64,000 nt of DNA, taken from Parcubacteria bacterium C7867-007 (lineage in GTDB: Bacteria > Patescibacteriota > Minisyncoccia > Phycocordibacterales > Phycocordibacteraceae). Below are positions 1-64,000 of the stretch, one piece after another; the stretch's first letter is position 1; the number at the start of each line of letters is the position of its first letter. The stretch covers positions 71,059 through 135,058 of the forward strand of contig LFCQ01000003.1 in assembly GCA_001189195.1 (NCBI GenBank), given 5' to 3'. The notes below the pieces were generated by a model, which saw nothing but the letters and a program-made list of their open reading frames with translations, did not search any database and was not told where the DNA came from. The position numbers and the translations under genes are program-made.

Positions 1-1252
1 TCCCCTCGAACTGGGCGAGGACAGAGATAAGCTGTTTTGTGTCAGTTGATTCCTTGTATCCATCCTTAAGACCCTCTAGCACATTAAGTACTGATGTTTG
101 TGCACAGAGTATGATGCTCAGCACCAATACAAATAGCACCTTCATGCGTAGTGCTGAACCAAACCGTGCAACGAAAAGTGCATAGGCATAGGTGCCAACC
201 AGCACCATTGAGGAGAGATAGAACCATACTGATGCACGTGCGAGAAGATACTTCGCAAGGGGAGTGAATTCAAGAACAACACCAATGAGTGAAAGGATGA
301 GTGTACTCCACCACAATGCCATCCACACGCTGAGAGCGGGTGATGGAGGAAGTATCTTTTTCCTCTGGCACCATGCCCACAATCCTAGGACTAGAACAAC
401 ATAGATAATCTGCTTGCGCAGATAATGCAGGAGGAGATACGACCATGAGTGCAGTACTTCGGTATAGTGCTCCATCACAATGGCAGGGTTGGGAGGTGAG
501 AACTGCCCGATTCTGAACAGAACGTCATATATTGCAAGAGGAGACGCAGCCAAAAACACTACTCCATACAGGATAAATTCAAGCTTGATTGAACGAGTAC
601 GTATAACTTCTGCAAAGAGCACGATTGCAGCGACATGGAAGAATATAACCGGATACCAGTTCGAGAAGAGCCCTAGTGCAGCAAAGAAAAGTATGAACTT
701 GGTACGTGAACCCTCCTCAACACCTTTAAAATACAAAAACAGTAGCCAGACAATAATTCCAAGACCCAATTCCTTTGGCACGAAACCCTTAACAAGAAAG
801 CCCCACCCGGAAAGTCCAAGTGAGATAACAGGAATACAACTCACAAGCGCAATACTGAATGCAAGTGCTCTGTTGCGTGTGGTGTATAGCACGAGTGCAT
901 ACACACCCACAAGGAAAAGGACCAGTGATACTGCTGATATGAAAATACTCCAGTCAAGAACACCAACACCAAAGAAGTCTCCTATTTGTACAAACACGTT
1001 ATCTATGAACAACTGACCTGTTGGCCATGAACGGTTATTCTGGAACATGGTGTCGTTCACAAAGTTTCCCTCGTACGAACCCGAGAACTCACTCCAATGC
1101 ACCGTATGCACAAAAGCATCTGATGAAAGTTGATACTTGAGTGGTACACCTGAAACAGCAACGAAGGAGAGGTTTAAAAGAAGGGCGCAGAACAGGACAA
1201 TACCAATCAATATAAAATCGGTCTTGTACCGATCTAGTCCGCGCCAGTGCAT
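1..1252 (-). CDS. Polytopic integral membrane protein, partial (runs off the window start). Many TM helices; function unknown, possibly a glycosyl-transferase or polymerase-like membrane protein.
   Basis: Reverse-strand translation from the ATG at 1252-1250 (MHWRGLDRYKTDFILIGIVLFCALL...) stays open to position 1. It is very hydrophobic with repeated TM-like stretches. The listed + ORF 480..1016 lies antisense to it. Confidence 0.45.
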   Translation of the reverse strand, partial: MHWRGLDRYKTDFILIGIVLFCALLLNLSFVAVSGVPLKYQLSSDAFVHTVHWSEFSGSYEGNFVNDTMFQNNRSWPTGQLFIDNVFVQIGDFFGVGVLDWSIFISAVSLVLFLVGVYALVLYTTRNRALAFSIALVSCIPVISLGLSGWGFLVKGFVPKELGLGIIVWLLFLYFKGVEEGSRTKFILFFAALGLFSNWYPVIFFHVAAIVLFAEVIRTRSIKLEFILYGVVFLAASPLAIYDVLFRIGQFSPPNPAIVMEHYTEVLHSWSYLLLHYLRKQIIYVVLVLGLWAWCQRKKILPPSPALSVWMALWWSTLILSLIGVVLEFTPLAKYLLARASVWFYLSSMVLVGTYAYALFVARFGSALRMKVLFVLVLSIILCAQTSVLNVLEGLKDGYKESTDTKQLISVLAQFEG

Positions 1253-1297
1253 TGGTTAGAAGTATAGCAAATATATGTATGCGCTATACTTAGAGGC

Positions 1298-1705
1298 ATG
1301 AACACCAGATTTGTAAAACTCTTCCTTGTTACACTTCCTATTTTAGTAGTGATTGATTTCCTATGGGCCGGCATTATTGCCATTGATTTCTATCGTAGTC
1401 AGGCAGGTGACCTTATTACGATGACACCAAACATCCCGCCACTCGTGTTGTTCTATCTTATATACACAACAGCAATTACATACTTTGTGCTTCGTCCTGC
1501 ACTTGCTGCACGATCATTCAAACTGCTTCTCATTAACGGTGCACTTCTTGGTCTCACCGCATACGGTACCTACGATCTTGTTACGCTTGGTCTAACACCA
1601 GGATGGACCACACTTCTAACGATTGTAGACATTATCTGGGGTATCGTCCTCACCACTGGTGTATCAGCGATTGTGTACAGTATCGCAACACGCTTTAAGA
1701 TTTAG
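1298..1705 (+). CDS. Small membrane protein, 4 TM; resembles the DUF2177 family.
   Basis: 135 aa, four hydrophobic helices (LFLVTLPILVVIDFLWAGIIAIDFY...). The family assignment is from memory, not a search. Confidence 0.45.
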   Translation: MNTRFVKLFLVTLPILVVIDFLWAGIIAIDFYRSQAGDLITMTPNIPPLVLFYLIYTTAITYFVLRPALAARSFKLLLINGALLGLTAYGTYDLVTLGLTPGWTTLLTIVDIIWGIVLTTGVSAIVYSIATRFKI

Positions 1706-1719
1706 TTCAGCTATAAAAG

Positions 1720-1750
1720 AACCTCCGCATTGTGCGGAGGTTCTTTTATT
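1720..1750. terminator. Bidirectional rho-independent terminator between convergent genes.
   Basis: Hairpin aacctccgcattgtgcggaggtt followed by cttttatt; the A/T flank on the other side serves the minus-strand mltG. Confidence 0.6.
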
Positions 1751-2813
1751 TGCCTCGTCCGTAGTATTTCTTCAATAACTTAACGTGTCCTTCGTATGTG
1801 GGACTGCAGTGGAATTGGCTATCTGCATCATGGAAGTAGAAGAGACAATCTGTTTTCTTGGGATTGAGTGCCGCAACCACCGCAGCAACTGATGGGTTTG
1901 CTATAGGGCCCGGAGGAAGTCCTTTGTTTTGATACGTGTTGTATCGAGACTTTATATACTTATCCTTCGGTACCACAGGTGGCCACCATGTACCCTGTTT
2001 GCCGGTAGTGGCATTTGCCTTTGCGTATTGCAGTGTTGCATCAATCTGGAGATTCATTCCCAAGAATATACGATTCCAGATAATACCGGAGATAAGGCGC
2101 ATGTCATCCCAACCACCAGCTTCACGCTCGATAAGTGATGCAACCGTTAGGGCGTCTGCAACGGGAACTTGTTCTTCGGTACTCGTGCTGTACCGAGCAA
2201 GAATATCTTCTTGGAACCGATGATTTAGAAGGAGTTCAACATCATCAGGGTCAGTGACACTAAGGAAATAGGTACCAGGAACAAACTGTCCTTCAGGGAG
2301 ATCCGTATCACGCGCAGCAGCATGCTTCATGAATTCAGCACGCTCTGCTGCAGTCCAACCAAGGGTATCGCCTATGAGCTTTGCGACTTGTTCTTTTCTA
2401 TATCCGGGCTTAATAGTTATGAAAAGGGTATTTGCACCCGCTAGTTGGCGGTATGCAGGAATGTTAGAGATTGCCACCGCAACCTTGGTGAAAATATTGT
2501 CTGCCTGAATTGCAGCTGCAGTGAGAGAAGTTGGTTTGACATCAAGCAGAGCTTCAACCTGTGGGTTTTCAATAATAGTTTTGTTTGCAGGATCAACCGT
2601 AATGGTGAACTTAGGAGGAGGTGGGCGAACCGCATCTTGAATGGAAAGATCCACCACTAAGATGGTGGGTAGCGAAAAGAAACCGATCACGAGCACCAAT
2701 GTACTCGCCGCAACAGGGAGTATATTCAGTGCACGTTTCTTCGGCGATGAATTCTTGCGAGACGAACTAGTACCCTTGGGTATTAGCGAGCCGGGAAATT
2801 TCATCTGCGGCAT
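1746..2813 (-). CDS. mltG: Endolytic murein transglycosylase MltG (YceG family).
   Basis: N-terminal TM anchor. Hallmark motifs ASLIEREA and YNTYQNKGLPPGPIANP. YceG-like length and architecture. Confidence 0.9.
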   Translation of the reverse strand: MPQMKFPGSLIPKGTSSSRKNSSPKKRALNILPVAASTLVLVIGFFSLPTILVVDLSIQDAVRPPPPKFTITVDPANKTIIENPQVEALLDVKPTSLTAAAIQADNIFTKVAVAISNIPAYRQLAGANTLFITIKPGYRKEQVAKLIGDTLGWTAAERAEFMKHAAARDTDLPEGQFVPGTYFLSVTDPDDVELLLNHRFQEDILARYSTSTEEQVPVADALTVASLIEREAGGWDDMRLISGIIWNRIFLGMNLQIDATLQYAKANATTGKQGTWWPPVVPKDKYIKSRYNTYQNKGLPPGPIANPSVAAVVAALNPKKTDCLFYFHDADSQFHCSPTYEGHVKLLKKYYGRGK

Positions 2814-2876
2814 TAAAGATATTGTAACTAAGAAATCAACATCGCGAAACGTATTTGTCCACTGATTTCATTCTCC

Positions 2877-3461
2877 TTGTATAGACATACGTTCAGGGGG
2901 TGGTACGTTCAAGCTATGAAGTCCCCGGCTACACCTCCTTCATATACTGATCGTTTCACTTCGTGGATCGGTTCACGTGCATCACTTGTTGCTCACACCA
3001 TATTCTTCGCTGGTTGTTTCTCTACAGCGCTATTTGGTCTGGTCACGCTTGAGACTATGCTCCTTGTTCTCACCACTGCCGTCTCACTTGAGGCAATCTA
3101 TCTGGCCATCTTCATTCAGATGACAGTGAACGCTAACACCGCAAGTCTCCGTGAGGTGGAGGAAGATATTGATGAGATTCAAGAAGATGTGGAAGAACTC
3201 GGAGAAGATCTCGATGAGATTCAGGAGGACATTGGTGAGATTCAAGAGGACGTGGAGGAGATCAGTGAAGACATTGATGAGATTCAAGAAGATGTTGAGG
3301 AACTAAGTGAAGAGGAGAAGGAAGAGGAAAAGCAAGAACTCGCAAAGGCAGAGCGCAAGAGTGTGAAGAAGGCAGCTAATGAGGCAGAAGTACTGGAACA
3401 GTTAACTCATGATGTGGCGCGCATTCTTTCAGAGCTTGAGGCACTGAAGAAGGGTAAGTAA
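2877..3461 (+). CDS. Membrane protein with a C-terminal acidic heptad-repeat (coiled-coil) tail.
   Basis: Two TM helices, then 7 tandem 7-aa repeats (EDIDEIQ/EDVEELG/EDLDEIQ/EDIGEIQ/EDVEEIS/EDIDEIQ/EDVEELS) and a KE-rich tail. The underlying 21-nt DNA repeats lie at about 3125-3330. Confidence 0.6.
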   Translation: MYRHTFRGWYVQAMKSPATPPSYTDRFTSWIGSRASLVAHTIFFAGCFSTALFGLVTLETMLLVLTTAVSLEAIYLAIFIQMTVNANTASLREVEEDIDEIQEDVEELGEDLDEIQEDIGEIQEDVEEISEDIDEIQEDVEELSEEEKEEEKQELAKAERKSVKKAANEAEVLEQLTHDVARILSELEALKKGK

Positions 3462-3469
3462 AAGGAGAA

Positions 3470-3500
3470 CCCGCCCGGTTTATGACACGGGCGGGCAAAT
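3470..3500. terminator. Bidirectional rho-independent terminator.
   Basis: Hairpin cccgcccggtttatgacacgggcggg with an A/T-rich flank on both sides. It sits between convergent genes ending at 3461 (+) and 3507 (-). Confidence 0.55.
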
Positions 3501-3506
3501 CTTCAG

Positions 3507-3824
3507 CTAGACGAGCTCGCAAACATTCTTGTGGAACTGTAGGTACATTCCAAGTGGAATATGTTCCCAGTAGGTGGCCACACCCTCGCGGTCGGCTGCA
3601 CGCAAGGCAGCAATAGCCTTTGACCGTAAAACGATGTAGCCATCTCTATTCTGATTGCCAATGGTTCCGGCAATCGGATTTGCTCGTAACTCCTCTTCGG
3701 TTACGAGCGGTATGATGACCCCTACCCATTGCTTTCGAACCCCAACGGGAGCCAGGGTACCTGGGGGTGTCTTGATAATGCGGATAGAACTCATCAGTGC
3801 CTCCTTGCGACTGGTTGCGTGCAC
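3507..3824 (-). CDS. Hypothetical protein.
   Basis: 105-aa ORF with no recognisable motif. The start could be the internal Met (MSSIRII...). Confidence 0.35.
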   Translation of the reverse strand: MHATSRKEALMSSIRIIKTPPGTLAPVGVRKQWVGVIIPLVTEEELRANPIAGTIGNQNRDGYIVLRSKAIAALRAADREGVATYWEHIPLGMYLQFHKNVCELV

Positions 3825-3894
3825 CTTAGCATGTGAGGGCAGGAAATGCTCGTTTGGTCATATCAATCCAGACTGATACCATAGAGAAAAGGCT

Positions 3895-4656
3895 ATGGAG
3901 CATGCAGAAAAGGGTATTCACGTCGTCCTGAAGGCGGAGCAGCTCGGCACGTTCTTAGGCTTGCCTATCACAAACTCCTTGATCATGACGTGGATTGTCA
4001 TGGCAGTGCTTATTGGGTTCGCACTTATATTCCGTTCCAAGATCGCCATGATTCCTGGCAAACTACAGGCAGGAGTGGAGTGGCTCTTTGAGAGTGTTCT
4101 CAATTATATGACGGAGACTCTGGAAGACGAGAAGATGGCCCGAAAGTTCTTCCCGCTCATCATGACCATTTTCCTGTTTCTATTGGTTGCGAATGAACTT
4201 GCCTTCATCCCTGGTGTTGGAACCATAGGCTTTACCCACCATGGAGAGTTCCTTCCATTGCTGCGTGCTCCCGCTGCAGACCTTAACCTAACGCTCGCTT
4301 TGGCAATTATCTCGTTTGTAACGATTGAGGTTACGGGTGTGATTGCCCTAGGCTTTTATAAGTATGCGGGCAAATATGTTAATTTTAGTTCACCGGTGAA
4401 CTTTGTGGTGGGCATCATCGAGCTCCTTTCAAACCTCGGGCGACTTATCTCATTCTCCTTCCGTCTCTTTGGAAACATCTTTGCGGGAGAGGTGATGATT
4501 CTCGTGGCAGGATTCTTTGTTGCATACCTGCTACCGGTGCCGCTTATAGCGTTTGAGGTGTTCGTTGGCTTTATCCAGGCAGTGGTGTTCTCCATGCTCA
4601 CCCTGTTCTTCATCAAGCTGGCAATCATGGAACCGCATGGGGAGGAAGCGCATTAG
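3895..4656 (+). CDS. atpB: F0F1 ATP synthase subunit a.
   Basis: Polytopic protein with the signature RLFGNIFAGE. First gene of the atp operon. Confidence 0.9.
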   Translation: MEHAEKGIHVVLKAEQLGTFLGLPITNSLIMTWIVMAVLIGFALIFRSKIAMIPGKLQAGVEWLFESVLNYMTETLEDEKMARKFFPLIMTIFLFLLVANELAFIPGVGTIGFTHHGEFLPLLRAPAADLNLTLALAIISFVTIEVTGVIALGFYKYAGKYVNFSSPVNFVVGIIELLSNLGRLISFSFRLFGNIFAGEVMILVAGFFVAYLLPVPLIAFEVFVGFIQAVVFSMLTLFFIKLAIMEPHGEEAH

Positions 4657-4703
4657 CGCACCTCTCAATGCGGCTCCGGGATGGAGCAGTATTACTTAAC
4701 TAA

Positions 4704-4946
<243 letters not shown>

Positions 4947-4958
4947 TACACATTCTTC

Positions 4959-5405
4959 ATGGATCAGCTCTTCGAAGCATTCGGCATTCAACTCCCCTTG
5001 CTGCTCGCACAGCTAGTGAACTTTGGCGTGCTCTTCGTTGCTCTCACATACCTGCTGTATAAGCCGGTTATGAAGGCTCTTGATGAGCGCCGTGCCAAGG
5101 TTGCTCAGGGTGTGTTGGATGCAGAGGAGGCAGCACAGAAGCTTGCATCTGCAGACGAAGAAGCATCGACCACCGTGCAGACGGCAGAGCGTGAGGCAGA
5201 AGGTATCGTTGCCAGTGCTCGTGAAGAGGCAGGTAGTGAAAAGACTCGCATTGTGAAGGAGGCTGAGGCACGTGCCGCAAGTGTTGCAGCAGATGCAGAA
5301 GCACGTGCAAAGGAGACTGCAGATAAGTCTCTTCGTGAAAGTGAGAAGGAAATCGCACGCCTTGCCATGCTTGCTGCAGAGAAAGCAATGCGCAAGGAAT
5401 CTTAA
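4959..5405 (+). CDS. atpF: F0F1 ATP synthase subunit b.
   Basis: N-terminal TM followed by a long charged, Ala-rich helix. Position in the operon. Confidence 0.85.
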   Translation: MDQLFEAFGIQLPLLLAQLVNFGVLFVALTYLLYKPVMKALDERRAKVAQGVLDAEEAAQKLASADEEASTTVQTAEREAEGIVASAREEAGSEKTRIVKEAEARAASVAADAEARAKETADKSLRESEKEIARLAMLAAEKAMRKES

Positions 5406-5406
5406 T

Positions 5407-5769
5407 ATGGAGAAGGCATACGCACAGGCAATACAGAAACTCCTCAAGGAGCCTCATGCTGATGAAGCAAAGATCGTTAAGAATCTCGTTTCTCATCTTG
5501 AGGCAACAGGAAAGCTGAAGATGCTGCCGCGTATCAATCGCGAACTGAAAACATTGCTTGCGCGTGAACTAAAGCCGTCTGTGGAAGTTGCACACCGTAG
5601 CGAAGCGGACCAAGCGTTAAAGGAAGCAGCTAAAGCAGGTATCCATACAGAGCACGCACACATTAATCCATCCCTCATCCATGGCTGGCGTGCACGCCAA
5701 GGAAGTACGCTTGTTGACCACTCCGGCAAGCGTGCACTGATAGATCTCTATCGCCGTATCACTGCATAA
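5407..5769 (+). CDS. atpH: F0F1 ATP synthase subunit delta (OSCP), unusually short at 120 aa.
   Basis: ATG at 5407 directly after the atpF stop. OSCP-like C-terminus (HGWRARQGSTLVDHSGKRALIDL). The ORF-track entry 5272..5769 is in the same frame but overlaps atpF. Confidence 0.7.
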   Translation: MEKAYAQAIQKLLKEPHADEAKIVKNLVSHLEATGKLKMLPRINRELKTLLARELKPSVEVAHRSEADQALKEAAKAGIHTEHAHINPSLIHGWRARQGSTLVDHSGKRALIDLYRRITA

Positions 5770-5788
5770 TTATTTATTTACCACACGT

Positions 5789-7345
5789 ATGGAAAGCATC
5801 ATCAAACGTATCGAAAGTGAGATCGCCGGCTTCACTCCCAGTGGCAGTACGGAGGAGACGGGTATCGTTCGCACCACCGGAGACGGTATTGCGGAGATCG
5901 ATGGACTCCAGAATGCACTCATGAGTGAGATGGTGCTCTTCGATCCAACGTTTGATCGTTCTCTTGAGGCTGCACTCAAGGATGCTGATCCTATATATGG
6001 TCTTGTACTTAACCTTGAAGAAGATGGTGTGCGTGCCGTTATTCTAGGAGATGCCTCAAAGGTGTATGAAGGAATGCTCGTACGACGCGTGGGGCGTCTT
6101 CTTTCTATTCCTGTGGGTGAGTCCCTAATCGGTCGTGTTATTAACCCCCTTGGTGAGGCAGTTGATGGCAAGGGAGCAACACATGCAAAAGATATTCGCC
6201 CTATCGAACGTGAAGCGTATGGCGTTATGGATCGTGCAAGTGTTAATCAGCCACTGCATACCGGTATCAAAGCTATTGATGCCATGATTCCGATTGGTCG
6301 TGGACAGCGTGAGCTCATCATTGGAGATCGCGGTGTGGGAAAGACGGCCATTGCTATAGACACCATTCTCAATCAGAAGTCTGAGGACCCTAAGACCCGC
6401 CCTATTTGTATCTATGTGGCAATTGGTCAGAAGGAATCAAAGACTGCAAAGATTGTTGCACAACTCGCAGATGCGGGTGCAATGGAATACACCATTGTTA
6501 TTACCGCACCTGCATCAAGTCCTGCTGCCTTCCAGTTCCTTGCACCATTTGCTGGAGCAACAGTAGGTGAGTTCTTTATGGAGCAGGGCAAGGATGCACT
6601 CGTTATCTATGACGATCTTTCCAAGCATGCTGTGGCATATCGTCAGATGTCATTGCTCCTTCGTCGTCCTCCAGGTCGTGAAGCATATCCGGGAGATGTG
6701 TTCTATCTCCACTCACGTCTTCTTGAGCGTGCCGCAAAGCTTTCCAAGGAAAAGGGTGGTGGCTCCCTCACCGCACTTCCTGTTATTGAAACTCAGGAAG
6801 GAGATATCTCTGCATACATTCCAACCAACGTGATTTCAATCACTGATGGACAGATCTTCCTTCTTGCAGACCTCTTCAACAAGGGACAGCGCCCAGCTAT
6901 TGATGTGGGCAACTCAGTGTCTCGTGTGGGTTCTTCTGCACAGACCAAGGCAATGAAGAAGGTCTCGGGAAAGATCAAGCTTGAGCTTGCCCAGTTCCGT
7001 GAACTGGAAGCATTCATGCAGTTTGCATCAGATCTTGATGCAGAAACAAAGCAGCGTATTGATACGGGTCGTCGTATGACAGAGGTGCTTAAGCAGAATG
7101 TGGGTGAACCGCTTCCATTTGAAATGCAGGCAGCCGTTATCTTTGCCGCAACCAATGGATACTTTGATTCATTCGCTCCTGAAGAAACTCATGGTGCTGA
7201 GGTTCGTCTTCGCGACTATCTTGAACGTGAAGCAGATTCAGTCCTCACCGCAATCCGCACCGAGAAGGTGATTAGTGACGAAACTGAAGCAATACTTCGT
7301 TCTGTACTCGAGAAGTTCGTAGAACGATCTGGTGAGTCCAACTAA
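5789..7345 (+). CDS. atpA: F0F1 ATP synthase subunit alpha.
   Basis: Walker A GDRGVGKTAIAIDTILNQ and alpha-subunit conservation throughout. Confidence 0.95.
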   Translation: MESIIKRIESEIAGFTPSGSTEETGIVRTTGDGIAEIDGLQNALMSEMVLFDPTFDRSLEAALKDADPIYGLVLNLEEDGVRAVILGDASKVYEGMLVRRVGRLLSIPVGESLIGRVINPLGEAVDGKGATHAKDIRPIEREAYGVMDRASVNQPLHTGIKAIDAMIPIGRGQRELIIGDRGVGKTAIAIDTILNQKSEDPKTRPICIYVAIGQKESKTAKIVAQLADAGAMEYTIVITAPASSPAAFQFLAPFAGATVGEFFMEQGKDALVIYDDLSKHAVAYRQMSLLLRRPPGREAYPGDVFYLHSRLLERAAKLSKEKGGGSLTALPVIETQEGDISAYIPTNVISITDGQIFLLADLFNKGQRPAIDVGNSVSRVGSSAQTKAMKKVSGKIKLELAQFRELEAFMQFASDLDAETKQRIDTGRRMTEVLKQNVGEPLPFEMQAAVIFAATNGYFDSFAPEETHGAEVRLRDYLEREADSVLTAIRTEKVISDETEAILRSVLEKFVERSGESN

Positions 7346-7350
7346 TCACC

Positions 7351-9658
<2,308 letters not shown>

Positions 9659-9661
9659 TCA

Positions 9662-9910
9662 ATGGCAAAAACCTTCCACCTAACGGTTGCACGAGTTGGC
9701 CAGAACCTGTTTGAGGGGCAGGCGAAGTCTGTAACAGTACCCGGTGCAGAAGGTGTTCTCACCATTCTTGCAGAGCATGAGGCCTTTGTGTCTCCTCTTA
9801 AACCGGGAACTATTCGTATTGAACCAGCAGAGGGTGAGGAGATCACGATAGTTATTGAAGAGAACGGTATTGTAGAGGTTTCAAGCAACCAAGCAACCGT
9901 ATTGTTGTAA
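9662..9910 (+). CDS. atpC: F0F1 ATP synthase subunit epsilon (N-terminal beta-sandwich only).
   Basis: 82 aa; epsilon-like LTVARVGQNLFEG...AEHEAFVSPLKPGTIRI. Confidence 0.8.
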   Translation: MAKTFHLTVARVGQNLFEGQAKSVTVPGAEGVLTILAEHEAFVSPLKPGTIRIEPAEGEEITIVIEENGIVEVSSNQATVLL

Positions 9911-9913
9911 CGT

Positions 9914-10543
9914 ATGCCCGGCGTTAAGCACATTATAAGTGCTGCAATCATTGTTCTTGTTATCGCAGGGGCACTATTCTTCTTGCGCTCCACAGACACA
10001 AAACCTAACCGTATGTCCTGCGCCACAGAGAAAACTACCATTGCAGTCTTTGGCGATAGTCTTGTCGCTGGGTATGGCGCTACAAAGGGAAATGATTTCC
10101 CATCTCTTCTTTCTAAACAGCTCGGAGCACCGGTGCAAAACTTTGGTCGCAACGGGGAAACCACTTCAAGTGCACTTGATAGAACCAATCAGGTGCTTCA
10201 GGCTAATCCCGACATAGTGGTGGTGCTTCTTGGGGGAAATGACGCGCTACAGCGGTTTCCCGTATCCACTACAAAACAGAACCTTGGCACTATTATTGAT
10301 ACGTTTCAGAAAGCAGGTATGAAAGTGGTGCTTGTGGGAGTGGCTGGCGGTTTTGGTTCTGATCCCTTCAAACCTATGTACGAAGAACTTGCGAAAACAC
10401 ATACTGTTACGCTTGTACCCAATATCTTGAAAGGGCTATTGGGAAATAACTCATTCATGAGCGATCAGATTCATCCCAATGACGCAGGGTATGCAAAGAT
10501 TGCGGATCGACTAGTTCCTGTACTTGAGGGTACGTGTGAATAA
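9914..10543 (+). CDS. SGNH/GDSL-family hydrolase (arylesterase or lysophospholipase L1-like).
   Basis: Signal/TM N-terminus. GDS block IAVFGDSLVAGYG, GGND block LLGGNDAL and catalytic DxxH at IHPNDAGY. Confidence 0.8.
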   Translation: MPGVKHIISAAIIVLVIAGALFFLRSTDTKPNRMSCATEKTTIAVFGDSLVAGYGATKGNDFPSLLSKQLGAPVQNFGRNGETTSSALDRTNQVLQANPDIVVVLLGGNDALQRFPVSTTKQNLGTIIDTFQKAGMKVVLVGVAGGFGSDPFKPMYEELAKTHTVTLVPNILKGLLGNNSFMSDQIHPNDAGYAKIADRLVPVLEGTCE

Positions 10544-10566
10544 ATACTGGCACACAGCGAACTCCT

Positions 10567-10842
10567 CTAAAAAAGATTGCTGTGCGTCCCAATATCTACA
10601 ACGACTACCACTTGAAGCGCTTCGTCTCTTTCATACTTAACAAGTAGATCAAAGTCCAAGTGACATTCGCGAAATTGTGAAAGGTCTCCCTTAAGCTGGT
10701 GATCTTTATATTTTGCGGGGAGGCTTGTACCTCTAATAAAATATTCAAGCAACACTTCAAGGTGCTTTCTATTAAACGAGCCGCTGTGGTCTAGCTTTTT
10801 AAGTGACTTCTTCGCAAGACGAGTGAAGCGAAGCTCATACAT
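10567..10842 (-). CDS. yafQ: Type II toxin, YafQ/RelE family (mRNA interferase).
   Basis: 91 aa; YafQ-like motifs HSGSFNR, KGDLSQFRECH and C-terminal DIGTHSNLF. Directly downstream of the dinJ-like antitoxin. Confidence 0.8.
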   Translation of the reverse strand: MYELRFTRLAKKSLKKLDHSGSFNRKHLEVLLEYFIRGTSLPAKYKDHQLKGDLSQFRECHLDFDLLVKYERDEALQVVVVVDIGTHSNLF

Positions 10843-10845
10843 GCA

Positions 10846-11115
10846 CTAGGGAATAATTTTAGCCAGTGCAGCTTTGGCGGAGGAGTATGATTTCCCTTTT
10901 TTCTTTGCATTTGCTGCTTCCCGCAGGAGTTGAGTTTCGTATGCTGAGGTAAGGCCGTTTACTGTTCGAGGAACAAAGGGGAGTCCCTGCTCTCGAATAA
11001 CCTGGGTAAGGTATAACTTCACACCGCTCGAAAGGTCGAGACCCATATTCTCAAATACTATTTGGGCTGCCTTCTTTGTTTTCGCATCAATGCGAACCTG
11101 GATAGTGGTAGACAT
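10846..11115 (-). CDS. dinJ: Type II antitoxin, DinJ/RelB family.
   Basis: 89 aa; RHH-like N-terminus TIQVRIDAKTKKAAQIVFENMGLDLSSGVKLYLTQV. 3-nt gap to the yafQ-like gene. Confidence 0.75.
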   Translation of the reverse strand: MSTTIQVRIDAKTKKAAQIVFENMGLDLSSGVKLYLTQVIREQGLPFVPRTVNGLTSAYETQLLREAANAKKKGKSYSSAKAALAKIIP

Positions 11116-11263
11116 GGTCCAATTCTATTTGTTTGAGATTTGTATGTCAATACAATATACGTACAGTGTCATAATTAATTTATTTTGTTTGGATCATCTT
11201 CTTAGACATTCTCCATGGACTGGAGAGAGGTAAAAACCTACGAATCCGGTATAATCTACACAT

Positions 11264-11494
11264 ATGGGTATACAAGACTTTCTGTTACGTCAGGCAATGA
11301 AGCATAAGATGAAGGATGTGCCAGAAGCACAGCGCGAACAAATAATGACGCTGGTGCAGAAGGATCCTGAACTGTTTAAAAAGATTGGCGCAGAGGTAGA
11401 GCGCCGTACCAAGGGTGGCGAGGATCAAATGAAAGCCACCATGGAAGTGATGAAGAAGTACCGCAACGAGCTTGCTGGACTCATGCAAAAATAA
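11264..11494 (+). CDS. Small charged hypothetical protein.
   Basis: 76-aa KE-rich helical ORF with a plausible start; no family recognised. Confidence 0.35.
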   Translation: MGIQDFLLRQAMKHKMKDVPEAQREQIMTLVQKDPELFKKIGAEVERRTKGGEDQMKATMEVMKKYRNELAGLMQK

Positions 11495-11518
11495 CTCTAA
11501 CCACTAACTCGTACACAC

Positions 11519-12097
11519 ATGAGCAAGAAGATATACATCTTAATGGGTAACCCGGACAAGGAGGGTACGCTTTCAAGTCAGATTGCTGATGTGTATGAAC
11601 AGAGCGCACGAGAAGCAGGTCATGATGTGCGCAGAACAAACCTAGGTGACCTACAATTCGATCCTATTCTCCATAAGGGATACAAAGAAATCCAACCACT
11701 TGAACCAGATCTTCTAAAGCTTCAAGAAGACATGAAGTGGTCTGACCATTTTGTACTCATCTACCCTGTATGGTGGTCTGCAATGCCTGCACTCCTTAAA
11801 GGAATGATTGATCGTGCATGGGTACCTGGATTCGCTTTCCATTTCCACAAAGATGGAATGGGCTGGGACAAACTCCTTGCAGGACGCACTGCGCGTATCT
11901 TTATTCTTTCAAAGAACTGGCCTCTTATTATCACCACGCTCTTTGGTGACTACACCAACGAGATCTCACGTGCCATCCTTGGTTTCTCTGGGTTCAAGGT
12001 AAAGATTAGTGAGGTTGGTATGAGTGAGAAGCTCAATGACCACCAGAAGGCGGACTGGATGAAGAAGATTGCAGTACTTGCAAAACAAGGAAAATAG
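11519..12097 (+). CDS. NAD(P)H-dependent oxidoreductase, flavodoxin-like fold (KefF/MdaB/general stress protein 14-like).
   Basis: IYILMGNPDKEGTLSSQIA...HFVLIYPVWWSAMPALLKGMIDR matches the Flavodoxin_2 family pattern. Confidence 0.75.
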   Translation: MSKKIYILMGNPDKEGTLSSQIADVYEQSAREAGHDVRRTNLGDLQFDPILHKGYKEIQPLEPDLLKLQEDMKWSDHFVLIYPVWWSAMPALLKGMIDRAWVPGFAFHFHKDGMGWDKLLAGRTARIFILSKNWPLIITTLFGDYTNEISRAILGFSGFKVKISEVGMSEKLNDHQKADWMKKIAVLAKQGK

Positions 12098-12354
12098 GGT
12101 ATAAATACCTCAGCAGGACTGGTGCTCCTTCTTTGAAGAACAGCGGATGTAACGCATGCGAGTATGGAGCTTTCCATAATGAGAAGCTTTATCAGGTATA
12201 GCGCGATATTCTGCGGTCCAACGAAGTGGTAAGTGTGCGTGTCTGGGGTGAAGCGTGGCCCCATTGATCCTTAGCACGGTCCTGTATTTCTCTGAGCCAC
12301 CCTTGCGTGGCTCTTTTCTTTGCTTTTATTACCATTTTTAGCTAGGGTATCTAT

Positions 12355-13449
12355 ATGAAGATCGGTATCGTAGGGCTTCCGAATGTTGGGAAGTCCACTC
12401 TATTTAATGCGCTCACCAAGGCGAGTGTTCCTGCAGAGAACTATCCGTTCTGCACCATAGACCCATCTGTGGGTGTAGTGGGGGTACCGGACGAACGTCT
12501 AGACAAGCTTTCAACACTATCAAACTCAGAGAAGACTATTCCTGCAGCTATTGAATTCGTTGACATAGCCGGACTCGTTCAAGGCGCTTCAACAGGTGAA
12601 GGTCTCGGGAACCAGTTCCTTTCTCATATCCGTGAAGTGGATGCCATTCTTGAAATGGTTCGCTTCTTTGATGATCCAGACGTTATCCATGTACATGGGG
12701 AGGTTGATCCTGTACGAGACATTGAGGTTATCAACCTTGAGCTTATCCTTGCAGACCAACAGAGTGTCTCTGGTCGTCGTGAGCGACTAACCGGAGATGT
12801 GCGTGCACAGAAGAAAGATGCTGTGGCAGAGGAAGCAGTTCTTGCAAAGATTGAGCAGCAACTCCTTAAGGGACTCTTTGCTCGCAGTGCTGAACTAACA
12901 CCGGAAGAAGCAAAGATCGTTAAGGGTTTGAACCTCCTCACCATGAAGCCAATCCTTTATGCACTTAATGGAAAGTCTGGCGGCCACAATCTTGATGAGC
13001 TTAATGATGGACGTTCTCGTGCTGCGTTTGAACTCATAGAGTCTCTTGGTTCAACGTACGTACAAGTGGACGCAGTGACCGAGCATGAGCTAAACGATGT
13101 TGCGGAAGAAGATAAGCATATGTTCCGTTCAGAGCTTGGAGTCTCTGTTGATGGCCTTGAGGCACTTATACGTGGTGCATACAACGCTCTTGGCCTCATC
13201 ACCTTCTTCACCACAGGACCAAAGGAGTCTCGTGCATGGACTATTCCTAATGGAGCAACTGCGCCAGAAGCAGGAGCTGCTATACATACTGATTTTAAGG
13301 ATAAGTTTATTCGTGCTGAAGTGGTGGCGTCAGACACTCTCCTTCAGGATGGATCGTGGAGTGCATCACGCGATAAGGGAAACCTTAAGACTGAAGGAAA
13401 GACATACGTGGTGAAGGATGGAGATGTGATGGTGTTTCTGCATAGTTAG
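12355..13449 (+). CDS. ychF: Redox-regulated ribosome-binding ATPase YchF (Obg family).
   Basis: MKIGIVGLPNVGKSTLFNALT with G1-G4 motifs and a TGS-like C-terminus. Confidence 0.95.
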   Translation: MKIGIVGLPNVGKSTLFNALTKASVPAENYPFCTIDPSVGVVGVPDERLDKLSTLSNSEKTIPAAIEFVDIAGLVQGASTGEGLGNQFLSHIREVDAILEMVRFFDDPDVIHVHGEVDPVRDIEVINLELILADQQSVSGRRERLTGDVRAQKKDAVAEEAVLAKIEQQLLKGLFARSAELTPEEAKIVKGLNLLTMKPILYALNGKSGGHNLDELNDGRSRAAFELIESLGSTYVQVDAVTEHELNDVAEEDKHMFRSELGVSVDGLEALIRGAYNALGLITFFTTGPKESRAWTIPNGATAPEAGAAIHTDFKDKFIRAEVVASDTLLQDGSWSASRDKGNLKTEGKTYVVKDGDVMVFLHS

Positions 13450-13450
13450 A

Positions 13451-13476
13451 AGGTTCGAATCCTAGTCTCCCAGCAG
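13451..13476 (+). repeat. tRNA 3'-half-like variant of the 30-nt repeat family (AGGTTCGAATCCTAGTCTCCCAGCAG), immediately after the ychF stop.
   Basis: GGTTCGAATCC is a canonical tRNA T-loop. The overall layout mirrors the 3' half of the tRNA-Asn in this window (GGTTCGAATCCTACCCGCGGAGCA). It shares the GGTTC...CCAGCA frame with the other copies. Confidence 0.5.
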
Positions 13477-13571
13477 TCTAGTTTAGTATCGAAGGACCCA
13501 GAGGGGTCAGATACTAGAAAGATAACTATTCCGTCATTGCATACCTGCTGAGAGCAGTATCCAGAACAAAA

Positions 13572-13600
13572 AGCCACCGGTAACTCGGTGGCTTTTTGTA
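13572..13600 (+). terminator. Rho-independent terminator downstream of ychF.
   Basis: agccaccggtaactcggtggct followed by ttttt. Confidence 0.75.
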
Positions 13601-13638
13601 TCAACGCTTCGCTTTGTCCTTTTCCCTGATTTTTAAGC

Positions 13639-13670
13639 AAAGTTCCCACGTTGTACCAACCCCCCAGCAA
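13639..13670 (+). repeat. Copy of the 30-nt repeat family (AAAGTTCCCACGTTGTACCAACCCCCCAGCAA). It forms the left boundary of a high-GC cassette.
   Basis: About 26 of 33 positions match the copy at 14155 and the array copies at 48113, 48561, 48849 and 49058. Confidence 0.7.
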
Positions 13671-13700
13671 TTGACTTTTATATATATTGTGCTATTTTAA
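13671..13700 (+). promoter_or_regulatory. Putative sigma70 promoter for the cassette gene, with a -35 of TTGACT.
   Basis: TTGACT lies directly after the repeat; an A/T-rich -10 candidate follows 16-18 nt later. The AAAGGAGG Shine-Dalgarno sits 8 nt before the ATG at 13734. Confidence 0.4.
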
Positions 13701-13733
13701 ATACGAACCAGTTCTAACAAAAAGGAGGCAGAG

Positions 13734-14099
13734 ATGCCGCATGTAATCGTTCACTTCGATCCGAAACGTGTTCTCCAGTCCGTCATCGACGAGCTCAAGC
13801 CTCCGCTTCAGCAGATCGTAGCCGATGGCCTGAGTTATACCTCGTCCGACCACAAGGACGTCCGCGTCGATCCAAAGGAGGTCTATGTTCGGCAGCAGGC
13901 GGCACACCCAACCGATGTGAATCCTGCGGCGATCGAGATCGAAATCCAGGCGGGGAAGAAGAGGGAGCGCAATCCCGAGGGCATGGTCGTGCTCATGTCC
14001 AGGAAGATCATCGAGAGCGAGATCATTCCGAAGGATATGGCCGATCTGTGCATCTGGCTCCGCTTCTCCGAAGACAACGCCTTCAAGAACATCTACTGA
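13734..14099 (+). CDS. Tautomerase-superfamily protein, 5-carboxymethyl-2-hydroxymuconate isomerase (CHMI)-like. Compositionally foreign (high GC).
   Basis: N-terminal MPHVIVHF (Pro1 after Met removal, like CHMI MPHFIMECS). About 121 aa. GC is clearly above its surroundings. Flanked by direct repeats. Confidence 0.55.
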   Translation: MPHVIVHFDPKRVLQSVIDELKPPLQQIVADGLSYTSSDHKDVRVDPKEVYVRQQAAHPTDVNPAAIEIEIQAGKKRERNPEGMVVLMSRKIIESEIIPKDMADLCIWLRFSEDNAFKNIY

Positions 14100-14120
14100 C
14101 GCTGATCGCGTCGACCGACG

Positions 14121-14149
14121 CCACCCCGGTATATGGGTGGTTTTCTTTT
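14121..14149 (+). terminator. Rho-independent terminator of the cassette gene.
   Basis: ccaccccggtatatgggtgg followed by ttttctttt. Confidence 0.75.
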
Positions 14150-14154
14150 ATATA

Positions 14155-14186
14155 AAAGTTCCCACGTCGTACCAGACAGCCAGAAA
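14155..14186 (+). repeat. Copy of the 30-nt repeat family (AAAGTTCCCACGTCGTACCAGACAGCCAGAAA). It forms the right boundary of the high-GC cassette.
   Basis: Direct repeat of 13639..13670; matches the array consensus ...CGTCGTMCCAGACNGCCAG.AAA. Confidence 0.7.
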
Positions 14187-14204
14187 TAGGGTACTATTTC
14201 TGGA

Positions 14205-14741
14205 ATGATCAGCAATCCTCTCTCTGGAAGAACGCAGGGATACCATCTGTTCTTGGTACCAAATGAAGAGGCGTCTCAGAAGTTCTTTAGCATTATCAAC
14301 TCAATTGCTAGTACTTATCAAAGCCCCACTTTCCCTCCCCATGTAACACTTCTTTCTAATATCTCGGGTGATGAAAAAGAATTGTGTACACAAGCACAAA
14401 AACTTGCTCTCAAGCTTGCACCCCAGATTCTAACCGTCAGTGGGGTGTCCACTGAAGATAGTTTCTTTCGCGCACTCTATCTAAAGGTTCAAGAGATAGT
14501 TCCATTAACTGAAATGCACAAGAATGCATCTGCCACATTTGCTATGCCAGTAGCAGAGTACACCCCGCACCTAAGTCTGCTCTACGGAACGTATCCGGAG
14601 GACACCAAGCAGGAAACAGTGCGTCTCGTGTCTCCACTTCAGGGGTTTGAGTTTGTTCTCTCAACACTTGCCCTGTATCGAACAGAAGGGGAAGTTACCG
14701 AATGGGAAAAGATCGCTTCGTTTCCCTTAGGAACTTCATAG
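14205..14741 (+). CDS. 2H phosphoesterase superfamily protein (cyclic phosphodiesterase/LigT-like).
   Basis: Two H-x-T/S-x motifs (HVTLL and HLSLLY) about 80 aa apart; size 178 aa. Confidence 0.6.
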   Translation: MISNPLSGRTQGYHLFLVPNEEASQKFFSIINSIASTYQSPTFPPHVTLLSNISGDEKELCTQAQKLALKLAPQILTVSGVSTEDSFFRALYLKVQEIVPLTEMHKNASATFAMPVAEYTPHLSLLYGTYPEDTKQETVRLVSPLQGFEFVLSTLALYRTEGEVTEWEKIASFPLGTS

Positions 14742-14755
14742 TATACTGGCGGGAT

Positions 14756-15742
14756 ATGGAACATACACCCACAGCACCTGCACCGGCTTCAGCCACCTCA
14801 CGAACATCGCCCAAGGACTTCTTCCTGTGGCTCGGGGTTATTGTTGCTCTTTATAGCAGCATCACGGCAATCATCACCCTGCTCTTTCAGTACATAAATT
14901 ATGCATTCCCCGATGACCTAGCAGGATTCAGTGATCCATACGGTGCACCAGTGCGCATTGCAATGGCTACTGTGGTGGTGATGGTCCCAACCATGGTGGT
15001 ACTGCTTCGTATCATTCGCGGCACTATTGAAAAGGAACCGGGAAAAGCAAACATCTGGGTGCGTCGTTGGGCATTGGGGCTCACTCTCTTCATTGCAACT
15101 ATTACCGTCCTCATTGACCTCATCACCCTTATCAATACCTTCCTAGGTGGTGAGATCACTCCACGCTTTGGTCTCAAGGTGTTGATGGTGCTTCTTGTGG
15201 CTGTTGGCGTATTCCTTCATTTCCTTGCGGACATGGCAGGGTATTGGATCGCTAACTCGAAGAAGGCAACCTATGTTGGTATTGGTGTATGTGTACTAGC
15301 CGTGGTGGTTATTGTTTCTGGCTTCTTCGTTATTGGATCTCCTCAGAAGATACGCATGCTCCGCTATGATGCTCAGAAAGTGAGTGATTTGTATTCTCTA
15401 CAGAATCAGATATTAAACTACTGGCAGGTGAAGCAAGTTCTTCCTGCAGATCTTAATAGCACCGTTGATACATTCTCATACCAGTCTGTTCCTATGGACC
15501 CCCAGAGCAAGCAACCATACGGATATACGGTAACGGGTCCCCTTAGTTTTGAAATCTGTGCAGACTTCAATCTCCCATCACCAGACACTGCTAATCGTGG
15601 TGAATTCTTTGGCGGAGAAACCATGTACTACGGCAGCGTTGATGGGAAGTTTGAAAGTTGGGAACACGGCGTTGGAAACACCTGTTTTACTCGCACCATT
15701 GACCCAGACCGCTATCCTGTAGGTGCTCCGAAGCCGATCTAG
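14756..15742 (+). CDS. Membrane protein: 4-5 TM helices plus an extracytoplasmic C-terminal domain.
   Basis: The ORF-track start at 14702 overlaps the upstream gene, so the start was taken at ATG 14756 (MEHTPTAP...). Hydrophobic helices, then a soluble C-terminal domain. Confidence 0.5.
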   Translation: MEHTPTAPAPASATSRTSPKDFFLWLGVIVALYSSITAIITLLFQYINYAFPDDLAGFSDPYGAPVRIAMATVVVMVPTMVVLLRIIRGTIEKEPGKANIWVRRWALGLTLFIATITVLIDLITLINTFLGGEITPRFGLKVLMVLLVAVGVFLHFLADMAGYWIANSKKATYVGIGVCVLAVVVIVSGFFVIGSPQKIRMLRYDAQKVSDLYSLQNQILNYWQVKQVLPADLNSTVDTFSYQSVPMDPQSKQPYGYTVTGPLSFEICADFNLPSPDTANRGEFFGGETMYYGSVDGKFESWEHGVGNTCFTRTIDPDRYPVGAPKPI

Positions 15743-15780
15743 TGATACAGTTCGGATGAATACGGGCGCACGATATACCT

Positions 15781-18669
15781 ATGGCAAAGAACCGTTTCGA
15801 TCATACAGAAATAGAGAAGAAAGCTCAGGAGAAATGGGCTGCGCTTGATCTGCATCAAACGGATCTCACAGATACCGAGAAGGATCCATACTATCTAATG
15901 TTTGAGTTCCCGTTTCCTTCGGGAGACCTCCATATAGGGCACTGGTATGCCTTTGCCCTCACAGACATTTATGCACGGTTCCTTCGCATGGCAGGGAAGA
16001 ACGTGCTTTTCCCTGTTGGTTTTGACTCCTTTGGTCTTCCTGCCGAGAACGCCGCAATGAAGAACGGGCAACCAACGCCCGAGTGGACGTACGCCGCTAT
16101 TGAGAAGATGCGTGGCCAGATGCGTTCTATGGGAACATCGGTAGATTGGAGCAAAGAGGTTATCACCTCAGACCCCGAATACTATAAGTGGACACAGTGG
16201 TTGTTCCTTAAACTCTTTGAGCATGGTCTTGCACAACACCGAGAAGCACCTGTTAAATGGTGTCCAAAAGATGCCACCGTACTTGCCAATGAACAGGTGA
16301 TTGATGGGAAGTGTGAGCGTTGCGGTACCGATGTTGAAGAGAAACACCTCACCCAGTGGTTCCTTAAGATCACTGATTATGCAGAGCGTCTCCTCACCGA
16401 TCTTGATCCACTTCCATGGCGTGAAGATATTAAAGAATCACAGCGTGCATGGATAGGGAAGTCAGAGGGAGCAAAGCTCAAGTTCCAGGTGGTGAGTGCA
16501 AAAGACGCATCAACACCCAATGATTCCGTAGCTATAGAAGTCTTCACAACACGTCCAGACACCATCTTCGGTGTTACGTATGTCGTACTCGCTCCTGAGC
16601 ACCCACTTATCGATACCCTTGAACCAGTTATTGCCAATGGTGAAGCGGTTGCTGAGTATCGTCAAACAACCTCGCGCAAGAGTGAGCGTGAACGCTCGGA
16701 GAACAAAGATAAGACTGGTGTACTCCTTGAAGGGGTTATGGCCATTAATCCTGCAACACACAAGGAGATTCCTGTATATGTAGCGGATTACGTACTTGCT
16801 TCATACGGTACCGGTGCCGTTATGGCAGTACCTGCGCATGACGAGCGTGATTTTGTATTTGCAAAGAAGTTCAACCTTCCAATCAAATACGTTATTGATC
16901 CAGTCACGGGATCTCCACAGGAGAATCCCCAAGATAAGCAGAAGATTGTAGCTATCGTTGAGCACGACAACAAAATCCTCACCATTCACTGGAAACCTGA
17001 ACTAGGGGGTCGTTTATTTGTTGGTGGTACCGCAGAAGAAGGTGAAGATCCTGTAGTAACTGCAATGCGTGAAATTGCTGAAGAAACCGGTTATACCGAT
17101 CTTGAGCTTATTGAACGTGCTGAGGAGCAAGTACATCACGAGTACTTTGCACACTCCAAGAACAAGGCATTTATCGCGCACACCACACTCCTTCATTTCC
17201 GCTTAAAGAGTGATGCACAGCAACCAACAGCTCTTGAAGATAATGAGATTGGAAAGTTTGAAGTTGAGTGGGTGACACGTGAGCAAGCCATAAAGGAAGT
17301 GAAGGATCCACTCCATCTCTACGCATTTAATAAGTTCGCTATGGGTATGTGCTACACCGGGGACGGTACCCTTTCAAACTCGGGAACCTTCAACGGACGC
17401 GATAACCGCGAAGTGATGGGAGAAATTGTTGAAGCAGTGGGTGGTGAGGTGACGACTAACTATCGTATACGAGATTGGCTTGTATCACGTCAGCGATACT
17501 GGGGCTGTCCAATACCGATCGTCTATGACCCTGAAGGGAATCCGCATGCGGTTCCCGCAGAACATCTCCCTTGGACCCTTCCAACCGATGTTGATTCCGG
17601 TTCAGGAAAGGGAGAGTCTCCACTTAAAGCATCAAAAGAACTTCAAGCACGTGTAGAGCAGATCTTCGGAGAAGGATGGACCCCAGAATGCGACACACTC
17701 GATGTGTTCGTAGATTCTTCATGGTACTTCCTGCGATACCTTGATCCCAAGGATGAGCATGACTTCTCAGACCAGGCACTTATGAAGAAGTGGTTGCCGG
17801 TGAATCGATACTCTGGTGGTAGCGAGCACACCACCGTGCACCTTCTCTATGCCCGTTTCTTCTACAAAGCGCTCTATGACCTCGGACTCGTTCCAACCTC
17901 TGAGCCATTCTATGAGCGATACAACCGTGGACTCGTACTAGACTCCGAAGGACGCAAGATGAGCAAGCGATGGGGCAACGTGGTGAACCCCGATGACATG
18001 GTGAAGCTCTATGGAGCAGATGCGGTGCGTATGTACCTCGCATTCATGGGTCCATACAACGAAGCAGGTCATTACCCATGGAAACTCACGGGTGTGGAAG
18101 CTATGCGAAAGTTCCTAGATCGTATCGTAACCCTATCGGGTCGCCTTTCTGATGAAGAGCCGACTGAGAATACCCTTCGTGCTCTCGCAAAGGCGGCAGA
18201 CAAGGTGGGCACAGACATTGTTCGCTTTAAGTACAACACAGCGATCTCTGCTCTTATGGTGCTTGTTAATGAACTTGAAACACTCACTGCTATACCTCGT
18301 ACTGCATACAGGGAGCTCATTACGATGCTCGCACCCTTCGCACCCCATGTATCAGAGTATTTGTATGAGAACAGCCTCCTCACGAGCTCTCACGCGGTAA
18401 ATGGTGATGAAGAGAGTGAAGTACCGAAGAGCGTACACCAGCTGGAGTGGCCAGTCATAGATGAATCCCTCCTCACCACTGAAACGATCATAATGGGAGT
18501 ACAGGTAGCGGGAAAACGACGGGGAGAAGTCTCTATTAGTCCCGAAGCAACCGAAGAAGAGGCTGTTGCAGCGGCACTTGCACAGCCAGATGTCCTCAAG
18601 TTCCTAGAAGGGGGTACACCAAGCAGGATTATCTACGTTCCAGGCCGTATCCTTAACCTAATACCCTAG
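15781..18669 (+). CDS. leuS: Leucyl-tRNA synthetase carrying an inserted Nudix-hydrolase domain.
   Basis: HIGH motif (HIGHWYAFALTD), CP1 editing domain (TTRPDTIFGV...AHDERDF) and KMSKS (KMSKRWGN). About 135 extra aa at roughly nt 16895-17345 contain a perfect Nudix box GGTAEEGEDPVVTAMREIAEETGY. Confidence 0.9.
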   Translation: MAKNRFDHTEIEKKAQEKWAALDLHQTDLTDTEKDPYYLMFEFPFPSGDLHIGHWYAFALTDIYARFLRMAGKNVLFPVGFDSFGLPAENAAMKNGQPTPEWTYAAIEKMRGQMRSMGTSVDWSKEVITSDPEYYKWTQWLFLKLFEHGLAQHREAPVKWCPKDATVLANEQVIDGKCERCGTDVEEKHLTQWFLKITDYAERLLTDLDPLPWREDIKESQRAWIGKSEGAKLKFQVVSAKDASTPNDSVAIEVFTTRPDTIFGVTYVVLAPEHPLIDTLEPVIANGEAVAEYRQTTSRKSERERSENKDKTGVLLEGVMAINPATHKEIPVYVADYVLASYGTGAVMAVPAHDERDFVFAKKFNLPIKYVIDPVTGSPQENPQDKQKIVAIVEHDNKILTIHWKPELGGRLFVGGTAEEGEDPVVTAMREIAEETGYTDLELIERAEEQVHHEYFAHSKNKAFIAHTTLLHFRLKSDAQQPTALEDNEIGKFEVEWVTREQAIKEVKDPLHLYAFNKFAMGMCYTGDGTLSNSGTFNGRDNREVMGEIVEAVGGEVTTNYRIRDWLVSRQRYWGCPIPIVYDPEGNPHAVPAEHLPWTLPTDVDSGSGKGESPLKASKELQARVEQIFGEGWTPECDTLDVFVDSSWYFLRYLDPKDEHDFSDQALMKKWLPVNRYSGGSEHTTVHLLYARFFYKALYDLGLVPTSEPFYERYNRGLVLDSEGRKMSKRWGNVVNPDDMVKLYGADAVRMYLAFMGPYNEAGHYPWKLTGVEAMRKFLDRIVTLSGRLSDEEPTENTLRALAKAADKVGTDIVRFKYNTAISALMVLVNELETLTAIPRTAYRELITMLAPFAPHVSEYLYENSLLTSSHAVNGDEESEVPKSVHQLEWPVIDESLLTTETIIMGVQVAGKRRGEVSISPEATEEEAVAAALAQPDVLKFLEGGTPSRIIYVPGRILNLIP

Positions 18670-18829
18670 ACATTTGGTATAAATATAGTGTTATGAATAG
18701 AGATTATATGGCCTAGATAAGCCATATTTATGTGCCCTTCACCTGTTTTGCTGATGAAAATCGCTTGACAGATGGGGGCTGGACTGATAGTCTATAGGGG
18801 TAAAGACGGCGTAAGCCGTTTTTGCATTT

Positions 18830-19444
18830 ATGCCTTTTCTGATATCAACCCTGGTGGGTCTTATGGTTCTTCCAGCAGGTATCACCAGCACGATTCCAAC
18901 GGAGTCTGCAGTAGCAACTACCACGGTAGCAGCAGCTGTAGCACCCGCAAGTTTCAAGCTTGTGACACCTGGTACGAAGGAAGCGGAAACGCCTCTAACA
19001 ACCAAGCTCACCGCATATAACGCCGTGCCTGCACAAACTGATAGTAATCCCTTTGTGACGGCAAGCGGCTCGTTCTCAAACCCTGAAGTGGTTGCTGCAC
19101 GTTCTAACGACCTCGCGAAGGTTCTTCCTTTCGGAACAATCATCTCGATTGAACGCTCTTATGCCGACACTCCTGCTTGTAACTACAGCAAGGTGTCCCA
19201 TCAGATCGGTTATCGAGTTATCGCGGACGCTATGAACCCACGCATCATAAACACAGTCGACGTCCTTCTCGATGAGAATGACACGGTTGTGGTCCACGGA
19301 AGGACGGTTAATCCAGGTATTGCACTTGGACGATGTGGAGAAGTAACGGTTCGTGTAGTTGGCCATATTGGTGTTAAGGATATTCCTAAAACCCAGGCTG
19401 AACTCGCGTCATACGTTGCTCCCTCTGCACTCGCAGCCCGATAA
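18830..19444 (+). CDS. Secreted 3D-domain protein (MltA/YuiC-like cell-wall hydrolase).
   Basis: Signal peptide, TAYNAVPAQTDSNPFVTASG and a DxxD-containing C-terminus typical of 3D domains. Confidence 0.6.
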   Translation: MPFLISTLVGLMVLPAGITSTIPTESAVATTTVAAAVAPASFKLVTPGTKEAETPLTTKLTAYNAVPAQTDSNPFVTASGSFSNPEVVAARSNDLAKVLPFGTIISIERSYADTPACNYSKVSHQIGYRVIADAMNPRIINTVDVLLDENDTVVVHGRTVNPGIALGRCGEVTVRVVGHIGVKDIPKTQAELASYVAPSALAAR

Positions 19445-19462
19445 TTTCACGACACGAAATAA

Positions 19463-19503
19463 AGCACACTCGGCAGCAATGCCGGGCGTGCTTTATTTTT
19501 ATT
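19463..19503 (+). terminator. Rho-independent terminator.
   Basis: Imperfect hairpin agcacactcggcagcaatgccgggcgtgct followed by ttattttttatt. Confidence 0.6.
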
Positions 19504-19533
19504 CAAATCCTTCATGAAGCTCCGTAAGGAAGT

Positions 19534-20799
19534 ATGGGCAAACCCGTCTACTTAAAATATACTTCCATTGATATGAATAAACGCTCTTTCTTTTCCCTTC
19601 TAGCACTTGTCGTGCTTCTAGGTACCTCAGCACCCACTGCATTTGCAGCTACCAAAACTTCCTCACTTGAGTTTTCAGGCTGGATTCCATACTGGCGAAC
19701 AGAGGCAGGTGTTGCAGACACCATCCCGCATCTCAAGCAGCTCACTGAAGTGAACCCATTTGGATACACGGTTAAGAGTGATGGAACGCTCAATGATGCT
19801 GCAAACATTAAGAGCGCAACCTGGCAGAAACTCTTTAAAGAAGCAAAGGCAAAGAAGGTGCGCGTGGTACCAACTGTCATGTGGAGTGACACCGCAGCGA
19901 TTCATACTGTCCTTTCAGACCCTAAACTCCGTGCAAAACACATAAAGTCTATCGTTAGTGTTGTTAAGGAAAACAACTTTGACGGTATCGATATCGACTA
20001 TGAGGGCAAGCTGGCTGAGGACAAGGATAACTATTCTGCATTCCTTAAGGAGCTCTCTGCTGAATTTGCAAAAGGAAAGGGAAATAAGTGGCTCATGTGT
20101 ACCATTGAAGCTCGCACTCCTCCTGATTCCCTGTACTCAAATCCATCAGTGGTAGATATTCAGTACGCGAATGATTTCGTGGCAATCAACAAGTACTGCG
20201 ATCGAGTACGCCTTATGACGTACGATCAACAGCGAGCGGACATTAAACTGAACGCAGCACACAAGGGTGAACTCTATGCTCCTATTGCAGATCCGGAATG
20301 GATCAAGAAGGTGGTGGCACTCACCACACAAACTATCGACAAGAAGAAACTCGTACTCGGCGTCGCAACATACGGGTATATCTATCAGGTTATGCCATTC
20401 ACCGATGGTAGCGGATATGGGTACACAAAGCTTGAGGCATTTAACCCTCGATACGGGGTTGAGACGGCTGCAGCAAACGGTATCACCCCAACCCGTAACG
20501 CAGCAGGTGAGCTTTCGTTCTCATATGTGCCAAAGACCACTGTTTCTTCCCTCCCTTCAAATAAAACTCTATCTGCACTAGCACCTAAGGGAACCACCTC
20601 TGCAAACCTTGCAGCAGCAGGGGCTCTTGCACTAGCAAAGACAAAGGGGAAGCAAGCACCAGTGCAACTCGTGTGGTGGAGTGACGCACAGGCAATAAAA
20701 GAGAAGGTTGCCCTTGCACGGAAGCTTGGCCTTAAGGGTGTGGCCGTATTTAAGTTTGATGGTGGCCAAGATCCACAGATGTGGAGCGTACTGAAATAG
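19534..20799 (+). CDS. Glycoside hydrolase family 18 (chitinase-like) secreted protein.
   Basis: Signal peptide; GH18 catalytic block FDGIDIDYEG (DGxDxDxE). Confidence 0.8.
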   Translation: MGKPVYLKYTSIDMNKRSFFSLLALVVLLGTSAPTAFAATKTSSLEFSGWIPYWRTEAGVADTIPHLKQLTEVNPFGYTVKSDGTLNDAANIKSATWQKLFKEAKAKKVRVVPTVMWSDTAAIHTVLSDPKLRAKHIKSIVSVVKENNFDGIDIDYEGKLAEDKDNYSAFLKELSAEFAKGKGNKWLMCTIEARTPPDSLYSNPSVVDIQYANDFVAINKYCDRVRLMTYDQQRADIKLNAAHKGELYAPIADPEWIKKVVALTTQTIDKKKLVLGVATYGYIYQVMPFTDGSGYGYTKLEAFNPRYGVETAAANGITPTRNAAGELSFSYVPKTTVSSLPSNKTLSALAPKGTTSANLAAAGALALAKTKGKQAPVQLVWWSDAQAIKEKVALARKLGLKGVAVFKFDGGQDPQMWSVLK

Positions 20800-20813
20800 G
20801 GTAAGCTGTTCTG

Positions 20814-21254
20814 ATGGCTACCAGAAGGAAATACATTCCGGGCGACTTTATTCTTACCCCCAAGCGCTCAAGCGCGGGTATTGGACTCTTTGCAGGACAG
20901 GACATACCAAAGGACGCATGCGTCATTGAATACGTAGGGCGTGAAGTACCTGAAGCAGAACAATACACCAACAATAGTCGATACCTCTTCGGTATTGGTT
21001 CTAAACGCATGGTTGATGGCAAACCCAAAATCAACAAGGCTGGATATATCAATCACTCGTGTGCACCAAATAGTGAGCCCATCATCCACAAGGGCCGTAT
21101 CTTTATCTTTTCAAAGAAAGCAATCAAGGCGGGGGATGAACTCACCTATGACTACGGTGCTGAATACTTTAATGACATCATTATTGGTGATGGTGGTTGC
21201 AAGTGTGCAAAGTGTGCCGTTACCGGCAAAGGTCAGAAGAAACGACGCGCTTAA
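20814..21254 (+). CDS. SET-domain protein (putative protein-lysine methyltransferase).
   Basis: NHSCAPN, ELTYDYG and a post-SET Cys cluster GGCKCAKC. Confidence 0.8.
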   Translation: MATRRKYIPGDFILTPKRSSAGIGLFAGQDIPKDACVIEYVGREVPEAEQYTNNSRYLFGIGSKRMVDGKPKINKAGYINHSCAPNSEPIIHKGRIFIFSKKAIKAGDELTYDYGAEYFNDIIIGDGGCKCAKCAVTGKGQKKRRA

Positions 21255-22141
21255 TCAAATAGCGAACCAAGATACCCATTGATCTCGCGCTGATCAAGGT
21301 CATAGAAATACTGATCGTCTCGGTGTAGCTTTGTTGCGAGATCAACACCCACAAAACGCCAGTGCCAGGGCTCAAATTGGTAGTACGTGTTTGATTTTGG
21401 ATAAGAAAGTACGAAACCGTACTTGTACGCATTCTCGTTTAACCAGGTATACGCCTCTGTCTTATCAAACCCACTGAATGTTCCACCAACCGTCTTGGTT
21501 GTGAAGTCGAGAGTAGTACCCAGCTGATGTTCTGAATACCCTTGATCTGCTGAGAAAGCATTTGCTGATCCCGATCCATATACAACCTTATAACTTGCCT
21601 TTAACGCAGCCTGAGCGCCAAATGAGCGGTATGCAGAGGCAATAAGAATCTCTATGTCATCGTCCTTTGCGTCCTCAAGGAGGTCATAAAGGTTATCTTG
21701 CACTTCCATATGGATATCAAGCTTTCTACTTGGTTCATATAGATACTTTGAATCAATGGGTTTAAGCGCTATAGGTGCATAGTTCTCGTTGAGGAAATAC
21801 ACCTTGGAATACTTGGCAAGGAGTTGTGGATCGGTCTGTGCAAGCTTGTTCAACTTTCCCACCGTGCTGCCAAGATCCTTAATCTGGGAATCGAACATAT
21901 CATTTTTGTTCTTCTCTGCGGTGTACGCATCTTGAAGGGCGTTGCGATCAGTGGTCACTTGCGCAAGGGAATCTTGGAGTGAAGAAGCACGCTGGGTACT
22001 TGAAGCGAGATCACTTTGCACTGATTCAAGCCTCTTGGTCTGTTGAGTATACGCATACACCCCTACGGCAACGCCGAGCACCATTCCAGCAGCCAATACT
22101 ATGAGAGCGATCCGTGCCGGTGACATGTCTGTATAGTACAC
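21251..22141 (-). CDS. D-alanyl-D-alanine carboxypeptidase, VanY/peptidase M15B family, membrane anchored.
   Basis: SAYRSF, SEHQLGTTLD and EPWHWRFVG motifs; N-terminal TM plus coiled coil. Confidence 0.8.
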   Translation of the reverse strand: MYYTDMSPARIALIVLAAGMVLGVAVGVYAYTQQTKRLESVQSDLASSTQRASSLQDSLAQVTTDRNALQDAYTAEKNKNDMFDSQIKDLGSTVGKLNKLAQTDPQLLAKYSKVYFLNENYAPIALKPIDSKYLYEPSRKLDIHMEVQDNLYDLLEDAKDDDIEILIASAYRSFGAQAALKASYKVVYGSGSANAFSADQGYSEHQLGTTLDFTTKTVGGTFSGFDKTEAYTWLNENAYKYGFVLSYPKSNTYYQFEPWHWRFVGVDLATKLHRDDQYFYDLDQREINGYLGSLFD

Positions 22142-22157
22142 GCCCTAAAAACTCCGT

Positions 22158-22394
22158 CTATGACGGACTTAGCCAGCGCTGCACCCTTGGCACACATGAG
22201 GTATATACCGTTCGAGTACGCTGTCCTTGTGTCTGTACCCATGCCATAGCTCCTAAAATAGCACTTGAAATGGTTGAGGGGATGATAGGAAACAGGCTAA
22301 ATATGATACCTAGAGTAGCGGCAAGGACCGCCATCACAAGAAGACCAAGGGTCCCAGTGACCATAAAGAAGGTTACGCGTTCGTACAGAATCAT
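22158..22394 (-). CDS. Possible small membrane protein, 78 aa.
   Basis: Internal-Met version of ORF 22158..22607. The longer version would overlap the pyk start. Hydrophobic; weak call. Confidence 0.25.
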   Translation of the reverse strand: MILYERVTFFMVTGTLGLLVMAVLAATLGIIFSLFPIIPSTISSAILGAMAWVQTQGQRTRTVYTSCVPRVQRWLSPS

Positions 22395-22494
22395 ATGCAG
22401 TATTCTCGCGTAATACCATAAAAGAATTGATGAAGGCAAGTTATCCAGTCTGAAGTTTGTCTGAAGACGACTTATAGTGTAGTTTCGATAAGAT

Positions 22495-23895
22495 ATGGCA
22501 TCACTTAAATATACAAAGATTGTTGCGACAATCGGTCCGAAAACAGAATCTGAAGAAACCCTAACCCGCCTCATCCAGGCGGGAATGAACGTCATGCGCC
22601 TAAACATGAGCCATGGTGATCATGCCGAGCATGGAGACCGTATTACCAATGGACGTGCAGCTGCTGAGAAGCTGGGTGAACCTATTGGTATCCTCATGGA
22701 CCTCTCTGGTCCCAAGATCCGCACCGGTATCTATGAGACCGAGCGCATCACAATTCAAAACGGTGCAAAACTCACCCTCACCACAGAGGAGGCAATCGGC
22801 ACCACCGAGCGTATTTATGTAAACTATCGCAAGCTCCCTCAGGAGGTGAAGCCAGGCTCCGTTATCATGCTGGACGATGGAAAGAAGAAGCTGGTAGTTG
22901 ATTCTGTTGAAGGAACTGAGGTGCACTGCACCGTTGTGGTTGGTGGTGAGCTTAAGGCACGCCGTGGCGTAAATATTCCTGGAGCATACCTCTCAATCGA
23001 CACCATCACTGAGAAGGATCGTGAAGATCTTGCTTTTGGTATTACGCGAGGTATTGATCTTGTGGCTCTTTCCTTCGTTCGTCGTGCAGACGATATACAT
23101 GAGCTGCGTGAGATTCTAAAGACTCTTGGTGCACCAAACCTCCCAATCATTTCAAAGATTGAGACCCAGGAAGCTATTGATAACCTTGATGCAATTATCA
23201 CTGCATCAGATGGCATCATGGTGGCACGTGGAGATCTTGCTATTGAGATTCCTGCAGAGCAAGTACCTCGTTGGCAAAAGGAGATGATACGCAAAGCAAA
23301 TGAGCAGGGAAAGCCGGTTATCACCGCAACCCAGCTTCTTGAATCTATGATCACCAGCCCAGTACCGACCCGAGCTGAAGTATCAGACGTAGCTAATGCT
23401 GTGTTTGATGGTACTGATGCCGTAATGCTCTCAGAGGAAAGTACTCTTGGTGCGTTCCCGGTTGAAGCAGTTGAGACACTTGCGCGTGTTGCACGTGCGT
23501 CTGAAGCTGCGATAACTCAGCCCACCGCAGTATCGACGATTCCTGACACCGTTACGCATGCTGTAGCACGAGCTGCAGAGGAACTAAATGCAAAAGCGAT
23601 TGTGGCCCTTACCGAATCAGGAACCACCGCGCGTATCACAGCACGCTTCCACCCTCATTGCCCTGTTATTGCACTCACCCCAAGTGAATCAACACGAAAG
23701 TCTCTCGCACTTTCACGTGGAGTATTCCCATTCACCGTTAAACAGCTTGGTTCTCTTGAAGAGACACTCGCATTCATCCCAGGTTTCCTTATTGAAAAGG
23801 GATTTGCTGCTACCGGTGACACCGTACTCGTTACGGCAGGTCTCCGCTTTGGTGTTACAGGTTCAACAAACCTTCTGGTTGCGATAACCCTCTAA
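22495..23895 (+). CDS. pyk: Pyruvate kinase.
   Basis: TKIVATIGP, MNVMRLNMSHG and MVARGDLAIEIP motifs. Confidence 0.95.
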   Translation: MASLKYTKIVATIGPKTESEETLTRLIQAGMNVMRLNMSHGDHAEHGDRITNGRAAAEKLGEPIGILMDLSGPKIRTGIYETERITIQNGAKLTLTTEEAIGTTERIYVNYRKLPQEVKPGSVIMLDDGKKKLVVDSVEGTEVHCTVVVGGELKARRGVNIPGAYLSIDTITEKDREDLAFGITRGIDLVALSFVRRADDIHELREILKTLGAPNLPIISKIETQEAIDNLDAIITASDGIMVARGDLAIEIPAEQVPRWQKEMIRKANEQGKPVITATQLLESMITSPVPTRAEVSDVANAVFDGTDAVMLSEESTLGAFPVEAVETLARVARASEAAITQPTAVSTIPDTVTHAVARAAEELNAKAIVALTESGTTARITARFHPHCPVIALTPSESTRKSLALSRGVFPFTVKQLGSLEETLAFIPGFLIEKGFAATGDTVLVTAGLRFGVTGSTNLLVAITL

Positions 23896-24572
23896 GGGTA
23901 TCCCGGATAGTATTCGATCTTAAAGTCTTCTATCCATTCGGTACCTGGTATAACACTGAGTACCTTGCCGAATATCTTGGAATCTTCCTCTTTCACAATG
24001 ATGGGGGAGTAGTTTCCGTATGCATTCTGAGGGTTTAGATATACCACTTCATCAACCTTCTGGTACTGCTTAATAACCGCCATGTTACCCAGTACCGCCA
24101 CAACACGATCGCCATCATCCACATCCTCTGTCACCTCAACAATCACGTAGTCTCCGTTACGAATACCCGCATCAATCATGCTGTCTCCCACGGCACGCAC
24201 TGCCACAATGTTTGTATGACTCCCAACGAACGAACGATCAACGGTGATGAACTCACCAAACTCATTCTGTGCATATACTTCAACCGCATCACACCCTGCA
24301 GATGCAATCACAGGAATCTCCACAACTCCTGAATGTGCAAAAGGGAACTGCGTATCAAGAATAGTGATACTGCGATGCTGATGGCGATCACGCTTAGTGA
24401 ATCCTTTACGCTCCAATGCCTCTAATCGCTGGGTAACACTACGCAGTGAACGAAGATGCAGCCCATCACGCAACTCCGAGATAGTTGGAGCTTGCTTGTT
24501 CTTTGCGACATACGTACGAATAAACGAGAGTGTTTCCTCCTGCGCACCGGTGAGTGTTCGATGCAATGCCAT
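23892..24572 (-). CDS. lexA: LexA repressor (S24 peptidase).
   Basis: N-terminal wHTH, AVRAVGDSMIDAGI (Ser nucleophile) and VIKQY...K. Confidence 0.9.
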   Translation of the reverse strand: MALHRTLTGAQEETLSFIRTYVAKNKQAPTISELRDGLHLRSLRSVTQRLEALERKGFTKRDRHQHRSITILDTQFPFAHSGVVEIPVIASAGCDAVEVYAQNEFGEFITVDRSFVGSHTNIVAVRAVGDSMIDAGIRNGDYVIVEVTEDVDDGDRVVAVLGNMAVIKQYQKVDEVVYLNPQNAYGNYSPIIVKEEDSKIFGKVLSVIPGTEWIEDFKIEYYPGYP

Positions 24573-24613
24573 ATATAAAGAGAATACCTGACATCACGGC
24601 AACACAAGACAAG

Positions 24614-24635
24614 TTGTGTGTGGATAAGCACACAA
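24614..24635. promoter_or_regulatory. Candidate LexA operator: palindrome TTGTGTG-N8-CACACAA upstream of lexA, with additional ACACAAG half-sites nearby.
   Basis: 7-bp inverted repeat with an 8-bp spacer about 40-60 nt upstream of the lexA start. Several more CACAAG repeats lie at 24601-24657. Confidence 0.35.
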
Positions 24636-24744
24636 GTATATACACAACATACACAAGTTTATTTTATACAAAAGAAAACAGCCTCGTCACTTCACTCCTA
24701 AGAGTGAGAGCAACGAGGCCGTCTTTGAGGTCTCATGGTGTAGA

Positions 24745-25497
24745 TCAGGCGATGGCCCGATGCCGGCGGCGCAGAACGCTGCCGGCGAGGCCGAAGCCCA
24801 GGATCATCATCGCCCAGGTCGCCGGCTCGGGAACCGCCACGCCGCCCGGAGGCGTGATGATGATCGGCGGATCCAGGTCGTCCTGGAGACGCGGGAAGAT
24901 CTTCACGTTGTCCAGCAGCAGAGCTTCCCCCTGGAAGCCCGAGCTCGGCATGAAGCCGGCCGGGTTCGAGGCGAAGGTCGCACGAACGTTGATCTTGGCG
25001 ATGGTGTCGAAACCGGTCGCCGTGAAAACGAACGTTTGATAGCTCCGATAGTGGAGACCCGGCAGACTGCCGTCGAGGACGACGTCGCCGTGGTTGTCGA
25101 TGACCTGGAAGTCCAGGTCGATCGGGAACGTCGCCAGCATGGAGTTCATGTTCTGCCCGAAGTCGGCAGAGAGTGCGTTGAAGTAGCTCCCGTCGGCCAT
25201 CGTTATGCTGGTGTATCCCGTCGCGAACGGCGGCGAGAGGCCGGTGCCCCGAGGAGCCCAACCGTTGCCGGGAACCACCGTGCTGCTGATGCCGCTGGTG
25301 GCGCCGATGTAGGCGACGTGGACCCCGCTGGGGCTGGTGTAGGTCGTGTTGGCCGTGAGGGGGGGTTGCGACGCGAAGTCGGCCCCAATGAGCGACTCGA
25401 TAGGTGCGCCCAAGCCCACGAAGATTGCGCCATGCGCGGGAGCGGAAAAGGCCAGAGCAAGTGCGCCGGCCACCCCGAGATTCAGAAAATGTTTCAT
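24745..25497 (-). CDS. PEP-CTERM sorting-domain secreted protein (high-GC, foreign).
   Basis: Signal peptide MKHFLNLGVAGALALAFSAPAHGA. C-terminal VPEPATWAMMILGFGLAGSVLRRRH is a PEP-CTERM/exosortase signal. GC is far above the window background. Confidence 0.75.
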   Translation of the reverse strand: MKHFLNLGVAGALALAFSAPAHGAIFVGLGAPIESLIGADFASQPPLTANTTYTSPSGVHVAYIGATSGISSTVVPGNGWAPRGTGLSPPFATGYTSITMADGSYFNALSADFGQNMNSMLATFPIDLDFQVIDNHGDVVLDGSLPGLHYRSYQTFVFTATGFDTIAKINVRATFASNPAGFMPSSGFQGEALLLDNVKIFPRLQDDLDPPIIITPPGGVAVPEPATWAMMILGFGLAGSVLRRRHRAIA

Positions 25498-25876
25498 TTC
25501 ATACCCCAGTAGTTGGATGACTCGGTACGCCGAGTATCGGCCATTCCGTCGGATTTGATCCTGAGGAAGTGAGCGTTCTAAGGGCCATTTGTGGTCCACA
25601 GAACGCTCACTTCCTTCTAAAACCATGAGTTTTAAAAGGACCCGTAACTGGTCGTATCATACTAGAGTTGACATATCTGTCAAGACGTTGTGGACAGTAG
25701 ACTTCATGAAGTTAACTTGCACAAATCAATGATTTAGGTTATAAAAACAACAGCAGTTCTTTATATATTCCTGTTTTACCGCACCCAAAAGCACTTCTGA
25801 GTCTTCTTAGGAATATTCTTGGGTACGGTAAAACAGGACATTTGTCGTTCTGGTTCCTACCACCTTTGCAAAGGGA

Positions 25877-26542
25877 ATGTATATGAAGACTTTGATGTTG
25901 GCAGCTGCGGCTGCCCTAACGCTCTCGTTCGCGGGCGTCGCCAACTCGGCGGAGCTCTTGAACGGAGTCCACTACGGCACCGGCAACGACTACACGCCCG
26001 GCAACTGGACGGTCGCCACCGGTGGTGGGATCGAAACCGGTCTGCGGGCCCACGAAGTGTTCCAGGTGGCTCCGGCACCGTCGGGCAACCTCTACACCTT
26101 CGCCCTTGGCCAGACCATCGGCTTCGACTTCTCGATCGATCCGACCTTCGGCGGCACGCCTGTGGACCTCACGAGCGCGCTGATCACGATCACGAACCTC
26201 GGCACTGGCGGCGTCGCCAGCTTCAACCCGCTGCTCCTGCCCGACAACAGCATCGCTGGCAGCATCCAGAACAGCGAGCGGCTGAGCTTTGGCTTCCTGA
26301 ACGGTTCGCCAATCTTCAACGTCGGCGACATCGACTACAACAACGCCGTGAACAGCAGCTACCGCATCAACCTGACGGTTGCGGGCGGCGGCATCCGGTC
26401 CCTGCAAAACGAGATCCTCGTCCAGCAAGGCACCGGCGCGGTTCCCGAGCCGGCGACCTGGGCGATGATGATCCTGGGCTTCGGCATGGCCGGCGCCACG
26501 CTTCGGCGGCGCCACCCCGTCGCCGTCTCGGCGCGAACCTAG
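25877..26542 (+). CDS. PEP-CTERM sorting-domain secreted protein, paralog of the divergent neighbour. The start may be 25883.
   Basis: Signal peptide MKTLMLAAAAALTLSFAGVANSA. Its C-terminal VPEPATWAMMILGFGMAGATLRRRH is nearly identical to the neighbour's. Confidence 0.75.
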   Translation: MYMKTLMLAAAAALTLSFAGVANSAELLNGVHYGTGNDYTPGNWTVATGGGIETGLRAHEVFQVAPAPSGNLYTFALGQTIGFDFSIDPTFGGTPVDLTSALITITNLGTGGVASFNPLLLPDNSIAGSIQNSERLSFGFLNGSPIFNVGDIDYNNAVNSSYRINLTVAGGGIRSLQNEILVQQGTGAVPEPATWAMMILGFGMAGATLRRRHPVAVSART

Positions 26543-26591
26543 AACGACAATCGCGAAAGACTACCCAGATAGTCTACGCATCCAACAACTG

Positions 26592-26620
26592 GCCCCCTCC
26601 GATGGAGTGGGGCTTTTCTT
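26592..26620 (+). terminator. Rho-independent terminator after the PEP-CTERM gene.
   Basis: ggccccctccgatggagtggggc followed by ttttcttt. Confidence 0.6.
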
Positions 26621-26685
26621 TATGCATATCGAATTCAAAAGGCCGGCGGAGCAATCCGTCGGCCAATCTTTTATTTGCTGGAAGA

Positions 26686-26802
26686 CTATTTAGCCTGAGC
26701 TGCCTTACGAGCCATCTTCACCGCAATACGCTTTGCGGTCTTCTGTGGATGCTTGTGTGGGCGCTTTGGGCTCACACCCTGCTTGCTCTTGTTTCGTGAC
26801 AT
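26686..26802 (-). CDS. Small, highly basic protein of 38 aa (MSRNKSKQGVSPKRPHKHPQKTAKRIAVKMARKAAQAK).
   Basis: Internal Met of ORF 26686..26985. Followed by a minus-strand hairpin plus T-run at about 26637-26670. No family recognised. Confidence 0.3.
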   Translation of the reverse strand: MSRNKSKQGVSPKRPHKHPQKTAKRIAVKMARKAAQAK

Positions 26803-26821
26803 ATAGATTGATACTAACGAT

Positions 26822-27175
26822 TTAAAGCAATTCTGCAAGCACCGTTTTAAACTCTTCCATTCCAGCAGGCTTGGTGAGGTGTGCGTTGAAGCCAGCAGCA
26901 AGTGCCTTTTCTTTGTCTTCTGCTTGCCCGTATCCCGTGAGAGCAACGGCAGGGAAGGTGAATCCGTGGGCACGCAGCCCCACAATCACGTCATGTCCAC
27001 TCATGTCTGGCATACCAATATCTATAAACACGAGATCGGGAGTATATATACGCACATGTTCAAGTACCTCTTTGCCGGTATAGAGTGCTGAAGCATCCCA
27101 TCCTAGTGCGTTCAATAGACGAACGAGTCCATCTGCAGCCGCCTGGTTATCGTCCACCACAAGAAGCTTTTTCAT
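26822..27175 (-). CDS. Single-domain response regulator (CheY-like receiver).
   Basis: LLVVDDN, phospho-acceptor D in FIDIGMPDMSG and conserved T/K (LTGYG...LTKP). Confidence 0.85.
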   Translation of the reverse strand: MKKLLVVDDNQAAADGLVRLLNALGWDASALYTGKEVLEHVRIYTPDLVFIDIGMPDMSGHDVIVGLRAHGFTFPAVALTGYGQAEDKEKALAAGFNAHLTKPAGMEEFKTVLAELL

Positions 27176-27187
27176 AGGGGTATGGTA

Positions 27188-27955
27188 TCAGACAGAAGGA
27201 GCGATGAGGGAAAGAAGTTTGGCATGGTATTCAGAGCTACCCGCACACACAAATCCTCCGGTGCGTGTGTCATAGCGCTGGTCATTCCCGTGCACGTCAG
27301 AGGTTACCCCACCTGCTTCTTCCACAATCACTTTTGCTGCAGCACTGTCCCATGGGTTTCCGAGGGGAAGTACCACGCCCTGTAGCTGACCACTGGCAAC
27401 CATCATACTTGCATATACTGTTGAGCTATATGACAGACAACGAACATGCGCATCACGCGCACGATCAAAGAGTGTCATATCTTTAAATCCTCGGTGTCCA
27501 TCGGTTGCAATATAGCTGCGAGAGAGGTCGGTGTGCGATGAATTCGTAATGGGGAGGTTGTTTAGGAATGCTCCCTGGCCGCGTACCGCAGAGTACAGAC
27601 GCTTCATGTACGGGTCATACACCACACCAAGCACCGGTACTCCATCTTCAACCAATGCGAGTGAGAATACGTTCGTGGGCACACCACGGAGAAAGGCAGC
27701 TGTTCCATCGATAGGATCAAAGACCCACGCAGAGTTGCTTTCTTTCATCTGAGTACCTTCTTCCCCGATAAGACTATGCTCGGGATATGCTTCACTCAAC
27801 CTGCTAGTAACTAATTCTTGGATAAGCTCATCTGCTTTGGTGAGAGGAGAGTGGTCATCTTTAAAAGTATGCCGCATTCCTAATTCAAAATACTGCGTCA
27901 TGACCACACCAGCTTCTTGCGCGATTTCCTTCGCGATCTTTAGGTGCTGATCCAT
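27188..27955 (-). CDS. Inositol monophosphatase family protein (SuhB/IMPase).
   Basis: WVFDPIDGT and metal-binding EE...DP.DGT... motifs; 255 aa. Confidence 0.85.
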   Translation of the reverse strand: MDQHLKIAKEIAQEAGVVMTQYFELGMRHTFKDDHSPLTKADELIQELVTSRLSEAYPEHSLIGEEGTQMKESNSAWVFDPIDGTAAFLRGVPTNVFSLALVEDGVPVLGVVYDPYMKRLYSAVRGQGAFLNNLPITNSSHTDLSRSYIATDGHRGFKDMTLFDRARDAHVRCLSYSSTVYASMMVASGQLQGVVLPLGNPWDSAAAKVIVEEAGGVTSDVHGNDQRYDTRTGGFVCAGSSEYHAKLLSLIAPSV

Positions 27956-28033
27956 TTCGCAGCATTGTACCAGACTGTTTATGAAGAAAGACTAAACAGT
28001 AACCGCCCACCGAATTCTCGGTGGGCGGGGCGG

Positions 28034-28696
28034 TTAGGCGGCTATAGCAAACGGCTTGCCCTCGACATACCATTGGCGGTTGATGGTCACACCACTATCT
28101 CGTACGGTTGGAATCATAATTGCCGGCGAGAGTTGATAGGTGTTTATCACATACCAGTGTGACTCAACCTCACTCTCTACTCCAGCGTACGCCTTAGACG
28201 GATGGATATCGTTCGTCACTAAGTGTGTTTCTTGAATCCTCCGAAAGACCAGTTTCCTTCGAGAAACGTGTAGCTCTTCTTCGAGACCCCGGATTGCAGC
28301 ACTAAATGGATGTTCACCCAGTCCAACTGTCTCAGAATTAGAGAACAGGTTAAGTGGGACATGATCAACATGCAACGGAATATCGAAATTGGGTATGGTC
28401 TTACCGTTCAAATACGTGCGACTGACCTCAACCAACACTGCCTTCATCTTGTCATTGGTGATGATTGACTTGGCGCTCTTCGCCTTGCGTCGCGCAACAC
28501 CAGTAACTGGATGCTGGTAGATCTCGATCTCTCGTGCCTTACCTTTCAGGCCGGTTAGTTCACGATACAGATCGATGTGTCGTTTGTTTCCTCGTCTGTT
28601 AAAGTCCTTAATTGGTATCCTCGGTTCACATGACTCGAGGAACTCTTGCATCTCCCGTAACGAACAGGAGTGACTTAGTGTGCGCAGCGCGCTCAT
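28034..28696 (-). CDS. Hypothetical protein with a degenerate Nudix-box-like segment.
   Basis: 220 aa. GLGEHPFSAAIRGLEEELHV resembles the Nudix-box tail (ALIRELKEELGI) but lacks the full GX5EX7REUXEEXGU pattern. Confidence 0.35.
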   Translation of the reverse strand: MSALRTLSHSCSLREMQEFLESCEPRIPIKDFNRRGNKRHIDLYRELTGLKGKAREIEIYQHPVTGVARRKAKSAKSIITNDKMKAVLVEVSRTYLNGKTIPNFDIPLHVDHVPLNLFSNSETVGLGEHPFSAAIRGLEEELHVSRRKLVFRRIQETHLVTNDIHPSKAYAGVESEVESHWYVINTYQLSPAIMIPTVRDSGVTINRQWYVEGKPFAIAA

Positions 28697-28762
28697 CGTT
28701 CGCTCCTGATGTCTAGGTGAAATCTCTTGTTAAAGTAGCACCTAGTTTGCCTTTTGTAAAAT

Positions 28763-30403
28763 CTATGTCGTAAGGATTGGCAGTCGAACACTAAACTCAC
28801 TTCCCATGCCAGGACCATCACTGTGTACCGCAACCGCACCACCATGCACTTCCACAAAACTCTTCACCAGTGCAAGACCAATACCAAGACCCTTCTGTGT
28901 ACGCGCTCCGCTACCCACCTGATGGAATGGAGTGAAGATGTGATCAATAGACTCAGGTGCAATGCCCACACCCTGATCCTTAATCACCACCACATATTCC
29001 TTGTTCTGCTTTGTAACAATAAGGGTTATGTGATCGCCTGAATCAGAGTACTTAGAGGCATTGGTAATAAGGTTGGAGAAGATTTGTTCGAGACGCACCG
29101 GATCACCTTCCACAAAGAGTCCTTTCTTTATGCCCTTGGTAACAAGGGTTTGGTGGCGCTCATGCGTGTGGTGCTCTGTAGAGAGGACTGCTCGAGGAAG
29201 TATTTCACCCAAATCAACCTTTTCATGTTTTATGCTGATTTTTCCTTCTGAGATACGGGAAACATCAAGAAGGTCATCAAGGTGCCTGCGTATGGTCTTC
29301 ATACGACCATCCATCATTTCTAGCGTCTCCATTTCTTCAGGATCACGATCTTTCTTTAAGCGAAGAAGATCAATAGCGCTCACCACTGGCGCGAGAGGAT
29401 TGCGTAGCTCATGCGCAAGGATAGCGATGAAGTCATTCTTGGAACGTGACTCCGTACTTATGCGAGCAACGGCATTCTCAAGCGTTGCAACCTGAGAACG
29501 CATTAGATTCGTATTCAAACGACGATCCTCTTCAAGTGCCACGATAATAAGGAAGATGATGGCGCGAGTAATGAGGAGTACCTCCATTTCAAAGAGCAGG
29601 TGCGGAAGAGCTTCTGGGCTGGCATGGGTAAGAACACTGGTGATACCGAACACAGAAGTGATCAGCAGGGCGAGGGTAATAAAGCGTGGACGTAGACGTA
29701 ACGCTATCCAGAAGAGGGGGATGGAGAGGAAGTAGCTTAGTGACACTCCACCGATTGCCGTAACACCTTCAATATAGAGTACGTAGTTGAGACCGATCAA
29801 CAGAATGAACACCGTCATCGTTTCCAGAATCTCTAAGGGTCCACGACCAAATCTACGCTTTGCACACCAACGCAGCACAAAAGGAACTCCTATGATTAGG
29901 CAGAACAGCATTGCCGCATATGCCTGCCCCCATTGAGTGAGCGTATAGAAAGTACCAGTACCTAGGTGCCAAATGGCAGTAAGGGTTGGTGTAAGGAGTG
30001 CAACAAGAAATACCGTACCAATGAGGCTAAAGACATCACGGTATCGACGAAAGAGAGGATCAACTTGTGCCTTACGAAGCAAATAAGCACCCGTGACAGA
30101 CTGCAGCGTGATAATCACAGCAGACACCGTGGCAAATACAGCATCTAATCCTGTTACAAAGCCTGAAAGCAATGCGGCTGCAAATACGAATGGCCAAAGC
30201 CGTTCGCTCATAAAGAACAGGAAGGCAAGGGAAATTGCAGCTGCGGGGGCAAAAGGTACCCATGGAGGAATCAGCAACGCTGTTCCGATACTCACCAATA
30301 CATATATAAGGAGGGTTATAGTGCCCACAGCACACTCACGAGGAGTGAACCTAAGGAGATCAGGGGCAGCTAGTATTCGCCACATAGGGTTTATCTGCTT
30401 CAT
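28763..30403 (-). CDS. Sensor histidine kinase with an N-terminal multi-TM sensor domain.
   Basis: About 8 TM helices, HisKA H-box LAHELRNPL and HATPase_c N/G boxes (NLITNASKYS, DQGVGI, GLGIGLALV). Confidence 0.85.
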   Translation of the reverse strand: MKQINPMWRILAAPDLLRFTPRECAVGTITLLIYVLVSIGTALLIPPWVPFAPAAAISLAFLFFMSERLWPFVFAAALLSGFVTGLDAVFATVSAVIITLQSVTGAYLLRKAQVDPLFRRYRDVFSLIGTVFLVALLTPTLTAIWHLGTGTFYTLTQWGQAYAAMLFCLIIGVPFVLRWCAKRRFGRGPLEILETMTVFILLIGLNYVLYIEGVTAIGGVSLSYFLSIPLFWIALRLRPRFITLALLITSVFGITSVLTHASPEALPHLLFEMEVLLITRAIIFLIIVALEEDRRLNTNLMRSQVATLENAVARISTESRSKNDFIAILAHELRNPLAPVVSAIDLLRLKKDRDPEEMETLEMMDGRMKTIRRHLDDLLDVSRISEGKISIKHEKVDLGEILPRAVLSTEHHTHERHQTLVTKGIKKGLFVEGDPVRLEQIFSNLITNASKYSDSGDHITLIVTKQNKEYVVVIKDQGVGIAPESIDHIFTPFHQVGSGARTQKGLGIGLALVKSFVEVHGGAVAVHSDGPGMGSEFSVRLPILTT

Positions 30404-30527
30404 TGTACTCCTATATATGGCTTGAACGATAGACTTATAAAACTACTATTCGGTTTGTCCACAAAAACTATTGAAGAGTGTATTCAGCAACTTGAAGCAA
30501 AAGTGAAAGCAAAGATATGCAAAGAGA

Positions 30528-30552
30528 AAGACCGGGTCCCTAGGGAACCCGG
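30528..30552 (-). terminator. Minus-strand rho-independent terminator at the edge of a high-GC islet.
   Basis: Near-perfect 25-bp palindrome gaccgggtccctagggaacccggtc, followed on the minus strand by tttctctttg. Confidence 0.55.
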
Positions 30553-30602
30553 TCTGTACGCGGATTGTGTACTGTGTCGACAATGAAGCCGACGTTTGGC
30601 GA

Positions 30603-30869
30603 TCAGCCGCGGCCGATGGCGCCGAGGTGATCGAGGCTGATCGACCACTGGATGGTCGTCGTGGCCGGCGCCGCGCTGAGGAAGAACCAGCCGAGGTCGT
30701 CGCACGGGACCAGGGTCTCGATGGGATTGCCGTATTCGTCCGTCTCGGGGCCCCAGGTCGTGCACCATTCCCCGAAGGGACCCGGGTCGAAGACCTGGGC
30801 CGAGGCGGTCGACGTGGTGCCGAGAGCAAGGGCCGCGGCGGCGGCGGCGAGCATCATCTTCTTCTTCAT
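30603..30869 (-). CDS. Small secreted protein, high-GC (foreign).
   Basis: Start at the internal Met: signal peptide MKKKMMLAAAAAALALGTTSTASA, mature part with 2 Cys. GC is markedly above background. Confidence 0.5.
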   Translation of the reverse strand: MKKKMMLAAAAAALALGTTSTASAQVFDPGPFGEWCTTWGPETDEYGNPIETLVPCDDLGWFFLSAAPATTTIQWSISLDHLGAIGRG

Positions 30870-31079
30870 AGTCGCTCCTAAAAGCAAGGTTCAGTGTCCC
30901 CCTTTGGTCCACCTGAACTATATATAACATAGTATGTAAAATTGGTCAAGGGGTATGGACCACAGCACATAAATATCCTTTTACTAGGCCATACTTTTCT
31001 TATTGTAGACCTGAAAAGAAAGCCGCCCGAAGGGGTGGCGAAGAAGTTAATTCTTCGCGTCCCTTCGAGCGACCATGGA

Positions 31080-31460
31080 TCACGGTTGCAACCGCAGACT
31101 ACGCACGAACTCAACCAGAGCTGCGCGAGACACGCCGCGAGGCAGTCTCGAGTAGGCTTTGAGAAGCTCGAGAGCTCCTGGCTCAGCCAGAAGGTGGGCG
31201 ACTTCGTCGATAGCTCCGCTGTGGGCAGAGTTCTCGCCGAACATCTCAGCGACCGGCACACCCATGGTCTTTGCGATCCGGGTGAGCATCGAGGCCGAAA
31301 CACGATTTGCACCGCGTTCGTACTTCTGGATTTGCTGGAATGTGACCCCAGCAGCCTCGGCCAGCGCTTGCTGACTGAGACCCTTCACTTTGCGCAGGAG
31401 CCTGATGCGTGCGCCAACGGCGACGTCAACAGGATCTGCGTTTGAGCAATTTCTTGGCAA
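31080..31460 (-). CDS. XRE-family helix-turn-helix transcriptional regulator (high-GC).
   Basis: [32 protein letters not shown] is a canonical HTH_XRE. Confidence 0.75.
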
Positions 31461-31543
31461 CTAGGTATCTCCCCTTGTACAGTGAGGCACTATCCTCAAC
31501 AAGAATTGTACACTATATATTTGATATAGTCAATATAGAGCTT

Positions 31544-31801
31544 TTAGTTAGCATCCAGTTCCTTTTGTTGCTGAGCAGAGCTTGCCTCGATAAGCTGCTT
31601 TGCATTTCTTGCCGCGTCTACTGAATTCACACTTCGTTGAGTAGGTGTGGTGTCCTTAGGAGAAGTGGGATTTGGTACAGATGGAGTAGCGGTTGGTTTA
31701 GGTGACACAATGTCTGACTGCAAGAAAATGAACCCAGCAATAGCAGCGACAATAAGAAGACTGAGGAGACCAATGTAGCCGTGAGGTTCTGTTCGATTCA
31801 T
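31544..31801 (-). CDS. Small membrane-anchored protein.
   Basis: 85 aa; N-terminal TM GLLSLLIVAAIAGFIFL, then a Pro/Thr/Ser-rich tail. Confidence 0.4.
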   Translation of the reverse strand: MNRTEPHGYIGLLSLLIVAAIAGFIFLQSDIVSPKPTATPSVPNPTSPKDTTPTQRSVNSVDAARNAKQLIEASSAQQQKELDAN

Positions 31802-31885
31802 TTCATAATCATACCGTACAAATTACTCGGCTTGTGGCTCAGGTCAGTGCATTTAACATTGATACTACAGTTACGTCAAGAATTG

Positions 31886-31957
31886 CTCCGCGGGTAGGAT
31901 TCGAACCTACGACCAAGTCGTTAACAGCGACCTGCTCTACCACTGAGCTACCGCGGA
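31886..31957 (-). tRNA. tRNA-Asn (anticodon GTT).
   Basis: Minus-strand sequence TCCGCGG-TA-GCTCAGTGGTAGAGC-A-GGTCG-CTGTTAA-CGACT-TGGTC-GTAGGTTCGAATCCTAC-CCGCGGA-G. It folds as a cloverleaf, 72 nt, anticodon loop C-T-GTT-A-A. CCA is not encoded. Confidence 0.85.
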
Positions 31958-32128
31958 ATGTAGCCTCCGAAGAGGCTGCACAGTTCCCGAAGGAACTTTG
32001 GCTATTCTAGCGGAAAAACCAAATTCAGCAATCTATAGACTAGGGAACAGCGGGTGGGTGTATAAGACTTGCCATAAAATCGAGCTGTTATACTTTCTAG
32101 ACAATAACGCAGACTCTAAGAGACTATT

Positions 32129-34120
32129 ATGGCAGATGAACGATTATATGGTGCAGTGGCTGAAAAGATGTCTGCGGGCATACCTGAAGAAAACGTGCGC
32201 ACTGAACTGCATGGTAAGTGGCCTGATACAGACATTAATGGTGCACTGGCAGTATGGAAGCTAAGAAATAGTTCTTTTACTCTTTCAAAGCACGTTCCTC
32301 GCACTGAATACCATAAGCCCTTAGAAGGAAATACATTCTTTCAGTTTGCCCTTATTTTCATACTTCTCGTATCTGCTCCCGGAGCATACGGCCTTATCAC
32401 GGGAGTTGTTATTCCTGTAGCAACTAATGAGCCTATACAACAAGCATCAGTACAAGAACAGTATGACTTGCTTCGAGATGTGCCATCACTTATTCCAGTC
32501 TCTCCGCTTGGTGCAATAATTCCTAAGAAAGAACCGGCGCCTGAGCCAACTGTTGCCTATGTTCCTCCAAGCAGTACTCCTGCAAAGCCAACACCTACTC
32601 CCACACCAGTACCGGCTCCAACTCCTGTCGAAGGGACACCCCCAGCCATTTCATTCACTGCACGTTCTAAAACTATAGTGATTGGTAGTCGCGCAACCGT
32701 TGATTGGAATGCGCCTACTGCAATATCCTGCACAGGAACAGGGTTTACTACTGATAATTTCAAAAAAGGTTCTGCTCGACTAACAATTACGTCCAACATA
32801 ACGGTTAGTATTTCTTGTACCAACGCAGGAGGTACAAGTAGCCGAAGTCTAACTATTACCGCAGTACCGAAAAGTACACCCATACCGCCTGAGCCAACAC
32901 CTACTCCCACACCTGTACCTGATCCAATCCCTGTTCCAACACCCACACCAACACCTACCACAACTCCACCTGCCCCCATTCCCACACCTACTCCAACACC
33001 TACTCCAACCCCTCCGCCTGCTCCTGGCGAAGCAACAGCAGCAACCTTCGCTACAGTGTTGAAGACAGCAACTCCGGGTTCCACTATCACTATCAATCAG
33101 CCGTTCAGTTTCAATGTGGAGAACTTAAACATTCCTGCACCAGGAACAACCGTTATGTGTGGCTCAAGTGCTGCCATTAGCCCTCCACCCATGAAGTATT
33201 CAAGTTTGAATAACGTCCAAGGCGTCACATTCAAAGGGTGTAAGTTTTTGCAGAGTTTCTATGTGAATAACGCTCAAAGACTACATTTCAAGAATAATGA
33301 TTTTAGCGGTCCAGGACCACTCGAATCAGCAAAGGTTGCTCTCATTCTCAGAGTCTCCAATAATGTAACTGTTACCAACAACAAGTTCCACCACACTAAC
33401 TCGGGTATTAGTATCCAATCTACATCACACTCAATGACCATCAGTGACAATGATTTCTATGAGCTGTGGTATGACGCCATCACCGGTTCAACCAACGGAC
33501 CAATGACTATTGAGCGCAATACGTTTACCAACTTCCGTGGACCAGCACTGCACCTCGACGCCATACAGCTATATTCTGCCAACCACAGCATACCGGTTGA
33601 TCGTGTGACCGTTCGTGACAACGTATATGTTCGGGGTACTGGTACACCCGCTCAGTTCATCTTTCTAACTGATAGTGGATCAGGCTACACCAATGCTACG
33701 GTGACAGGCAACGGTGCATGGGGCGAAGGATGGTGGGGAATTGGACTGTATGGTGCATCTGATAGTCTGATCAGTAATAACTATCTTCAGGGCTCAACAG
33801 AACTGTTCCCGAGAACTCCACCTGGGCAGCAGGTCTTAATACCATGGATCAAAGCCGGTAGTCCGGGCACGAACCTTGTTATTACAGACAACCTCTTGCC
33901 AGCACCAAGTGCTGACGACTCAGGACTACGCGCTTGGCTAAGTAGTAGAGGTAATGGACGATTTCCTATCACCCTCGGGCCTGAGTATCCACACTATGCA
34001 GATGCATCGGAAACCCGAAAGCCCAGCACGTTACTTGCCTCTGTATATACAGCATCTGAATGGATCAGCACTCTTTGGAATTCAATCCTGAACCTCATCT
34101 ACTCCCTATTCAATAGATAG
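32129..34120 (+). CDS. Large surface/secreted protein: TM anchor, Pro/Thr-rich linkers and a right-handed parallel beta-helix domain.
   Basis: PTPTPTPVPAPTPV linkers (antisense ORF 32557..33096 is the GVGVG artefact). C-terminal NNxxVTNN/ISDN repeats typical of pectate-lyase-like beta-helices. The start is uncertain (32129 or a downstream Met). Confidence 0.65.
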   Translation: MADERLYGAVAEKMSAGIPEENVRTELHGKWPDTDINGALAVWKLRNSSFTLSKHVPRTEYHKPLEGNTFFQFALIFILLVSAPGAYGLITGVVIPVATNEPIQQASVQEQYDLLRDVPSLIPVSPLGAIIPKKEPAPEPTVAYVPPSSTPAKPTPTPTPVPAPTPVEGTPPAISFTARSKTIVIGSRATVDWNAPTAISCTGTGFTTDNFKKGSARLTITSNITVSISCTNAGGTSSRSLTITAVPKSTPIPPEPTPTPTPVPDPIPVPTPTPTPTTTPPAPIPTPTPTPTPTPPPAPGEATAATFATVLKTATPGSTITINQPFSFNVENLNIPAPGTTVMCGSSAAISPPPMKYSSLNNVQGVTFKGCKFLQSFYVNNAQRLHFKNNDFSGPGPLESAKVALILRVSNNVTVTNNKFHHTNSGISIQSTSHSMTISDNDFYELWYDAITGSTNGPMTIERNTFTNFRGPALHLDAIQLYSANHSIPVDRVTVRDNVYVRGTGTPAQFIFLTDSGSGYTNATVTGNGAWGEGWWGIGLYGASDSLISNNYLQGSTELFPRTPPGQQVLIPWIKAGSPGTNLVITDNLLPAPSADDSGLRAWLSSRGNGRFPITLGPEYPHYADASETRKPSTLLASVYTASEWISTLWNSILNLIYSLFNR

Positions 34121-34125
34121 ATGTC

Positions 34126-34590
34126 TTGATTGACGAGGTCTGCTTTTCGCACTACGCTGCACACGGAGCATTAGTGGAGAGAACTGTGGCAGACGGGGAG
34201 AAACAAGATGCCGCGCTATCAAACTCGATACAACCACTCTTTACCGAACCAGAACGCCAGTACGGGAGAATCGTGAGACTCTGTGGTACTGCGCTAACGG
34301 GGAATATATACGCACCGGCTAGTCAAGCGTGGTATGCACATCGAGCAGTGCTATCGCTGCTACCTCAGGGCATATATCGTAGTGGGGATGAGGAGCAGCG
34401 TGAAGTTATGGGCATCATGCCTAATTTCACCGTGCGTGGAGATGAGCGATACTTTGTTTTCTACTACAGCTCATCTGGCACCCTGAAGCGAAGGCTTCTG
34501 GTGGGCTCGGAGCACGGGGAGAAGTCAGGCTGGTTTAATTATCTCGCTGATCCAAAAGTACCTTGTTTTAGATTAATTGCAGAGAAATAG
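34126..34590 (+). CDS. Hypothetical protein.
   Basis: 154-aa ORF; the ORF-track start is a TTG. No family recognised. Confidence 0.3.
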   Translation: MIDEVCFSHYAAHGALVERTVADGEKQDAALSNSIQPLFTEPERQYGRIVRLCGTALTGNIYAPASQAWYAHRAVLSLLPQGIYRSGDEEQREVMGIMPNFTVRGDERYFVFYYSSSGTLKRRLLVGSEHGEKSGWFNYLADPKVPCFRLIAEK

Positions 34591-34625
34591 CCGCGACCAT
34601 CCTTATGGTCGCGGTGTTCTGTTTG
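34591..34625 (+). terminator. Rho-independent terminator.
   Basis: ccgcgaccatccttatggtcgcgg followed by tgttctgtttg. Confidence 0.55.
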
Positions 34626-34656
34626 ATATACTAGAAACACTAGCAGCCTAATTGTT

Positions 34657-34902
34657 TTGTTCTTTATGCTTACGTTATATGTAAAAACAGGCTGCCCGTA
34701 TTGCGCAAAGGTGCTTCGCGCAGGTGAAGAGCTTGGGATTGATTTTGATCTTAAGAATGTCTCAGACGACGGCATTGTCGAGGAATTGATTGCCCGAGGG
34801 GGCAAGGAGCAAATGCCATATCTGGTTGATGCCGAAATGAACGTTGAAATGTATGAGTCTGATGACATTATCGCGTATCTTCATCAGCGCTTCGCAATGT
34901 AA
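34657..34902 (+). CDS. Glutaredoxin-like protein (CPYC active site). The start is probably the Met at 34666.
   Basis: LYVKTGCPYCAKV is the thioredoxin-fold CxxC; about 80 aa. Confidence 0.8.
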   Translation: MFFMLTLYVKTGCPYCAKVLRAGEELGIDFDLKNVSDDGIVEELIARGGKEQMPYLVDAEMNVEMYESDDIIAYLHQRFAM

Positions 34903-34940
34903 CAGGTAGGGTGTAGTTCTGTGAGCCTAACTTCTTTCAT

Positions 34941-35312
34941 ATGAATATATACTTCAAGAATACTCATCCTGATGTACACGCCACGGTAATTGCGCGAGCA
35001 GAGAAAAAGATTAGCGTTCTATCAAAACACCTAGACGAAGGGCAGTTTGAAGCTCAAGCGTATGTCGAGATAACAAAGGCAACCGGTTCCCATAATTCTG
35101 AAGCAGCATGGCGTACAAGTATTAATGTTGATGTGCAGGGTGAGCGATTCCACGCGGAATCCGCACAACATACCCCAGAGAAGGCAACAGACAGAGCAAT
35201 TAATGAAATACGAAGTGAGCTCCGCTCGTATCGTGAGCGTCAACGGGCAACAACGCGAAAGAGCGGAAGTTTCTGGAAAGCCCTACAACAAAGAGACATC
35301 AGGACGCAATAA
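34941..35312 (+). CDS. hpf: Ribosome hibernation promoting factor / RaiA (short HPF).
   Basis: MNIYFKNTHPDVHATVIARAEKKISVLSKHL...AYVEITKA...FHAESAQHTPEKATDRAINEIRSELRSY matches the HPF/YfiA pattern. Confidence 0.75.
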   Translation: MNIYFKNTHPDVHATVIARAEKKISVLSKHLDEGQFEAQAYVEITKATGSHNSEAAWRTSINVDVQGERFHAESAQHTPEKATDRAINEIRSELRSYRERQRATTRKSGSFWKALQQRDIRTQ

Positions 35313-36150
35313 ACGTCTGGTACGGCATCTCTCGTTTCCCTTCAGGGATCACGGTCTCTATAACAAAAGCATCATCAGCAAATGATGCTTTTGTTATTTT
35401 CACTCGTATCTTTATTCCATTGCGTTCGATAAAGAAATACAAACCAGGCCAGCCCTCGTATGCACAGTATTTTAAATAGTTCTCACGAGCTGGGCCATTA
35501 GGATCAATGAGACCATCTTCCTTTTCCGTCTTGCGTGTATAAGTAGCGAGGACGTGATTCTGGGGCGTTGCCGTGAGCGTACCCGCAACCCAAGAAGGGA
35601 GGGTAGAAGCAGCAGCACGCCCTCCAGTACGTGCCAATAGCTCTGAGAGCTCCATACGACCCACAGGCCACCCTGAAACATCTACACGTTCTTGTATAAG
35701 GATGGGTCCATGATCCATCTCGCTATCAAGCTGCATGATAGACACTCCCACTTCTTTCTCATCTGCAAGAATCTGTCCTTCAATGGGAGCTGCGCCTCGA
35801 TACTTCGGGAGGAGAGAGGGGTGCACATTAATGCACCCCCGTGGAGCAAGAGCTAATAGCTTCTCGCCAAGAATCTTTCCATACGCCGCAACCAGAAACA
35901 CTTCACACTCATAGGTACTCAGTTCTGCACGGAACTCCTTACCAAGTTTCTCTGGTTGCAGTACCGGAATGTTTCGTTCCTGTGCCCACACCTTCACTTC
36001 AGGTTCTGAAAGCTGCATACCGCGTCCTGCGGGACGATCAGGTGCTGTTATCACAACCACTGGCAACATACCGGCTTGTTCCATTTCCTCCAGTACCCAT
36101 ACCGCAACCATGGGGGTACCAAAGAATGCATAGCGAATATTATTCTTCAT
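35299..36150 (-). CDS. fmt: Methionyl-tRNA formyltransferase.
   Basis: MKNNIRYAFFGTP, INVHPSLLPKYRGAAPI and HxSLLP motifs. The start was set at 36150 to avoid a long overlap with def. Confidence 0.85.
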   Translation of the reverse strand: MKNNIRYAFFGTPMVAVWVLEEMEQAGMLPVVVITAPDRPAGRGMQLSEPEVKVWAQERNIPVLQPEKLGKEFRAELSTYECEVFLVAAYGKILGEKLLALAPRGCINVHPSLLPKYRGAAPIEGQILADEKEVGVSIMQLDSEMDHGPILIQERVDVSGWPVGRMELSELLARTGGRAAASTLPSWVAGTLTATPQNHVLATYTRKTEKEDGLIDPNGPARENYLKYCAYEGWPGLYFFIERNGIKIRVKITKASFADDAFVIETVIPEGKREMPYQTFIAS

Positions 36151-36667
36151 GATGGTGTGCATCACCTCTATGGACCTCAAACTGTTCATGCGCGTGATCA
36201 ACAAACAGAATGCCGTTTAGATGATCTATCTCGTGTTGGAACACCTGCGCAAGAATACCTCCTCCCCCTCGTTCAAAGCGTGCACCATCTGCAGTACGTG
36301 CACGTACCGTTGCACGATCATGACGAATCGTTTTGCCATAGACACCTCGTACTGAAAGACACCCTTCATCCATCTCAACCTGGCGGCGAGATGCCTTAAT
36401 AAACTCAGGATTGATGTACACCCCAAGGTGCGGAGCAGGGGACTCACCTTCCGGTGGAGTGACCAGCCTGTCGTACCGCACAATAAATATTCTCTTAGAC
36501 ACTCCGACCTGTGGTGCAGCGAGTGCAACCCCGTCTGGCTCTTTATCAAGAGCTTGGGCCATACCATCAACAATTCCCGTTAGTTCAGACGTACCAAACT
36601 CTTCTTCCGCAACGGGAAGTGCCTCTGCATCAAGTACCGGATCTCCATCTTGAACAATGGTATACAT
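36140..36667 (-). CDS. def: Peptide deformylase.
   Basis: The three motifs GVALAAPQVG, EGCLSV and HEIDHLNG. Confidence 0.9.
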   Translation of the reverse strand: MYTIVQDGDPVLDAEALPVAEEEFGTSELTGIVDGMAQALDKEPDGVALAAPQVGVSKRIFIVRYDRLVTPPEGESPAPHLGVYINPEFIKASRRQVEMDEGCLSVRGVYGKTIRHDRATVRARTADGARFERGGGGILAQVFQHEIDHLNGILFVDHAHEQFEVHRGDAHHHEE

Positions 36668-37026
36668 GCGGACACCATAGCATACCTAGGGGTATGAAAA
36701 AGCCGTCCTCAAAGAAGACGGCGGGTGAAACAGAAAGATCAGGGGGGTGCCGCTGACCCGAGCGTACTGAGTAAATGGCATCCGTTGGGGGATAGCAAGT
36801 AAGCAGCAGGACGCAGGGTCAGCGGCACGCGTTAAAGGAGCTTGGGGAGGGGAGCGACCCTTACAACCTTCAACGAAATGGGAATCAGGGTACAGAGACG
36901 GGTGGGTCCGGAGAACTTGGGGTGCACTCTCCGGACCCCTGGAAGATCCTCTTTACGGGCGTTGGAGAGCAGAGGAGTTCCAGTCCGTCTGTCAGAACTG
37001 CGAAGTTTGACTTACATACTATAGGT

Positions 37027-38889
37027 CTAAAATGCTTCTGGGTCAATAAGAATACGCACTGATGGAGAGAGGGCACGCAGACGTTCATGGAGCTCTTGAT
37101 TGGGCCATGCGCCTGCTGGTAGCCGTAGTACATACGAGCGACGTAGCTGTGTGCGAGTGAGTGCACGATCAGGAAGTACAGAATACGTATACGTACCGAT
37201 TGCTTTCTTAATCTCAGAATCTAAATTATCCAACTGAGTTCGAGTTGCTTCTGCTTGCAAAGAGATGAGGGTGCCGAATGGGGGATACTGCAGTGCAGAA
37301 CGTAACATGGTTTCCTCTTTAAAGAATGAAGTAGTGGTTGGATGAATAACCGCATCCACCGCAGAATCTTCTGGCAGCCGAGTGCCTAGCATTAATCGTT
37401 CAGTCATTCCGGTAACGGTATGTGCGAGGCGTACGAATCGTTCTCGTGCACGCCAGAACGGTAGGGCAAGCAGACTATCTGCAGACACAATTAGGGCAAG
37501 ATCAAAGGGAGGAACATTGGAAGCGCGTATCCATGGGAGAGCGCCCTCCGTGCCAACAATAATGCTGCATGGCCTATCAGCATCCACTAGGGCCTTCTTA
37601 GCCATAGTGAGTGAACGTACGGTATCTCCATCAAACCGAATGACAGTTGCCTCTGGAAACGCACTACGAAGTTCTTCCTCTACGCGCTCAACTCCCACCC
37701 CCATTGGCATAAGGTTCCAGCTTCCACACAACTCACACAGAACATTTGTATTCTCTAGAACTCTGCCGTCTACCGTTCTAAAAGCACGACCATGAGGACC
37801 TTCCTTGGTGAAGGTGAGCACGTTACCAAACTCATCAACTCGACTTGTGCCACAATCTCTGCAAACCACACTTGGTGCGTACCCCCTACGTACCGCGAGC
37901 GTCAGTACGCGCCCACCTTCACCAAGAGTCTTTTGGATCTCATCACGCATTGCTTGAGGTACCGCCATCCATTGTTCTTCACGAGTCTCTTCTTCCACTA
38001 CGGCTTTAGGTTTGCTTTCATCTGGTTTTTCACGACGCATATCAAGTATGGAAACCGATGACGGAGGTGCGTCGCTGAGAGCGTGTGTTGGATCAGGGCG
38101 GTATTCCAAAGGTAACGGGAAGTCCCCATACACAAGTGTAAGAGAGCGTGCTTGTGCGAGCTCCGTGAGGGCGACACGCATATCAAGATACGGACGCTTA
38201 GGAGACCGATAGCTACCTGCACCAGCGCGCTCGATAATAATCGTTCCGAGTGAATGAATAGGAGTCCATGAGAAGGTTGGGGTACTTATAACGAGTGACG
38301 TACAAGCAGCTGCTGCCTGAAGCGCTTCTTCTCTACGCTTTCCAGTGAGTGCACCCGAAAGAAGTACTGGTTTGAATTCACTTAGATGACGTTTCCAATA
38401 TTCAGTTTCAGCAATGGTGGGTACCACTAGTAGAGTCGTGTTCTGCTCTAGCGCAATACGTTCTTTATAGATACGTACACGCTCTTCTAAAGAATGTTCA
38501 ATGGCTTCTGTGCGGAATGAAGTACCTGTATATAGTTCACCAATCTTTGCAAAAGAAAGATCGCTCCGTATGTGTTCACCAAAGAGACTGCACAGTGCAC
38601 TTCCAAGCGTTGCAGCATGCAGTTGTGCTGTTCGTTCAGCTGCATCACGTATTGAATCAGGAAGGACACCCACTACAGTTGGGACCGTCTTGGTGAGCAT
38701 GAAGGTGGCATTCTTAAGAACGGCCTTTGCTTCAGCAACACTTTGACAACTCACCACCAAGCCTTGAACCATACGCCTACGCAAAGAGACTTCCACAAGG
38801 GTGCCCTCCGCAAGCTGCGTGCGACTTCGATAGGTAAGGGTGCCGGCAGGTGCCGAACGCGAAAAAGGGATCACGTCCACGACGTACAT
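37027..38889 (-). CDS. priA: Primosomal protein N' (PriA replication-restart helicase).
   Basis: N-terminal 3'-DNA-binding domain, helicase core and a Cys-rich zinc region (CRDCG...CELCGS). Start at the internal Met MYVVDVIPF, so it does not overlap the upstream gene. Confidence 0.8.
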   Translation of the reverse strand: MYVVDVIPFSRSAPAGTLTYRSRTQLAEGTLVEVSLRRRMVQGLVVSCQSVAEAKAVLKNATFMLTKTVPTVVGVLPDSIRDAAERTAQLHAATLGSALCSLFGEHIRSDLSFAKIGELYTGTSFRTEAIEHSLEERVRIYKERIALEQNTTLLVVPTIAETEYWKRHLSEFKPVLLSGALTGKRREEALQAAAACTSLVISTPTFSWTPIHSLGTIIIERAGAGSYRSPKRPYLDMRVALTELAQARSLTLVYGDFPLPLEYRPDPTHALSDAPPSSVSILDMRREKPDESKPKAVVEEETREEQWMAVPQAMRDEIQKTLGEGGRVLTLAVRRGYAPSVVCRDCGTSRVDEFGNVLTFTKEGPHGRAFRTVDGRVLENTNVLCELCGSWNLMPMGVGVERVEEELRSAFPEATVIRFDGDTVRSLTMAKKALVDADRPCSIIVGTEGALPWIRASNVPPFDLALIVSADSLLALPFWRARERFVRLAHTVTGMTERLMLGTRLPEDSAVDAVIHPTTTSFFKEETMLRSALQYPPFGTLISLQAEATRTQLDNLDSEIKKAIGTYTYSVLPDRALTRTQLRRSYVLRLPAGAWPNQELHERLRALSPSVRILIDPEAF

Positions 38890-38926
38890 CCCTCTATCGT
38901 AGCAAACCTGTGAAATTGAGTCTGAA

Positions 38927-39727
38927 CTAGATCGGCAGAGTAAACGTTCGCTTGTCGTCGTGCACAACGATATTGTCTGCATCCCATGGCATCGCTACCG
39001 GTGCAACACCTCCATTGAAGAGGGGTGCGAAGAATTGTGGCTTGAGAGGATTCAGCTCAAGCACCGCAAGGGTTGTCCCATACCCCACAATAAGTACATC
39101 TTCACGACCTGGATATGCAATAACTGAATGCAGCTTTGCTACAGGTGCAAAAATAACGGTTGTTGCACAGGTACCACCCACGCAAAGATACGGAGGGGGA
39201 GTACAACCGGTACTGGTTGCTGCAGTTGCCACAATACGGTTATTGGAAACAGATACATTTGCGCACCCCTTCTCCATCACGATAGGGTTTGTGGCACTAG
39301 GAAGCAGCACTGCAGCGAGTGCCTTAGTTGCTTCAGTGCGCTTTGGTTCTTCAAGCGAAGTGCGATCTGCTGTGAGCGGTACGAATACGGGAGCAACACG
39401 AGTATCTGTTCCTGGAGTCATTTCAACAAGATCACTCCACGGATGATTGCCTAAAGAATCAACGATGATGCTGTGGTTCCCAGGAACCAGTGCAAAACGC
39501 ACATCGCTTCCCCGACCCACCGCGCGCTTTGCTTCATCTGCATACACCACCGCATTCGCAGGAATATCGGTGAGAACGAGAGTTCCTGCACGAACGAGGG
39601 TTAAACCTGGACCAACACGGTATCCAAGTGAATATCCTGCAACAAAAAAGATAATAAGCAGGACTACGATTAATACAGCAGCATAGCGGCGAACGAAGGC
39701 GTGGATGCGATTTAGTGTTGGATTCAT
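38927..39727 (-). CDS. Membrane-anchored hypothetical protein with an extracytoplasmic domain.
   Basis: N-terminal TM VLIVVLLIIFFVAGYSL; the rest is soluble with several Cys. No family recognised. Confidence 0.45.
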   Translation of the reverse strand: MNPTLNRIHAFVRRYAAVLIVVLLIIFFVAGYSLGYRVGPGLTLVRAGTLVLTDIPANAVVYADEAKRAVGRGSDVRFALVPGNHSIIVDSLGNHPWSDLVEMTPGTDTRVAPVFVPLTADRTSLEEPKRTEATKALAAVLLPSATNPIVMEKGCANVSVSNNRIVATAATSTGCTPPPYLCVGGTCATTVIFAPVAKLHSVIAYPGREDVLIVGYGTTLAVLELNPLKPQFFAPLFNGGVAPVAMPWDADNIVVHDDKRTFTLPI

Positions 39728-39785
39728 GCGAGTATTACGATATCAGAGAAGTGTATGGTGAGCTACCGAAAGGAATCATGAAGGC

Positions 39786-41108
39786 CTACATGCTGGCTAT
39801 ATCTGCTCCAATGGCCGTGAGCCGTGACACCAGATCTTCATACCCACGGTTAATGCTATACACGTTGCGCAGGATTGAACGACCGTCTGCACCAAGCATT
39901 GCGATGAGAAGGATGGTGGCAGGACGAAGTGCCGGTGGGCAAACTAACTCAGCACCACGTAAATGACGTGGGCCTGTTATAGAAATACGGTGTGGATCTA
40001 GAAGTAGGGTGTCTGCACCCAAACGATCGAGCTCCGTGTAGTAGATAGCGCGCTTTTCATATACCCAATCGTGAATGAGAGTCGTTCCTTCTGCTTGTGT
40101 TGCGATAACTGCAAAGAACGGCAGGTTATCAATGTTCAATCCTGGGTATGGTCGTGCATGAATCTTTTCTGGAAACGCCAGGAGTTGCGCTGAAGTCCCA
40201 TCAATAGCAATGTCTGCAAGCTTCGTAATACCATTCTCACTCACTCCCACATCCGTAACCGTAAAAGGAAGTCCCATGGCTTCTAATACCGCGAGTTCAA
40301 CTTCAAGAAATTCAATGGGAGTACGTTCAATAGTGAGATTGGAGTGGGTCGTAACTGCGGCAGCAATGAAGAACATGGCGTCAGTTGGATCTTCTGCAAC
40401 CGTGTATGAAACATTCGCATTCATTTCAGGTGCCCCAGTGATAGTTAGGGTGGTCGTTCCAATACCCTCAATCTTCACACCTAGCAGTTGTAGGTAGCCG
40501 CAGATCTCTTGAACTTGATAGTTGGCTGATGCGTATTTAATAATGGAGGTACCAGCAATACATGACGCCGCAAAGAGTGCATTGATGGTTGCGGTATCAC
40601 TGGATTCATAAAGCACTACGGTTTGTGGAGTGAGTACGTTGTGAGTTACGTGATAGTGATCGCTTTCAGTGTCGATCTTCACCCCAAAGCGTTCGAGTGC
40701 CCATAGGTGGGGGCGTACAGAACGAAGTCCAAGATGACACCCGCCGGACTGGGGGATATCGAAACTCTTGAAGTGATGCAGTAGCGGACCGATGAACATA
40801 AGAATGCTGCGGGTACGAATTGCGGCATCACGATCGATACTTGCAAGGTCAATTGTTGCAGGAGGAGTTAGCGTGAGAGTGTGATCCTCCCACTGCGCTT
40901 TCATACCTATTGACTCAAGGACTTCCACCAAACGATGCACTTCTTCGATCTTAGGTACGTGATGAAGGGTCGTCGTTCCTTTATTAAGAAGGGAAGCTGC
41001 AAGCAATGCCACCGCACCATTCTTGGAACGATTAGTGAGCACGGAACCATGCAATTTCTTTCCTCCCTCAATAACGAATCCACTTTCAGTACCGGTTGCC
41101 ATAGGCAC
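39786..41108 (-). CDS. murA: UDP-N-acetylglucosamine 1-carboxyvinyltransferase.
   Basis: EPSP-synthase-fold MurA conservation throughout (LLAASLLNKGTTTLHHVP...), 440 aa. The active-site residue is Asp rather than Cys (...RPHLW context). Confidence 0.85.
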   Translation of the reverse strand: MPMATGTESGFVIEGGKKLHGSVLTNRSKNGAVALLAASLLNKGTTTLHHVPKIEEVHRLVEVLESIGMKAQWEDHTLTLTPPATIDLASIDRDAAIRTRSILMFIGPLLHHFKSFDIPQSGGCHLGLRSVRPHLWALERFGVKIDTESDHYHVTHNVLTPQTVVLYESSDTATINALFAASCIAGTSIIKYASANYQVQEICGYLQLLGVKIEGIGTTTLTITGAPEMNANVSYTVAEDPTDAMFFIAAAVTTHSNLTIERTPIEFLEVELAVLEAMGLPFTVTDVGVSENGITKLADIAIDGTSAQLLAFPEKIHARPYPGLNIDNLPFFAVIATQAEGTTLIHDWVYEKRAIYYTELDRLGADTLLLDPHRISITGPRHLRGAELVCPPALRPATILLIAMLGADGRSILRNVYSINRGYEDLVSRLTAIGADIASM

Positions 41109-41161
41109 CTATTGTACACCGTTTTTGTACGGGAATATAAACAGGGTATGATGAGCGAGTA

Positions 41162-42175
41162 ATGGCATCCTTTTCCCCAAAACTAGGTATCGACCTGGGT
41201 ACGACCAACGTGCTTGTCTTCGTACCGGGTCGTGGTGTTGTACTGAACGAACCCTCTGTGGTTGCCGTTTCAACTGAAACAAACAAAGTGCTCGCCATTG
41301 GTGCAGAAGCAAAAGCAATGATTGGCCGTACCCCCGATACCATCACTGCGTATCGTCCTATGAAGGATGGAGTTATTGCAGACTATCGCGTAACAGAAGC
41401 TATGCTGCGGTACTTCATTCGCAAAGCGTTAGGCAAGTGGAACATGTTCAAACCAACCGTACTTATTTCAGTACCGGCAGGAGTAACGTCAACTGAAAAG
41501 CGTGCGGTGATTGAAGCAGCAGCAAAGGCAGGAGCAGCTAATGCATTCGTAGTGAAGGAACCAATTCTTGCTGCTATTGGCGCAGGTATTCCTATTCAAG
41601 AAGCGTTGGGACGCATGGTTGCAGATATTGGAGGAGGTACCATCGATGTTGCGGTGATCTCTTTAGGAGGCATTGTGGCCTCCACATCTGTGAAATGTGC
41701 AGGCAACAAGCTAGATCGAGCAATCGTTGATTATGTAAAAAAGAAGTACAACCTTGCTATCGGTGACAAGACAGCAGAAGAGATCAAGATCCAAATTGGC
41801 TCTGCAGTACCCGTTAACGAAGAACTTGCTATGCAAGTGAAGGGTCGTGATCTTGTATCGGGACTTCCTCGTACCATTGAACTGCGCACTAATGAAGTGG
41901 TGCAGGCAATGAACCGTGAACTACGCGAGATGATGGGTGCTATTCGTAAAGTACTCCAAGAGACCCCCCCTGAGCTTGCAAGCGACATCATTGATAACGG
42001 CATTATCCTCACTGGTGGAACATCACAACTCCGTCACCTACCCGAACTCGTATACCGTCGCACCGGTGTACAATCTAAGCTCGCACAAGATGCATACTTC
42101 TGTGTTGCGCGTGGTACAGGTATTGCACTTAAACATTTGAATACGTATCAAAAGAGTATTATCTCGAAACGATAA
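41162..42175 (+). CDS. mreB: Rod shape-determining protein MreB.
   Basis: LGIDLGTTNVLVF, DIGGGTIDVAVISLGG and actin-fold motifs. Confidence 0.95.
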   Translation: MASFSPKLGIDLGTTNVLVFVPGRGVVLNEPSVVAVSTETNKVLAIGAEAKAMIGRTPDTITAYRPMKDGVIADYRVTEAMLRYFIRKALGKWNMFKPTVLISVPAGVTSTEKRAVIEAAAKAGAANAFVVKEPILAAIGAGIPIQEALGRMVADIGGGTIDVAVISLGGIVASTSVKCAGNKLDRAIVDYVKKKYNLAIGDKTAEEIKIQIGSAVPVNEELAMQVKGRDLVSGLPRTIELRTNEVVQAMNRELREMMGAIRKVLQETPPELASDIIDNGIILTGGTSQLRHLPELVYRRTGVQSKLAQDAYFCVARGTGIALKHLNTYQKSIISKR

Positions 42176-42181
42176 AAGATC

Positions 42182-42210
42182 AGGCCCGCTGGTGAGCGGG
42201 CCTTTTTAGT
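42182..42210 (+). terminator. Rho-independent terminator after mreB.
   Basis: aggcccgctggtgagcgggcct followed by ttttt. Confidence 0.75.
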
Positions 42211-42228
42211 ACTGAATTGTGGGTTCGG

Positions 42229-42534
42229 TCAGAAGCGGATGGTGAACCCCGCTCTGCCGATCATCTTGCCCCCGCCCTTGAAGGTTCGATCATCACATCG
42301 CCGCTGCGTCGTGCAGTCTTGCGAAGATGGTCGAAGTCCTTTCACGAAGATCTCGAATGCCGGTTTCTGTGGTGACCAGGGCGGCACGTACGCAGTAGGC
42401 TGCGGCGTCCCCGAGACAGGAACACTGCGTTCCGGGTACGGCGGAAGAGAATCACAGCAGGGCGGGAGCACCGGCTGCGCATGAGCAGCCGAACCGCACA
42501 CCGCGAAGCAGAAAGCAAAAAAGAGCATGCGCAT
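42229..42534 (-). CDS. Small Cys-rich secreted protein (high-GC, foreign).
   Basis: Start at the internal Met with a good RBS (GGGAGGA). Signal peptide MRMLFFAFCFAVCGSAAHAQ; 7 Cys in the mature part. Confidence 0.45.
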   Translation of the reverse strand: MRMLFFAFCFAVCGSAAHAQPVLPPCCDSLPPYPERSVPVSGTPQPTAYVPPWSPQKPAFEIFVKGLRPSSQDCTTQRRCDDRTFKGGGKMIGRAGFTIRF

Positions 42535-42677
42535 TTCAATCCTCCCACTTGATGACGGTGCAGAGTGCACGTGTCCTGTGGATATTATGGTACTTAATAT
42601 AAGTATAGTCAAGTACTGTGTACAAAACTAAACCCCGGACCAAATGATCCGGGGTGTGAGCGAACTGATGGTTGCGC

Positions 42678-43247
42678 TTAGGTGTGTGCAGGTGCTGGGA
42701 CCCAGAACTTGCGCATAGCCAGTACCACCATGATGGCTGTGAGAACGGAGCAGGCGGCAGGATAGAAACGCTCTGAGATACTCCAGTCCTTGCCTGCCAC
42801 GGTCGACATGACGTTGACGACGAAGTAGGCGAACCAAACCCAGACCGTAGCTTCCCATGGCTTCTGCCACGCATCTTTCACTTGCGGTATCCCCGCAAGA
42901 ACCATAGCCGTGGTGGAAACGACTGTTGCCATCACGGGTCCTGAGATCATCCAGACCCCTATCGAGATCGCAACCATGAAGGTCGTGATCGTTTCGAATC
43001 GGGTCCAGGTGAACGTGCGTGCACGAAGCATCGCGACGATGACCAGCAGCACACCTGCAACGTATGCCGCAGGAAGTGCCCAGTTCCCACCTTTCACATA
43101 GATGGAGAGTGCAGCGATTGCATCGAGGACACCCCAGAGCAGGAACGTGGCGAGGTTGAGTTTCATTTTCCCTTGCCACACTTGAATCGAGGTCGGGAGA
43201 TAGATGATGATGGCCAGGGCGGCCGCAGACATGGCTAAAAAGGACAT
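42678..43247 (-). CDS. Integral membrane protein, about 6 TM (higher GC).
   Basis: 189 aa, hydrophobic helices throughout; no family recognised. Confidence 0.5.
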   Translation of the reverse strand: MSFLAMSAAALAIIIYLPTSIQVWQGKMKLNLATFLLWGVLDAIAALSIYVKGGNWALPAAYVAGVLLVIVAMLRARTFTWTRFETITTFMVAISIGVWMISGPVMATVVSTTAMVLAGIPQVKDAWQKPWEATVWVWFAYFVVNVMSTVAGKDWSISERFYPAACSVLTAIMVVLAMRKFWVPAPAHT

Positions 43248-43344
43248 CTGTAGCCTCCTTTCAGGCTAAGGGTTTGCTGTTAATAATAATACGTATTAAT
43301 TAACAGTATGTCAATAAGTACACAGAATCCTATATACTACCTAC

Positions 43345-44037
43345 ATGGCGCATCACGCATACCTTGTAACGGGAGAATCTGAGCAGGGGATTGCTGCTGC
43401 AGTGATGCACGCTGAAGAGCTTGGGGTCACACGAGACAATAATCCCGACCTAATGGTGTTGAGACACGGTCTGTTTTCCGTAGATGATGCACGTACTATT
43501 TCAGATCGTGCCACCCGCGCCGCGATGAATGGTGATCAGAAGGTGATTATCATCTCTGCACTACGCCTTTTCCATGAGGCACAGAATGCACTTCTAAAGA
43601 TATTTGAAGAACCGCCTGCAGGCACCACCCTTATATTGGTGGTTCCTTCAGATGGCATGCTACTTCCAACCCTGCGTTCACGACTACTTCCACTTCCCAA
43701 TCAAACAGGTACTAGTACTTTGTCTGTGGAAACGGAGGCATTTCTCTCTGCTAATGGTGCTGCACGCGAGGCAATGATCACCAAACTAGTAGATCGATCA
43801 AAATCAGATACCGATGAGGTTAAGCAAGCTGCCCGGAATGAGGCAGTTCGTCTAGTGGAGGGTCTTATGAAGGCAAGTTATGACACACGCAGCAGGGAAA
43901 AGAATGCGGAAACGCAAGCAGCACTCACTGGTTTCCTAGATGACCTCTCTCGGTTTCTTCCCATTCTCCACGAACGGTCTGCACCGTTAAAACTCATATT
44001 TGAACACATTCTGTTAGTTATCCCCAAACGGCTTTAG
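43345..44037 (+). CDS. holB: DNA polymerase III delta' (clamp-loader) -like protein.
   Basis: HAYLVTGE start, LKIFEEPPAGTTLILV and LLPTLRSRLLPL (SRC-like) motifs. The P-loop is degenerate, as in delta'. Confidence 0.65.
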   Translation: MAHHAYLVTGESEQGIAAAVMHAEELGVTRDNNPDLMVLRHGLFSVDDARTISDRATRAAMNGDQKVIIISALRLFHEAQNALLKIFEEPPAGTTLILVVPSDGMLLPTLRSRLLPLPNQTGTSTLSVETEAFLSANGAAREAMITKLVDRSKSDTDEVKQAARNEAVRLVEGLMKASYDTRSREKNAETQAALTGFLDDLSRFLPILHERSAPLKLIFEHILLVIPKRL

Positions 44038-44094
44038 ATGGCCAAAGTTTGACGGATTAGAGGGTATCTGGTAAAGTTATACCACATTAATTTA

Positions 44095-45213
44095 TTGATT
44101 TATCAACTGTCTATGGCCGCAAAAAGCACCAAGAAAGCAGCACCTCAGAAGAAGACCGCCAGCAAGGCGGCTTCAAAGACGTCTACGGTGAAGCTCTCGT
44201 TCGACAGCACCGTGCTGGTAAAAAAGCTTCTTGCTGAAGTACCAGAGCGTGCCCGTGAGGTGCTGGTATACCGCTTTGGTCTTGGGGCCAGTGCAGACCG
44301 TGAGACACTTGAAGCTATTGGCGAACGCTGGAGCATCACGCGTGAGCGTGTACGCCAGATTGAGGCTGCTGGCCTAGACGCAATTCGCTCTTCTAAGGCG
44401 TTCAAGGATGCGGGAGCTGCATTCGACGATCTTAGCAATCACGTGCAGTCACTTGGCGCCATTGTTGAGGAAGATATCCTGCTCAAGGGACTTGCTGCTG
44501 ACGAAAAGGCACGTAATCGTTTCCGCTTCCTTCTCGTTGTAGGGAGTGCATTCTTCCGTGAACGTGAGACCGATGAGTTCTATGCTCGTTGGCACGTTGA
44601 TCATGCAACCGCACAGCTCGTGCACAAGGCCCTCACCCGCCTATACGCACAACTTTCAGATACTCAGGTACTTGCTGAGGGTGAAATGATGGATCGTTTC
44701 CTCGACGAACTTAAGGACATCAATGATGCATACCGAAACGAAGAGGTACTTAAGCGTTGGCTTTCTCTTTCGAAGACTATCTCTTCAAACCCTCTCGCTG
44801 AGTGGGGTCGTGCAGAAGCACCCGCTATCCGCACCAAGGGTATTCGTGACTACGCATACCTCGTAATCAAGCGTTCTGGTGCACCTATGCACTTCTCTGA
44901 TGTTGCAAAGTCTATTAGCCAGATGTTTGCAAAGGAAGCACATGTTGCAACCACTCATAACGAGCTGATCAAGGATGCTCGCTTCGTTCTCGTCGGTCGT
45001 GGCCTCTACGCACTATCTGAGTGGGGATACCAGCCGGGAGTTGTACGCGATGTTATTAAGACCGTACTTAAGAAAGAAGGCCCCCTTACGCGTGAACGCG
45101 TGATGGAAGAAGTGAAGAAGGTTCGATACGTGAAGGACAACACCATTCTTGTGAACCTTAACGATCCGCGATACTTCAAGCGCAATAAGAACGGTACCTA
45201 TACCGTAGCGTAA
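44095..45213 (+). CDS. Sigma-70 region-4 HTH fused to a C-terminal HARE-HTH domain.
   Basis: N-terminal VLVYRFGLGASADRETLEAIGERWSITRERVRQIEAAGL (sigma70_r4). C-terminal GAPMHFSDVAKSI...NELIKDARFVLVGRGLYALSEWGY (HARE-HTH pattern). The start may be the Met at 44113. Confidence 0.6.
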   Translation: MIYQLSMAAKSTKKAAPQKKTASKAASKTSTVKLSFDSTVLVKKLLAEVPERAREVLVYRFGLGASADRETLEAIGERWSITRERVRQIEAAGLDAIRSSKAFKDAGAAFDDLSNHVQSLGAIVEEDILLKGLAADEKARNRFRFLLVVGSAFFRERETDEFYARWHVDHATAQLVHKALTRLYAQLSDTQVLAEGEMMDRFLDELKDINDAYRNEEVLKRWLSLSKTISSNPLAEWGRAEAPAIRTKGIRDYAYLVIKRSGAPMHFSDVAKSISQMFAKEAHVATTHNELIKDARFVLVGRGLYALSEWGYQPGVVRDVIKTVLKKEGPLTRERVMEEVKKVRYVKDNTILVNLNDPRYFKRNKNGTYTVA

Positions 45214-45226
45214 TAGCTGAATCCAC

Positions 45227-45275
45227 GAGAACAGCGCGCATCCTAAAGATGCGCGCTGTTCTCTTGCTATACTTT
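45227..45275 (+). terminator. Rho-independent terminator.
   Basis: Long perfect hairpin gagaacagcgcgcatcctaaagatgcgcgctgttctc followed by a T-rich tract. Confidence 0.65.
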
Positions 45276-45279
45276 CCGC

Positions 45280-46650
45280 ATGAACCCATCGGATCTTCCG
45301 TTGATGAAGCTGATAAAGAAGACGCACGGAAATCTTGCAGGCAAGGGTCACTTTATTGATTGGGAACCTATCGCATGGACCTTTGGAATCTTGAACGTTC
45401 TGTTTATCTTTCTTGATCTTGGGCAAGCACTACGCAACTTTGAGTTCCTTCTCTTCTTCGCACCCCTCTGGCTTCCCGCAATAACTATTTATGCTGCAGC
45501 CAATCGTGTGGTGCAGTATCGTCGTGCAAAGTTCCTCGCAAAACAGAAATACGTATTGCTGGAACTAAAACTTCCTCGAGACACTAAGAAAACACCTCTT
45601 GCCATGGAGCTCTTCTTCTCCAACATGCACTTTGGTCCTGGAGAGTCCACAAACTATAAGGTTTATAAGCTGGGTAACATCCGACCATGGTGGTCATTTG
45701 AAATCGTGTCTCTCGGTGGACAGGTGCATTTCTATATATGGACCCGTGAGGCACATCGTCGCGGTATTGAAAGCTATCTCTATTCTCAGTATCCAGACAT
45801 GGAAATCATTGAGGCACCGGACTATAGCCTTATAACTGATCCCTCAGATGATGATCACAGTCTCTTTGGTGAAGAGTTTGTAAAATCTATTCCTGATGAG
45901 AAGGGTAGTCCAGATCCCTATCCGATAAAAACATATATTGAATACGGCTTGGACAAACCAGGAACAAAGCCAGAGGAGCAAATTGATCCACTTGCGCAGG
46001 TGATTGAGCTCCTTGGCTCACTGGGTCCGAAAGAACAATTCTGGATACAGATTATTATTCGCCAATCCAAGAAGGAGAAGTACGGAGAAGACTGGAAGAA
46101 GGTTGGGCTTTCAGAAATAGCAAAGATCCGTGAAGCAACAAGGCAGAAAGGCTCGTATGTTGATCCAGCAACCGGCAAGAAGGTTGAAACGGACGGCTTC
46201 CCGAACCCAACCAAGGGCCAACTTGAAACGATTGCGGACATTGAACGCAATATTAATAAGGCAGGCTTTGATGTGGGTATCCGCACCATATACTCAGGAC
46301 CAAAGGATGCGTATCAAGGATTTATGGCAAGCTTTGTTCTTGCGCTTTGGAAACCATTCGCTAATGAAACAGGGGCATCAATAAAACAAACAGGATCATA
46401 CTCTGCAGGGTTTAATGATTATCCCTGGGAGGATCCAAAGCGACTTGCGCATGACTTCGTTGAGAGGAAGATCGTGAAGTTGTATCGTCGTCGTGCGTAC
46501 TTTAATCAACCGTATGTTGGTCCCTGGTCCATTATGAGTAGCGAGGAGTTGGCAACACTCTTCCATGTACCATCGAGTACCATCAACACACCGGGGCTCC
46601 CACGCATGCAGTCTTCAACCACAAGCGCACCATCAAATCTTCCTGTGTAG
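45280..46650 (+). CDS. Large hypothetical protein with an N-terminal TM segment.
   Basis: 456 aa; 2 TM near the N-terminus, then a soluble domain. No family recognised. Confidence 0.5.
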   Translation: MNPSDLPLMKLIKKTHGNLAGKGHFIDWEPIAWTFGILNVLFIFLDLGQALRNFEFLLFFAPLWLPAITIYAAANRVVQYRRAKFLAKQKYVLLELKLPRDTKKTPLAMELFFSNMHFGPGESTNYKVYKLGNIRPWWSFEIVSLGGQVHFYIWTREAHRRGIESYLYSQYPDMEIIEAPDYSLITDPSDDDHSLFGEEFVKSIPDEKGSPDPYPIKTYIEYGLDKPGTKPEEQIDPLAQVIELLGSLGPKEQFWIQIIIRQSKKEKYGEDWKKVGLSEIAKIREATRQKGSYVDPATGKKVETDGFPNPTKGQLETIADIERNINKAGFDVGIRTIYSGPKDAYQGFMASFVLALWKPFANETGASIKQTGSYSAGFNDYPWEDPKRLAHDFVERKIVKLYRRRAYFNQPYVGPWSIMSSEELATLFHVPSSTINTPGLPRMQSSTTSAPSNLPV

Positions 46651-46651
46651 C

Positions 46652-47668
46652 ATGAGTATGCAAGAACAAATGCGAGTGCGTGCAGTACTGGTTCGCGCTC
46701 ATATTGACTCCCTTCTCAGAAGAACACCTAAAGCATATCTAGCAATACTCGCAGGGATGTTCATGGTGATATTCGTTCCGCTTTCAATTCTCTTTGTACC
46801 GTCATTCCAGTTTCCAAAAGGAGCATTGATTTCAATTCCTGCAAATAGTACCAGTGAAGAAATAGCAGAGCTGCTTGAGGATCAATACGTCATACGTAGT
46901 GCATTCCAGTTCCGTGTGTATACCCGACTCACGGGTGAAGACCGTGCTCTGCAATCGGGTATCTACGTGTTTGATCAGACACTGGGACTTGCGAGTATTG
47001 CACACCGTATTGCAAACGGGGAACACGGCATAGAAGAAACACGTGTCACCCTCACTGAGGGTATGACCAATCAAGACATGGCACGCACTCTTGCCGCTAC
47101 AGTTCCTGGTTTCGATACAAAGGAATTTCTTAAACACGCATCAACCAGCCAGGGGTATTTATTCCCTGATACGTACTTCATTCTCCCTGGCACTACTCCA
47201 GAAGAGATGGTTATGCGTTTGCGCGAGCACTTTGATACAAAAGTATCAACAATCCAAACGGAAATAGATGATTCAGGCAAGTCGCTTGATGCACTGGTGA
47301 CACTCGCATCAATACTTGAACGCGAAGCTCAGGGCATTGAAGATATGCGCATGGTTGCAGGTATTCTATACAATCGCCTACGCATAGATATGCCCCTGCA
47401 AGTGGATGCAGTATTTGGATACATACATGGAGAAAACGGATATACCCCAACCGCAGCAGATCTTGCAAGTGATTCTCCATACAATACGTATCGTGTGAAA
47501 GGCCTTCCTCCTAGCCCTATAGCTAATCCTGGGCTTGATGCACTTCGTGCAGCGGCAACCCCTACAAAATCTACGTATCTGTATTATTTAACAGGCAAGG
47601 ATGGCAAGATGCGCTACGCACGAACATTTGAAGAACATAAGCGCAACCGGGAGTTGTATTTAGATTAG
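46652..47668 (+). CDS. mltG: Second MltG/YceG-family endolytic transglycosylase.
   Basis: LASILEREAQG and YRVKGLPPSPIANPG motifs, N-terminal TM. Start taken at the Met just after the upstream stop. Confidence 0.85.
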   Translation: MSMQEQMRVRAVLVRAHIDSLLRRTPKAYLAILAGMFMVIFVPLSILFVPSFQFPKGALISIPANSTSEEIAELLEDQYVIRSAFQFRVYTRLTGEDRALQSGIYVFDQTLGLASIAHRIANGEHGIEETRVTLTEGMTNQDMARTLAATVPGFDTKEFLKHASTSQGYLFPDTYFILPGTTPEEMVMRLREHFDTKVSTIQTEIDDSGKSLDALVTLASILEREAQGIEDMRMVAGILYNRLRIDMPLQVDAVFGYIHGENGYTPTAADLASDSPYNTYRVKGLPPSPIANPGLDALRAAATPTKSTYLYYLTGKDGKMRYARTFEEHKRNRELYLD

Positions 47669-47693
47669 GTTCGATCCCTAGTCTGCCAGCAAA
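47667..47693 (+). repeat. tRNA 3'-half-like variant of the 30-nt repeat family (AGGTTCGATCCCTAGTCTGCCAGCAAA), overlapping the mltG stop codon.
   Basis: GGTTCGATCC T-loop-like start; TCTGCCAGCAAA is identical to the end of the array copies. Confidence 0.5.
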
Positions 47694-47716
47694 TCTTGCG
47701 TGCTAGCATACACAAC

Positions 47717-48112
47717 ATGGAACGAAGGCTTTCACTATCACTGAAACTGCTCGCTCTCTTCTTTTTCTGGTATACAGTTGTTTTTATTCTGTCAGTTCTG
47801 CCGTTGCTTGGTATTGGTCTCCCTTCGCTAATACAGCCGTCGTTCAGGGGTGTTGCATACGTATGGGATTTCGAACTATTCTTTACTGTCATCTATTTTG
47901 TTTGGGGAATCTATCTATGGAAAGCGTCCCGCACTCCTCAACAGCACAAGCTTTTTATTGATTTTACCCTTTGGGCAACTTTCGCGCATATTCTCGCTAT
48001 GTTTGCGGTTGGATTCATAAGGACGGAAGATTTTGGTCACCTAGTCATCGATGGAGTAGCCCTAGCAATACCTTTAGCACTTGTGACTATTTTTAGGTAT
48101 AGGCACGGATAA
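47717..48112 (+). CDS. Integral membrane protein, about 4 TM.
   Basis: Hydrophobic helices. The ORF-track start is 47696; the Met at 47717 is preferred. Confidence 0.5.
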   Translation: MERRLSLSLKLLALFFFWYTVVFILSVLPLLGIGLPSLIQPSFRGVAYVWDFELFFTVIYFVWGIYLWKASRTPQQHKLFIDFTLWATFAHILAMFAVGFIRTEDFGHLVIDGVALAIPLALVTIFRYRHG

Positions 48113-48141
48113 AGGTTCCAACATCGTCGCAGACTGCCAGC
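48113..48141 (+). repeat. Array repeat copy A (AGGTTCCAACATCGTCGCAGACTGCCAGC), directly after the stop of the membrane-protein gene.
   Basis: One of four near-identical copies at 48113, 48561, 48849 and 49058. Confidence 0.8.
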
Positions 48142-48142
48142 G

Positions 48143-48179
48143 ACAAAAGCAAAAGTCGCCCGATGGAATTCGGGCGACC
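48143..48179 (-). terminator. Minus-strand rho-independent terminator of array unit 3.
   Basis: Hairpin gtcgcccgaattccatcgggcgac followed on the minus strand by ttttgcttttg. Confidence 0.7.
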
Positions 48180-48206
48180 ACAAACAGGAAGTCCAGATCA
48201 GCTGGT

Positions 48207-48509
48207 TTACACAGCAATCTGTTGCGGAATGATCTGCACCCCGTTCCGCTGAGCAGGAATGTGGGCAAGGTCGGCAGGATCTTCGTACTGAACGACGATG
48301 ACCCATCCATGGTCATCGAGACGAAGTCCACCCCATTTTGTGAGTTGAAGAGGAAGAATCTCGAACAGGCGTGCCTGCACAACCTCCGCTACCTCATACG
48401 GGATGGGTTCAGGAAGAGAGATGGGTTCTCGCCTCCTGATGGCGACATGCACGGGAATTGAGAGCAAGGCGGCGAGCAATAGGATGTGCCAAGGTTCCAA
48501 TTGACCCAT
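48207..48509 (-). CDS. Small membrane-anchored protein, 100 aa, encoded inside repeat-array unit 3.
   Basis: ATG with a GGAGG Shine-Dalgarno 7 nt upstream. N-terminal TM WHILLLAALLSIPVHVAI, then a soluble domain. The ORF track starts it at an upstream TTG (48521). Confidence 0.5.
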   Translation of the reverse strand: MGQLEPWHILLLAALLSIPVHVAIRRREPISLPEPIPYEVAEVVQARLFEILPLQLTKWGGLRLDDHGWVIVVQYEDPADLAHIPAQRNGVQIIPQQIAV

Positions 48510-48540
48510 AGGGGCCTCCAATGATTGTTTCTAGGTGCAC

Positions 48541-48569
48541 TATATACGCAGTATGAACAAAGTCCCAAC
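48541..48569 (-). promoter_or_regulatory. Putative minus-strand promoter of array unit 3 (TTGGGA-16-TATATA).
   Basis: The -35 element overlaps the end of repeat copy B; the -10 is TATATA at 48546..48541. Confidence 0.35.
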
Positions 48570-48588
48570 ATCGTCCCAGACTGCCAGC
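48561..48588 (+). repeat. Array repeat copy B (AGTCCCAACATCGTCCCAGACTGCCAGC).
   Basis: 27 of 28 identical to the consensus. Confidence 0.8.
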
Positions 48589-48595
48589 AAATAAA

Positions 48596-48627
48596 TTCAT
48601 AAAAGAAAAACGCATCCGAAGATGCGT
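48596..48627 (-). terminator. Minus-strand rho-independent terminator of array unit 2.
   Basis: Hairpin acgcatcttcggatgcgt followed on the minus strand by ttttcttttatg. Confidence 0.75.
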
Positions 48628-48810
48628 CTGAAAACGGAGAAGAGCAGGAAGATGTGCTCTCCTGATGGAACCTTAAACAGACAACCGCGCCTACGGGCCT
48701 CCACTTAGGTGGGGAGGAACCAAGGCCATCTTTGTGACCTCAGGTCTGATCTCAGGTGCAACGGGCCATGAACCCCGTTGGGCAAGTTGGCATCTTCTCT
48801 TCCGCCTATC
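48600..48810 (-). ncRNA. Candidate non-coding RNA (array unit 2), about 210 nt, with its own promoter and terminator.
   Basis: Several stable hairpins (caacggg/cccgttg; ggaga.../...tctcc). No ORF longer than 13 aa with an RBS. Bounded by a promoter and an intrinsic terminator. Confidence 0.4.
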
Positions 48811-48817
48811 CGTTAGC

Positions 48818-48845
48818 ACCTTACCAAATCAGGTGTGCCGGTCAA
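48818..48845 (-). promoter_or_regulatory. Putative minus-strand sigma70 promoter of array unit 2 (TTGACC-16-TAAGGT).
   Basis: -35 at 48845..48840 and -10 at 48823..48818, immediately downstream (minus sense) of repeat copy C. Confidence 0.4.
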
Positions 48846-48848
48846 TCT

Positions 48849-48876
48849 GGTTCCAACATCGTCCCAGACGGCCAGC
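48849..48876 (+). repeat. Array repeat copy C (GGTTCCAACATCGTCCCAGACGGCCAGC).
   Basis: Near-identical to copies A, B and D. Confidence 0.8.
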
Positions 48877-48878
48877 TA

Positions 48879-48919
48879 TAAATAAAGAAAACCCCTTCCA
48901 TGACATTGGTCGGGGTTTT
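48879..48919 (-). terminator. Minus-strand rho-independent terminator of array unit 1.
   Basis: Hairpin aaaacccc...ggggtttt followed on the minus strand by ctttatttat. Confidence 0.65.
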
Positions 48920-49016
48920 GCACTGGATTTTGGTACACCAGTGTTCTCTCTTCGTGTCTTGTCAGGACAGTGCCAATGGGGGCATTGGAACGAGAGGCCA
49001 CATTAACTACAGTGGT
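48880..49016 (-). ncRNA. Candidate non-coding RNA (array unit 1), about 135 nt.
   Basis: Driven by a near-consensus promoter. Contains hairpins (ccaatgcccccattgg). No plausible ORF. Ends at an intrinsic terminator. Confidence 0.4.
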
Positions 49017-49022
49017 AAATCC

Positions 49023-49051
49023 ATCATAACAGCACAGATACTGTTTGTCAA
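49023..49051 (-). promoter_or_regulatory. Minus-strand sigma70 promoter of array unit 1 (TTGACA-17-TATGAT).
   Basis: -35 TTGACA at 49051..49046, 17-nt spacer, -10 TATGAT at 49028..49023, immediately after repeat copy D. Confidence 0.55.
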
Positions 49052-49057
49052 TAGTCC

Positions 49058-49085
49058 GGTTCCAACATTGTCCCAGACTGTCAGG
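49058..49085 (+). repeat. Array repeat copy D (GGTTCCAACATTGTCCCAGACTGTCAGG).
   Basis: 25 of 28 match the consensus. Confidence 0.75.
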
Positions 49086-49116
49086 AATAGAAAAACGCCA
49101 ACACAGAGTGAAGGCG
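49086..49116 (-). terminator. Minus-strand terminator-like hairpin of array unit 0.
   Basis: Hairpin aagcgccttcactctgtgttggcgtt followed on the minus strand by tttttctatt. The stem is imperfect. Confidence 0.45.
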
Positions 49117-49280
49117 CTTTAGTGGCTTGTAAGCCAAATATGCATGGAGTGTTAACTCTCCACGGGGCTAGCCAGTATGGGTCCCATATCCATACCGCGT
49201 CTGGATTCCGTGGAGATCCGATCCGACCTGAGCTTCTTACATCCCCAACCATCACTACACTAGCAACGGTAGCTCCAAGA
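49095..49280 (-). ncRNA. Candidate structured non-coding RNA (array unit 0), about 180 nt.
   Basis: Nested perfect stems (tctccacgg...ccgtggaga; ccag-gtatgg...ccatac-ctgg). Putative promoter TTGACA at 49309..49304. The only ORF runs through the terminator, repeat and promoter, so it is rejected. Confidence 0.35.
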
Positions 49281-49369
49281 GCAATTTAACCAAATAGTGT
49301 ATTTGTCAATAGTAGTATCAGTTACAGCATATTTCCAGACCTCTAATTAAAAGGTGGTATTGTTTTACT

Positions 49370-49807
49370 ATGAACGTAAAGGAATTCTCTAAAGCATACT
49401 TCTGGCCAACAAAACTACGGGTACTCGTATTCATAGTGCTGAGTATCTACGTAACTCTTAGTACATTGTTCCTTGCGCCGTTTATGAGCAAGGAGCTCGC
49501 ACCCCAGGAACTCACGGGGCTAGAGCAAGCAGGAATTGTTGCAACATACCCTGCAAAGGTGTTTGCTCAGTCATTCATATATATTTCTTCACACTTCCTT
49601 GCTGAGAAAGTAACTCTAAGAGAATTGATGGAGCAACCGAGCAATACCGGACTACCCGTTACTCCCAACGCATCAATAGAGAGCGCCACTATCACCCAAG
49701 CAAGCCCAATCGGATTTGCAACCGGTGCAATACTTGAATCTCTCACACTCTATCTTCTTGCGTGTTTAATCTCATTTGCACAAAAGCCAAGGAAAAAGAC
49801 TGTGTAG
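49370..49807 (+). CDS. Membrane protein, 2-3 TM.
   Basis: 145-aa ORF with an N-terminal TM LRVLVFIVLSIYVTLSTLFLA and a C-terminal TM. Confidence 0.45.
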   Translation: MNVKEFSKAYFWPTKLRVLVFIVLSIYVTLSTLFLAPFMSKELAPQELTGLEQAGIVATYPAKVFAQSFIYISSHFLAEKVTLRELMEQPSNTGLPVTPNASIESATITQASPIGFATGAILESLTLYLLACLISFAQKPRKKTV

Positions 49808-49836
49808 AAATCGGTTGTTTAGGGTATGGTATCGCT

Positions 49837-50877
49837 ATGGATTCCATAGCAGGCAAGAACATATTTGTAGGACTATCTGGAGGCGTGGACTCTGCGGTTT
49901 CTGCTGCGCTCCTACAAAAACAAGGTGCTGAGGTAACAGGGGTTTTCATTAAGGGATGGTATCCCCCTGGTATGCCGTGTACCTGGGCACAAGATCGTCG
50001 CGATGCCATGCGGGTCGCAGCACACCTCGGTATTCCATTTCATACTCTTGATGCATCAAAAGAATACAAGCAGGGAGTTATCGACTATCTGATCTCTGAA
50101 TACGCTGCAGGAAGAACACCTAACCCAGATATCATGTGCAATCGTGAGGTTAAGTTCGGAGCCTTCTATCGCTTTGCAAAAGAGCACGGTGCAGACTTCA
50201 TAGCTACAGGCCACTACGCACAGGCGAGGGAGGGTAGTCTAATGCGTGGTGTAGACAGCTCAAAGGACCAAAGCTATTTCTTGTGGGCAGTACCTAAAGA
50301 AGCAATGACACAAACTCTTTTCCCCGTTGGCGGAATACCTAAAAGAGAAGTGCGTATTCTCGCACAAAAGTTTGATCTTCCTGTTGCAGAAAAGAAGGAT
50401 AGTCAGGGAATATGTTTCCTTGGTTCCATTTCTGTTGATGAGTTTCTTAGAAAGGAACTGGAAACAACCGGAGGTGACGTGCTCGATGAGGAAGGAAAGA
50501 AGATTGGTACCCATGATGGTGCCGTGCTGCACACCCTTGGAGAACGTATTGTTCCTCATGGAGCAGAAAGTGGTCCTTGGTATGTAATACGGAAAGATCT
50601 CAACACGAACACACTAACAGTGCGCCATGGAAACGCTGCGCTGGAGGTGCCACCCAATACATTGAAGCTCCGTGAGACTAACTGGTTTAATACAGAAGCT
50701 CTCATGGGAACGATTCAGGCGCAGTATCGCTATCACGGTACAGTGATTACTGGGAGTTTCGATCTAGAAACCAATACCTTCACTCCTGAAGGATCCTTTA
50801 AAGAACCTGTTGCGTCCGGACAATCACTTGTCTTGTATCTTGGGGATACCTGTTTGGGGGGTGGTATCATCGAGTAA
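49837..50877 (+). CDS. mnmA: tRNA-specific 2-thiouridylase MnmA.
   Basis: PP-loop IFVGLSGGVDSAV and the MnmA catalytic Cys region (GICFLG). Start taken at the internal Met MDSIAGKN. Confidence 0.9.
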   Translation: MDSIAGKNIFVGLSGGVDSAVSAALLQKQGAEVTGVFIKGWYPPGMPCTWAQDRRDAMRVAAHLGIPFHTLDASKEYKQGVIDYLISEYAAGRTPNPDIMCNREVKFGAFYRFAKEHGADFIATGHYAQAREGSLMRGVDSSKDQSYFLWAVPKEAMTQTLFPVGGIPKREVRILAQKFDLPVAEKKDSQGICFLGSISVDEFLRKELETTGGDVLDEEGKKIGTHDGAVLHTLGERIVPHGAESGPWYVIRKDLNTNTLTVRHGNAALEVPPNTLKLRETNWFNTEALMGTIQAQYRYHGTVITGSFDLETNTFTPEGSFKEPVASGQSLVLYLGDTCLGGGIIE

Positions 50878-51708
50878 ATGCCAGACATCGTTAAAGCAGA
50901 CGGGACCATTGAAACATTCGTTCCTGAAAAACTAGAGGAGTCCCTGCGTCGTGCCGGTGCTGGTGCAGGTGCTGCAGAGAAGATCCGTCGCACCATTGAA
51001 GCAAGTATTGCTCCTGGTTCAGAGAGTAGCGATATATATAAGCGTGCGTTCCAGATGCTCCGTCGCGAAGGACGGGCTGCAGCAGCCCGCTATAGCTTGC
51101 GTCGTGCACTGTTTGAGTTTGGTCCTTCTGGCCATCCTTTCGAGGACTTTGTTTCAGAACTCTTTAAGAAAGAGGGGTGGAAGATTGAGACCCGTCGTTT
51201 GATTCCTGGAAAGTGCGTCACTCATGAGGTGGATGTATATGCGACACGGGGTAACGAGACGTTAGCGGCGGAGCTTAAGTATCATAATGACCCAGGGTAC
51301 AAAACAGATGTGAAGGTGGCTTTGTATGTGAAAGCACGCTTCGATGATATCTGGCAGTGTGATCCTGCGGTGGATAAATCGTGTCCTATTGATCGTGGAT
51401 ACCTCGTCACCAACACAAAGTTCACGTCACAGGCAGTGGATTACGCAACGTGTTCTGGATTAAATCTGCTTGGGTGGAGTTATCCGCATCATGGAAATCT
51501 CTATGACCGCATCATTGCGAGCGGTCTCTATCCGATCACTGCTCTCACCACACTCCGCAAGGCAGAGAAGCGCCTTCTTATCGATAGGAATATCTCCACC
51601 ACTGATCTGCTCAGACAGCATCGTGAACTGTTGCGTGAAATTGGAGTGACCCCAGAACGTGTGGGTTCTATCATCGCCGAAATAGAGACTTTGAACGATA
51701 CCCATTAG
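50878..51708 (+). CDS. ATP-cone domain fused to an Mrr-like (PD-(D/E)xK) restriction-endonuclease domain.
   Basis: N-terminal MPDIVKADGTIETFVPEKLEESLRRAG (ATP-cone pattern). Central FEDFVSELFKKEGWKIE...HEVDVYA...AELKYH (Mrr_cat-like D/E-x-K). About 100 aa of C-terminal extension. Confidence 0.55.
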   Translation: MPDIVKADGTIETFVPEKLEESLRRAGAGAGAAEKIRRTIEASIAPGSESSDIYKRAFQMLRREGRAAAARYSLRRALFEFGPSGHPFEDFVSELFKKEGWKIETRRLIPGKCVTHEVDVYATRGNETLAAELKYHNDPGYKTDVKVALYVKARFDDIWQCDPAVDKSCPIDRGYLVTNTKFTSQAVDYATCSGLNLLGWSYPHHGNLYDRIIASGLYPITALTTLRKAEKRLLIDRNISTTDLLRQHRELLREIGVTPERVGSIIAEIETLNDTH

Positions 51709-51728
51709 AGCAGTTATACTAGAGGTAT

Positions 51729-52523
51729 ATGGCAGAGTTCCGCAAGCAATACAATCCAAACCGTAGTTCAGACTGGAACTATGGTGGTTCTAAGTGGCGT
51801 CTCTCACGCTCAAAGATTGAGCTCTTCACAGAATGTCCTCGCTGCTTCTATTTAGATAACAAACTTGGTACCGCACGTCCTCGTGGTCCTGCCTTCACTC
51901 TTAACATTGCAGTTGATGCGCTTCTTAAGAAGGAGTTTGATGTACACCGTATAGACGGAACGAAGCATCCCCTCATGGAGACATACGACATCAATGCCGT
52001 ACCGTTCAAACATAAGAACATGAACACGTGGCGTGAGAACTTTGAAGGTGTGGAGTTCAAACACAAAGAAACAGGCTTCACTATTTCAGGTGCAGTGGAT
52101 GATATCTGGGTTAATCCCGCAGGTGAATTGATCGTGGTGGATTATAAAGCAACGTCTAAAGAAGGAACGATCACCACACTCGCAGACTCATCGTGGAACG
52201 AACAGTATCAACGACAAATGGGAGTGTATCAGTGGCTCCTTCGTAACAACGGCTTTACGGTTTCTCCTATGGGCTATTTTGTGTATGCAAATGCGCACAG
52301 CGATAAGTCCGCCTTTGATGGACAATTGGAGTTTGAAGTAACGGTGGTTCCCTGTGAAGGGAATACTGATTGGATTGATGACGTACTTCCCAAGATAAAG
52401 GAAACTCTAGAAAGTGGAGCCCTACCGCCAGTGGGGGAAGGGTGTGAGTACTGCGTATATCGGGAAGCTTCAGGAAAGAAGTTGCAGGAGATACACAAAA
52501 AGAGTTTGCAGGTGCAGAAGTAG
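51729..52523 (+). CDS. PD-(D/E)xK nuclease with Cas4/AddB-type cysteines (RecB-family exonuclease-like).
   Basis: N-terminal CPRC, catalytic core VDDIW...LIVVDYKAT (D...D/E-Y-K) and C-terminal CEYC. No cas genes nearby. Confidence 0.55.
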   Translation: MAEFRKQYNPNRSSDWNYGGSKWRLSRSKIELFTECPRCFYLDNKLGTARPRGPAFTLNIAVDALLKKEFDVHRIDGTKHPLMETYDINAVPFKHKNMNTWRENFEGVEFKHKETGFTISGAVDDIWVNPAGELIVVDYKATSKEGTITTLADSSWNEQYQRQMGVYQWLLRNNGFTVSPMGYFVYANAHSDKSAFDGQLEFEVTVVPCEGNTDWIDDVLPKIKETLESGALPPVGEGCEYCVYREASGKKLQEIHKKSLQVQK

Positions 52524-52534
52524 GGTAAACGAAA

Positions 52535-52557
52535 CCCCGCGCAAGCGCGGGGCCAAT
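52535..52557 (-). terminator. Minus-strand terminator hairpin between convergent genes.
   Basis: ccccgcgcaagcgcgggg, followed on the minus strand by tttcgtttac. Confidence 0.5.
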
Positions 52558-52569
52558 ACGTAGAGACTC

Positions 52570-52791
52570 CTACTTCGTTTCTCTTAGAAGCGGGAGTCCT
52601 GCTTCACGAACGTACACCTTCCCTTGAATCACCATGTGGCTATAGGGAGGTACAAATGCGAGTAGTGCACGAGCGTCCTCGATCGTGTGCACCATTGAGA
52701 CAATTGATACTGCTGGATCCTGCGCTTGAGTCTGCAGATACTGTGCTGCAAGATTTCTGTCAGGTTCGAAGATAAGAACGTTTTTGTCCAT
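52570..52791 (-). CDS. Small hypothetical protein.
   Basis: 73-aa ORF with a terminator downstream; no family recognised. Confidence 0.3.
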   Translation of the reverse strand: MDKNVLIFEPDRNLAAQYLQTQAQDPAVSIVSMVHTIEDARALLAFVPPYSHMVIQGKVYVREAGLPLLRETK

Positions 52792-52871
52792 CTAACACCT
52801 CGTGTGTGGCTGCGAATGTTTTAACACATCTATACATCTTTGTCTAAATTGGGATACGCTATACTCGACCT

Positions 52872-53540
52872 ATGGAAGTGAAGATTGAAGAGTCTTGGAA
52901 GAGTCATCTGAAGGATGAGTTTGATAAACCTTATTTCAAAGCGCTCACCACTTTTGTAAAAGAAGAGTATACAAAGACAACGGTATATCCTGCACCAAAG
53001 AGTATATTCCGTGCATTTGAGCTAACACCGTTTGAACAAGTGAAGGTGGTGATTCTTGGACAAGATCCATACCATGGCCCCAAACAAGCTATCGGACTCT
53101 CTTTTGCAGTGAGTGAAGGAGTGCGTAATCCACCATCTCTCCAAAACATCTTCAAAGAGTTAGAGAGCGACTTGGGTGTGCCACTTGTACACACTGATGG
53201 CGACTTAACCCGCTGGGCAGAACAAGGTGTTCTCCTACTAAACGCCACCCTCACTGTACGTGCTGCATCTGCTGGCTCACACCAAGGAAAAGGATGGGAG
53301 CAGTTCACTGATGCGGTAATACAGAAACTCTCAGATGGACGTGAGCACTTAGTATTTATTCTTTGGGGCAACTACGCGCGAGCTAAGGGTGCACACATTG
53401 ATCGTTCTAAGCATCTTGTTATTGAATCTGCACACCCCTCTCCATTCTCTGCGCACAATGGGTTCTTTGGATCAAAACCATTTAGCAAAGCAAACGAATA
53501 CCTGAAGATACAGGGAGAAAAACCTATTAATTGGCTATAG
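52872..53540 (+). CDS. ung: Uracil-DNA glycosylase, family 1.
   Basis: Water-activating loop GQDPYHGP, LLLNATLTV and the HPSPFSA (HPSPLS-like) motif. Confidence 0.9.
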   Translation: MEVKIEESWKSHLKDEFDKPYFKALTTFVKEEYTKTTVYPAPKSIFRAFELTPFEQVKVVILGQDPYHGPKQAIGLSFAVSEGVRNPPSLQNIFKELESDLGVPLVHTDGDLTRWAEQGVLLLNATLTVRAASAGSHQGKGWEQFTDAVIQKLSDGREHLVFILWGNYARAKGAHIDRSKHLVIESAHPSPFSAHNGFFGSKPFSKANEYLKIQGEKPINWL

Positions 53541-53567
53541 AAAGGAGAACTGGTATCTTGAAAGTAT

Positions 53568-54857
53568 ATGGCAGCTTCGATACCAGCTATCGAGTTCGTT
53601 CGCGAACTTGATGGGATACAGGAATATACCCTAAAGAATAATGGTCTACGCATTCTCCTTGTGCCAGATGATTCAGTACCTGTTGCGGGCGTAATGGTTA
53701 CCTATCATGTTGGCTCCCGTAACGAGGCAACCGGATACACCGGCGCAACCCATCTCCTTGAGCATCTTATGTTTAAAGGGTCAGAACGTTTCAATCATGA
53801 GAATGGAAACGGGATTGAAGACTCAATCGAATCATTGGGTGGAGTACTTAACGCCACAACATGGTTTGATCGAACAAATTATTACAGCATCGTGCCATCA
53901 AATAACGTACATCTTCCTATCGAAATAGAGGCAGATCGTATGCGCACTGCTCGTATAACAGAAAAAGATCGTGCCAGTGAAATGCCAATCGTGAGAAATG
54001 AGTATGAGCGCGGTGAGAACCTTCCTATGGAAGCACTGGATAAAGCAATATGGTCTGCTGCTTTTATTGCTCATCCCTACCACCATTCAACCATTGGGTG
54101 GAAAAGCGACATTGAGGGCGTATCTATTGAGCGATTAAACGAGTTCTATAATGATTTCTATTGGCCCAACAATGCAACACTTACCGTTGCGGGGCGTTTT
54201 GAGACCAAAGGAGTTTTAACACTTATAAAGAAGGAATTTGGCAAACACTCAAAATCTCCTAAAGCGTTCCCAGCCCTATACACTGAGGAACCGCCACAGG
54301 AAGGTCAGCGTAGGGCAATAGTAAAACGTGCAGGTACAAATACTGTTGGTGTCGCGTATAAGATACCGAACGCCCTGCACGCTGATATTCCAGCACTTCT
54401 TATTCTTTCGAACATACTTGATGGAGACAACACGAGCCGTCTGTACCGTGCATTTATCGATACAGCAAAGGCAACTAGCATAAGTACATACTGTATGGAG
54501 CTTCGTGATCCCGCTCTGTTTGTGTCCTATATATCACTATCTCCCAAAACCACCCATGGTGAAGCAGAAAAGGTGTTCATTCAGGAACTAAGCAAGATTC
54601 AAGAGAAGGGAGTTACGTCTGCAGAACTTGTGCGTGCAAAGCGTGCAGTACGTAGATTTGTTGCTGCTCGTCGTGACGGTGCATACAATTTACTTTCAAG
54701 TTTGAATGAGGATCTCGCAACGGGCGATTGGACACGATTTGTTACCCAGCCTGAGAAAATGCAGAAGGTGACTGCAGCAGACATAAAACGAGTTGCGTGC
54801 AGCTATTTCAAAGAAGATCAGTCGACTATTGGTTATTTCATTAATACTGCTTCATAG
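53568..54857 (+). CDS. M16-family zinc peptidase (insulinase-like), active subunit.
   Basis: Inverted zinc motif HLLEHLMFKGS (HxxEH) and a downstream Glu-rich region (NEYERGEN). Confidence 0.85.
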   Translation: MAASIPAIEFVRELDGIQEYTLKNNGLRILLVPDDSVPVAGVMVTYHVGSRNEATGYTGATHLLEHLMFKGSERFNHENGNGIEDSIESLGGVLNATTWFDRTNYYSIVPSNNVHLPIEIEADRMRTARITEKDRASEMPIVRNEYERGENLPMEALDKAIWSAAFIAHPYHHSTIGWKSDIEGVSIERLNEFYNDFYWPNNATLTVAGRFETKGVLTLIKKEFGKHSKSPKAFPALYTEEPPQEGQRRAIVKRAGTNTVGVAYKIPNALHADIPALLILSNILDGDNTSRLYRAFIDTAKATSISTYCMELRDPALFVSYISLSPKTTHGEAEKVFIQELSKIQEKGVTSAELVRAKRAVRRFVAARRDGAYNLLSSLNEDLATGDWTRFVTQPEKMQKVTAADIKRVACSYFKEDQSTIGYFINTAS

Positions 54858-54859
54858 GT

Positions 54860-56131
54860 ATGGGATCAATCGCATCAAATGTTACCGAACTAGAGCTTGC
54901 AGATGGTGCACGCATCTTTATTTCACCCACTAAGGCAAAAGATGTGGTGACTGTTCGTGGAAGTGTATTGGGTGGATGGAACATGCTCCCGCATGGACGT
55001 GGGGATATACAAACTCTTGCCGTTGAGTTGATGGATGCCGGTACCAGCACAAAAAGCAAAGACCAGATCCGTGAAGCACTTAGTGATCGAGGTATTAATC
55101 TGTCATTTTCTGCTGGGGGTGATAGGACGTACTTCTCGGGTTCATGCTTGCCTGAAAATCTTGGCTTTCTTCTAGAAACAGTTGTTGAATGCCTGACTGG
55201 AGCAAATTTCCCCGCTAAAGAAATTGCTCTCGCAAAAGAGCGTGCTCTGGGTGAATGGGAAGAATCAAGAACAGATACAAAATTGCAGGCATCAATTGCG
55301 CTTCAGCGTGAGCTTTATAACCCAACACACTTCAACTACGCATACAGCATTGACGAGCGTATCACTCAGACCAAAAGCGTCACGCGCACGGAGTTGCTAA
55401 CGTTTAGAAAAACGCTTGGTCGCAAAGGACTCATACTCGCAATAGCAGGAGATGTGGCCTTGAAGAACACAGAACGAGTTGTACGGATGGCACTGGCCAA
55501 ACTTCCAGAGGGTACCGCAACAGTGCCTGTAAAGAAGTTAAATACAAAAAGTCCTTCAAATAAAGAAACACTTATACCAATAAAGGATAAGGCAAACATT
55601 GATGTTTTCATTGGTGCAGCAACACCTTTTACTATTGATCATCCTCTCTACCTTGCATTTGCACTATTGATGGAGATGCTCGGTGCACGCGGCCTTTCAG
55701 CAGGACACTTAATGCGCACTATTCGGGAACGTGATGGCTTAACCTATGGTATCTATGCGCAGCTTTTTGGATTCTCTGATGGTACAGATGGCGCAATGCG
55801 TATCTGGGCAACATTTTCTCCCGCAACATATAAGAAGGCAGTTGCTGCAACTCGCGCTGAGATAGCTGTTTTTCTTAAAACCCTAGTGACCCGTGATGCA
55901 CTACTTAAGATTCAGGACCGTATTTCTGGGTCATATATAGTGAGTCTTTCAACCACAGAGGGACTAGCAAATATGCTTCACATGATTGGAAGAGACGGAA
56001 AGGCACTTTCGTACATGGATACCTACCCAGACCTCGTTCGTTCGGTCACTATTGAAGACTTGGTTGAAGTGATGAAACTGGTACCATTCAATTCACTTTC
56101 ACTTGCAGCAAGTGGTTCATTCCAAAAATAA
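54860..56131 (+). CDS. M16-family peptidase, non-catalytic partner subunit.
   Basis: M16 fold length and conservation without HxxEH; adjacent to the active subunit. Confidence 0.75.
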   Translation: MGSIASNVTELELADGARIFISPTKAKDVVTVRGSVLGGWNMLPHGRGDIQTLAVELMDAGTSTKSKDQIREALSDRGINLSFSAGGDRTYFSGSCLPENLGFLLETVVECLTGANFPAKEIALAKERALGEWEESRTDTKLQASIALQRELYNPTHFNYAYSIDERITQTKSVTRTELLTFRKTLGRKGLILAIAGDVALKNTERVVRMALAKLPEGTATVPVKKLNTKSPSNKETLIPIKDKANIDVFIGAATPFTIDHPLYLAFALLMEMLGARGLSAGHLMRTIRERDGLTYGIYAQLFGFSDGTDGAMRIWATFSPATYKKAVAATRAEIAVFLKTLVTRDALLKIQDRISGSYIVSLSTTEGLANMLHMIGRDGKALSYMDTYPDLVRSVTIEDLVEVMKLVPFNSLSLAASGSFQK

Positions 56132-56156
56132 CTAGCATTATGCTATCTTCAACTCT

Positions 56157-58076
56157 ATGACCGTCTCAGACGTACGCAAACGATTCCTTGAATTCTATAA
56201 GGCACGTGGCCACTCTATTATTCCCTCGGCACCTATCGTGCCAGGCAATGATCCAACCACCCTGTTTACCTCCTCGGGTATGCAGCCGCTCGTCCCGTAC
56301 CTCTTAGGCAAGGACCATCCAGAGGGAACACGCATTGTTAACTCACAAATGAGCTTCCGTGCAGGAGACATTGAAGAGGTGGGGGACAACCGTCACACCA
56401 CCTTCTTTGAGATGCTTGGTAACTGGTCTCTGGGAGATTATTTCAAGAAGGAACAAGTACCTTGGGTATTTGAATTCCTCACCAGCAAAGAAGAGGGTCT
56501 TGGGCTTGATCCTGAGAAACTATATGTAACGGTATTCGGTGGAGATACCGATGCAAATATGCCAGAAGATACTGAAGCAGTTGAGCTATGGAAAGGTCTC
56601 TATGCTGCAAAAGGAATCACTGCTGAGTTCGCAAACATCGGTTCAGAGGAAGAAGGGTATGAACGAGGTATGCACGGAAACGAGCGTATCTTTGCGTATG
56701 GCGCAAAGAAGAACTGGTGGAGCCGCGCTGGTGTACCAAGCAACATGCCTGCAGGGGAGCCAGGTGGTCCAGACTCTGAAGTCTTCTATGACTTTGGTCT
56801 TCCACATGATGAGAAGTGGGGTGCACATTGTCATCCTAATTGTGACTGTGGCCGATTTGTAGAGATTGGTAACTCAGTGTTCATGCAGTTCATCAAGAAT
56901 GAAGATGGTTCATTCTCGAACCTTCCAAAGCAAAACGTAGACTTCGGTGGTGGACTTGAACGCCTCACCTTCGCCACCATTGGTGTCCCTGATGCCTTTC
57001 TTATAGATGTATTTGATGCGGCACGTGAGGTACTTGAAACGCGCACCTCTATAAAGTATGGAGCTGAAGAAGGGTCAACTAAATCATTCCGTATCATCTT
57101 GGACCACATGCGTGCAGCAGCATTTATGCTAGCTGAAGGAGTTACCCCATCAAATACTGAGGCAGGGTACGTGCTTCGTCGATTAATTCGTCGTGCACTG
57201 CGTGAAGCAGATCGTTTAAATATTCAGGAGCCGGTGCTTGCTGAAGTGGCACAGGGGTACGGAAAAGCATACGCGGATCACTACCCACACGTACTAGAAA
57301 AGGCACAAGTTATCCATGATGAGCTTGCAAAGGAAGAGGATCAGTTCCGTAAGACACTTAAGAATGGTTTGAAGGAGTTTGAGAAACTCACCGCAAAGGG
57401 AACAATTGAGCCAGAGGATGCGTTCACCCTCTTCACCACCTATGGATTCCCGGTAGAGATGACGGAGGAACTTGCTAACGAACGTGAGCTAGAACTAGAT
57501 CTCACGGCGGTTATGAAGCTCATGGAGCAACATCAGGAGACCTCACGTGCAGGTGGTGCACAGCGCTTTGCAGGTGGTCTTGCAGACCATGCAGAGCAAA
57601 CTGTTCGCTATCACACTACCCATCACATCCTTCTTGCAGCACTTCAGAAAGTACTTGGTGACGAGGTGAAGCAGCGTGGTTCCAACATCACCTCAGAGCG
57701 TCTGCGTATAGACTTCTCTGCACCCGCAAAGATGACGGACGAACAGAAAGCAGAGGTGGAACGTATCGTTAACGACGTGATCTATCAGGACCTTCCTGTT
57801 ACTCGCACCGTGATGCCAAAGACTGAGGCAGAGCAGCTTGGTGCACAGATGGAGTTCGGTGTTAAGTATCCAGACATGGTTTCCGTATATTCTGTCGGTC
57901 CTATTCATGCAACGGAAGAGAACCCGGATATTCCAAATGCGTTCTCTCTAGAGTTCTGTGGTGGTCCACATGTAACTAATACAAAAGAGATTCATGAGGG
58001 TGATAGAAAATTCAAGATACAGAAGGAAGAAGCCGTTGCTTCAGGGGTACGTCGTATCAAAGCCGTGCTGGTGTAA
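56157..58076 (+). CDS. alaS: Alanyl-tRNA synthetase, short form (catalytic, tRNA-recognition and editing domains; no C-Ala/DHHA1 tail).
   Basis: N-terminal FLEFYKARGHSIIPSAPIVP...FTSSGM and an editing-domain HTTHHILLAALQKVLG (HxxxH). 639 aa against about 870 in typical bacteria. Confidence 0.85.
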   Translation: MTVSDVRKRFLEFYKARGHSIIPSAPIVPGNDPTTLFTSSGMQPLVPYLLGKDHPEGTRIVNSQMSFRAGDIEEVGDNRHTTFFEMLGNWSLGDYFKKEQVPWVFEFLTSKEEGLGLDPEKLYVTVFGGDTDANMPEDTEAVELWKGLYAAKGITAEFANIGSEEEGYERGMHGNERIFAYGAKKNWWSRAGVPSNMPAGEPGGPDSEVFYDFGLPHDEKWGAHCHPNCDCGRFVEIGNSVFMQFIKNEDGSFSNLPKQNVDFGGGLERLTFATIGVPDAFLIDVFDAAREVLETRTSIKYGAEEGSTKSFRIILDHMRAAAFMLAEGVTPSNTEAGYVLRRLIRRALREADRLNIQEPVLAEVAQGYGKAYADHYPHVLEKAQVIHDELAKEEDQFRKTLKNGLKEFEKLTAKGTIEPEDAFTLFTTYGFPVEMTEELANERELELDLTAVMKLMEQHQETSRAGGAQRFAGGLADHAEQTVRYHTTHHILLAALQKVLGDEVKQRGSNITSERLRIDFSAPAKMTDEQKAEVERIVNDVIYQDLPVTRTVMPKTEAEQLGAQMEFGVKYPDMVSVYSVGPIHATEENPDIPNAFSLEFCGGPHVTNTKEIHEGDRKFKIQKEEAVASGVRRIKAVLV

Positions 58077-58149
58077 CATCCTCATCAATATTTAATCTTC
58101 TGTGTGTTCATATACCCCATGTGGCTTATAAGGTAATTACGAACACGCT

Positions 58150-58398
58150 ATGGGTATACTCCTCTGGGTAGTATTCGGTGCTATCGCGGGCTGGATTGCT
58201 TCAATGATTGTAAAAAGTGATCAGGGATTGCTGCTTGATATTGTGGTAGGTATTGTCGGTGCACTTATTGGCGGATGGGTCATGAATCTTCTTGGCTATG
58301 ATGGCGTAAGTGGATTCAATGTATACAGCATGGCTGTAGCTATTCTCGGTTCCGTCATTCTCCTCGCAATCGTTAAATCTATTCGACGTACTGCATAG
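58150..58398 (+). CDS. GlsB/YeaQ/YmgE-family stress-response membrane protein.
   Basis: 82 aa, three Gly-rich TM helices (GWIASMIV...GALIGGWV...). Confidence 0.75.
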   Translation: MGILLWVVFGAIAGWIASMIVKSDQGLLLDIVVGIVGALIGGWVMNLLGYDGVSGFNVYSMAVAILGSVILLAIVKSIRRTA

Positions 58399-58416
58399 CA
58401 GATCGCGTAGTTGTAA

Positions 58417-58456
58417 AAGAAGCAGCGACCGCATTATGTGGTCGCTGCTTCTTTTA
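58417..58456 (+). terminator. Rho-independent terminator.
   Basis: aagaagcagcgaccgcattatgtggtcgctgcttctt followed by tta. Confidence 0.7.
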
Positions 58457-58505
58457 CACGCATGTCGTATTAAGTACATGTGTATGTTTTGCTATACTCA
58501 CAGCA

Positions 58506-59828
58506 ATGGGTCTTTTTGGTAGCAAGACACGATCAACACAAATAATGATCGACGTTGGTTCGTCGTCGGTGGGTGGTGCGTATGTGTGTTATGAAAGTGG
58601 TCAGCTACCCATCATCTACTACAGTACTCGTATTAACATGGAGCCGCGTCCAAATGAGACGCACGAGGACTTAATGCTACGTACCTTGGAGGAGGTAACC
58701 AATCGATTGGTAAAGAAGGGGGCACCAGAGGTACGAAGAGAGGTGGGGAATGCACACGCTGATGGCACCCTTGTCTCTATTGCTGCTCCTTGGCAGGAAA
58801 CTCGAGTGCGCACAGAGACTATTCAGTCTGTTCGTCCATTTGTGTTCACCAAGAAACTCCTTAACGATACTGTTCGTAAGAGTGCAAACGTACAAGAGGG
58901 GTGGGTTGATTCTGGAGACTCGGTTATTGCCACTATTCTTAATGGATATGAAATACCGAATCCCTTTGGGAAATCAGTGAAGCGTGCAGAACTCGTTGTT
59001 CTTTCTTCCACACTTCAGAAAGAAGTGATGGAGAGTATTGAGCGAGTAATGCGTAAAGCATTTCACAGCCATGATGTTACCTTCACTGGCTTTGCACCTG
59101 TTTGGTACCGTATCTTCCGTGAAATGTACCAGCACGAGAATGACTACCTCATCCTTGATATTCGTGGCGCTCGTAGTGATTTGGCCTTTATACAGCGTGG
59201 CCTACTTCGTGACGTGGGTTCAATCCCACACGGCACTCGGGCGCTCCTATCTATAGGTCAGGCTGCATCAGACCTTATTCCCACCACAGTTATTCCGCAG
59301 GGAAGTGGCTTGGGGGCAAGTTATTTAAACCGTAACCGCAACGTACAGTTTGGAGCACGGGTACAGGAAGCAGAAGAAGAGTGGATAGAGTGCCTTGCAA
59401 CACTTCTCAAGGAGTTTGCAGGTCGCCAAGCACTTCCTCGTACTATGTTCCTCCTCGCAGATGATGATGTGCGCGGATTCTTGGTGCGTGCTCTTGATAC
59501 TCCTGCGATTCATACCATGTGGCTATCGGATGAACCACTTCGTATCGTACCCATCACTCCTGCACAGTTCACTCCCTATGTACGCACATTCGGAACCAAT
59601 GTTGCCGATATCTTTATAGATCTTCTTGCGCTGTATCACACCAAGAGCACACCAACCGTAGAGAATGAACCAGAGATACTTCCCCCACCGGTAAAGTTAA
59701 CGAAGGAGCAAAGGAAAGCGCTGAAGGAACAGGAGAAAGAGGCCGCAAAGGCAGCACGGCCAACCATGGGAGACATGGTCTCATCTGCAGCAGTAGGGGT
59801 AGAGGGAGAGCCAGATTTCAGCATGTAG
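58506..59828 (+). CDS. Actin-like (ASKHA) ATPase-fold protein, PilM/FtsA-like, with a charged KE-rich tail.
   Basis: Phosphate-1-like MIDVGSSSVGGAYV, phosphate-2-like LILDIRGARSDLAFI and adenosine-like VGSIPHGTRAL. A divergent call. Confidence 0.45.
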   Translation: MGLFGSKTRSTQIMIDVGSSSVGGAYVCYESGQLPIIYYSTRINMEPRPNETHEDLMLRTLEEVTNRLVKKGAPEVRREVGNAHADGTLVSIAAPWQETRVRTETIQSVRPFVFTKKLLNDTVRKSANVQEGWVDSGDSVIATILNGYEIPNPFGKSVKRAELVVLSSTLQKEVMESIERVMRKAFHSHDVTFTGFAPVWYRIFREMYQHENDYLILDIRGARSDLAFIQRGLLRDVGSIPHGTRALLSIGQAASDLIPTTVIPQGSGLGASYLNRNRNVQFGARVQEAEEEWIECLATLLKEFAGRQALPRTMFLLADDDVRGFLVRALDTPAIHTMWLSDEPLRIVPITPAQFTPYVRTFGTNVADIFIDLLALYHTKSTPTVENEPEILPPPVKLTKEQRKALKEQEKEAAKAARPTMGDMVSSAAVGVEGEPDFSM

Positions 59829-59927
59829 GCTTGCCCACAGGGGTAGTCGCATCAGGGATTAGGAGGAGTATACTTACGGGGTACTTATTGGCAGGGCGCT
59901 TATAGGGTTTTCGCATATCTATTTTCT

Positions 59928-61175
59928 ATGAACCGAACGTTAAACGACATCATTCCGCCATCGCGCCGCCGCACTCTTGAAGAAGACGGCTCAGGCACTC
60001 CTCCTCAGATGCCGCCACGCCCGCTCTCTGATCGTCCGAGCAGGCCTCCACGTTCTCCTCGTTCTGGTCGTGGATTCCCCTATGGCACCGCACTTATCGC
60101 CCTCATCGTTATCGCTGGTGCTGTTGCAGCCCTCATGTATTTCTCTGGCGCAAAGGTTGAGGTAACACCTGAAGCAAAGAGTGCAACTATCTCTGCAGAC
60201 TTCACCGCCACGGCAGGAGCAGGGGATCTTCCTTTTGAACTTGTTACCGTTGAAAAGACCGCAAGCCAAACAGTCCCGGCTGAGAGCACCGACACCGTGA
60301 ACGATCCTGCGAGCGGCAAGATCACTATCACTAACACTCAGGCCGCACCTCAGACACTCATCAAGAACACTCGTTTCCAGAGCCCTGATGGCCTCATCTT
60401 CCGTATCCATGATTCTGTATCCATTCCTGCAGGTGGCAGCATTGTGGCAATGGTGTATGCAGATGTTGGGGGCGCAAACTACAACATAGGTGCAACCAAT
60501 TTCACCGTGCCTGGTCTTAAGGGCTCAAAAGCCTTTGAACAGGTTACTGCCAAGTCCACAGAACCTATGACGGGTGGTTTCTCTGGAACTCGTGCAAGCG
60601 TTAGTCAGGGCACTCGTGATGCACAGAACGCAACAAATCAGACTACTCTTGAAAAGAGCTTGACCGCAGACCTTGCAAGCAAGATCCCTGCGGGGTACGT
60701 CTTGATTCCAGGCGCAACGTTTGTAACATACATGCCTCAACCTGATACCGAAGCTGAGGCAGGAAAAGTGAACGTAAATCAGAAAGGAACCATGACTGCA
60801 GTGGTATTTCCTGGTGAGGCACTTGGCAAAGCAATCGCTTATAAGGTTATCGGTGCATACAACGGCGAGACAGTAACGCTTCCTAATGTTTCTGGTCTTA
60901 AGCTGCTTCCTGCTCTTAATATCGCTCCCGCAAGCGGTGAGACGACCTTTAGCTTCAATCTAACTGGTACCACCAACGTGGTATGGAAGATAGATACCGC
61001 TAAGATAGGGGGTGCTGTGGCAGGAAAAACCCGTGATTCTGCTCAGGTTATCCTTCAGGGATTCCCTGAAATTAAGAGCGCCAGCCTTGTTCTTCGACCA
61101 TTCTGGGCAAGCACCTTCCCTCAGGACCCTGAAAAGATCAATATCTCGGTTGTTGAAACTGGGACTAGCGAGTAA
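59928..61175 (+). CDS. Bitopic membrane protein: Pro/Arg-rich cytoplasmic N-terminus, one TM and a large extracytoplasmic domain.
   Basis: TM ALIALIVIAGAVAALMYF. No family recognised. Directly downstream of the PilM/FtsA-like gene. Confidence 0.5.
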   Translation: MNRTLNDIIPPSRRRTLEEDGSGTPPQMPPRPLSDRPSRPPRSPRSGRGFPYGTALIALIVIAGAVAALMYFSGAKVEVTPEAKSATISADFTATAGAGDLPFELVTVEKTASQTVPAESTDTVNDPASGKITITNTQAAPQTLIKNTRFQSPDGLIFRIHDSVSIPAGGSIVAMVYADVGGANYNIGATNFTVPGLKGSKAFEQVTAKSTEPMTGGFSGTRASVSQGTRDAQNATNQTTLEKSLTADLASKIPAGYVLIPGATFVTYMPQPDTEAEAGKVNVNQKGTMTAVVFPGEALGKAIAYKVIGAYNGETVTLPNVSGLKLLPALNIAPASGETTFSFNLTGTTNVVWKIDTAKIGGAVAGKTRDSAQVILQGFPEIKSASLVLRPFWASTFPQDPEKINISVVETGTSE

Positions 61176-61244
61176 GTAGCGGGCCTAGAGGCCAGTAGCT
61201 AGTTGACGCTTGAGCAACGGCTTGGTACGATAGCAGAGCTTCAC

Positions 61245-61460
61245 ATGGAGGAGGTCAAAGCAGAAGGAACAACGGGTACCGTTGAAGAGGTGCTCCCGAA
61301 TTCGTTGTTCCGTGTCCGCATGCCTTCTGGTGAGCTGCTGCTCGCCTACCTTGCCGGAAAGATGCGTTTGCATCGTATCCGTGTACTGGTAGGGGCCAAG
61401 GTCGAACTCGTCCTTGATCCCTACGGCGGGCGCGCTCGCGTTGTGCGGCGCTTGTCTTAA
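61245..61460 (+). CDS. infA: Translation initiation factor IF-1.
   Basis: S1-like fold sequence [31 protein letters not shown]...[16 protein letters not shown]. Start taken at the internal Met (ORF track starts at 61203). Confidence 0.85.
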
Positions 61461-61468
61461 TACTCAAC

Positions 61469-61585
61469 ATGAAAGTACGCGCATCAATCAAGGTTCAGCA
61501 GCCGGGGGACATTATCGTCCGCCGTCGTGGCCGCCTATACCGCATCAACAAGCGCAATCCGCGCCGCAAGGCACGTCAGGGCTAA
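61469..61585 (+). CDS. rpmJ: 50S ribosomal protein L36, cysteine-free variant.
   Basis: [38 protein letters not shown] matches L36 (MKVRASVK...QRQG) but has none of the Zn-ribbon Cys/His. It is not in the ORF track (<60 aa). Confidence 0.8.
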
Positions 61586-61612
61586 TTTTATATATTTCTA
61601 AATCTTATTCGC

Positions 61613-61993
61613 ATGCGTATTTCCGGTGTAACACTTCCTGATAACAAGCAGCTCGCATACGCGCTGCCACTTATCTATGGCATCGGCCCAACACGCGCTA
61701 AGGAAATCCTTACGCAAGCGAAAGTAGATTTCACTAAGAAGGGTTCAGACCTCACTGCAGATGAGGAGCAGACCATCCGTACTCTTGCAGAGGCATACAC
61801 CATTGAGGGTGAGCTGAAGCGTGAGGTTGGACAGAACATCAAGCGCCTTAAGGATATTCGTTCACAGCGTGGTATCCGCCATGAGCGCCGTCTTCCGGTT
61901 CGTGCACAGCGCACGAAGACCAACTCACGTACCGTACGTGGAAACACTCGTAAGACTATGGGTTCTGGTCGCCGTACGCTCGAGAAGACTTAA
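61613..61993 (+). CDS. rpsM: 30S ribosomal protein S13.
   Basis: MRISGVTLPDNKQLAYALPLIYGIGPTRAKEIL. Confidence 0.95.
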   Translation: MRISGVTLPDNKQLAYALPLIYGIGPTRAKEILTQAKVDFTKKGSDLTADEEQTIRTLAEAYTIEGELKREVGQNIKRLKDIRSQRGIRHERRLPVRAQRTKTNSRTVRGNTRKTMGSGRRTLEKT

Positions 61994-62019
61994 TCCTGGC
62001 TGCATACACTTAATTACCT

Positions 62020-62454
62020 ATGGGAAAGAAACGAATCATTAAGAAGAGCGGACGCGGTCTCGATCAGGGACGCAAGGAGCGTGCCCTTTCAAAGGCTTCA
62101 AAGCGCCGTCTTGAAAAGGGTGTGCTTCATGTTGAAGCAACCTTCAACAACACTAAGGCAGTCCTCACCGACGATAAGGGAAATGCCATCATGTCTTCTT
62201 CTGCAGGAGCGCTTGGTTTCTCTGGTGCTCGTAAGTCGACTCCTTATGCAGCCGCTAAGGTAGGTGAGCTTCTTGGTGAAAAGGCCTCTCTTATTGGTCT
62301 TAAAGAGGCATCCGTTATTATCCGCGGTGTTGGTGCAGGTCGTGAGTCAGCGCTTCGTGCATTCTCTGGAAAGGGAATTCAGATTCGCTCTATTCAGGAC
62401 AAGACTCCCGTTCCTCACAACGGACCTCGCCCTAAGAAGGCGCGTCGCGTATAG
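62020..62454 (+). CDS. rpsK: 30S ribosomal protein S11.
   Basis: GVLHVEATFNNTKAVLTDDKGNAIMSSSAGALGFSGARKSTPYAA. Confidence 0.95.
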   Translation: MGKKRIIKKSGRGLDQGRKERALSKASKRRLEKGVLHVEATFNNTKAVLTDDKGNAIMSSSAGALGFSGARKSTPYAAAKVGELLGEKASLIGLKEASVIIRGVGAGRESALRAFSGKGIQIRSIQDKTPVPHNGPRPKKARRV

Positions 62455-62476
62455 CCCATTATTTATTTGAATCCGT

Positions 62477-63085
62477 ATGAAAGTAGGACCTAAGTATAAG
62501 ATCGCAAAGCGCCTCGGACCCTCAGTATTTGAGAAGACCCAGACGCAGAAGTTCGCACTCGCTCAGGAGCGTGCTTCAAAGACACGCAAGCGTGGTCGTG
62601 GCCCTACCGAATACGGTAAGCAGCTTCTTGAGAAGCAGAAGGTTCGTATGACCTACGGTCTTCCTGAGCGTCAGTTCGGACGCTATGTCCGCGAAGCTAT
62701 GGAAACTCATGGCGCAAACCCTGCAGATACTCTCCACACCACTCTTGAGATGCGTCTCGACAATGTTATCTATCGCCTCGGCCTTGCGCCGACGCGCCGT
62801 GCAGCTCGTCAGATGGTGTCTCATGGACACATCACGATCAATGGTCGCAAGACTACGATCCCTTCTCGTATGGTTCATATCGGGGAGACGATCGGTGTTC
62901 GCGAGGGCAGCAAGACCCGCGTTCTCTTCGAGAACTTCGGTGATAAGTTCGCAGAGCGCACGCTCTCGAGCTGGCTCACCTGGAACCCGAAGTCTATGGA
63001 AGGCGGTGTGCAGCAGGTGCCAACAATGGAGTCTGCTGATCCAGCAGGTGACCTTGTTGCGGTGCTCTCGTTCTACAGCCGCTAG
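62477..63085 (+). CDS. rpsD: 30S ribosomal protein S4.
   Basis: [14 protein letters not shown]... and the S4 domain [16 protein letters not shown]. Confidence 0.95.
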
Positions 63086-63121
63086 TTTTTATTAATCTAC
63101 AAGGTAATTACTGATTGAGTT

Positions 63122-64000
63122 ATGGAATACCAAGTCACCCTACCGTCAAAGCCGCGTATTGTTTCTGAAGAAGGAGTTCAGGGCATTTATGAGATCGATT
63201 CTCTATACCCTGGCTACGGTCATACCCTCGGCAACAGTCTTCGCCGCATTATCCTTTCGTCACTTCCTGGCGCAAGCATCACCTCAGTGAAGATTGAGGA
63301 TGTACAGCATGAGTTCGCTACCGTTGAAGGTATCCGCGAAACCGTTATGGAGATCCTCCTTAACCTTAAGCGTGTTCACTTCGCACTTCATGGCGACGAA
63401 GCACAGACTATCCGCCTTTCTGTTAAGAACGGTAAGGATGTTACTGCAGCTGATTTCTCACTTCCTGCACAGGTTACAGTTGCAAACCCTGATCAGCACA
63501 TTCTTACGATGGCAGGCAAGGGTTCATTTGAACTTGAAGCAACTATCGAGCGTGGTCTCGGCTACGTACCCCGCGAGCTTCTTACCAAGGAGAAGGTAGA
63601 TATTGGTACTATTGCACTTGATGCAACCTTCACCCCAATTCGCCGCGTAAACTACGAGGTAGAGAACATGCGTGTTGGTGATCGTACTGATTTCAACCGC
63701 CTCCGTATCCTTATTGAGACCAACGGTACTATCGGCCCCCGCGAAGCACTTGAGAACTCAATCGAGATCATGATCCACCAGCTTAAGTCTATTGTTGGCT
63801 TCCAGGAGGATGATGAGAACGTATCTGCTTCTTCAAGCCCAATGATGCTTGATGACGAAGATGCTTCATCTAAGGACGTTTCAAAGATGAAGGTTGAAGA
63901 CCTCACTCTTGGTGCTCGCATCATCACCGCTCTCACTGACGCAGGTATCAAGACTGTTGCAGGGCTATCCCGCAAGTCTCCTGGTGCCCTTAAGGAGCTT
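63122..64000 (+). CDS. rpoA: DNA-directed RNA polymerase alpha subunit, partial (continues past the window end).
   Basis: [40 protein letters not shown]...; position after rpsD. Open to the window end. Confidence 0.9.
   Translation, partial: [293 protein letters not shown]

Follow-up and report, generated by a model that had tools for sequence, protein, structure and literature searches.

A divergent pair of putative surface-protein genes with PEPxxWA-CTERM tails at an inherited locus of foreign coding composition in Parcubacteria

Gene pair and control elements next to lexA

Two divergently transcribed genes, gene A and gene B, were located next to lexA in the window, the whole stretch of DNA that was analysed (64 kb), and each was accompanied by a putative promoter, leader, and terminator (Table 1). 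The sequence-only reading of this DNA had proposed the same two open reading frames. Both were present, and for gene B the ATG at 25883, which agrees with the JGI gene call, was a better start than the proposed position 25877. The mechanical ORF of gene A reaches 25626, and the ATG at 25497 was chosen over this extension because the MK... start is kept in the sister species.

Table 1. Positions of the two genes and of the predicted elements around them (window coordinates).
Feature	Position	Strand	Description	Basis
Gene A intrinsic terminator	24668..24722	-	GCCTCGT/ACGAGGC stem followed by a U-run	By eye
Gene A	24745..25497	-	250-aa precursor: putative signal peptide, all-beta passenger, and PEPxxWA-CTERM tail (VPEPATWAMMILGFGLAGSVLRRRHRAIA)	ORF call, profile matches
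Tail inverted repeat, left arm	24761..24846	.	Gene A sorting-signal DNA; 86 nt, 83% complementary to 26429-26514	
Leader of gene A	25498..25650	-	Small hairpin (25619-25645) and long hairpin 1 (25564-25615)	
Gene A promoter, predicted, sigma-70-like	25656..25683	-	TTGACA-16-TATGAT, 11/12 matches	
Gene B candidate promoter	25717..25745	+	TTGCAC-17-TATAAA	By eye; below scan threshold
Hairpin 2	25769..25838	+	In the predicted gene B leader (25752-25882); arms 25769-25801 and 25806-25838	
Gene B	25883..26542 (alternative start 25877)	+	219-aa precursor: putative signal peptide, beta-sandwich passenger, and PEPxxWA-CTERM tail	
Tail inverted repeat, right arm	26429..26514	.	Gene B sorting-signal DNA	
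Gene B intrinsic terminator	26591..26623	+	Stem 26597-26612 followed by the tail CTTTTCTTTA	Scan

Both precursors have a putative N-terminal signal peptide, in which the usual n-h-c layout and an AXA-like site could be recognised by eye (MKHFLNLGVAGALALAFSAPAHG/A in one and MKTLMLAAAAALTLSFAGVANS/A in the other). The PEP-CTERM tails that had been noticed on both proteins were confirmed by curated models: the two proteins scored 32.9 and 32.7 bits with Pfam PEP-CTERM PF07589 (cut-off 20.7) and 53.8 and 53.0 bits with NCBIfam PEPxxWA-CTERM NF035944 (cut-off 35). Within the window, similarity between gene A and gene B was confined to this tail, the DNA of which contains a 48-nt core identical in the two genes. 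The AF2 model of gene B (pLDDT 85.8) consisted of a beta-sandwich and a TM helix at 190-208, and that of gene A, which is of low confidence (pLDDT 54), of an all-beta domain and a C-terminal helix.

Protein searches, which had been proposed earlier, returned alphaproteobacterial relatives, and those with names were from Sphingomonas, Phenylobacterium, and Sphingomicrobium. Gene B, which is 100% identical to P0057 of the JGI contig, belongs to a family of more than 700 members, the best of which is 57% identical; the named members of this family come from Phenylobacterium, Sphingomicrobium, and other Alphaproteobacteria. For the passenger of gene A, only two relatives were detectable among 1.84 billion representatives, both within the same Parcubacteria clade. 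At the gene A locus, public gene callers choose an antisense ORF, and the gene A family is nearly invisible in protein databases because of this choice.

Orthologs of gene A adjoin lexA in four related lineages, namely L002 (Parcubacteria bacterium C7867-008; 61% identity), L083 (34%), L112 (31%), and L169 (35%). Between the window and L002, the dN of gene A was 0.33, compared with 0.04–0.06 for the neighbouring genes (dS 1.2–1.3), and the protein has evolved approximately eight times faster than those of the neighbours. Depending on the lineage, the position of gene B is occupied by one of three passenger domains that are unrelated to each other: the partner proteins of the window, L002, and L083 (winB, L002B, and L083B) have only the tail in common, and the partner fragment of L169 resembles L002B by eye.

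The spacer between the genes is 385 bp long and has a host-like GC content of 0.42, in agreement with the AT-rich, structured control region of the sequence-only reading. The inverted repeats described in it were real, and their positions had to be shifted by 1–5 nt. The hairpin 1 repeat GGAAGTGAGCGTTCT lies at 25565-25579 and 25600-25614, with arms that reach 24 nt (25564-25587 and 25592-25615), and the palindrome TTGACAtatcTGTCAA lies at 25668-25683, half of it being the -35 element of the gene A promoter. The predicted RNA folds had energies of -46.2 kcal/mol for hairpin 1 (z = -8.3 vs shuffles) and -36 kcal/mol for hairpin 2 (z = -7.8). The two strands folded about equally well: hairpin 1 gave -46.2 vs -43.4 kcal/mol, and hairpin 2 gave -36.0 vs -39.2 kcal/mol.

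The leader of gene A was 93–97% identical to that of L002, with one compensatory change from C-G to U-A, and 5 of the 29 pairs of hairpin 2 carried compensatory double changes in an alignment of three lineages (window, L002, and L112). L083 and L169 lack both hairpins. The arms of the palindrome are conserved in L002 (TTGACAtttaTGTCAA), and TTGACATAT is retained in L083 and TTGACATA in L112 and L169. The candidate promoter of gene B reads TTGCAT-17-TATAAA in L002. The stem of the gene A terminator, which the scan did not list because its loop is longer than 8 nt, is retained in L002 with other bases (GCCTCACTGC/GCAGTGAGGC). The best-conserved stretches of the control region were 88–97% identical between species. 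The predicted promoters, hairpin leaders, and terminators have an AT-rich, host-like composition, and conservation is higher in the control region than in the proteins.

Rfam 15 contained no family for the hairpins, its only match in the whole window being a tRNA, and at permissive settings the stretch 24500-26800 yielded nothing beyond miRNA and ctRNA matches of chance level, far under the threshold. A dispersed repeat or MITE was rejected since the hairpin arms occur once in the window and elsewhere only in orthologous loci. An integron-like cassette was rejected since there is no integrase or recombinase nearby and the orientation is fixed. For an invertible phase-variable segment, the tail inverted repeats are present, but no recombinase is nearby and gene A keeps one orientation relative to lexA in all five lineages, and this candidate was also rejected.

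Inheritance of the locus and foreign composition of its coding sequences

The host is a Parcubacterium (CPR): its Pyk shares 93% identity with the protein of Parcubacteria bacterium C7867-008, and the remaining best matches were from Paceibacterota. A contig of a separate JGI assembly was 100% identical over 16,079 bases including the locus. Synteny with L002 extends from leuS to the histidine-kinase gene, and the islet lies between lexA and the response-regulator gene in L002, as in the window, the two species being approximately 78% identical in DNA. The locus also adjoins lexA in L083, L112, and L169, which are contigs of three other sequencing projects or samples; of the five instances, three lie on contigs only 1.3–3.1 kb long. 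The arrangement of a variable partner gene, a divergent gene A, and lexA was thus found in at least five related Parcubacteria lineages, including that of the window. The locus was absent beside lexA and pyk in more distant relatives (LexA at most 73% identical). The genomes of sister bins measure approximately 0.7–0.8 Mb.

By these comparisons between lineages, the locus is real, inherited, and old in a small group of Parcubacteria. The transfer was old because the locus was already in place when the species diverged, and the genes beside it now have a dS of approximately 1.2 between these species; a recent acquisition by this genome, which had been implied earlier, was not borne out. The chimeric contig that had been offered as the other possibility would consist of GC-rich proteobacterial reads spliced into a Parcubacteria contig. 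The composition does change abruptly at the genes, and the same sample has GC-rich bacteria with homologous genes. However, a chimera would need four junctions coinciding with the ends of two coding sequences, with host-like DNA between them, and the identical second assembly, the same site in C7867-008, and the lexA-adjoining contigs of three other projects make this explanation scarcely credible.

The compositional foreignness of the gene pair, already claimed from the sequence, was confirmed. The GC contents of gene A and gene B were 0.648 and 0.653, and that of the 64-kb window was 0.486. The GC3 values were 0.84 and 0.88, respectively, and those of pyk, lexA, and the response-regulator gene were 0.42–0.46; the value of the window was approximately 0.44. 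The top 700-bp GC windows of the 64 kb fell at the gene pair (0.654; mean 0.486, sd 0.031), and the tetranucleotide correlation of the pair with the window was approximately 0 (mean 0.665, sd 0.15), making it the strongest outlier of the window. In contrast, this correlation was 0.82–0.83 with GC-rich contigs carrying homologs, and the codon log-likelihood ratio of the coding sequences was +115 towards donor usage. A contig with a GC content of 0.67 from the same groundwater sample bears a 52% identical homolog. The searches revealed no close donor, with outside identities of at most 57% for gene B, 44% for L002B, and 33% for gene A. Because the base composition and codon usage are those of GC-rich Proteobacteria and homologs live in such bacteria, the coding sequences are judged to have entered the Parcubacteria lineage by horizontal transfer.

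The GC3 of the genes was 0.79–0.89 in all lineages, despite host GC3 values of 0.37–0.75, and had not drifted to the host value although the silent sites of the neighbours are saturated. For gene A, a two-state estimate gave an expected GC3 of approximately 0.6 after vertical decay, and the observed values were 0.84 and 0.82. Since GC3 is above this expectation, something is absent from an account by vertical inheritance.

Like a recently acquired genomic island, the locus has a composition atypical of its host, and like a classical one it deviates sharply and is absent from more distant relatives. It differs in that only the coding parts are foreign and the element is present at the same, syntenic site in the closely related sister species. 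Mobility signatures of such islands were not found here: there was no integrase or transposase ORF between pyk and the histidine-kinase gene, there were no direct repeats flanking the locus, and the borders carry no tRNA, the sole tRNA of the window being 5.3 kb away.

Constancy of the sorting tail and alternative readings

The tail contrasts with the passengers in its constancy. VPEPATWAMMI was invariant in the four lineages of the window, L002, L083, and L112, which together have seven tails, and the invariant stretch reached VPEPATWAMMILGFG in five of these tails; the tail of the fifth lineage, L169, retains VPEP..WA... The complete tails of the related lineages also passed the curated PEPxxWA-CTERM model, with 37–56 bits. 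Orthologous tails differed by 4–5 synonymous and 0 non-synonymous codons, and the paralogous tails inside one genome had synonymous states in common. These codon comparisons indicate that the sorting tail is constant in amino acids, evolves in concert between both genes of one genome, and is under purifying selection. In 89 further Patescibacteria loci, 1.03 Mb in total, PEP-CTERM-like tails were not detected.

An exosortase was not found among all ORFs of the 64-kb window with at least five predicted TM segments (Pfam and NCBIfam), in line with the sequence-only reading, and no exopolysaccharide genes were seen near the locus. It is possible, if not the reading we favour, that the tails are membrane anchors only, in which case no sortase would take part and the PEP motif would be left over from the donor. 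The negative exosortase scan fits this reading, as does the literature, in which no paper was found that links exosortase with Patescibacteria, and a TM helix with an Arg cluster suffices for anchoring. An anchor, however, needs hydrophobicity rather than an exact sequence, yet the 11-residue stretch is invariant in seven tails: while silent sites change and passenger identities drop to 31–61% or to nothing, the tail stays constant, L169 retains the core of the motif, and all complete tails pass the PEPxxWA-CTERM model. A somewhat unlikely reading concerns the spacer, where the palindromes would be DNA operators of a dimeric repressor (LexA, or the XRE-type protein at 31080-31460) and not RNA structures. 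Equal folding of both strands is what true DNA palindromes should show, the promoter of gene A has its -35 element within one palindrome, and lexA lies directly alongside in every lineage. On the other hand, arms of 24–33 bp are far longer than usual operators, the changes in the arms preserve base pairs, and both hairpins are missing from two of the lineages with lexA alongside. Moreover, a conserved motif precedes lexA (TTGTGT repeats, TTATCCACA), and the divergent spacer has no intact copy of it, only the weakly similar GTTGTGGACA at 25687-25696.

Recurrent xenologous replacement, which we regard as unlikely, would combine a conserved expression platform with coding cassettes repeatedly overwritten by PEPxxWA genes from hosts or neighbours rich in GC, and recombination would be anchored in the conserved tail DNA. 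It would account for the GC3 that never decays and is consistent with the three unrelated passenger types at the partner position. The homology between the window and L002 ends at approximately 25849 and picks up again in the tail, and the tail DNA is identical to proteobacterial genes at 44–51 of 57 nt. Proteobacterial P0002 is also about as close to each Parcubacteria gene A copy as these copies are to one another. Against this, there is no close donor among the best outside matches, the two relatives of the gene A passenger both belong to this Parcubacteria clade, the gene A copies of the window and L002 (winA and L002A) are mutually closest, matching the relationship of their species, and the 5' ends have no obvious DNA anchor.

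Relation to known sorting systems and proposed role

PEP-CTERM proteins reportedly accompany exosortase in outer-membrane bacteria, usually together with exopolysaccharide loci. Neither an exosortase nor an outer membrane is known from Parcubacteria. The two proteins resemble clients of the PEP-CTERM/exosortase system (PF07589, TIGR02595; variant NF035944) in their layout of putative signal peptide, passenger, and C-terminal tail (PEP motif, TM helix, and basic cluster), and, as in proteobacterial genomes, several unrelated passengers share one common tail. They differ in that the host belongs to the CPR, only two clients were seen in the window, no exosortase or exopolysaccharide locus is nearby, and the genes lie beside lexA amid control DNA of the host type. 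Archaeosortase A is said to anchor archaeal surface proteins that carry a PGF-CTERM signal. It belongs to the same sortase superfamily and acts on a tripartite signal at the C-terminus, and the cells that use it lack an outer membrane. It therefore provides a precedent for such tails in a Parcubacteria-like envelope; its signal motif and enzyme clade differ, and none was identified at the Parcubacteria locus.

In the literature, no paper was found that mentions PEPxxWA-CTERM or connects PEP-CTERM proteins with Patescibacteria, and the supplements of Nelson and Stegen do not mention sortases. The article 'Genetic exchange shapes ultra-small Patescibacteria metabolic capacities' (PMC12455944) is an example of work on horizontally acquired genes in Patescibacteria. 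The present locus is similar in that foreign genes are retained by ultra-small, reduced genomes, and different in that these genes encode putative surface proteins with a phylum-specific sorting signal, are retained across speciation, and have a composition not adjusted to the recipient.

Taken together, the islet is probably an inherited Parcubacterium locus of two divergent genes for predicted Sec-exported beta-sandwich proteins with an alphaproteobacterial-type PEPxxWA-CTERM signal, imported long ago. The products are most likely variable surface proteins of alphaproteobacterial origin, either tail-anchored or sortase-processed. The tail would hold the proteins in the membrane, or an exosortase-like enzyme would cleave and attach them, and the hairpin leaders would control or stabilise both mRNAs. 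The products probably act in contact with other cells, and their alphaproteobacterial signal may hint at the kind of bacteria living with these Parcubacteria.

A further proposal, which we consider improbable, is that the PEPxxWA signal is under selection since it is still read by an exosortase, encoded either by the CPR genome or by an alphaproteobacterial host cell that receives the proteins in its envelope. If this were true, a CPR-encoded enzyme would give Patescibacteria their first known exosortase system, which would also be the first in a cell that lacks a classical outer membrane. With either source of the enzyme, the type of signal would point to Sphingomonadales- or Caulobacterales-like partners, and the undecayed GC3 would reflect continuing exchange with these partners or selection tied to the interaction.

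The locus offers a clear natural example of horizontally acquired coding sequences whose composition has long remained unlike that of the recipient, and this unadjusted composition bears on the use of amelioration as a dating tool for transfers. The selected sorting signal also prompts one to ask if such reduced cells have a working exosortase-like pathway. A clade-specific, fast-evolving pair of putative surface proteins with a signal typical of Alphaproteobacteria offers a concrete, testable lead to the partners of these Parcubacteria.

Composition of the divergent gene pair

Gene A and gene B, the divergent ORFs described in a sequence-only reading of the window, were present where that reading had placed them, and their GC contents (0.648 and 0.653, respectively) were, as it had claimed, far above that of the window (0.486). 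Their GC3 values were 0.84 and 0.88, compared with 0.42–0.46 for the neighboring pyk, lexA, and response-regulator genes, and the 700-bp windows with the highest GC in the 64 kb fell inside the two genes, more than 5 standard deviations over the mean. The islet, comprising both genes and their spacer, was the strongest tetranucleotide outlier of the window, with a correlation of about 0 with the remaining window (window mean 0.665, standard deviation 0.15). The 385-bp spacer (GC 0.42) and the outer flanks were host-like; thus, the foreign composition is limited to the coding regions of genes A and B.

Both proteins scored well over the curated cut-offs of the Pfam PEP-CTERM model and the narrower NCBIfam PEPxxWA-CTERM model, and they showed no relationship beyond this shared tail. 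As the sequence-only reading had also held, no exosortase was found among the ORFs of the window with at least five predicted membrane helices. The gene B product was modeled with confidence as a beta-sandwich that leads into a transmembrane helix, and structure comparison found no specific solved relative; the model of the gene A product was of poor quality, and all-beta too. The exact gene A protein had no record in the protein collection searched, and its ortholog in L002, the locus of the sister species C7867-008, was absent from the search hits.

Coordinates of features in the window and in related loci
Locus	Feature	Position	Strand	Remarks
Window	Gene A	25497 (ATG) to 24745 (stop)	minus	250 aa
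Window	Gene B	25883 (ATG)–26542	plus	219 aa; alternative ATG 25877
Window	Gene A promoter, TTGACA-16-TATGAT	25683–25656	minus	Promoter scan
Window	Gene B candidate promoter, TTGCAC-17-TATAAA	25717–25745	plus	Weaker; by eye; conserved in L002
Window	Hairpin 2	25769–25838	plus	Between candidate promoter and gene B
Window	Motif upstream of lexA	24596–24665	minus	Minus-strand reading
Window	Antisense ORF opposite gene A	24760–25512	plus	Long; picked by JGI gene call over PEP-CTERM gene A
L002	Antisense ORF	12212–13021	plus	Length similar to that opposite gene A
Window	Very basic ORF	26686–26802	minus	38 aa (MSRNKSKQGVSPKRPHKHPQKTAKRIAVKMARKAAQAK); just downstream of response-regulator gene; 92% conserved in L002
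L002	Extra ORF	14279–14671	plus	130 aa; GC ~0.56–0.59; no family match; between partner gene and small basic ORF; absent from window
Window	ORF	13734–14099	plus	121 aa; GC3 0.76; no Pfam/NCBIfam match; in ~13450–14331, unaligned with L002
Window	Leucyl-tRNA synthetase	15781–18669	plus	962 aa; NUDIX match in JGI record's precomputed Pfam list
Window	Second compositional outlier	30200–31960		GC 0.57–0.60; tetranucleotide r 0.22–0.34
Window	XRE-type HTH gene	31080–31460	minus	In second outlier
Window	tRNA-Asn	31885–31957		
Window	ORF, five predicted membrane helices	42678–43247	minus	189 aa; GC3 0.67; no Pfam/NCBIfam match
Window	Comparison host genes	22495–24572		
L083	Comparison host genes	1730–3115		
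L169	Comparison host genes	1298–1513		

Host, distribution, and origin of the locus

The pyruvate kinase adjoining the islet shared 93% identity with its counterpart in Parcubacteria bacterium C7867-008, and its remaining good matches were all from Paceibacterota or other Patescibacteria. Two contigs of JGI metagenome 3300001199, which meet at the tRNA-Asn gene, were 100% identical to the window across the compared parts, indicating that the window derives from another, longer assembly of the same organism. C7867-007 and C7867-008 are sister bins with 48% GC and an F1F0 ATP synthase (Nelson and Stegen, PMC4508563), and the window, which is probably from C7867-007, shares both features. L002 has the gene order of the window from leuS through the histidine-kinase gene, and the proteins neighboring the islet were 76–93% identical. 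A GC-rich divergent PEPxxWA pair occupies exactly the same site there as in the window, flanked by lexA and by the small basic ORF after the response-regulator gene. The suggestion that the contig is chimeric was rejected.

A gene A relative was also found immediately upstream of lexA in three more contigs from unrelated sequencing projects. The two from separate Logan assemblies (L083 and L169) carry a divergent PEP-CTERM partner, and that from Hainich groundwater (L112) stops short of the partner position. All complete tails passed the PEPxxWA-CTERM model. No PEP-CTERM tail was found near lexA in relatives with LexA only 59–73% identical or near pyk in other Paceibacterota, and 89 other Patescibacteria loci, totaling 1.03 Mb, also had none. 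Thus, this locus is a trait common to a narrow clade.

The gene B family comprises more than 700 proteins, with named members from Phenylobacterium, Sphingomicrobium, and other Alphaproteobacteria; the best non-self identity was 57%, and one 52% homolog came from the very same groundwater sample. The homologs examined in context lay amid ordinary proteobacterial housekeeping genes on contigs with GC of 0.66–0.70. Genes A and B correlated with these contigs in tetranucleotide composition (r = 0.82–0.83), and their codon usage fitted them far better than the host. Composition and alphaproteobacterial homologs thus uphold the foreign origin proposed for the surface-protein pair; its timing is another matter, since the locus is old, conserved, and fast-evolving in this Parcubacteria clade, and a recent one-off transfer is rejected.

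L002 lacks a counterpart of the second compositional outlier, which is situated between the histidine-kinase gene and tRNA-Asn, and both JGI contigs terminate in the tRNA-Asn gene. The outlier may represent a small integrated element.

Control region between the genes

The inverted repeats reported for the spacer exist, at positions shifted by 1–5 nt, and fold far better than shuffled sequence (z about −8). The gene A leader contains a small hairpin and hairpin 1, with 24-bp arms, and an intrinsic terminator follows each gene. The best-conserved spacer stretches were 88–97% identical between the window and L002, whereas genome-wide DNA identity was only about 77–83% and silent sites of the neighboring genes were saturated. 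Hairpin 1 showed one compensatory change, and hairpin 2, which L112 has too, showed five pairs with compensatory double changes. These elements occur once in the window and matched no Rfam family. Because their fold strength was about equal on both strands, it does not decide between an RNA role, as leader stabilizers or regulator targets, and DNA palindromes. In L083 and L169, the spacers are shorter and lack hairpins 1 and 2, and the TTGACA promoter element is kept.

Upstream of lexA, a motif, AAGTTGTGTATRTTGTGT...GTTGTGGATAAC, is conserved in about 20 Paceibacterota loci (window, L002, L083, L085–L109, L112, and L169). Its components are tandem TTGTGT repeats, spaced by about 10–11 bp, and a perfect DnaA-box-like TTATCCACA; the motif is a candidate LexA operator of this Paceibacterota group or DnaA-controlled promoter.

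Evolution of the proteins, tails, and codon composition

Between the window and L002, dN was 0.33 and dS 0.66 for gene A, compared with 0.04–0.06 and 1.2–1.3, respectively, for pyk, lexA, and the response-regulator gene. The gene A protein was 61% identical between these two loci and 31–35% identical to those of L083, L112, and L169, while LexA identity over the same comparisons was 81–93%. Among 1.84 billion representatives, its passenger domain had only two relatives, both of this Parcubacteria clade; a single relative from Proteobacteria, P0002 (33%), is known.

The sorting tail behaved differently from the passenger domain. Over 16 tail codons, gene A of the window differed from its L002 or L083 ortholog by 4–5 synonymous and no non-synonymous changes. 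Within each genome, both tails had synonymous states in common (window, GAG, GCG, and GCG; L083, GCC and GCC; L002, GAA). In the window the two tails are identical over 48 nt and bracket the locus as an 86-nt inverted repeat. These codon patterns indicate purifying selection on the exact signal and concerted evolution of the two copies. Since the invariant VPEPATWAMMILGFG would be unnecessary for a plain membrane anchor, this is indirect evidence that something may still recognize the signal; a recognizing enzyme was not found within the 64 kb available.

The PEP-CTERM genes had GC3 of 0.79–0.89 in all five lineages, where host genes ranged over 0.37–0.75. A simple two-state decay from 0.87 toward 0.44 at dS of about 1.2, our own estimate rather than a fitted model, predicts GC3 of about 0.6; 0.84 and 0.82 were observed in the window and L002, respectively. 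GC-rich donors may have repeatedly replaced the cassettes. This is plausible for the partner gene: three unrelated passenger domains occupy its position in the window, L002, and L083 (that of L169, judged by eye, is probably of the L002 type), and window–L002 homology ends shortly before gene B begins and picks up again in the tail. Repeated replacement is poorly supported for gene A. Selection retaining GC-rich codons and GC-biased gene conversion at a recombination hot spot are also possible. Separately, comparison host genes had GC3 of about 0.73–0.75 in the close relatives L083 and L169 (LexA about 84–92% identical) and 0.42–0.46 in the window and L002, which points to a strong genomic GC shift within a small clade.

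The PEP-CTERM protein family is already known, and our literature search found no report of PEP-CTERM proteins or exosortases in Patescibacteria. What is new is the presence of PEP-CTERM proteins within the candidate phyla radiation, with a conserved, hairpin-containing control region adjoining lexA, cassette turnover, and no amelioration.

Follow-up and report, generated by a model that had tools for sequence, protein, structure and literature searches.

The window analysed here, a 64-kb stretch of DNA from Parcubacteria bacterium C7867-007, carries two short strings that resemble the 3' end of a tRNA and lie at the stop codons of protein-coding genes, which raises the question of what these strings are and what brought them there. 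As the first-pass annotation had noted, AGGTTCGAATCCTAGTCTCCCAGCAG (13451-13476) begins 1 nt past the ychF stop (TAG, 13447-13449) and AGGTTCGATCCCTAGTCTGCCAGCAAA (47667-47693) overlaps the TAG stop (47666-47668) of a second mltG gene of the YceG/MltG family (mltG-2). Their likeness to a tRNA T-arm and 3' end is real and far above chance, as judged by a genome scan and by shuffles. The layout had been compared with that of the tRNA-Asn of the window; the T-arm (14 nt) is common to both, but the better match is tRNA-Gln. The first site (S1) was identical at 23/23 positions to the 3' ends of 78 real tRNA-Gln genes, and the second (S2), with 22/23, was 1 nt off from 10 real tRNA-Gln 3' ends. A scan of 185,579 species genomes with GGTTYGAWYCCTAGTCTSCCRGC gave 121 matches, 107 of which lay at the 3' end of genes that ARAGORN called as tRNA-Gln (73 CTG, 34 TTG), the remaining ones being cut by locus edges (8) or orphans (6). 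These 107 matches and the near-identity of S1 and S2 point to tRNA-Gln, and not tRNA-Asn, as the source. S1 and S2 are orphaned tRNA-Gln 3' halves, made of T-loop, T-stem, acceptor 3' strand and discriminator, and not mimics that fold as a tRNA; the near-identity to the real tRNA from the T-loop through the 3' end is that of displaced tRNA 3' fragments. Neither was called as a tRNA, ARAGORN and Rfam calling only the tRNA-Asn (31885-31957) in the window, and the complete cloverleaf of a functional tRNA was not found at 13452 or 47668, with no Rfam hit at E<=1.

The two short sites (S) belong to a family of eight members in the window, two short and six long, all on the + strand, as counted before. 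The long site (LONG), A.AAAGGTTCCAACATCGTCCCAGAC-N-(G/C)CCAGCAA, spans 35 nt with sharp boundaries and closes every cassette. The six LONG sites had PWM scores of 20.8-50.9, compared with a maximum of 5.2 in 20 window shuffles; a ninth match at 57678, inside alaS, scored below 12 and was set aside as chance. Alignment of LONG with the short site gave 22/25 identities and a net gain of 5 nt, with a score of 29.5 against -3.5 +/- 4.4 for shuffles (0/5000 as good). The extra net 5 nt sits after the distal GGTTC and before the proximal acceptor strand, and position 23 is usually C in S and G in LONG. The two short copies had been taken as ordinary repeat variants; instead, each is the sole site at the head of its array, apparently of attB type, and LONG would be a distinct site of attP type (Table 1). 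No significant fold was found for the LONG sites on either strand (z-scores -1.27 to +0.79), and they do not form the imperfect palindrome, folding as a single strand, of an integron attC. Several other identities were rejected, four of them by eye: a sigma-54 promoter (wrong GG/GC spacing), an ECF sigma factor promoter (elements in the wrong order), a dif/Xer site (28 nt long, yet with non-palindromic arms) and the alphaproteobacterial SOS box GTTC-N7-GTTC (loose resemblance only). CRISPR, MITE and REP elements were ruled out by the spacing of 209-1354 nt, the lack of conserved flanks and the lack of a palindrome.

Table 1. Features of the two arrays in the 64-kb window; attB-type assignments are proposals.
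Feature	Position	Strand	Evidence or remark
ychF (YchF GTPase)	12355..13449	+	Pfam YchF-GTPase_C, MMR_HSR1; conserved gene, 3' end abuts array 1
S1, array 1 head (putative attB-type half-site)	13452..13474	+	identity to 78 tRNA-Gln 3' ends
Native-flank remnant, downstream of a tRNA-Gln(TTG) gene	13475..13635	+	aligns with real tRNA-Gln flank in L028, L055
LONG site, degenerate	13636..13670	+	PWM 20.8
Cassette with 121-aa ORF (13734-14099)	13671..14151	+	no Pfam match
LONG site closing array 1	14152..14186	+	PWM 39.2
mltG-2 (YceG family)	46565..47668	+	Pfam YceG, E=2.5e-74
S2, array 2 head (putative attB-type half-site)	47668..47690	+	with preceding TA spans 47666-47690
Cassette 1	47691..48108	+	DUF6632 membrane protein ORF 47696-48112
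LONG site	48109..48143	+	core 48114-48141; PWM 49.7
Cassette 2	48144..48555	-	104-aa ORF, 48207-48521, minus strand
LONG site	48556..48590	+	core 48561-48588; PWM 50.9
Cassette 3	48591..48843	-	no ORF >=50 aa; minus-strand terminator 48629-48608
LONG site	48844..48878	+	core 48849-48876; PWM 49.4
Cassette 4	48879..49052	-	no ORF >=50 aa
Last LONG site, array 2	49053..49087	+	core 49058-49085; PWM 36.3

In array 1, the tRNA-Gln flank remnant that comes after S1 includes a hairpin plus T-run at ~13571-13600, the cassette with the 121-aa ORF has a promoter-like site (13671-13698) and a terminator (14120-14141), and a conserved CPDase gene (14205-14741) comes after the last LONG site. In array 2, the mltG-2 stop is itself the T-stem TAG of S2. 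The DUF6632 ORF has the orientation of the array and leaves no space for its own promoter; its TAA (48110-48112) falls within the A-rich stretch that extends the long site on its 5' side, in agreement with the earlier remark that the first array copy starts right after a stop codon. Cassette 2 is equipped with a terminator (48179-48154) of its own, and its promoter-like site (48568-48539) extends into the adjoining LONG site; cassette 4 carries a strong minus-strand promoter-like TTGACA-17-TATGAT (49051-49023) and a hairpin at ~48887-48925.

The window was compared with orthologous loci of relatives. S was found at the same gene ends, for ychF in L003, L004 and L005 and for mltG-2 in Parcubacteria bacterium C7867-008 (L029), whose YchF is 96% identical to that of the window. 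At both loci, the synteny of the window with its relatives is lost precisely where S ends on its 3' side: homology to L003/L004 on the ychF side stops at 13474/13475, and homology to L029 on the mltG-2 side, 79% over 3.7 kb, stops at 47701. The DNA past S was completely different between genomes, so that variable DNA starts at the fragment and the content of orthologous loci is not the same, as at displaced tRNA fragments; in L002, which has no S, synteny with the window picks up again at 14331. The annotation had proposed to look in related genomes for the motif at these gene ends and for differences in island content, and its link between the family and tRNA-like sequence at gene 3' ends is supported, with genuine tRNA-Gln halves at the same gene ends in relatives. 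The TAG of S also serves as the stop codon in five further gene families (AlaRS, ABC-F, M23 peptidase, UDG and another MltG). Natural junction variants were found as well. L132 and L205 were 100% identical up to the last base of S and divergent after it, and one cassette stood behind S in L234 and in L199 behind a LONG site. At the place of a lone site in L203, L129 carries two LONG sites with a 929-nt cassette between them; this last indel could also be caused by homology-driven deletion between the 28-nt repeats.

A recombinase gene was found physically linked to these sites in relatives. In L205, S is directly adjoined by the gene of a large serine recombinase (LSR), whose stop codon is the T-stem CTA, and the element extends from S to a LONG site. 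The protein has Resolvase, Recombinase and Zn_ribbon_recom domains, and its closest solved structures are the SPbeta and TP901-1 integrases. More than 2,500 recombinase homologs were found. Five homologs were picked by protein similarity alone, and all five overlap a tRNA 3' end or S (Gln 3, Lys 1, Ser 1); three of them are then followed by 7-14 LONG sites oriented as the tRNA. In all five, the far end of the element carries one and the same conserved arm joined to the 3' end of the tRNA in question; in the other two elements this left arm (AAAGTTCCAACATCGTCCCA) is joined to the 3' end of tRNA-Lys and of tRNA-Ser, respectively, and the left-arm PWM had 0 matches in 1.44 Mb of unrelated DNA. 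LSR/tRNA-Gln overlap was also met incidentally in L080, L113 and L087, which together with L205 and L245-L249 are the relatives in which an LSR adjoins an att site. The LSR elements are small (3.5-6 kb), and a rolling-circle Rep gene was present in 4/6 intact elements examined. Recombinase genes were encoded neither in the 64-kb window nor beside the C7867-008 arrays, no LSR contig had the terminal overlap of a circular form, and viral contigs gave 0 matches to the long repeat.

The geometry of S and LONG was then compared with that of serine-integrase sites. Canonical att sites of these enzymes consist of two half-sites with dyad symmetry. In serine integrases, the ZD motif of an attP half-site is displaced by 5 bp relative to that of an attB half-site (Rutherford et al. 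2013, PMC3783163), and LONG and S show the same relation: both contain the distal GGTTC and the proximal motif, as both half-site types do, and in LONG, as in attP, 5 bp more separate the distal motif from the crossover (PMC3783163). They differ from serine-integrase sites in that the left half-site alone is recognisable, the right half being conserved over at most 8 nt; the conserved left arm, 27-33 nt by crossover placement, may exceed the 25/20 bp of the LI integrase (PMC3783163). Beyond position +30 nothing was conserved, and on the right side of S or LONG the arm did not recur in inverted form, so the sites are one-sided and lack the dyad symmetry of two half-sites around a central dinucleotide. 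The variable positions 22-23 have the geometry of a central dinucleotide, but S (TC) and LONG (TG or AG) differ there within single arrays. The natural variants are inconsistent with one another on the crossover, which probably lies somewhere in LONG positions 22-30.

Overall, S is probably the proximal attachment site that heads arrays of small cassettes built by the LSR. A family of LSRs carried on small elements would integrate at tRNA gene 3' ends, the T-arm and acceptor strand of the tRNA acting as the half-site of attB type (S). An attP-type half-site (LONG), with the same distal and proximal motifs at a 5 bp wider spacing, would arrive with the incoming DNA, so that integration would leave S at the tRNA side and LONG at the far side, and repeated rounds would give the order S-cassette-LONG-cassette-LONG. 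Most cassettes are single genes with no recombinase and would presumably be mobilised in trans, much as happens with integrons or with SCC elements that lack a recombinase. The useless 5' part of the tRNA was likely deleted, in these compact genomes, up to the still-selected site, and S probably abuts stop codons because its tRNA-derived TAG (T-stem CTAGG) is the host stop or lies a few nt off. By sequence comparison, the natural junction variants are consistent with recombination between S and LONG catalysed by the LSR, which we infer to act on both sites.

The census of the family in relatives and metagenomes bears on this reading. The array loci were gathered with seeds drawn from the motif itself and gave ~300 LONG and ~31 S copies; the LONG logo was retained in 117 copies in which the search seed is absent. 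Cassette arrays were present in at least 120 metagenome contigs, and the closest sequenced relative has at least 3 arrays; ~9 single-site metagenome loci were discarded as unrelated, since there the 20-mer lies within a GC-rich gene family. No cassette body occurred in two different arrays in all-against-all comparisons of 40 and then 205 cassettes, except for same-genome duplicates, and therefore the mobility of individual cassettes was not directly seen. The absence of shared bodies would also be expected if LSR-Rep elements had repeatedly entered tRNA-Gln and then decayed, each leaving a cargo gene and an attR, in which case the small cassettes would never have moved as units and the window would hold nothing but inert relics of arrays. 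In L205 and L245-L247 it is always the S-proximal unit that carries the LSR, as if newcomers displaced older units outward, the sites of array 1 are decaying, as seen from their low PWM scores, and a like pattern was described for tycheposons (10.1101/2020.12.28.424599). However, LONG sites were conserved at 28/28 positions across genomes in which YchF is only 88-96% identical, although the sequence flanking them has no information content. The cassettes (n=205) have a median length of 487 nt and are tightly packed, single-gene units, in which often no more than 0-4 nt separate the stop codon from the next site, and up to 14 sites per array would demand many independent clean decays. A canonical LSR, moreover, is unable to re-use attB once the first integration is done. 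We consider relics of this kind an unlikely source of the arrays.

The annotation had read the family as a tRNA-3'-end att core, the classic target of integrative elements; the linked recombinase agrees with an att core, but it is a serine enzyme and not of the 'classic' tyrosine type. Flanking tRNA 3' fragments are reportedly a hallmark of tyrosine-integrase islands according to Islander, and duplicated partial tRNA-Gln copies were seen in L070, L084 and L125, so the repeats might be tRNA fragments displaced by islands of the tycheposon or prophage type. Yet no Phage_integrase domain was found by Pfam in the window ORFs tested and no tyrosine recombinase by motif search in ~620 kb of array loci, the recombinase against the sites was of the serine type in every case, and the internal sites are a 5-nt-expanded derivative and not tRNA fragments. 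Remnants of tyrosine-integrase islands are thus a very improbable explanation.

It is equally improbable that the 35-nt motif is a transcriptional signal (promoter, operator or terminator-associated) of accessory genes, with the arrays being merely variable regions. Sigma-70-like promoters and terminators do adjoin many sites, and ~30 nt upstream of the site are common to some minus-oriented cassettes, but the orientation of the sites follows the array and the tRNA and not the genes, 109 cassette ORFs running with the array and 71 against it. Site orientation was uniform within each array and no locus had sites on both strands; S stood first in all ~30 S-containing arrays of relatives and metagenomes; breaks in synteny and indels coincide exactly with the sites; and the proximal part of the motif co-varies with the tRNA targeted by the adjoining LSR. 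Least credible of all is a role at the RNA level, in which the ychF and mltG transcripts would carry a 3' module resembling a tRNA, to be processed by RNase P/Z, as the annotation had suggested, or by the CCA-adding enzyme: a T-arm-like hairpin is possible at 47667 with upstream bases, but the 5' half with its acceptor strand is absent, the bases upstream of GG are unconserved among orthologous loci, ARAGORN and Rfam (E<=1) returned nothing, and the fold z-scores were -0.86 and +0.60.

The arrays resemble integrons in several respects. As in integrons, one distinct head site lies beside the recombinase gene in the LSR-bearing relatives, mostly single-gene cassettes of a few hundred nt are each closed by a conserved site, cassette diversity is huge and mainly of unknown function, most ORFs are co-oriented and tightly packed, and recombinase-less arrays exist (CALINs), to which the two arrays of the window compare. 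They differ from integrons in that the recombinase beside the head site, in relatives, is an LSR where a tyrosine recombinase, IntI, would stand beside attI, the sites are 23-35 nt long and hairpin-free whereas attC is a folded single strand of 57-141 nt, the head site is a tRNA gene end, and ~40% of the cassettes are reversed, with their own promoter and terminator. SCC elements without a recombinase also exist, as is the case here. SCCmec and the Enterococcus cassette chromosome (ECC; CcrAB) likewise use a large serine recombinase, have attB within the 3' end of a conserved gene and elements between direct repeats, and form composite islands with multiple attR sites (PMC6222049). Their elements are, however, multigene and of 20-80 kb against a median cassette of ~0.5 kb here, their target is rlmH and not a tRNA or tRNA fragment, and the att dyad symmetry of SCC is lacking at the present sites. 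Tycheposons, in the tRNA-flanked islands of Prochlorococcus, are also site-specific elements at tRNA genes, in which successive integrations displace older elements and scatter partial tRNA copies in the island, with replication genes in some elements and large serine recombinases in a minority (10.1101/2020.12.28.424599). In contrast to the arrays, they are multi-gene elements flanked by partial tRNAs with mostly tyrosine recombinases, and that paper describes neither a dedicated non-tRNA cassette-end site nor arrays of single-gene cassettes (10.1101/2020.12.28.424599).

A published description of the repeat sequence or of such arrays was not found in the literature. Patescibacteria have very small genomes, and their routes of gene gain and loss are little known. 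A survey of horizontal transfer in 125 Patescibacteria genomes makes no mention of recombinases, tRNAs or cassettes (PMC12455944). Our tentative proposal, somewhat more doubtful than even and drawn from sequence, is that Paceibacterota possess a serine-recombinase counterpart of the integron: an LSR at the tRNA-Gln 3' end may capture promoterless or self-expressed single-gene cassettes with a one-sided attP-type site and stack them behind a regenerated attB-type site, and copies of the head site, seeded at housekeeping stop codons (ychF, mltG, alaS, ung and others), might provide several capture platforms per 0.5-1 Mb genome. For annotation, variable regions of these genomes can be easily recognised by orphan tRNA-Gln 3' halves and the 35-nt site. 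If the proposal is true, the one-sided site would combine an unvarying arm with the 3' end of the targeted tRNA (Gln, Lys, Ser), a point of interest for site recognition by serine integrases and perhaps for integrase tools that could be retargeted; the arrays would be an integron-like platform that runs on a serine and not a tyrosine recombinase, and a major route of accessory-gene turnover in the phylum.

The window contains two recombinase-less cassette arrays, each headed by the 3′ half of a tRNA-Gln. The first-pass annotation had placed two tRNA-like repeats at the stop codons of ychF and of a YceG/MltG gene (mltG-2), and both were found exactly where it had put them. Its count of eight copies was also right, with the two short sites (S) and six copies of the long repeat GGTTCCAACATCGTCCCAGACTGCCAGC (LONG), all on the same strand; a weak match at 57678, within alaS, was left out as due to chance. 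The long repeats scored 20.8–50.9 with a position weight matrix (PWM), the highest score in shuffled windows being 5.2, and the site order is SLL in one array and SLLLL in the other. The organism is a Parcubacterium (Paceibacterota) whose YchF shares 96% identity with the Parcubacteria bacterium C7867-008 protein.

Coordinates of the sites and neighbouring features in the window and in related loci (L numbers)
Feature	Sequence	Position	Strand	Remark
AGGTTCGAATCCTAGTCTCCCAGCAG	window	13451-13476		1 base past ychF stop TAG (13447-13449)
S, ychF side	window	13452-13474		
AGGTTCGATCCCTAGTCTGCCAGCAAA	window	47667-47693		overlaps TAG 47666-47668 of YceG/MltG gene
S, mltG-2 side	window	47668-47690		
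LONG, six copies	window	starts 13636, 14152, 48109, 48556, 48844, 49053	+	scored with PWM
First YceG/MltG paralog	window	1746-2813	-	
Second YceG/MltG paralog (mltG-2)	window	46565-47668	+	only paralog joined to a tRNA-derived site
Cassettes with no ORF of at least 50 aa	window	48591-48843 and 48879-49052		minus-strand terminators
Strong promoter-like site TTGACA-17-TATGAT	window	49051-49023	-	in ORF-less cassette region
Leucyl-tRNA synthetase	window	15781-18669		NUDIX domain inserted past editing domain; same layout in L001-L004
Divergent paralogous gene pair	window	24745-26799		common 86-nt inverted repeat, 83% complementary; PEP-CTERM motif in first gene
Protein with sigma-70 region 4 and HARE-HTH domain	window	44095-45213		conserved upstream of mltG-2 in C7867-008
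In-frame 21-nt acidic repeats	window	3146-3313		in ORF 2877-3461
In-frame Pro/Thr-rich repeats	window	32586-33033		in beta-helix protein 32129-34120
Shared element of ~30 nt	L003	11469-11498		upstream of LONG; also in L027, L029, L123
Shared element of ~30 nt	L004	11535-11564		upstream of LONG
Intact tRNA-Gln and second orphan half	L205	8-120		also in L132, L134/L224, L125, L070, L084
LSR stop and final 3-4 codons encoded by tRNA 3′ end	L205	108-120		
LSR stop and final 3-4 codons encoded by tRNA 3′ end	L245-L249	about 11449-11461		

The short sites had been likened to the tRNA-Asn of the window; tRNA-Gln was first suspected from the U1-A72/G73 layout and then tested. The pattern GGTTYGAWYCCTAGTCTSCCRGC was searched in one genome per species, with tRNA genes called by ARAGORN, and 107 of the 121 matches, from many phyla, were the 3′ end of a called tRNA-Gln gene (73 CTG, 34 TTG); eight were cut by locus edges and six were orphans, four of these in close relatives of the window organism. 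The ychF-side site is identical to the 3′ ends of 78 real tRNA-Gln genes, and the mltG-2-side site matches such ends at 22/23 positions. The likeness to a tRNA 3′ half thus held, with tRNA-Gln in place of tRNA-Asn as the best model. At the two short sites ARAGORN called no tRNA gene, no Rfam match was obtained at E ≤ 1, and tRNA-like folding was absent (z-scores −0.86 and +0.60). Directly 3′ of the ychF fragment, 125 nt share homology with the native flank of a genuine tRNA-Gln(TTG) gene in another Paceibacterota genome (L028; alignment A1). The ychF-side copy is a tRNA-Gln gene that has been truncated but still has the flank that lay downstream of it. In several loci an intact tRNA-Gln is followed within 16–100 nt by an orphan second 3′ half, sometimes of a sequence type unlike the intact gene's own end; these second halves have the look of pieces displaced in earlier exchanges.

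We gathered array loci with seeds derived from the motif itself, and a metagenome scan with a 20-mer gave at least 120 contigs. The matches listed, metagenome contigs and genome loci together, contain about 300 LONG and about 31 S sites. Among them no locus carries sites on both strands, and S, wherever present, always comes first (SL, SLL, up to SLLLLLLL). Their LONG logo, A.AAA(G/A)GTTCCAACATCGTCCCAGAC-N-(G/C)CCAGCAA, has sharp edges with zero information on either flank, and it persists in the 117 copies that lack the search seed; the repeat is 28/28 identical among genomes otherwise well diverged. Of the listed S sites, seven lie within tRNA-Gln genes that are intact, and about 20 others are orphans. 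Exact copies of the 20-mer GTTCCAACATCGTCCCAGAC were also seen inside a GC-rich protein-coding gene family beside a ParB-like gene (L143, L161, L171, L177, L196, L200, L213, L215, L223), matches that we set aside as unrelated to the arrays.

The 205 between-site intervals of these listed matches have a median of 487 nt (10–90% range 292–894), and no contents shared among them were found, each being different. An ORF co-oriented with the array is present in 109 of the 195 unique cassettes of the same set, starting a median of 30 nt past the site and stopping mostly 0–4 nt ahead of the next one; 71/195 carry an ORF in the reverse direction, flanked on both sides by about 60 nt, which leaves space for a promoter and terminator of its own, and 15/195 have no ORF of at least 50 aa. 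The cassettes encode small enzymes along with many unknown products; recognised ones include serine hydrolase, HAD, histidine phosphatase, methyltransferase, NUDIX, glyoxalase, GNAT, SnoaL, OmdA, HNH and DUF6632. The ORF-less cassettes of the window are candidates for small RNAs or micro-peptides. Some reverse-oriented cassettes from different genomes, with differing genes, have about 30 nt in common (CTRGACAGAAC..GTTGCAKAAA) immediately upstream of LONG, which may act as a shared promoter or operator.

Comparison with related genomes showed that the motif is kept at the same gene ends while the content beyond differs. In three relatives with YchF 88–89% identical (L003, L004, L005), the same tRNA-Gln fragment lies 2–6 nt past the ychF stop, and beyond it come a different small gene, reverse-oriented, and the long repeat; homology of the window to L003/L004 ends at 13474/13475, the last base of the fragment. 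The C7867-008 ychF locus (L002) has no site after ychF. In the same genome, the mltG-2/TAG/fragment junction (L029) is identical to that of the window, with 79% identity across 3.7 kb upstream and homology ending at 47701; another fragment lies 6 nt past tRNA-Pro (L027), and a further array stands behind an intact tRNA-Gln (L123). Homology to the relatives returns only at conserved genes past the array. The att-site reading of the first-pass annotation is supported and sharpened, tRNA-Gln 3′ halves heading arrays of variable content. Elsewhere in the window, the 24–28 kb region, with a GC content of 53.5% versus 48%, has features that are atypical of a Parcubacterium and may have been acquired.

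Natural junction variants were found in pairs of loci. L132 and L205 match at 100% from a tRNA-Gln through the next 16 nt to the end of S; past the last S base they diverge, with a large serine recombinase (LSR) element in one and a small cassette in the other. L199 and L234 share 107 identical cassette bases, preceded by LONG in one and by S in the other, and L158 and L218 have a cassette and LONG in common up to position 24 and then differ. A 929-nt cassette lies between two LONG in L129, and L203, with flanks 96% identical, has one site there; this difference could also be a deletion between direct repeats. The variants are consistent with a site-specific exchange located somewhere from position 22 to position 30 of LONG.

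No recombinase was found in the window itself, and no tyrosine recombinase among the window ORFs tested or near arrays. Clustering of all ORFs of the array loci revealed an LSR that combines Resolvase, Recombinase and Zn_ribbon_recom domains; its nearest relatives of solved structure are the SPbeta and TP901-1 integrases. In L205 the LSR directly adjoins S, and the tRNA-derived CTAGTCTCCCAGCAT, read on the opposite strand, supplies its last codons and stop (ATG CTG GGA GAC TAG). Genes for a rolling-circle Rep and for an XRE regulator also belong to this 6.3-kb unit, which ends at a LONG-like site followed by more cassettes. The LSR and tRNA-Gln overlap in three more loci fetched for the tRNA pattern (L080, L087, L113). 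As an independent test, five LSR homologs were picked solely on protein similarity and contig size. Three of these (64, 69 and 59% identity) have a gene 3′ end that overlaps tRNA-Gln or S, followed by 7, 14 and 8 LONG sites, respectively, oriented as the tRNA. For the remaining two, at 52 and 47% identity, the overlap is with the 3′ ends of tRNA-Lys and tRNA-Ser, respectively, in LSR+Rep elements of 3.7 or 5.0 kb with a single site at the far end, AGGAAAGTTCCAACATCGTCCCA + TAGGGCGGACCA for tRNA-Lys and AAAAAGGTTCCAACTTCATCCCA + CACTCTCCGCCA for tRNA-Ser. The left arm is thus constant and fused to the 3′ end of the LSR-adjacent tRNA itself; its matrix gave 0 matches across 1.44 Mb of unrelated loci. 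Since the tRNA 3′ end encodes the C-terminal codons of the LSR, its integrated and excised forms must differ in C-terminus. We infer that the cassettes are mobile and that the LSR acts on the sites.

The alignment of LONG with S gave 22/25 identities, with a net five extra bases in LONG separating the distal GGTTC from the proximal TCCC(T)AG.CTGCCAGC. In serine integrases, attP and attB half-sites share motifs, the distal zinc-ribbon motif lying 5 bp further out in attP (Rutherford et al., PMC3783163). By this rule S resembles an attB-type half-site that the T-arm and acceptor strand of the tRNA make up, and LONG resembles one of attP type. Two features depart from the canonical layout: conservation is confined to a single half-site, and no inverted arm copy was found on the right-hand side of either S or LONG. 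Known systems that come closest are integrons, with the same architecture but a different enzyme and site type, SCC/ECC elements, with the same enzyme class, attB at a gene 3′ end and multiple attR (PMC6222049), and tycheposon islands. We found no description of the S/LONG cassette-array system in the literature.

In native tRNA genes S is preceded by cTA (T-stem CTAGG), and orphan S sites keep the TA, the resulting TAG serving as the stop codon of the upstream gene: MltG (window, L029, L225), AlaRS (L183), an ABC-F ATPase (L220), an M23 peptidase (L166) and uracil-DNA glycosylase (L126, L163). ychF has its own stop 1–6 nt ahead of S, with spacers differing by lineage. Selection would keep the recombination site, and the dead 5′ part of the tRNA would be lost by deletion until the neighbouring gene meets the site; read-through may also benefit co-oriented promoterless cassettes.

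Follow-up and report, generated by a model that had tools for sequence, protein, structure and literature searches.

A probable array of small mobile gene cassettes bounded by a tRNA-Gln-like motif in a Parcubacteria genome

Patescibacteria (CPR) have tiny genomes with few recognisable mobile elements and many unknown genes. A close comparison for the arrays described here is offered by integrons, especially the sedentary chromosomal ones. In integrons, an IntI integrase adjoins the array, cassettes enter at attI, and each attC site is an imperfect palindrome of 57-141 nt that is conserved in structure and carries R''/R' cores (RYYYAAC...GTTRRRY). Xer-dependent elements, namely the IMEXs at dif and the pdif modules of Acinetobacter plasmids, are small recombinase-less modules with ~28-nt sites, which are moved by the housekeeping recombinase of the host. 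In sites of the dif type, a 6-nt spacer separates two inverted arms of 11 nt, and pdif sites alternate in orientation. Other elements integrate at tRNA genes, such as the tycheposons of Prochlorococcus, which are defined by an inward-facing integrase (bioRxiv 10.1101/2020.12.28.424599), and the CIME/ICE elements, whose accretion was described in streptococci (PMC5704250).

The DNA analysed here, referred to as the window, was a stretch of 64,000 nucleotides from Parcubacteria bacterium C7867-007. A preliminary description of its sequence had pointed out four near-identical 28-nt direct repeats and had preferred to read them as the borders of small cassettes, serially accreted around an att-like core. 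Our results favored the same reading, since the motif was found in more than 115 loci, the site was variable among relatives, and motif-bounded units recurred in unrelated arrays. The region is probably a chromosomal array in which small mobile gene cassettes are lined up; it is integron-like in its working and uses a different type of site.

Layout of the arrays in the window

Four copies of the motif core were located on the plus strand at 48114-48141, 48561-48588, 48849-48876 and 49058-49085, with 1, 2, 1 and 3 mismatches, respectively, to the 28-mer originally quoted. The repeats are real, with four observed against an expectation of 0 in shuffled sequence, although the first coordinate and the first spacing (448 nt) given for them were off by 1; the intervals between the cores were 447, 288 and 209 nt. 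The repeat was the only sequence that these units had in common. The array started at 47668, about 450 nt to the left of the start first proposed, and opened with a plus-strand cassette. The four cassettes in it, each terminated by the motif, carried a DUF6632 gene on the plus strand and, on the minus strand, a gene for 100 aa and two genes for non-coding RNAs:

47668 to 47694, plus strand: entry site in the form of an orphan tRNA-Gln 3' end, GGTTCGATCCCTAGTCTGCCAGCAAAT, which comprises T-arm, acceptor strand and discriminator but not the tRNA body; the tRNA end itself is 47668-47690
47695 to 48141, plus strand: cassette 1, DUF6632 membrane-protein gene at 47717-48112 (Pfam DUF6632, JGI gene call), closed by motif copy 1
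48142 to 48588, minus strand: cassette 2, gene for a 100-aa protein at 48509-48207 with a GGAGG Shine-Dalgarno sequence (ORF list, JGI gene call), closed by motif copy 2
48589 to 48876, minus strand: cassette 3, non-coding RNA gene of ~205 nt, from ~48811 to 48605, closed by motif copy 3
48877 to 49085, minus strand: cassette 4, likely non-coding RNA of ~135 nt, from ~49016 to 48882, closed by motif copy 4
49086 to 49369, minus strand: distal flank, a structured segment with a terminator-like hairpin at ~49096-49120

The entry site overlapped the MltG stop codon TAG (47666-47668), had the sequence of the 3' ends of genuine tRNA-Gln genes at other loci, and was kept at the equal position in loci L008, L071 and L121-124. 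Both the start of the array on this stop codon and the tRNA-Gln 3'-end origin of the core had been overlooked in the preliminary description. Cassette 1 was missing from the syntenic loci of relatives. A -10-like TAGCAT (47704-47709), read from the sequence, was located 7 nt upstream of its ATG, so that its mRNA looks leaderless, and this arrangement fits the pattern of other plus-strand cassettes. The view that all units are on the minus strand held for units 2-4 but not for this first cassette, which had escaped notice.

The 100-aa ORF of cassette 2 (48207-48509) was found as described, with its good ribosome-binding site and in agreement with the JGI call, and no Pfam family matched its protein. 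A promoter was indeed predicted for this unit, but in the form TTGGGA-18-TATAGT at 48568-48539 instead of TTGGGA-16-TATATA at 48569-48541. The terminators suggested near 48156-48179 and 48610-48627 were recovered by the scan at 48179-48154 (cassette 2) and 48629-48608 (cassette 3). The promoter of cassette 3, TTGACC-16-TAAGGT (48845-48818), was under the scan threshold, but both hexamers were preserved, around a scrambled spacer, in a homologous cassette at locus L042. Identity between the two homologs was 83% overall; it reached 91% within the transcribed body and fell to 56% in the promoter region, and a coding frame was excluded because the indels between them were 1, 1, 4 and 1 nt long. 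In cassette 4, the predicted promoter TTGACA-17-TATGAT (49051-49023) gave 11 of 12 matches in the scan and carried a TG extension. The hairpins at 48919-48889, the predicted terminator of this cassette, and at ~49096-49120 were both seen in folds, each followed by a U-run.

The description of these units as structured and free of ORFs agreed with our analysis. No credible ORF was found in units 3-5, and the folds of cassette 3, cassette 4 and the distal flank (unit 5) were somewhat better than shuffles, with z values of -1.9, -3.2 and -2.2, respectively. An Rfam gathering scan of the window returned tRNA-Asn only, and an E-value scan of 47500-50000 returned chance-level matches only. The segment 49086-49369 had been counted as a fifth unit, which was not borne out: the profile search found no terminal motif in it, only the relic resemblance CATATTTCCAGAC at 49330-49345, and its promoter, with a spacer of 14-15 nt, was doubtful. 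This segment represents a cassette that has decayed or else native flanking sequence of the core 145-aa gene.

Each cassette owned a motif at its plus-strand 3' end, and the repeat therefore marks where a unit ends, in contrast to the proposal that it stands ahead of a minus-strand promoter. The alternative of a paralogous sRNA locus with a shared regulator site was not supported, since the units were mutually unrelated, lay in either orientation, differed in motif-promoter spacing and matched no Rfam family. Judged from its predicted signals, a cassette is a self-contained transcription unit, which contains one small protein gene or ncRNA gene in either orientation, its own predicted promoter and usually its own predicted terminator.

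The repeat had also been reported to flank a cassette elsewhere in the window, and such an arrangement was found in a second array:

13452 to 13474, plus strand: second entry site, an orphan tRNA-Gln 3' end (GGTTCGAATCCTAGTCTCCCAGC), 2 nt past the YchF stop codon
13475 to 14187, plus strand: second, shorter array in two parts (motif profile matches, ORF)

The first part, 165 nt long, was non-coding, contained a hairpin and ended in a diverged motif at 13640-13670. The second part, which consisted of an ORF at 13734-14099 (121 aa, Shine-Dalgarno sequence) and a terminator, was closed by the motif at 14151-14187, and no Pfam family matched its protein. A CPDase-like gene (14205-14741) began 21 nt after the last motif. 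At locus L066, an equivalent orphan site after YchF was followed by three motifs. A further copy at 57678 was rejected as a chance partial match inside a long coding ORF (56157-58076, AlaRS by motifs).

The motif, its relation to tRNA-Gln and the cassette population

The 28-mer was part of a motif of ~35 nt, A.AAAR-GTTCCAACATCGTCCCAGAC-n-GCCAGC-AA, and a search of other genomes placed this motif in the loci mentioned above, which came from about 85 species-level genomes, nearly all of them Patescibacteria/Paceibacteria. C7867-008, RYN_393 and bin.152 were among the motif-positive genomes. Positions left free in the search pattern were still 78-99% conserved, except for two (one at 68% and one fully variable), and the flanks were not conserved; an A-rich TAnAAA-like stretch was located upstream of the motif. 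The 27-mer of the motif was near-invariant across families whose proteins share only 50-78% identity. Direct reading of the consensus showed no dyad symmetry, which agreed with the statement that the repeat is not palindromic and not dif-like, and no GTTRRRY/RYYYAAC inverted cores. The folding energies of its two strands, 0 and -0.3 kcal/mol, did not beat those of shuffled sequence, and no hairpin or cruciform potential was seen. The lack of a match to attC cores also stood. In a literature search that covered few subscription journals, no paper was found with the motif sequence, with CPR cassette arrays or with tRNA-Gln integration in Patescibacteria.

Alignment of the motif to the 3' end of tRNA-Gln revealed the common stretches GGTTC and TCCC.AG.CT.CCAGCAA, a fixed 5-nt insertion (T-loop expansion) and two to three fixed substitutions. 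By this alignment, the motif derives from the tRNA-Gln 3' end but is not a copy of it. Among the 47 tRNAs in the loci, 33 were tRNA-Gln (UUG or CUG). All 33 genes were intact and were followed by cassette(s) and motif on the same strand (33 of 33 loci; 0 on the opposite strand). The entry sites of the arrays were identical to the tRNA-Gln 3' end. As read from these sequences, arrays start either at a genuine tRNA-Gln gene or at an orphan 3'-end copy on the stop codon of a core gene (MltG, YchF). The motif was absent from the viral contigs, phages and plasmids searched, and its interpretation as a phage or plasmid attP was rejected for this reason.

The 236 sites delimited 136 cassettes, whose lengths ranged from 151 to 1,857 nt (median, 535 nt). 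A single dominant ORF was present in 85 cassettes, on the plus strand in 48 and on the minus strand in 37 (44% inverted). No homologous pair was found among these 85 proteins, and the 33 Pfam families that were recognised (GNAT, glyoxalase, NUDIX, HAD, HD, aldo-keto reductase and others) occurred once each. The plus-strand genes carried their own extended -10 box 5-8 nt upstream of the ATG, and the ATG often lay 19-28 nt downstream of the motif. This position of the ATG, together with the minus-strand -35 boxes beside or inside the motif in the window and the A-rich stretch before it, would suit a regulatory DNA or RNA element (operator, activator site, promoter of a special polymerase or sigma factor, or insulator) common to many small accessory genes. 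We consider such an element very improbable. The genes adjoining the motif faced both ways, and the -10 box lay anywhere from ~0 to 60 nt or more from the motif, which implied that promoters do not include the motif as a fixed element. The motif was also the limit of synteny and of cassette homology and was tied to tRNA-Gln 3' ends, and an invariant, non-palindromic site of 27 nt far exceeds known operators and sigma-factor promoters in length. Direct reading and the variable spacing also led us to reject the motif as a promoter of the sigma-54, ECF or sigma-70 type.

Variation among relatives and the proposed mechanism

Comparison of the locus between genomes supported a mobile cassette array, because the same chromosomal site contained units of differing number and kind in relatives. 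Matches to C7867-008 ran as far as position 47701 of the window and resumed at 49384, with none between, and the MltG site of C7867-008 carried the orphan site and 10 motifs over ~7 kb. The same hotspot had one motif in RYN_391, three in the P0010 species and none in the P0004 species, and the unit content was unrelated among relatives. Loci L019 and L085 were 94% identical over a stretch of 1,250 nt that ended with ...CTGCCAGCA in the orphan site and were unrelated directly after it, and in both loci the motif terminated each variable unit. Individual cassettes recurred in separate arrays. Unit 3 of the window matched the L042 cassette, L014 and L084 had one cassette in common, and L002 and L076 had a common cassette, 78.6% identical from site to site, among unrelated neighbours. 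The cassette common to L061 and L082 came second after tRNA-Gln(UUG) in one locus; in the other, its coordinates placed it immediately behind tRNA-Gln(CUG). Where identical cassettes were present in different arrays, homology stopped at the 3' edge of the motif.

Within species, no turnover was detected at the hotspot of the window: contigs with identical MltG (P0010, P0004) carried identical arrays, and the apparent variant L130 was identical to L125. Any activity of the arrays is rare, since they were identical within species across many samples. Neither an excised circle nor an exact gain or loss of one cassette between near-identical genomes was observed, and metagenome scans with a 24-mer of unit 3 and MltG-based locus retrieval returned no match. 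Logan contig ends on the motif at 48849 suggested that the assembly graph branches there; they are explicable because the motif is common to co-occurring genomes, and they were set aside as evidence.

Static arrays are also what would be seen if larger integrase-carrying islands, tycheposon- or prophage-like, had integrated repeatedly at tRNA-Gln and decayed, leaving the motif as a displaced tRNA end without present function. The derivation of the sites from a tRNA 3' end fits this explanation, and tandem tRNA integration that pushes older elements outward and leaves partial tRNAs is known for tycheposons (bioRxiv 10.1101/2020.12.28.424599). We nevertheless regard dead scars as quite improbable. 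Decay would be expected of them, yet the motif was near-invariant in about 85 species with the same 5-nt expansion everywhere, and the 136 short cassettes held one intact gene each and no integrase fragments. Intact cassettes together with their motif were common to separate arrays, and the motif was missing from viral contigs, phages and plasmids.

Patescibacteria are naturally competent, and ordinary homologous recombination after DNA uptake could have used the 28-37-nt motif copies as short homology anchors with no dedicated recombinase, the motif persisting as carrier cassettes spread. This would account for arrays without a linked recombinase, the near-identical motif copies across genomes could serve as anchors, and junctions at the ends of shared sequence are predicted here as well. 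It is unlikely, however, because the identity between entry site and motif was short and interrupted (GGTTC; TCCC.AG.CT.CCAGCAA), too little for RecA-type exchange, and yet the arrays started there at 33 of 33 tRNA-Gln loci. The strict single orientation and the near-invariant 27-mer across families also argue against it and indicate a sequence-reading protein.

For the mobile cassette array that we prefer, a recombinase acting in trans would join the motif of a free cassette to a tRNA-Gln-type entry site or to another motif, and the joining would take place at the common ...CCAGCAA edge. Every insertion would add a cassette plus its motif, arrays would grow by accretion, and the reverse reaction would excise cassettes. 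We infer this mechanism because no recombinase was found. The window contained no tyrosine or serine recombinase signature, and its GC-rich 24-27 kb stretch contained no recombinase. Regex and phmmer searches over the six-frame ORFs of 115 loci and the window returned only two Xer-type genes (L018, L028), which scored under the integron-integrase cut-offs and were judged ordinary; a Xer-type gene adjoined the motif once. No integrase or recombinase was present among the 85 cassette proteins, and none was found upstream of the tRNA-Gln entry sites, where the families were core genes resembling DnaX, Dus and PyrG. Clustering of all ORFs near the sites returned core genes only. The PD-(D/E)XK/Cas4-like nuclease downstream of the array was rejected as the enzyme, since synteny alone accounted for its presence, which was limited to 5 of the 115 loci. 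The host Xer-type tyrosine recombinase was the sole candidate enzyme seen, and it is a candidate only by analogy. To our knowledge, the core sites of known tyrosine and serine recombinases and folded attC sites are unlike an unstructured, non-palindromic motif with an edge junction.

We give an even chance to the broader proposal that Paceibacteria (CPR) possess a gene-capture system not previously described, analogous to integrons and independent of them. Its tag would be a ~35-nt unstructured sequence derived from the tRNA-Gln 3' end, with tRNA-Gln genes and orphan ends as landing pads. The cassettes would be self-expressed, often as leaderless mRNAs or ncRNAs, and an unlinked recombinase, either the host Xer-type enzyme or a new class, would act at the edge of the asymmetric site. 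If true, such a dedicated cassette system, present in at least about 85 species, would constitute a main route of gene flow in the group. The 27-nt core would provide a simple handle to harvest the pool of accessory genes and RNAs from metagenomes, comparable to attC-targeted methods for integrons. An asymmetric, unstructured, tRNA-derived site with an edge junction and no linked enzyme would suggest that either a housekeeping recombinase has been put to a new use or an unknown enzyme is at work. In genome annotation, the arrays would account for the clusters of tiny orphan genes and ncRNA genes that follow tRNA-Gln, MltG, YchF and further core genes, and also for assembly breaks at these places.

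Comparison with known systems

CRISPR arrays are similar in their direct repeats of 28-37 nt, which lie in one orientation with unique sequence between them. However, CRISPR spacers are uniform and ~26-72 nt long, whereas the segments here were 151-1,857 nt long, variable, and carried genes, promoters and terminators, and the repeat was common to about 85 species. No cas genes were found among the window ORFs scanned or the cassette proteins, and the only related hit was a sub-threshold Cas_Cas4 match to the PD-(D/E)XK nuclease. The judgement that the spacers are too long for CRISPR was sound. Xer-dependent elements are similar in that they are also small modules without their own recombinase, bear copies of a ~28-nt site and can form tandem arrays. 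The motif differed from Xer/dif sites in having no dyad symmetry, and its copies were all direct.

Islands that target tRNA genes (tycheposons; CIME/ICE) share integration at the tRNA 3' end with the tRNA left intact, tRNA-derived direct repeats that bound the units, and repeated insertion that leads to tandem arrays at conserved hotspots. CIMEs, like the cassettes proposed here, are non-autonomous units that rely on an enzyme in trans. The units here were different in that they were 0.15-1.9 kb long, with one gene and without integrase, excisionase or replication genes. The repeats of such islands are copies of the tRNA end, whereas the repeat here was a fixed derivative with a 5-nt expansion, and orphan entry sites were located on the stop codons of protein genes.

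As in integrons, the cassettes were ordered and single-gene, each owned a site at its 3' end, and a distinct entry site headed the array. Cassette content was extremely diverse and for the most part functionally unassigned, and it included GNAT, glyoxalase, NUDIX and similar families; one cassette could be found in different arrays, and some cassettes were non-coding. Unlike integrons, these arrays had no IntI integrase next to them, and the site was ~35 nt long, conserved in sequence and unstructured instead of being a structurally conserved palindrome. Integron cassettes are promoterless, co-oriented and read from Pc, whereas those described here had their own predicted promoters, with 37 of 85 genes inverted, and their entry was at the 3' end of tRNA-Gln instead of attI. 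The arrays thus resemble both integrons and tRNA-targeted islands, yet they belong to neither.

The motif and the limits of its cassettes

An analysis of the forward strand revealed direct repeats at 48114, 48561, 48849, and 49058, with 1-3 mismatches to the 28-mer quoted in the preliminary description and repeat-to-repeat spacings of 447, 288, and 209 nt. The four copies claimed there were all found, although the first had been placed at 48113 and the first spacing given as 448 nt. No 28-mer matches were expected by chance in dinucleotide-preserving shuffles. The proposed search of other genomes, performed with a degenerate repeat (18 specified bases) against a set in which each bacterial and archaeal species is represented by a single genome, detected the motif in at least 115 stretches (the listed loci, L001-L115) from at least about 85 assemblies. 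Almost all matches listed bore the name Patescibacteria, Paceibacteria/Paceibacterota, Parcubacteria, or Kaiser-, Adler-, Nomura-, Wolfe- or Zambryskibacteria. Non-CPR labels occurred in just two of the listed assemblies, and both look like chance or misbinning. Viral contigs, phages, and plasmids lacked the motif. When 153 sites were profiled by position, most of the positions left N in the query proved to be conserved as well. The consensus was A.AAAR-GTTCCAACATCGTCCCAGAC-n-GCCAGC-AA, about 35 nt, with position 20 fully variable and position 8 partly conserved (A 68%), and no conservation was found outside it except for downstream A-richness. A profile HMM detected 236 motif copies in the listed loci and further copies in the window at 14151-14187 and, diverged, at 13640-13670. 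A match at 57678 fell within a long coding ORF, AlaRS to judge from its motifs, and was rejected as chance.

A partial motif, GCAGCATTGTACCAGACTG, was seen at 27957-27985 between inositol-monophosphatase and NUDIX-like genes with a strong hairpin adjoining, and may be a decayed site left by an old insertion. The stretch at 24000-27200 had a raised G+C content (0.52-0.59 versus about 0.48 elsewhere). Its genes encode LexA, a PEP-CTERM-tagged protein, a 326-aa protein without family, and a response regulator. A foreign origin of the stretch is possible; no clear motif copies flanked it.

The cassette limits emerged from comparisons between loci. L019 and L085 were 94% identical over 1,250 nt, to ...GGTTCGATACCTAGTCTGCCAGCA, and unrelated from the next base, where the two continued differently, with a 140-nt non-coding unit in one case and a 340-nt unit containing a small ORF in the other; a full motif closed each of these units, with different sequence beyond. 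Unit 3 of the window (48578-48880) was 83% identical to a unit of L042, a single-cell genome. There it was flanked on one side by a tRNA-like entry site and on the other by a motif, and its neighbours differed from those in the window. A HAD-hydrolase unit was common to L002, as the third after tRNA-Gln, and L076 (78.6% identity, 765 nt); the homology ran from just past the CCAGC of the left site to ...GCAATATT, just past the unit's own right-hand motif, and no sequence outside the unit was shared. Another common unit was second after tRNA-Gln(UUG) in L061 and directly after tRNA-Gln(CUG) in L082, by coordinates. The L019/L085 break and the recurring units showed that a cassette consists of variable DNA plus a motif at its plus-strand 3' end, that its junction coincides with the motif's 3' edge, and that such discrete cassettes are common to different arrays. 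The array in the window was re-read on this basis, headed by an orphan site, that is, a tRNA-Gln 3' end without a tRNA body.

The array in the window, from left to right
47668-47694, orphan entry site
47695-48141, plus strand, cassette 1, DUF6632 gene
48142-48588, minus strand, cassette 2, 100-aa gene
48589-48876, minus strand, cassette 3, putative non-coding RNA
48877-49085, minus strand, cassette 4, putative non-coding RNA
Beyond cassette 4, a 284-nt segment without closing motif, representing native flank or a cassette that has decayed
Right of this segment, a core 145-aa gene, then MnmA

In Logan SRR2043728, where the same organism was assembled independently, two contigs ended or started on motif copy 3 (48850-48878) with a 29-nt overlap. 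This suggests an assembly-graph branch at the site, which could reflect population heterogeneity or a motif common to co-occurring genomes.

tRNA-Gln ends and variable arrays at fixed landing pads

Left of the array, GGTTCGATCCCTAGTCTGCCAGCAAAT at 47668-47694 overlapped the MltG stop codon; its right half was the motif and its left half a canonical T-arm. In many loci, this same sequence was found to terminate a genuine tRNA at its 3' end. ARAGORN identified 47 tRNAs in the 115 listed loci, 33 of them tRNA-Gln (22 UUG and 11 CUG), and in all 33 the motif was located 317-2,486 nt downstream of the tRNA-Gln gene, on its strand and never on the opposite one. When tRNA-Gln ends, orphan ends, and copies of the motif were aligned with MAFFT, the result was AGGTTCGAT-----CCCTAGTCTCCCAGCAA versus AGGTTCCAACATCGTCCCAGACTGCCAGCAA. 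By this alignment, the motif is a tRNA-Gln T-arm plus acceptor segment that carries a 5-nt expansion and a few substitutions, all of them fixed. The T-arm hairpin was lost in the motif, the fold energy of which was 0 kcal/mol versus -2.3 kcal/mol for the tRNA end. The site is conserved and oriented, derived from and linked to tRNA-Gln 3' ends.

Orphan tRNA-Gln ends in the window, both without tRNA body
47668, on the MltG stop codon
13452, 2 nt past the YchF stop codon

Orphan ends followed the same two genes in relatives, and in other genomes they followed a gene whose C-terminus matches the AlaRS-like ORF of the window and also a coiled-coil gene. In L007 (about 3060-3126, minus strand), an orphan end was seen right behind the apparent 3' end of another tRNA gene, and landing pads may therefore extend beyond protein-gene ends. 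Homologous recombination over short homology after DNA uptake would yield junctions similar to those of the cassettes, but it leaves unexplained both the array starts at tRNA-Gln ends, whose identity to the motif is only interrupted, and the invariance of the 27-mer; we regard it as unlikely.

The arrays were variable at fixed landing pads. The window and Parcubacteria C7867-008 aligned with 79% identity as far as 47701, where the orphan site ends, and again from 49384 (77%; the 145-aa gene before MnmA), with nothing aligned in between. The comparison of relatives suggested in the preliminary description showed that both motif number and content differ at this spot.

The spot between MltG and MnmA in relatives
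Window: orphan site and four motifs
C7867-008: orphan site and ten motifs, about 7.1 kb (L008 and L063, adjacent blocks)
RYN_391: orphan site, one motif and one degenerate motif
Species with MltG P0010: orphan site and three motifs
Species with MltG P0004 (L125-L130): neither orphan site nor motif

The motif-free spot of the P0004 species contained two small genes (100 aa, minus strand; 192 aa, plus strand), which represent either an array with its sites erased or an independent insertion. The YchF hotspot is similarly variable, with two motifs in the window and at least three in L066. Within species, arrays were identical across many samples, and the system is therefore sedentary over short periods.

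All relatives examined had, directly upstream of MltG, a conserved gene pair (44095-46650 in the window) encoding a 372-aa protein with an N-terminal sigma-70 region 4 and a HARE-HTH domain, then a 456-aa DUF8128 protein. Another pair (50878-52523), which relatives keep downstream of MnmA, encodes an ATP-cone plus Mrr-type restriction-endonuclease-fold protein and a PD-(D/E)XK (Cas4-like) nuclease. In L048, a homolog of this nuclease adjoined a tRNA-Gln gene; synteny alone appears to account for the association of the pair with the sites.

Genes and signals in the cassettes

The listed loci contained 136 distinct cassettes of 151-1,857 nt (median 535). One dominant ORF was present in 85, co-oriented with the motif in 48 and inverted in 37. 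No pairwise relatedness was detectable among the 85 proteins. Pfam assigned 33 families with one occurrence each, including aldo-keto reductase, HAD, DAG kinase, GNAT, NUDIX, HD, glyoxalase, YCII, PspC, and HTH; the majority of the proteins had no family, and none was a recombinase.

Co-oriented genes in the listed loci usually had an extended -10 box (TGnTAnnnT, TGnTATAAT, GGTACACT, GATATACT) ending 5-8 nt before the ATG, at a variable distance from the motif, and typically no Shine-Dalgarno sequence (in the window, 14188-14207 and 47695-47719). From these features the genes look leaderless, each with its own promoter, and leaderless mRNAs seem common for cassette accessory genes. Other cassette genes, at 13734 and 48509 of the window, had strong GGAGG sites. 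Inverted genes had a terminator beside the preceding motif and a promoter beside their own, which is the layout first described for the window (promoter beside the repeat, terminator abutting the next repeat).

The minus-strand signals of the preliminary description largely hold. A promoter scan recovered TTGACA-17-TATGAT at 49051-49023 (11 of 12 matches), and the promoter near 48569 was also recovered, as TTGGGA-18-TATAGT (48568-48539) instead of TTGGGA-16-TATATA. Terminators were recovered at 48179-48154 and 48629-48608, the two remaining hairpins were seen in RNA folds with a U-run after each, and the minus-strand 100-aa ORF with its GGAGG Shine-Dalgarno sequence was present. Units 3-5, described as apparently non-coding, had no credible ORF and no Rfam family, and folded moderately better than shuffles (z = -1.9, -3.2, and -2.2, respectively). 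Sixteen short cassettes in the listed loci lacked an ORF, half of them with terminator-like hairpins.

A good case can be made from sequence comparison that unit 3 is a non-coding RNA gene. Its RNA of about 205 nt (48605-48811, minus strand) had no Rfam match and a counterpart in the unrelated genome L042 (2847-3117). The transcribed body was 91% identical and the promoter region 56%, with a scrambled promoter spacer; indels of 1, 1, 4, and 1 nt would disrupt every reading frame, and a compensatory A-U to G-C change was seen in the terminator stem. The RNA also contains a CCUCCCC segment, which could pair with Shine-Dalgarno sequences.

A shared regulator-binding site had been offered as an alternative for the repeat. 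The mixture of gene orientations, the variable motif spacing, and the coincidence of the motif with the limits of synteny and homology contradict such a regulatory role, which is highly improbable.

Proposed movement of cassettes, and related systems

The probable mechanism is site-specific accretion, in which a recombinase would join the motif of a cassette to an entry site, or else to a second motif, either inside the shared CCAGCAA or beside it, and each insertion would add one "cassette + motif". No tyrosine or serine recombinase signatures were found in the window, and the 115 listed loci contained two recombinase genes, both ordinary Xer-type. One of these (L018, 4162-5103), a tyrosine recombinase gene meeting the cut-off of the XerA-type model, ended 2 nt from the truncated motif closing a one-cassette array. 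Nowhere else in these loci was a recombinase physically linked to the motif, and the gene lay in a conserved core neighbourhood. Genes upstream of tRNA-Gln in the listed loci were core genes, and no gene families were enriched near the sites. The enzyme must act in trans; our guess, by analogy with IMEX or pdif elements, is a host Xer-type recombinase. The asymmetric, unstructured site with its edge junction does not look like the core site of a classical tyrosine or serine recombinase. If the arrays were dead scars of larger tRNA-Gln islands, the conserved and uniformly modified motif, the absence of integrase debris, and the intact cassettes common to arrays would all be unexplained, which makes this origin quite unlikely.

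CRISPR was excluded by spacer size and content. In function, the arrays resemble a sedentary chromosomal integron: both have an entry site, a 3' site belonging to each cassette, and small genes of great diversity. The arrays also resemble the tandem accretion at tRNA genes known from tycheposons (bioRxiv 10.1101/2020.12.28.424599) and CIMEs. Unlike in integrons and tRNA islands, no integrase was linked to the arrays here. The motif, unlike that of integrons, is not an attC-like folded site, and the cassettes have their own promoters and both orientations, whereas compared with tRNA islands the units are far smaller and without mobility genes. The arrays thus fall outside the definitions of both integrons and tRNA-gene accretion systems. 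The motif, CPR cassette arrays, and tRNA-Gln integration were not found in the partially covered full-text literature. We class the arrays with site-specific cassette arrays, a known kind, and there is a real chance that the enzymology of their cassette movement is new.
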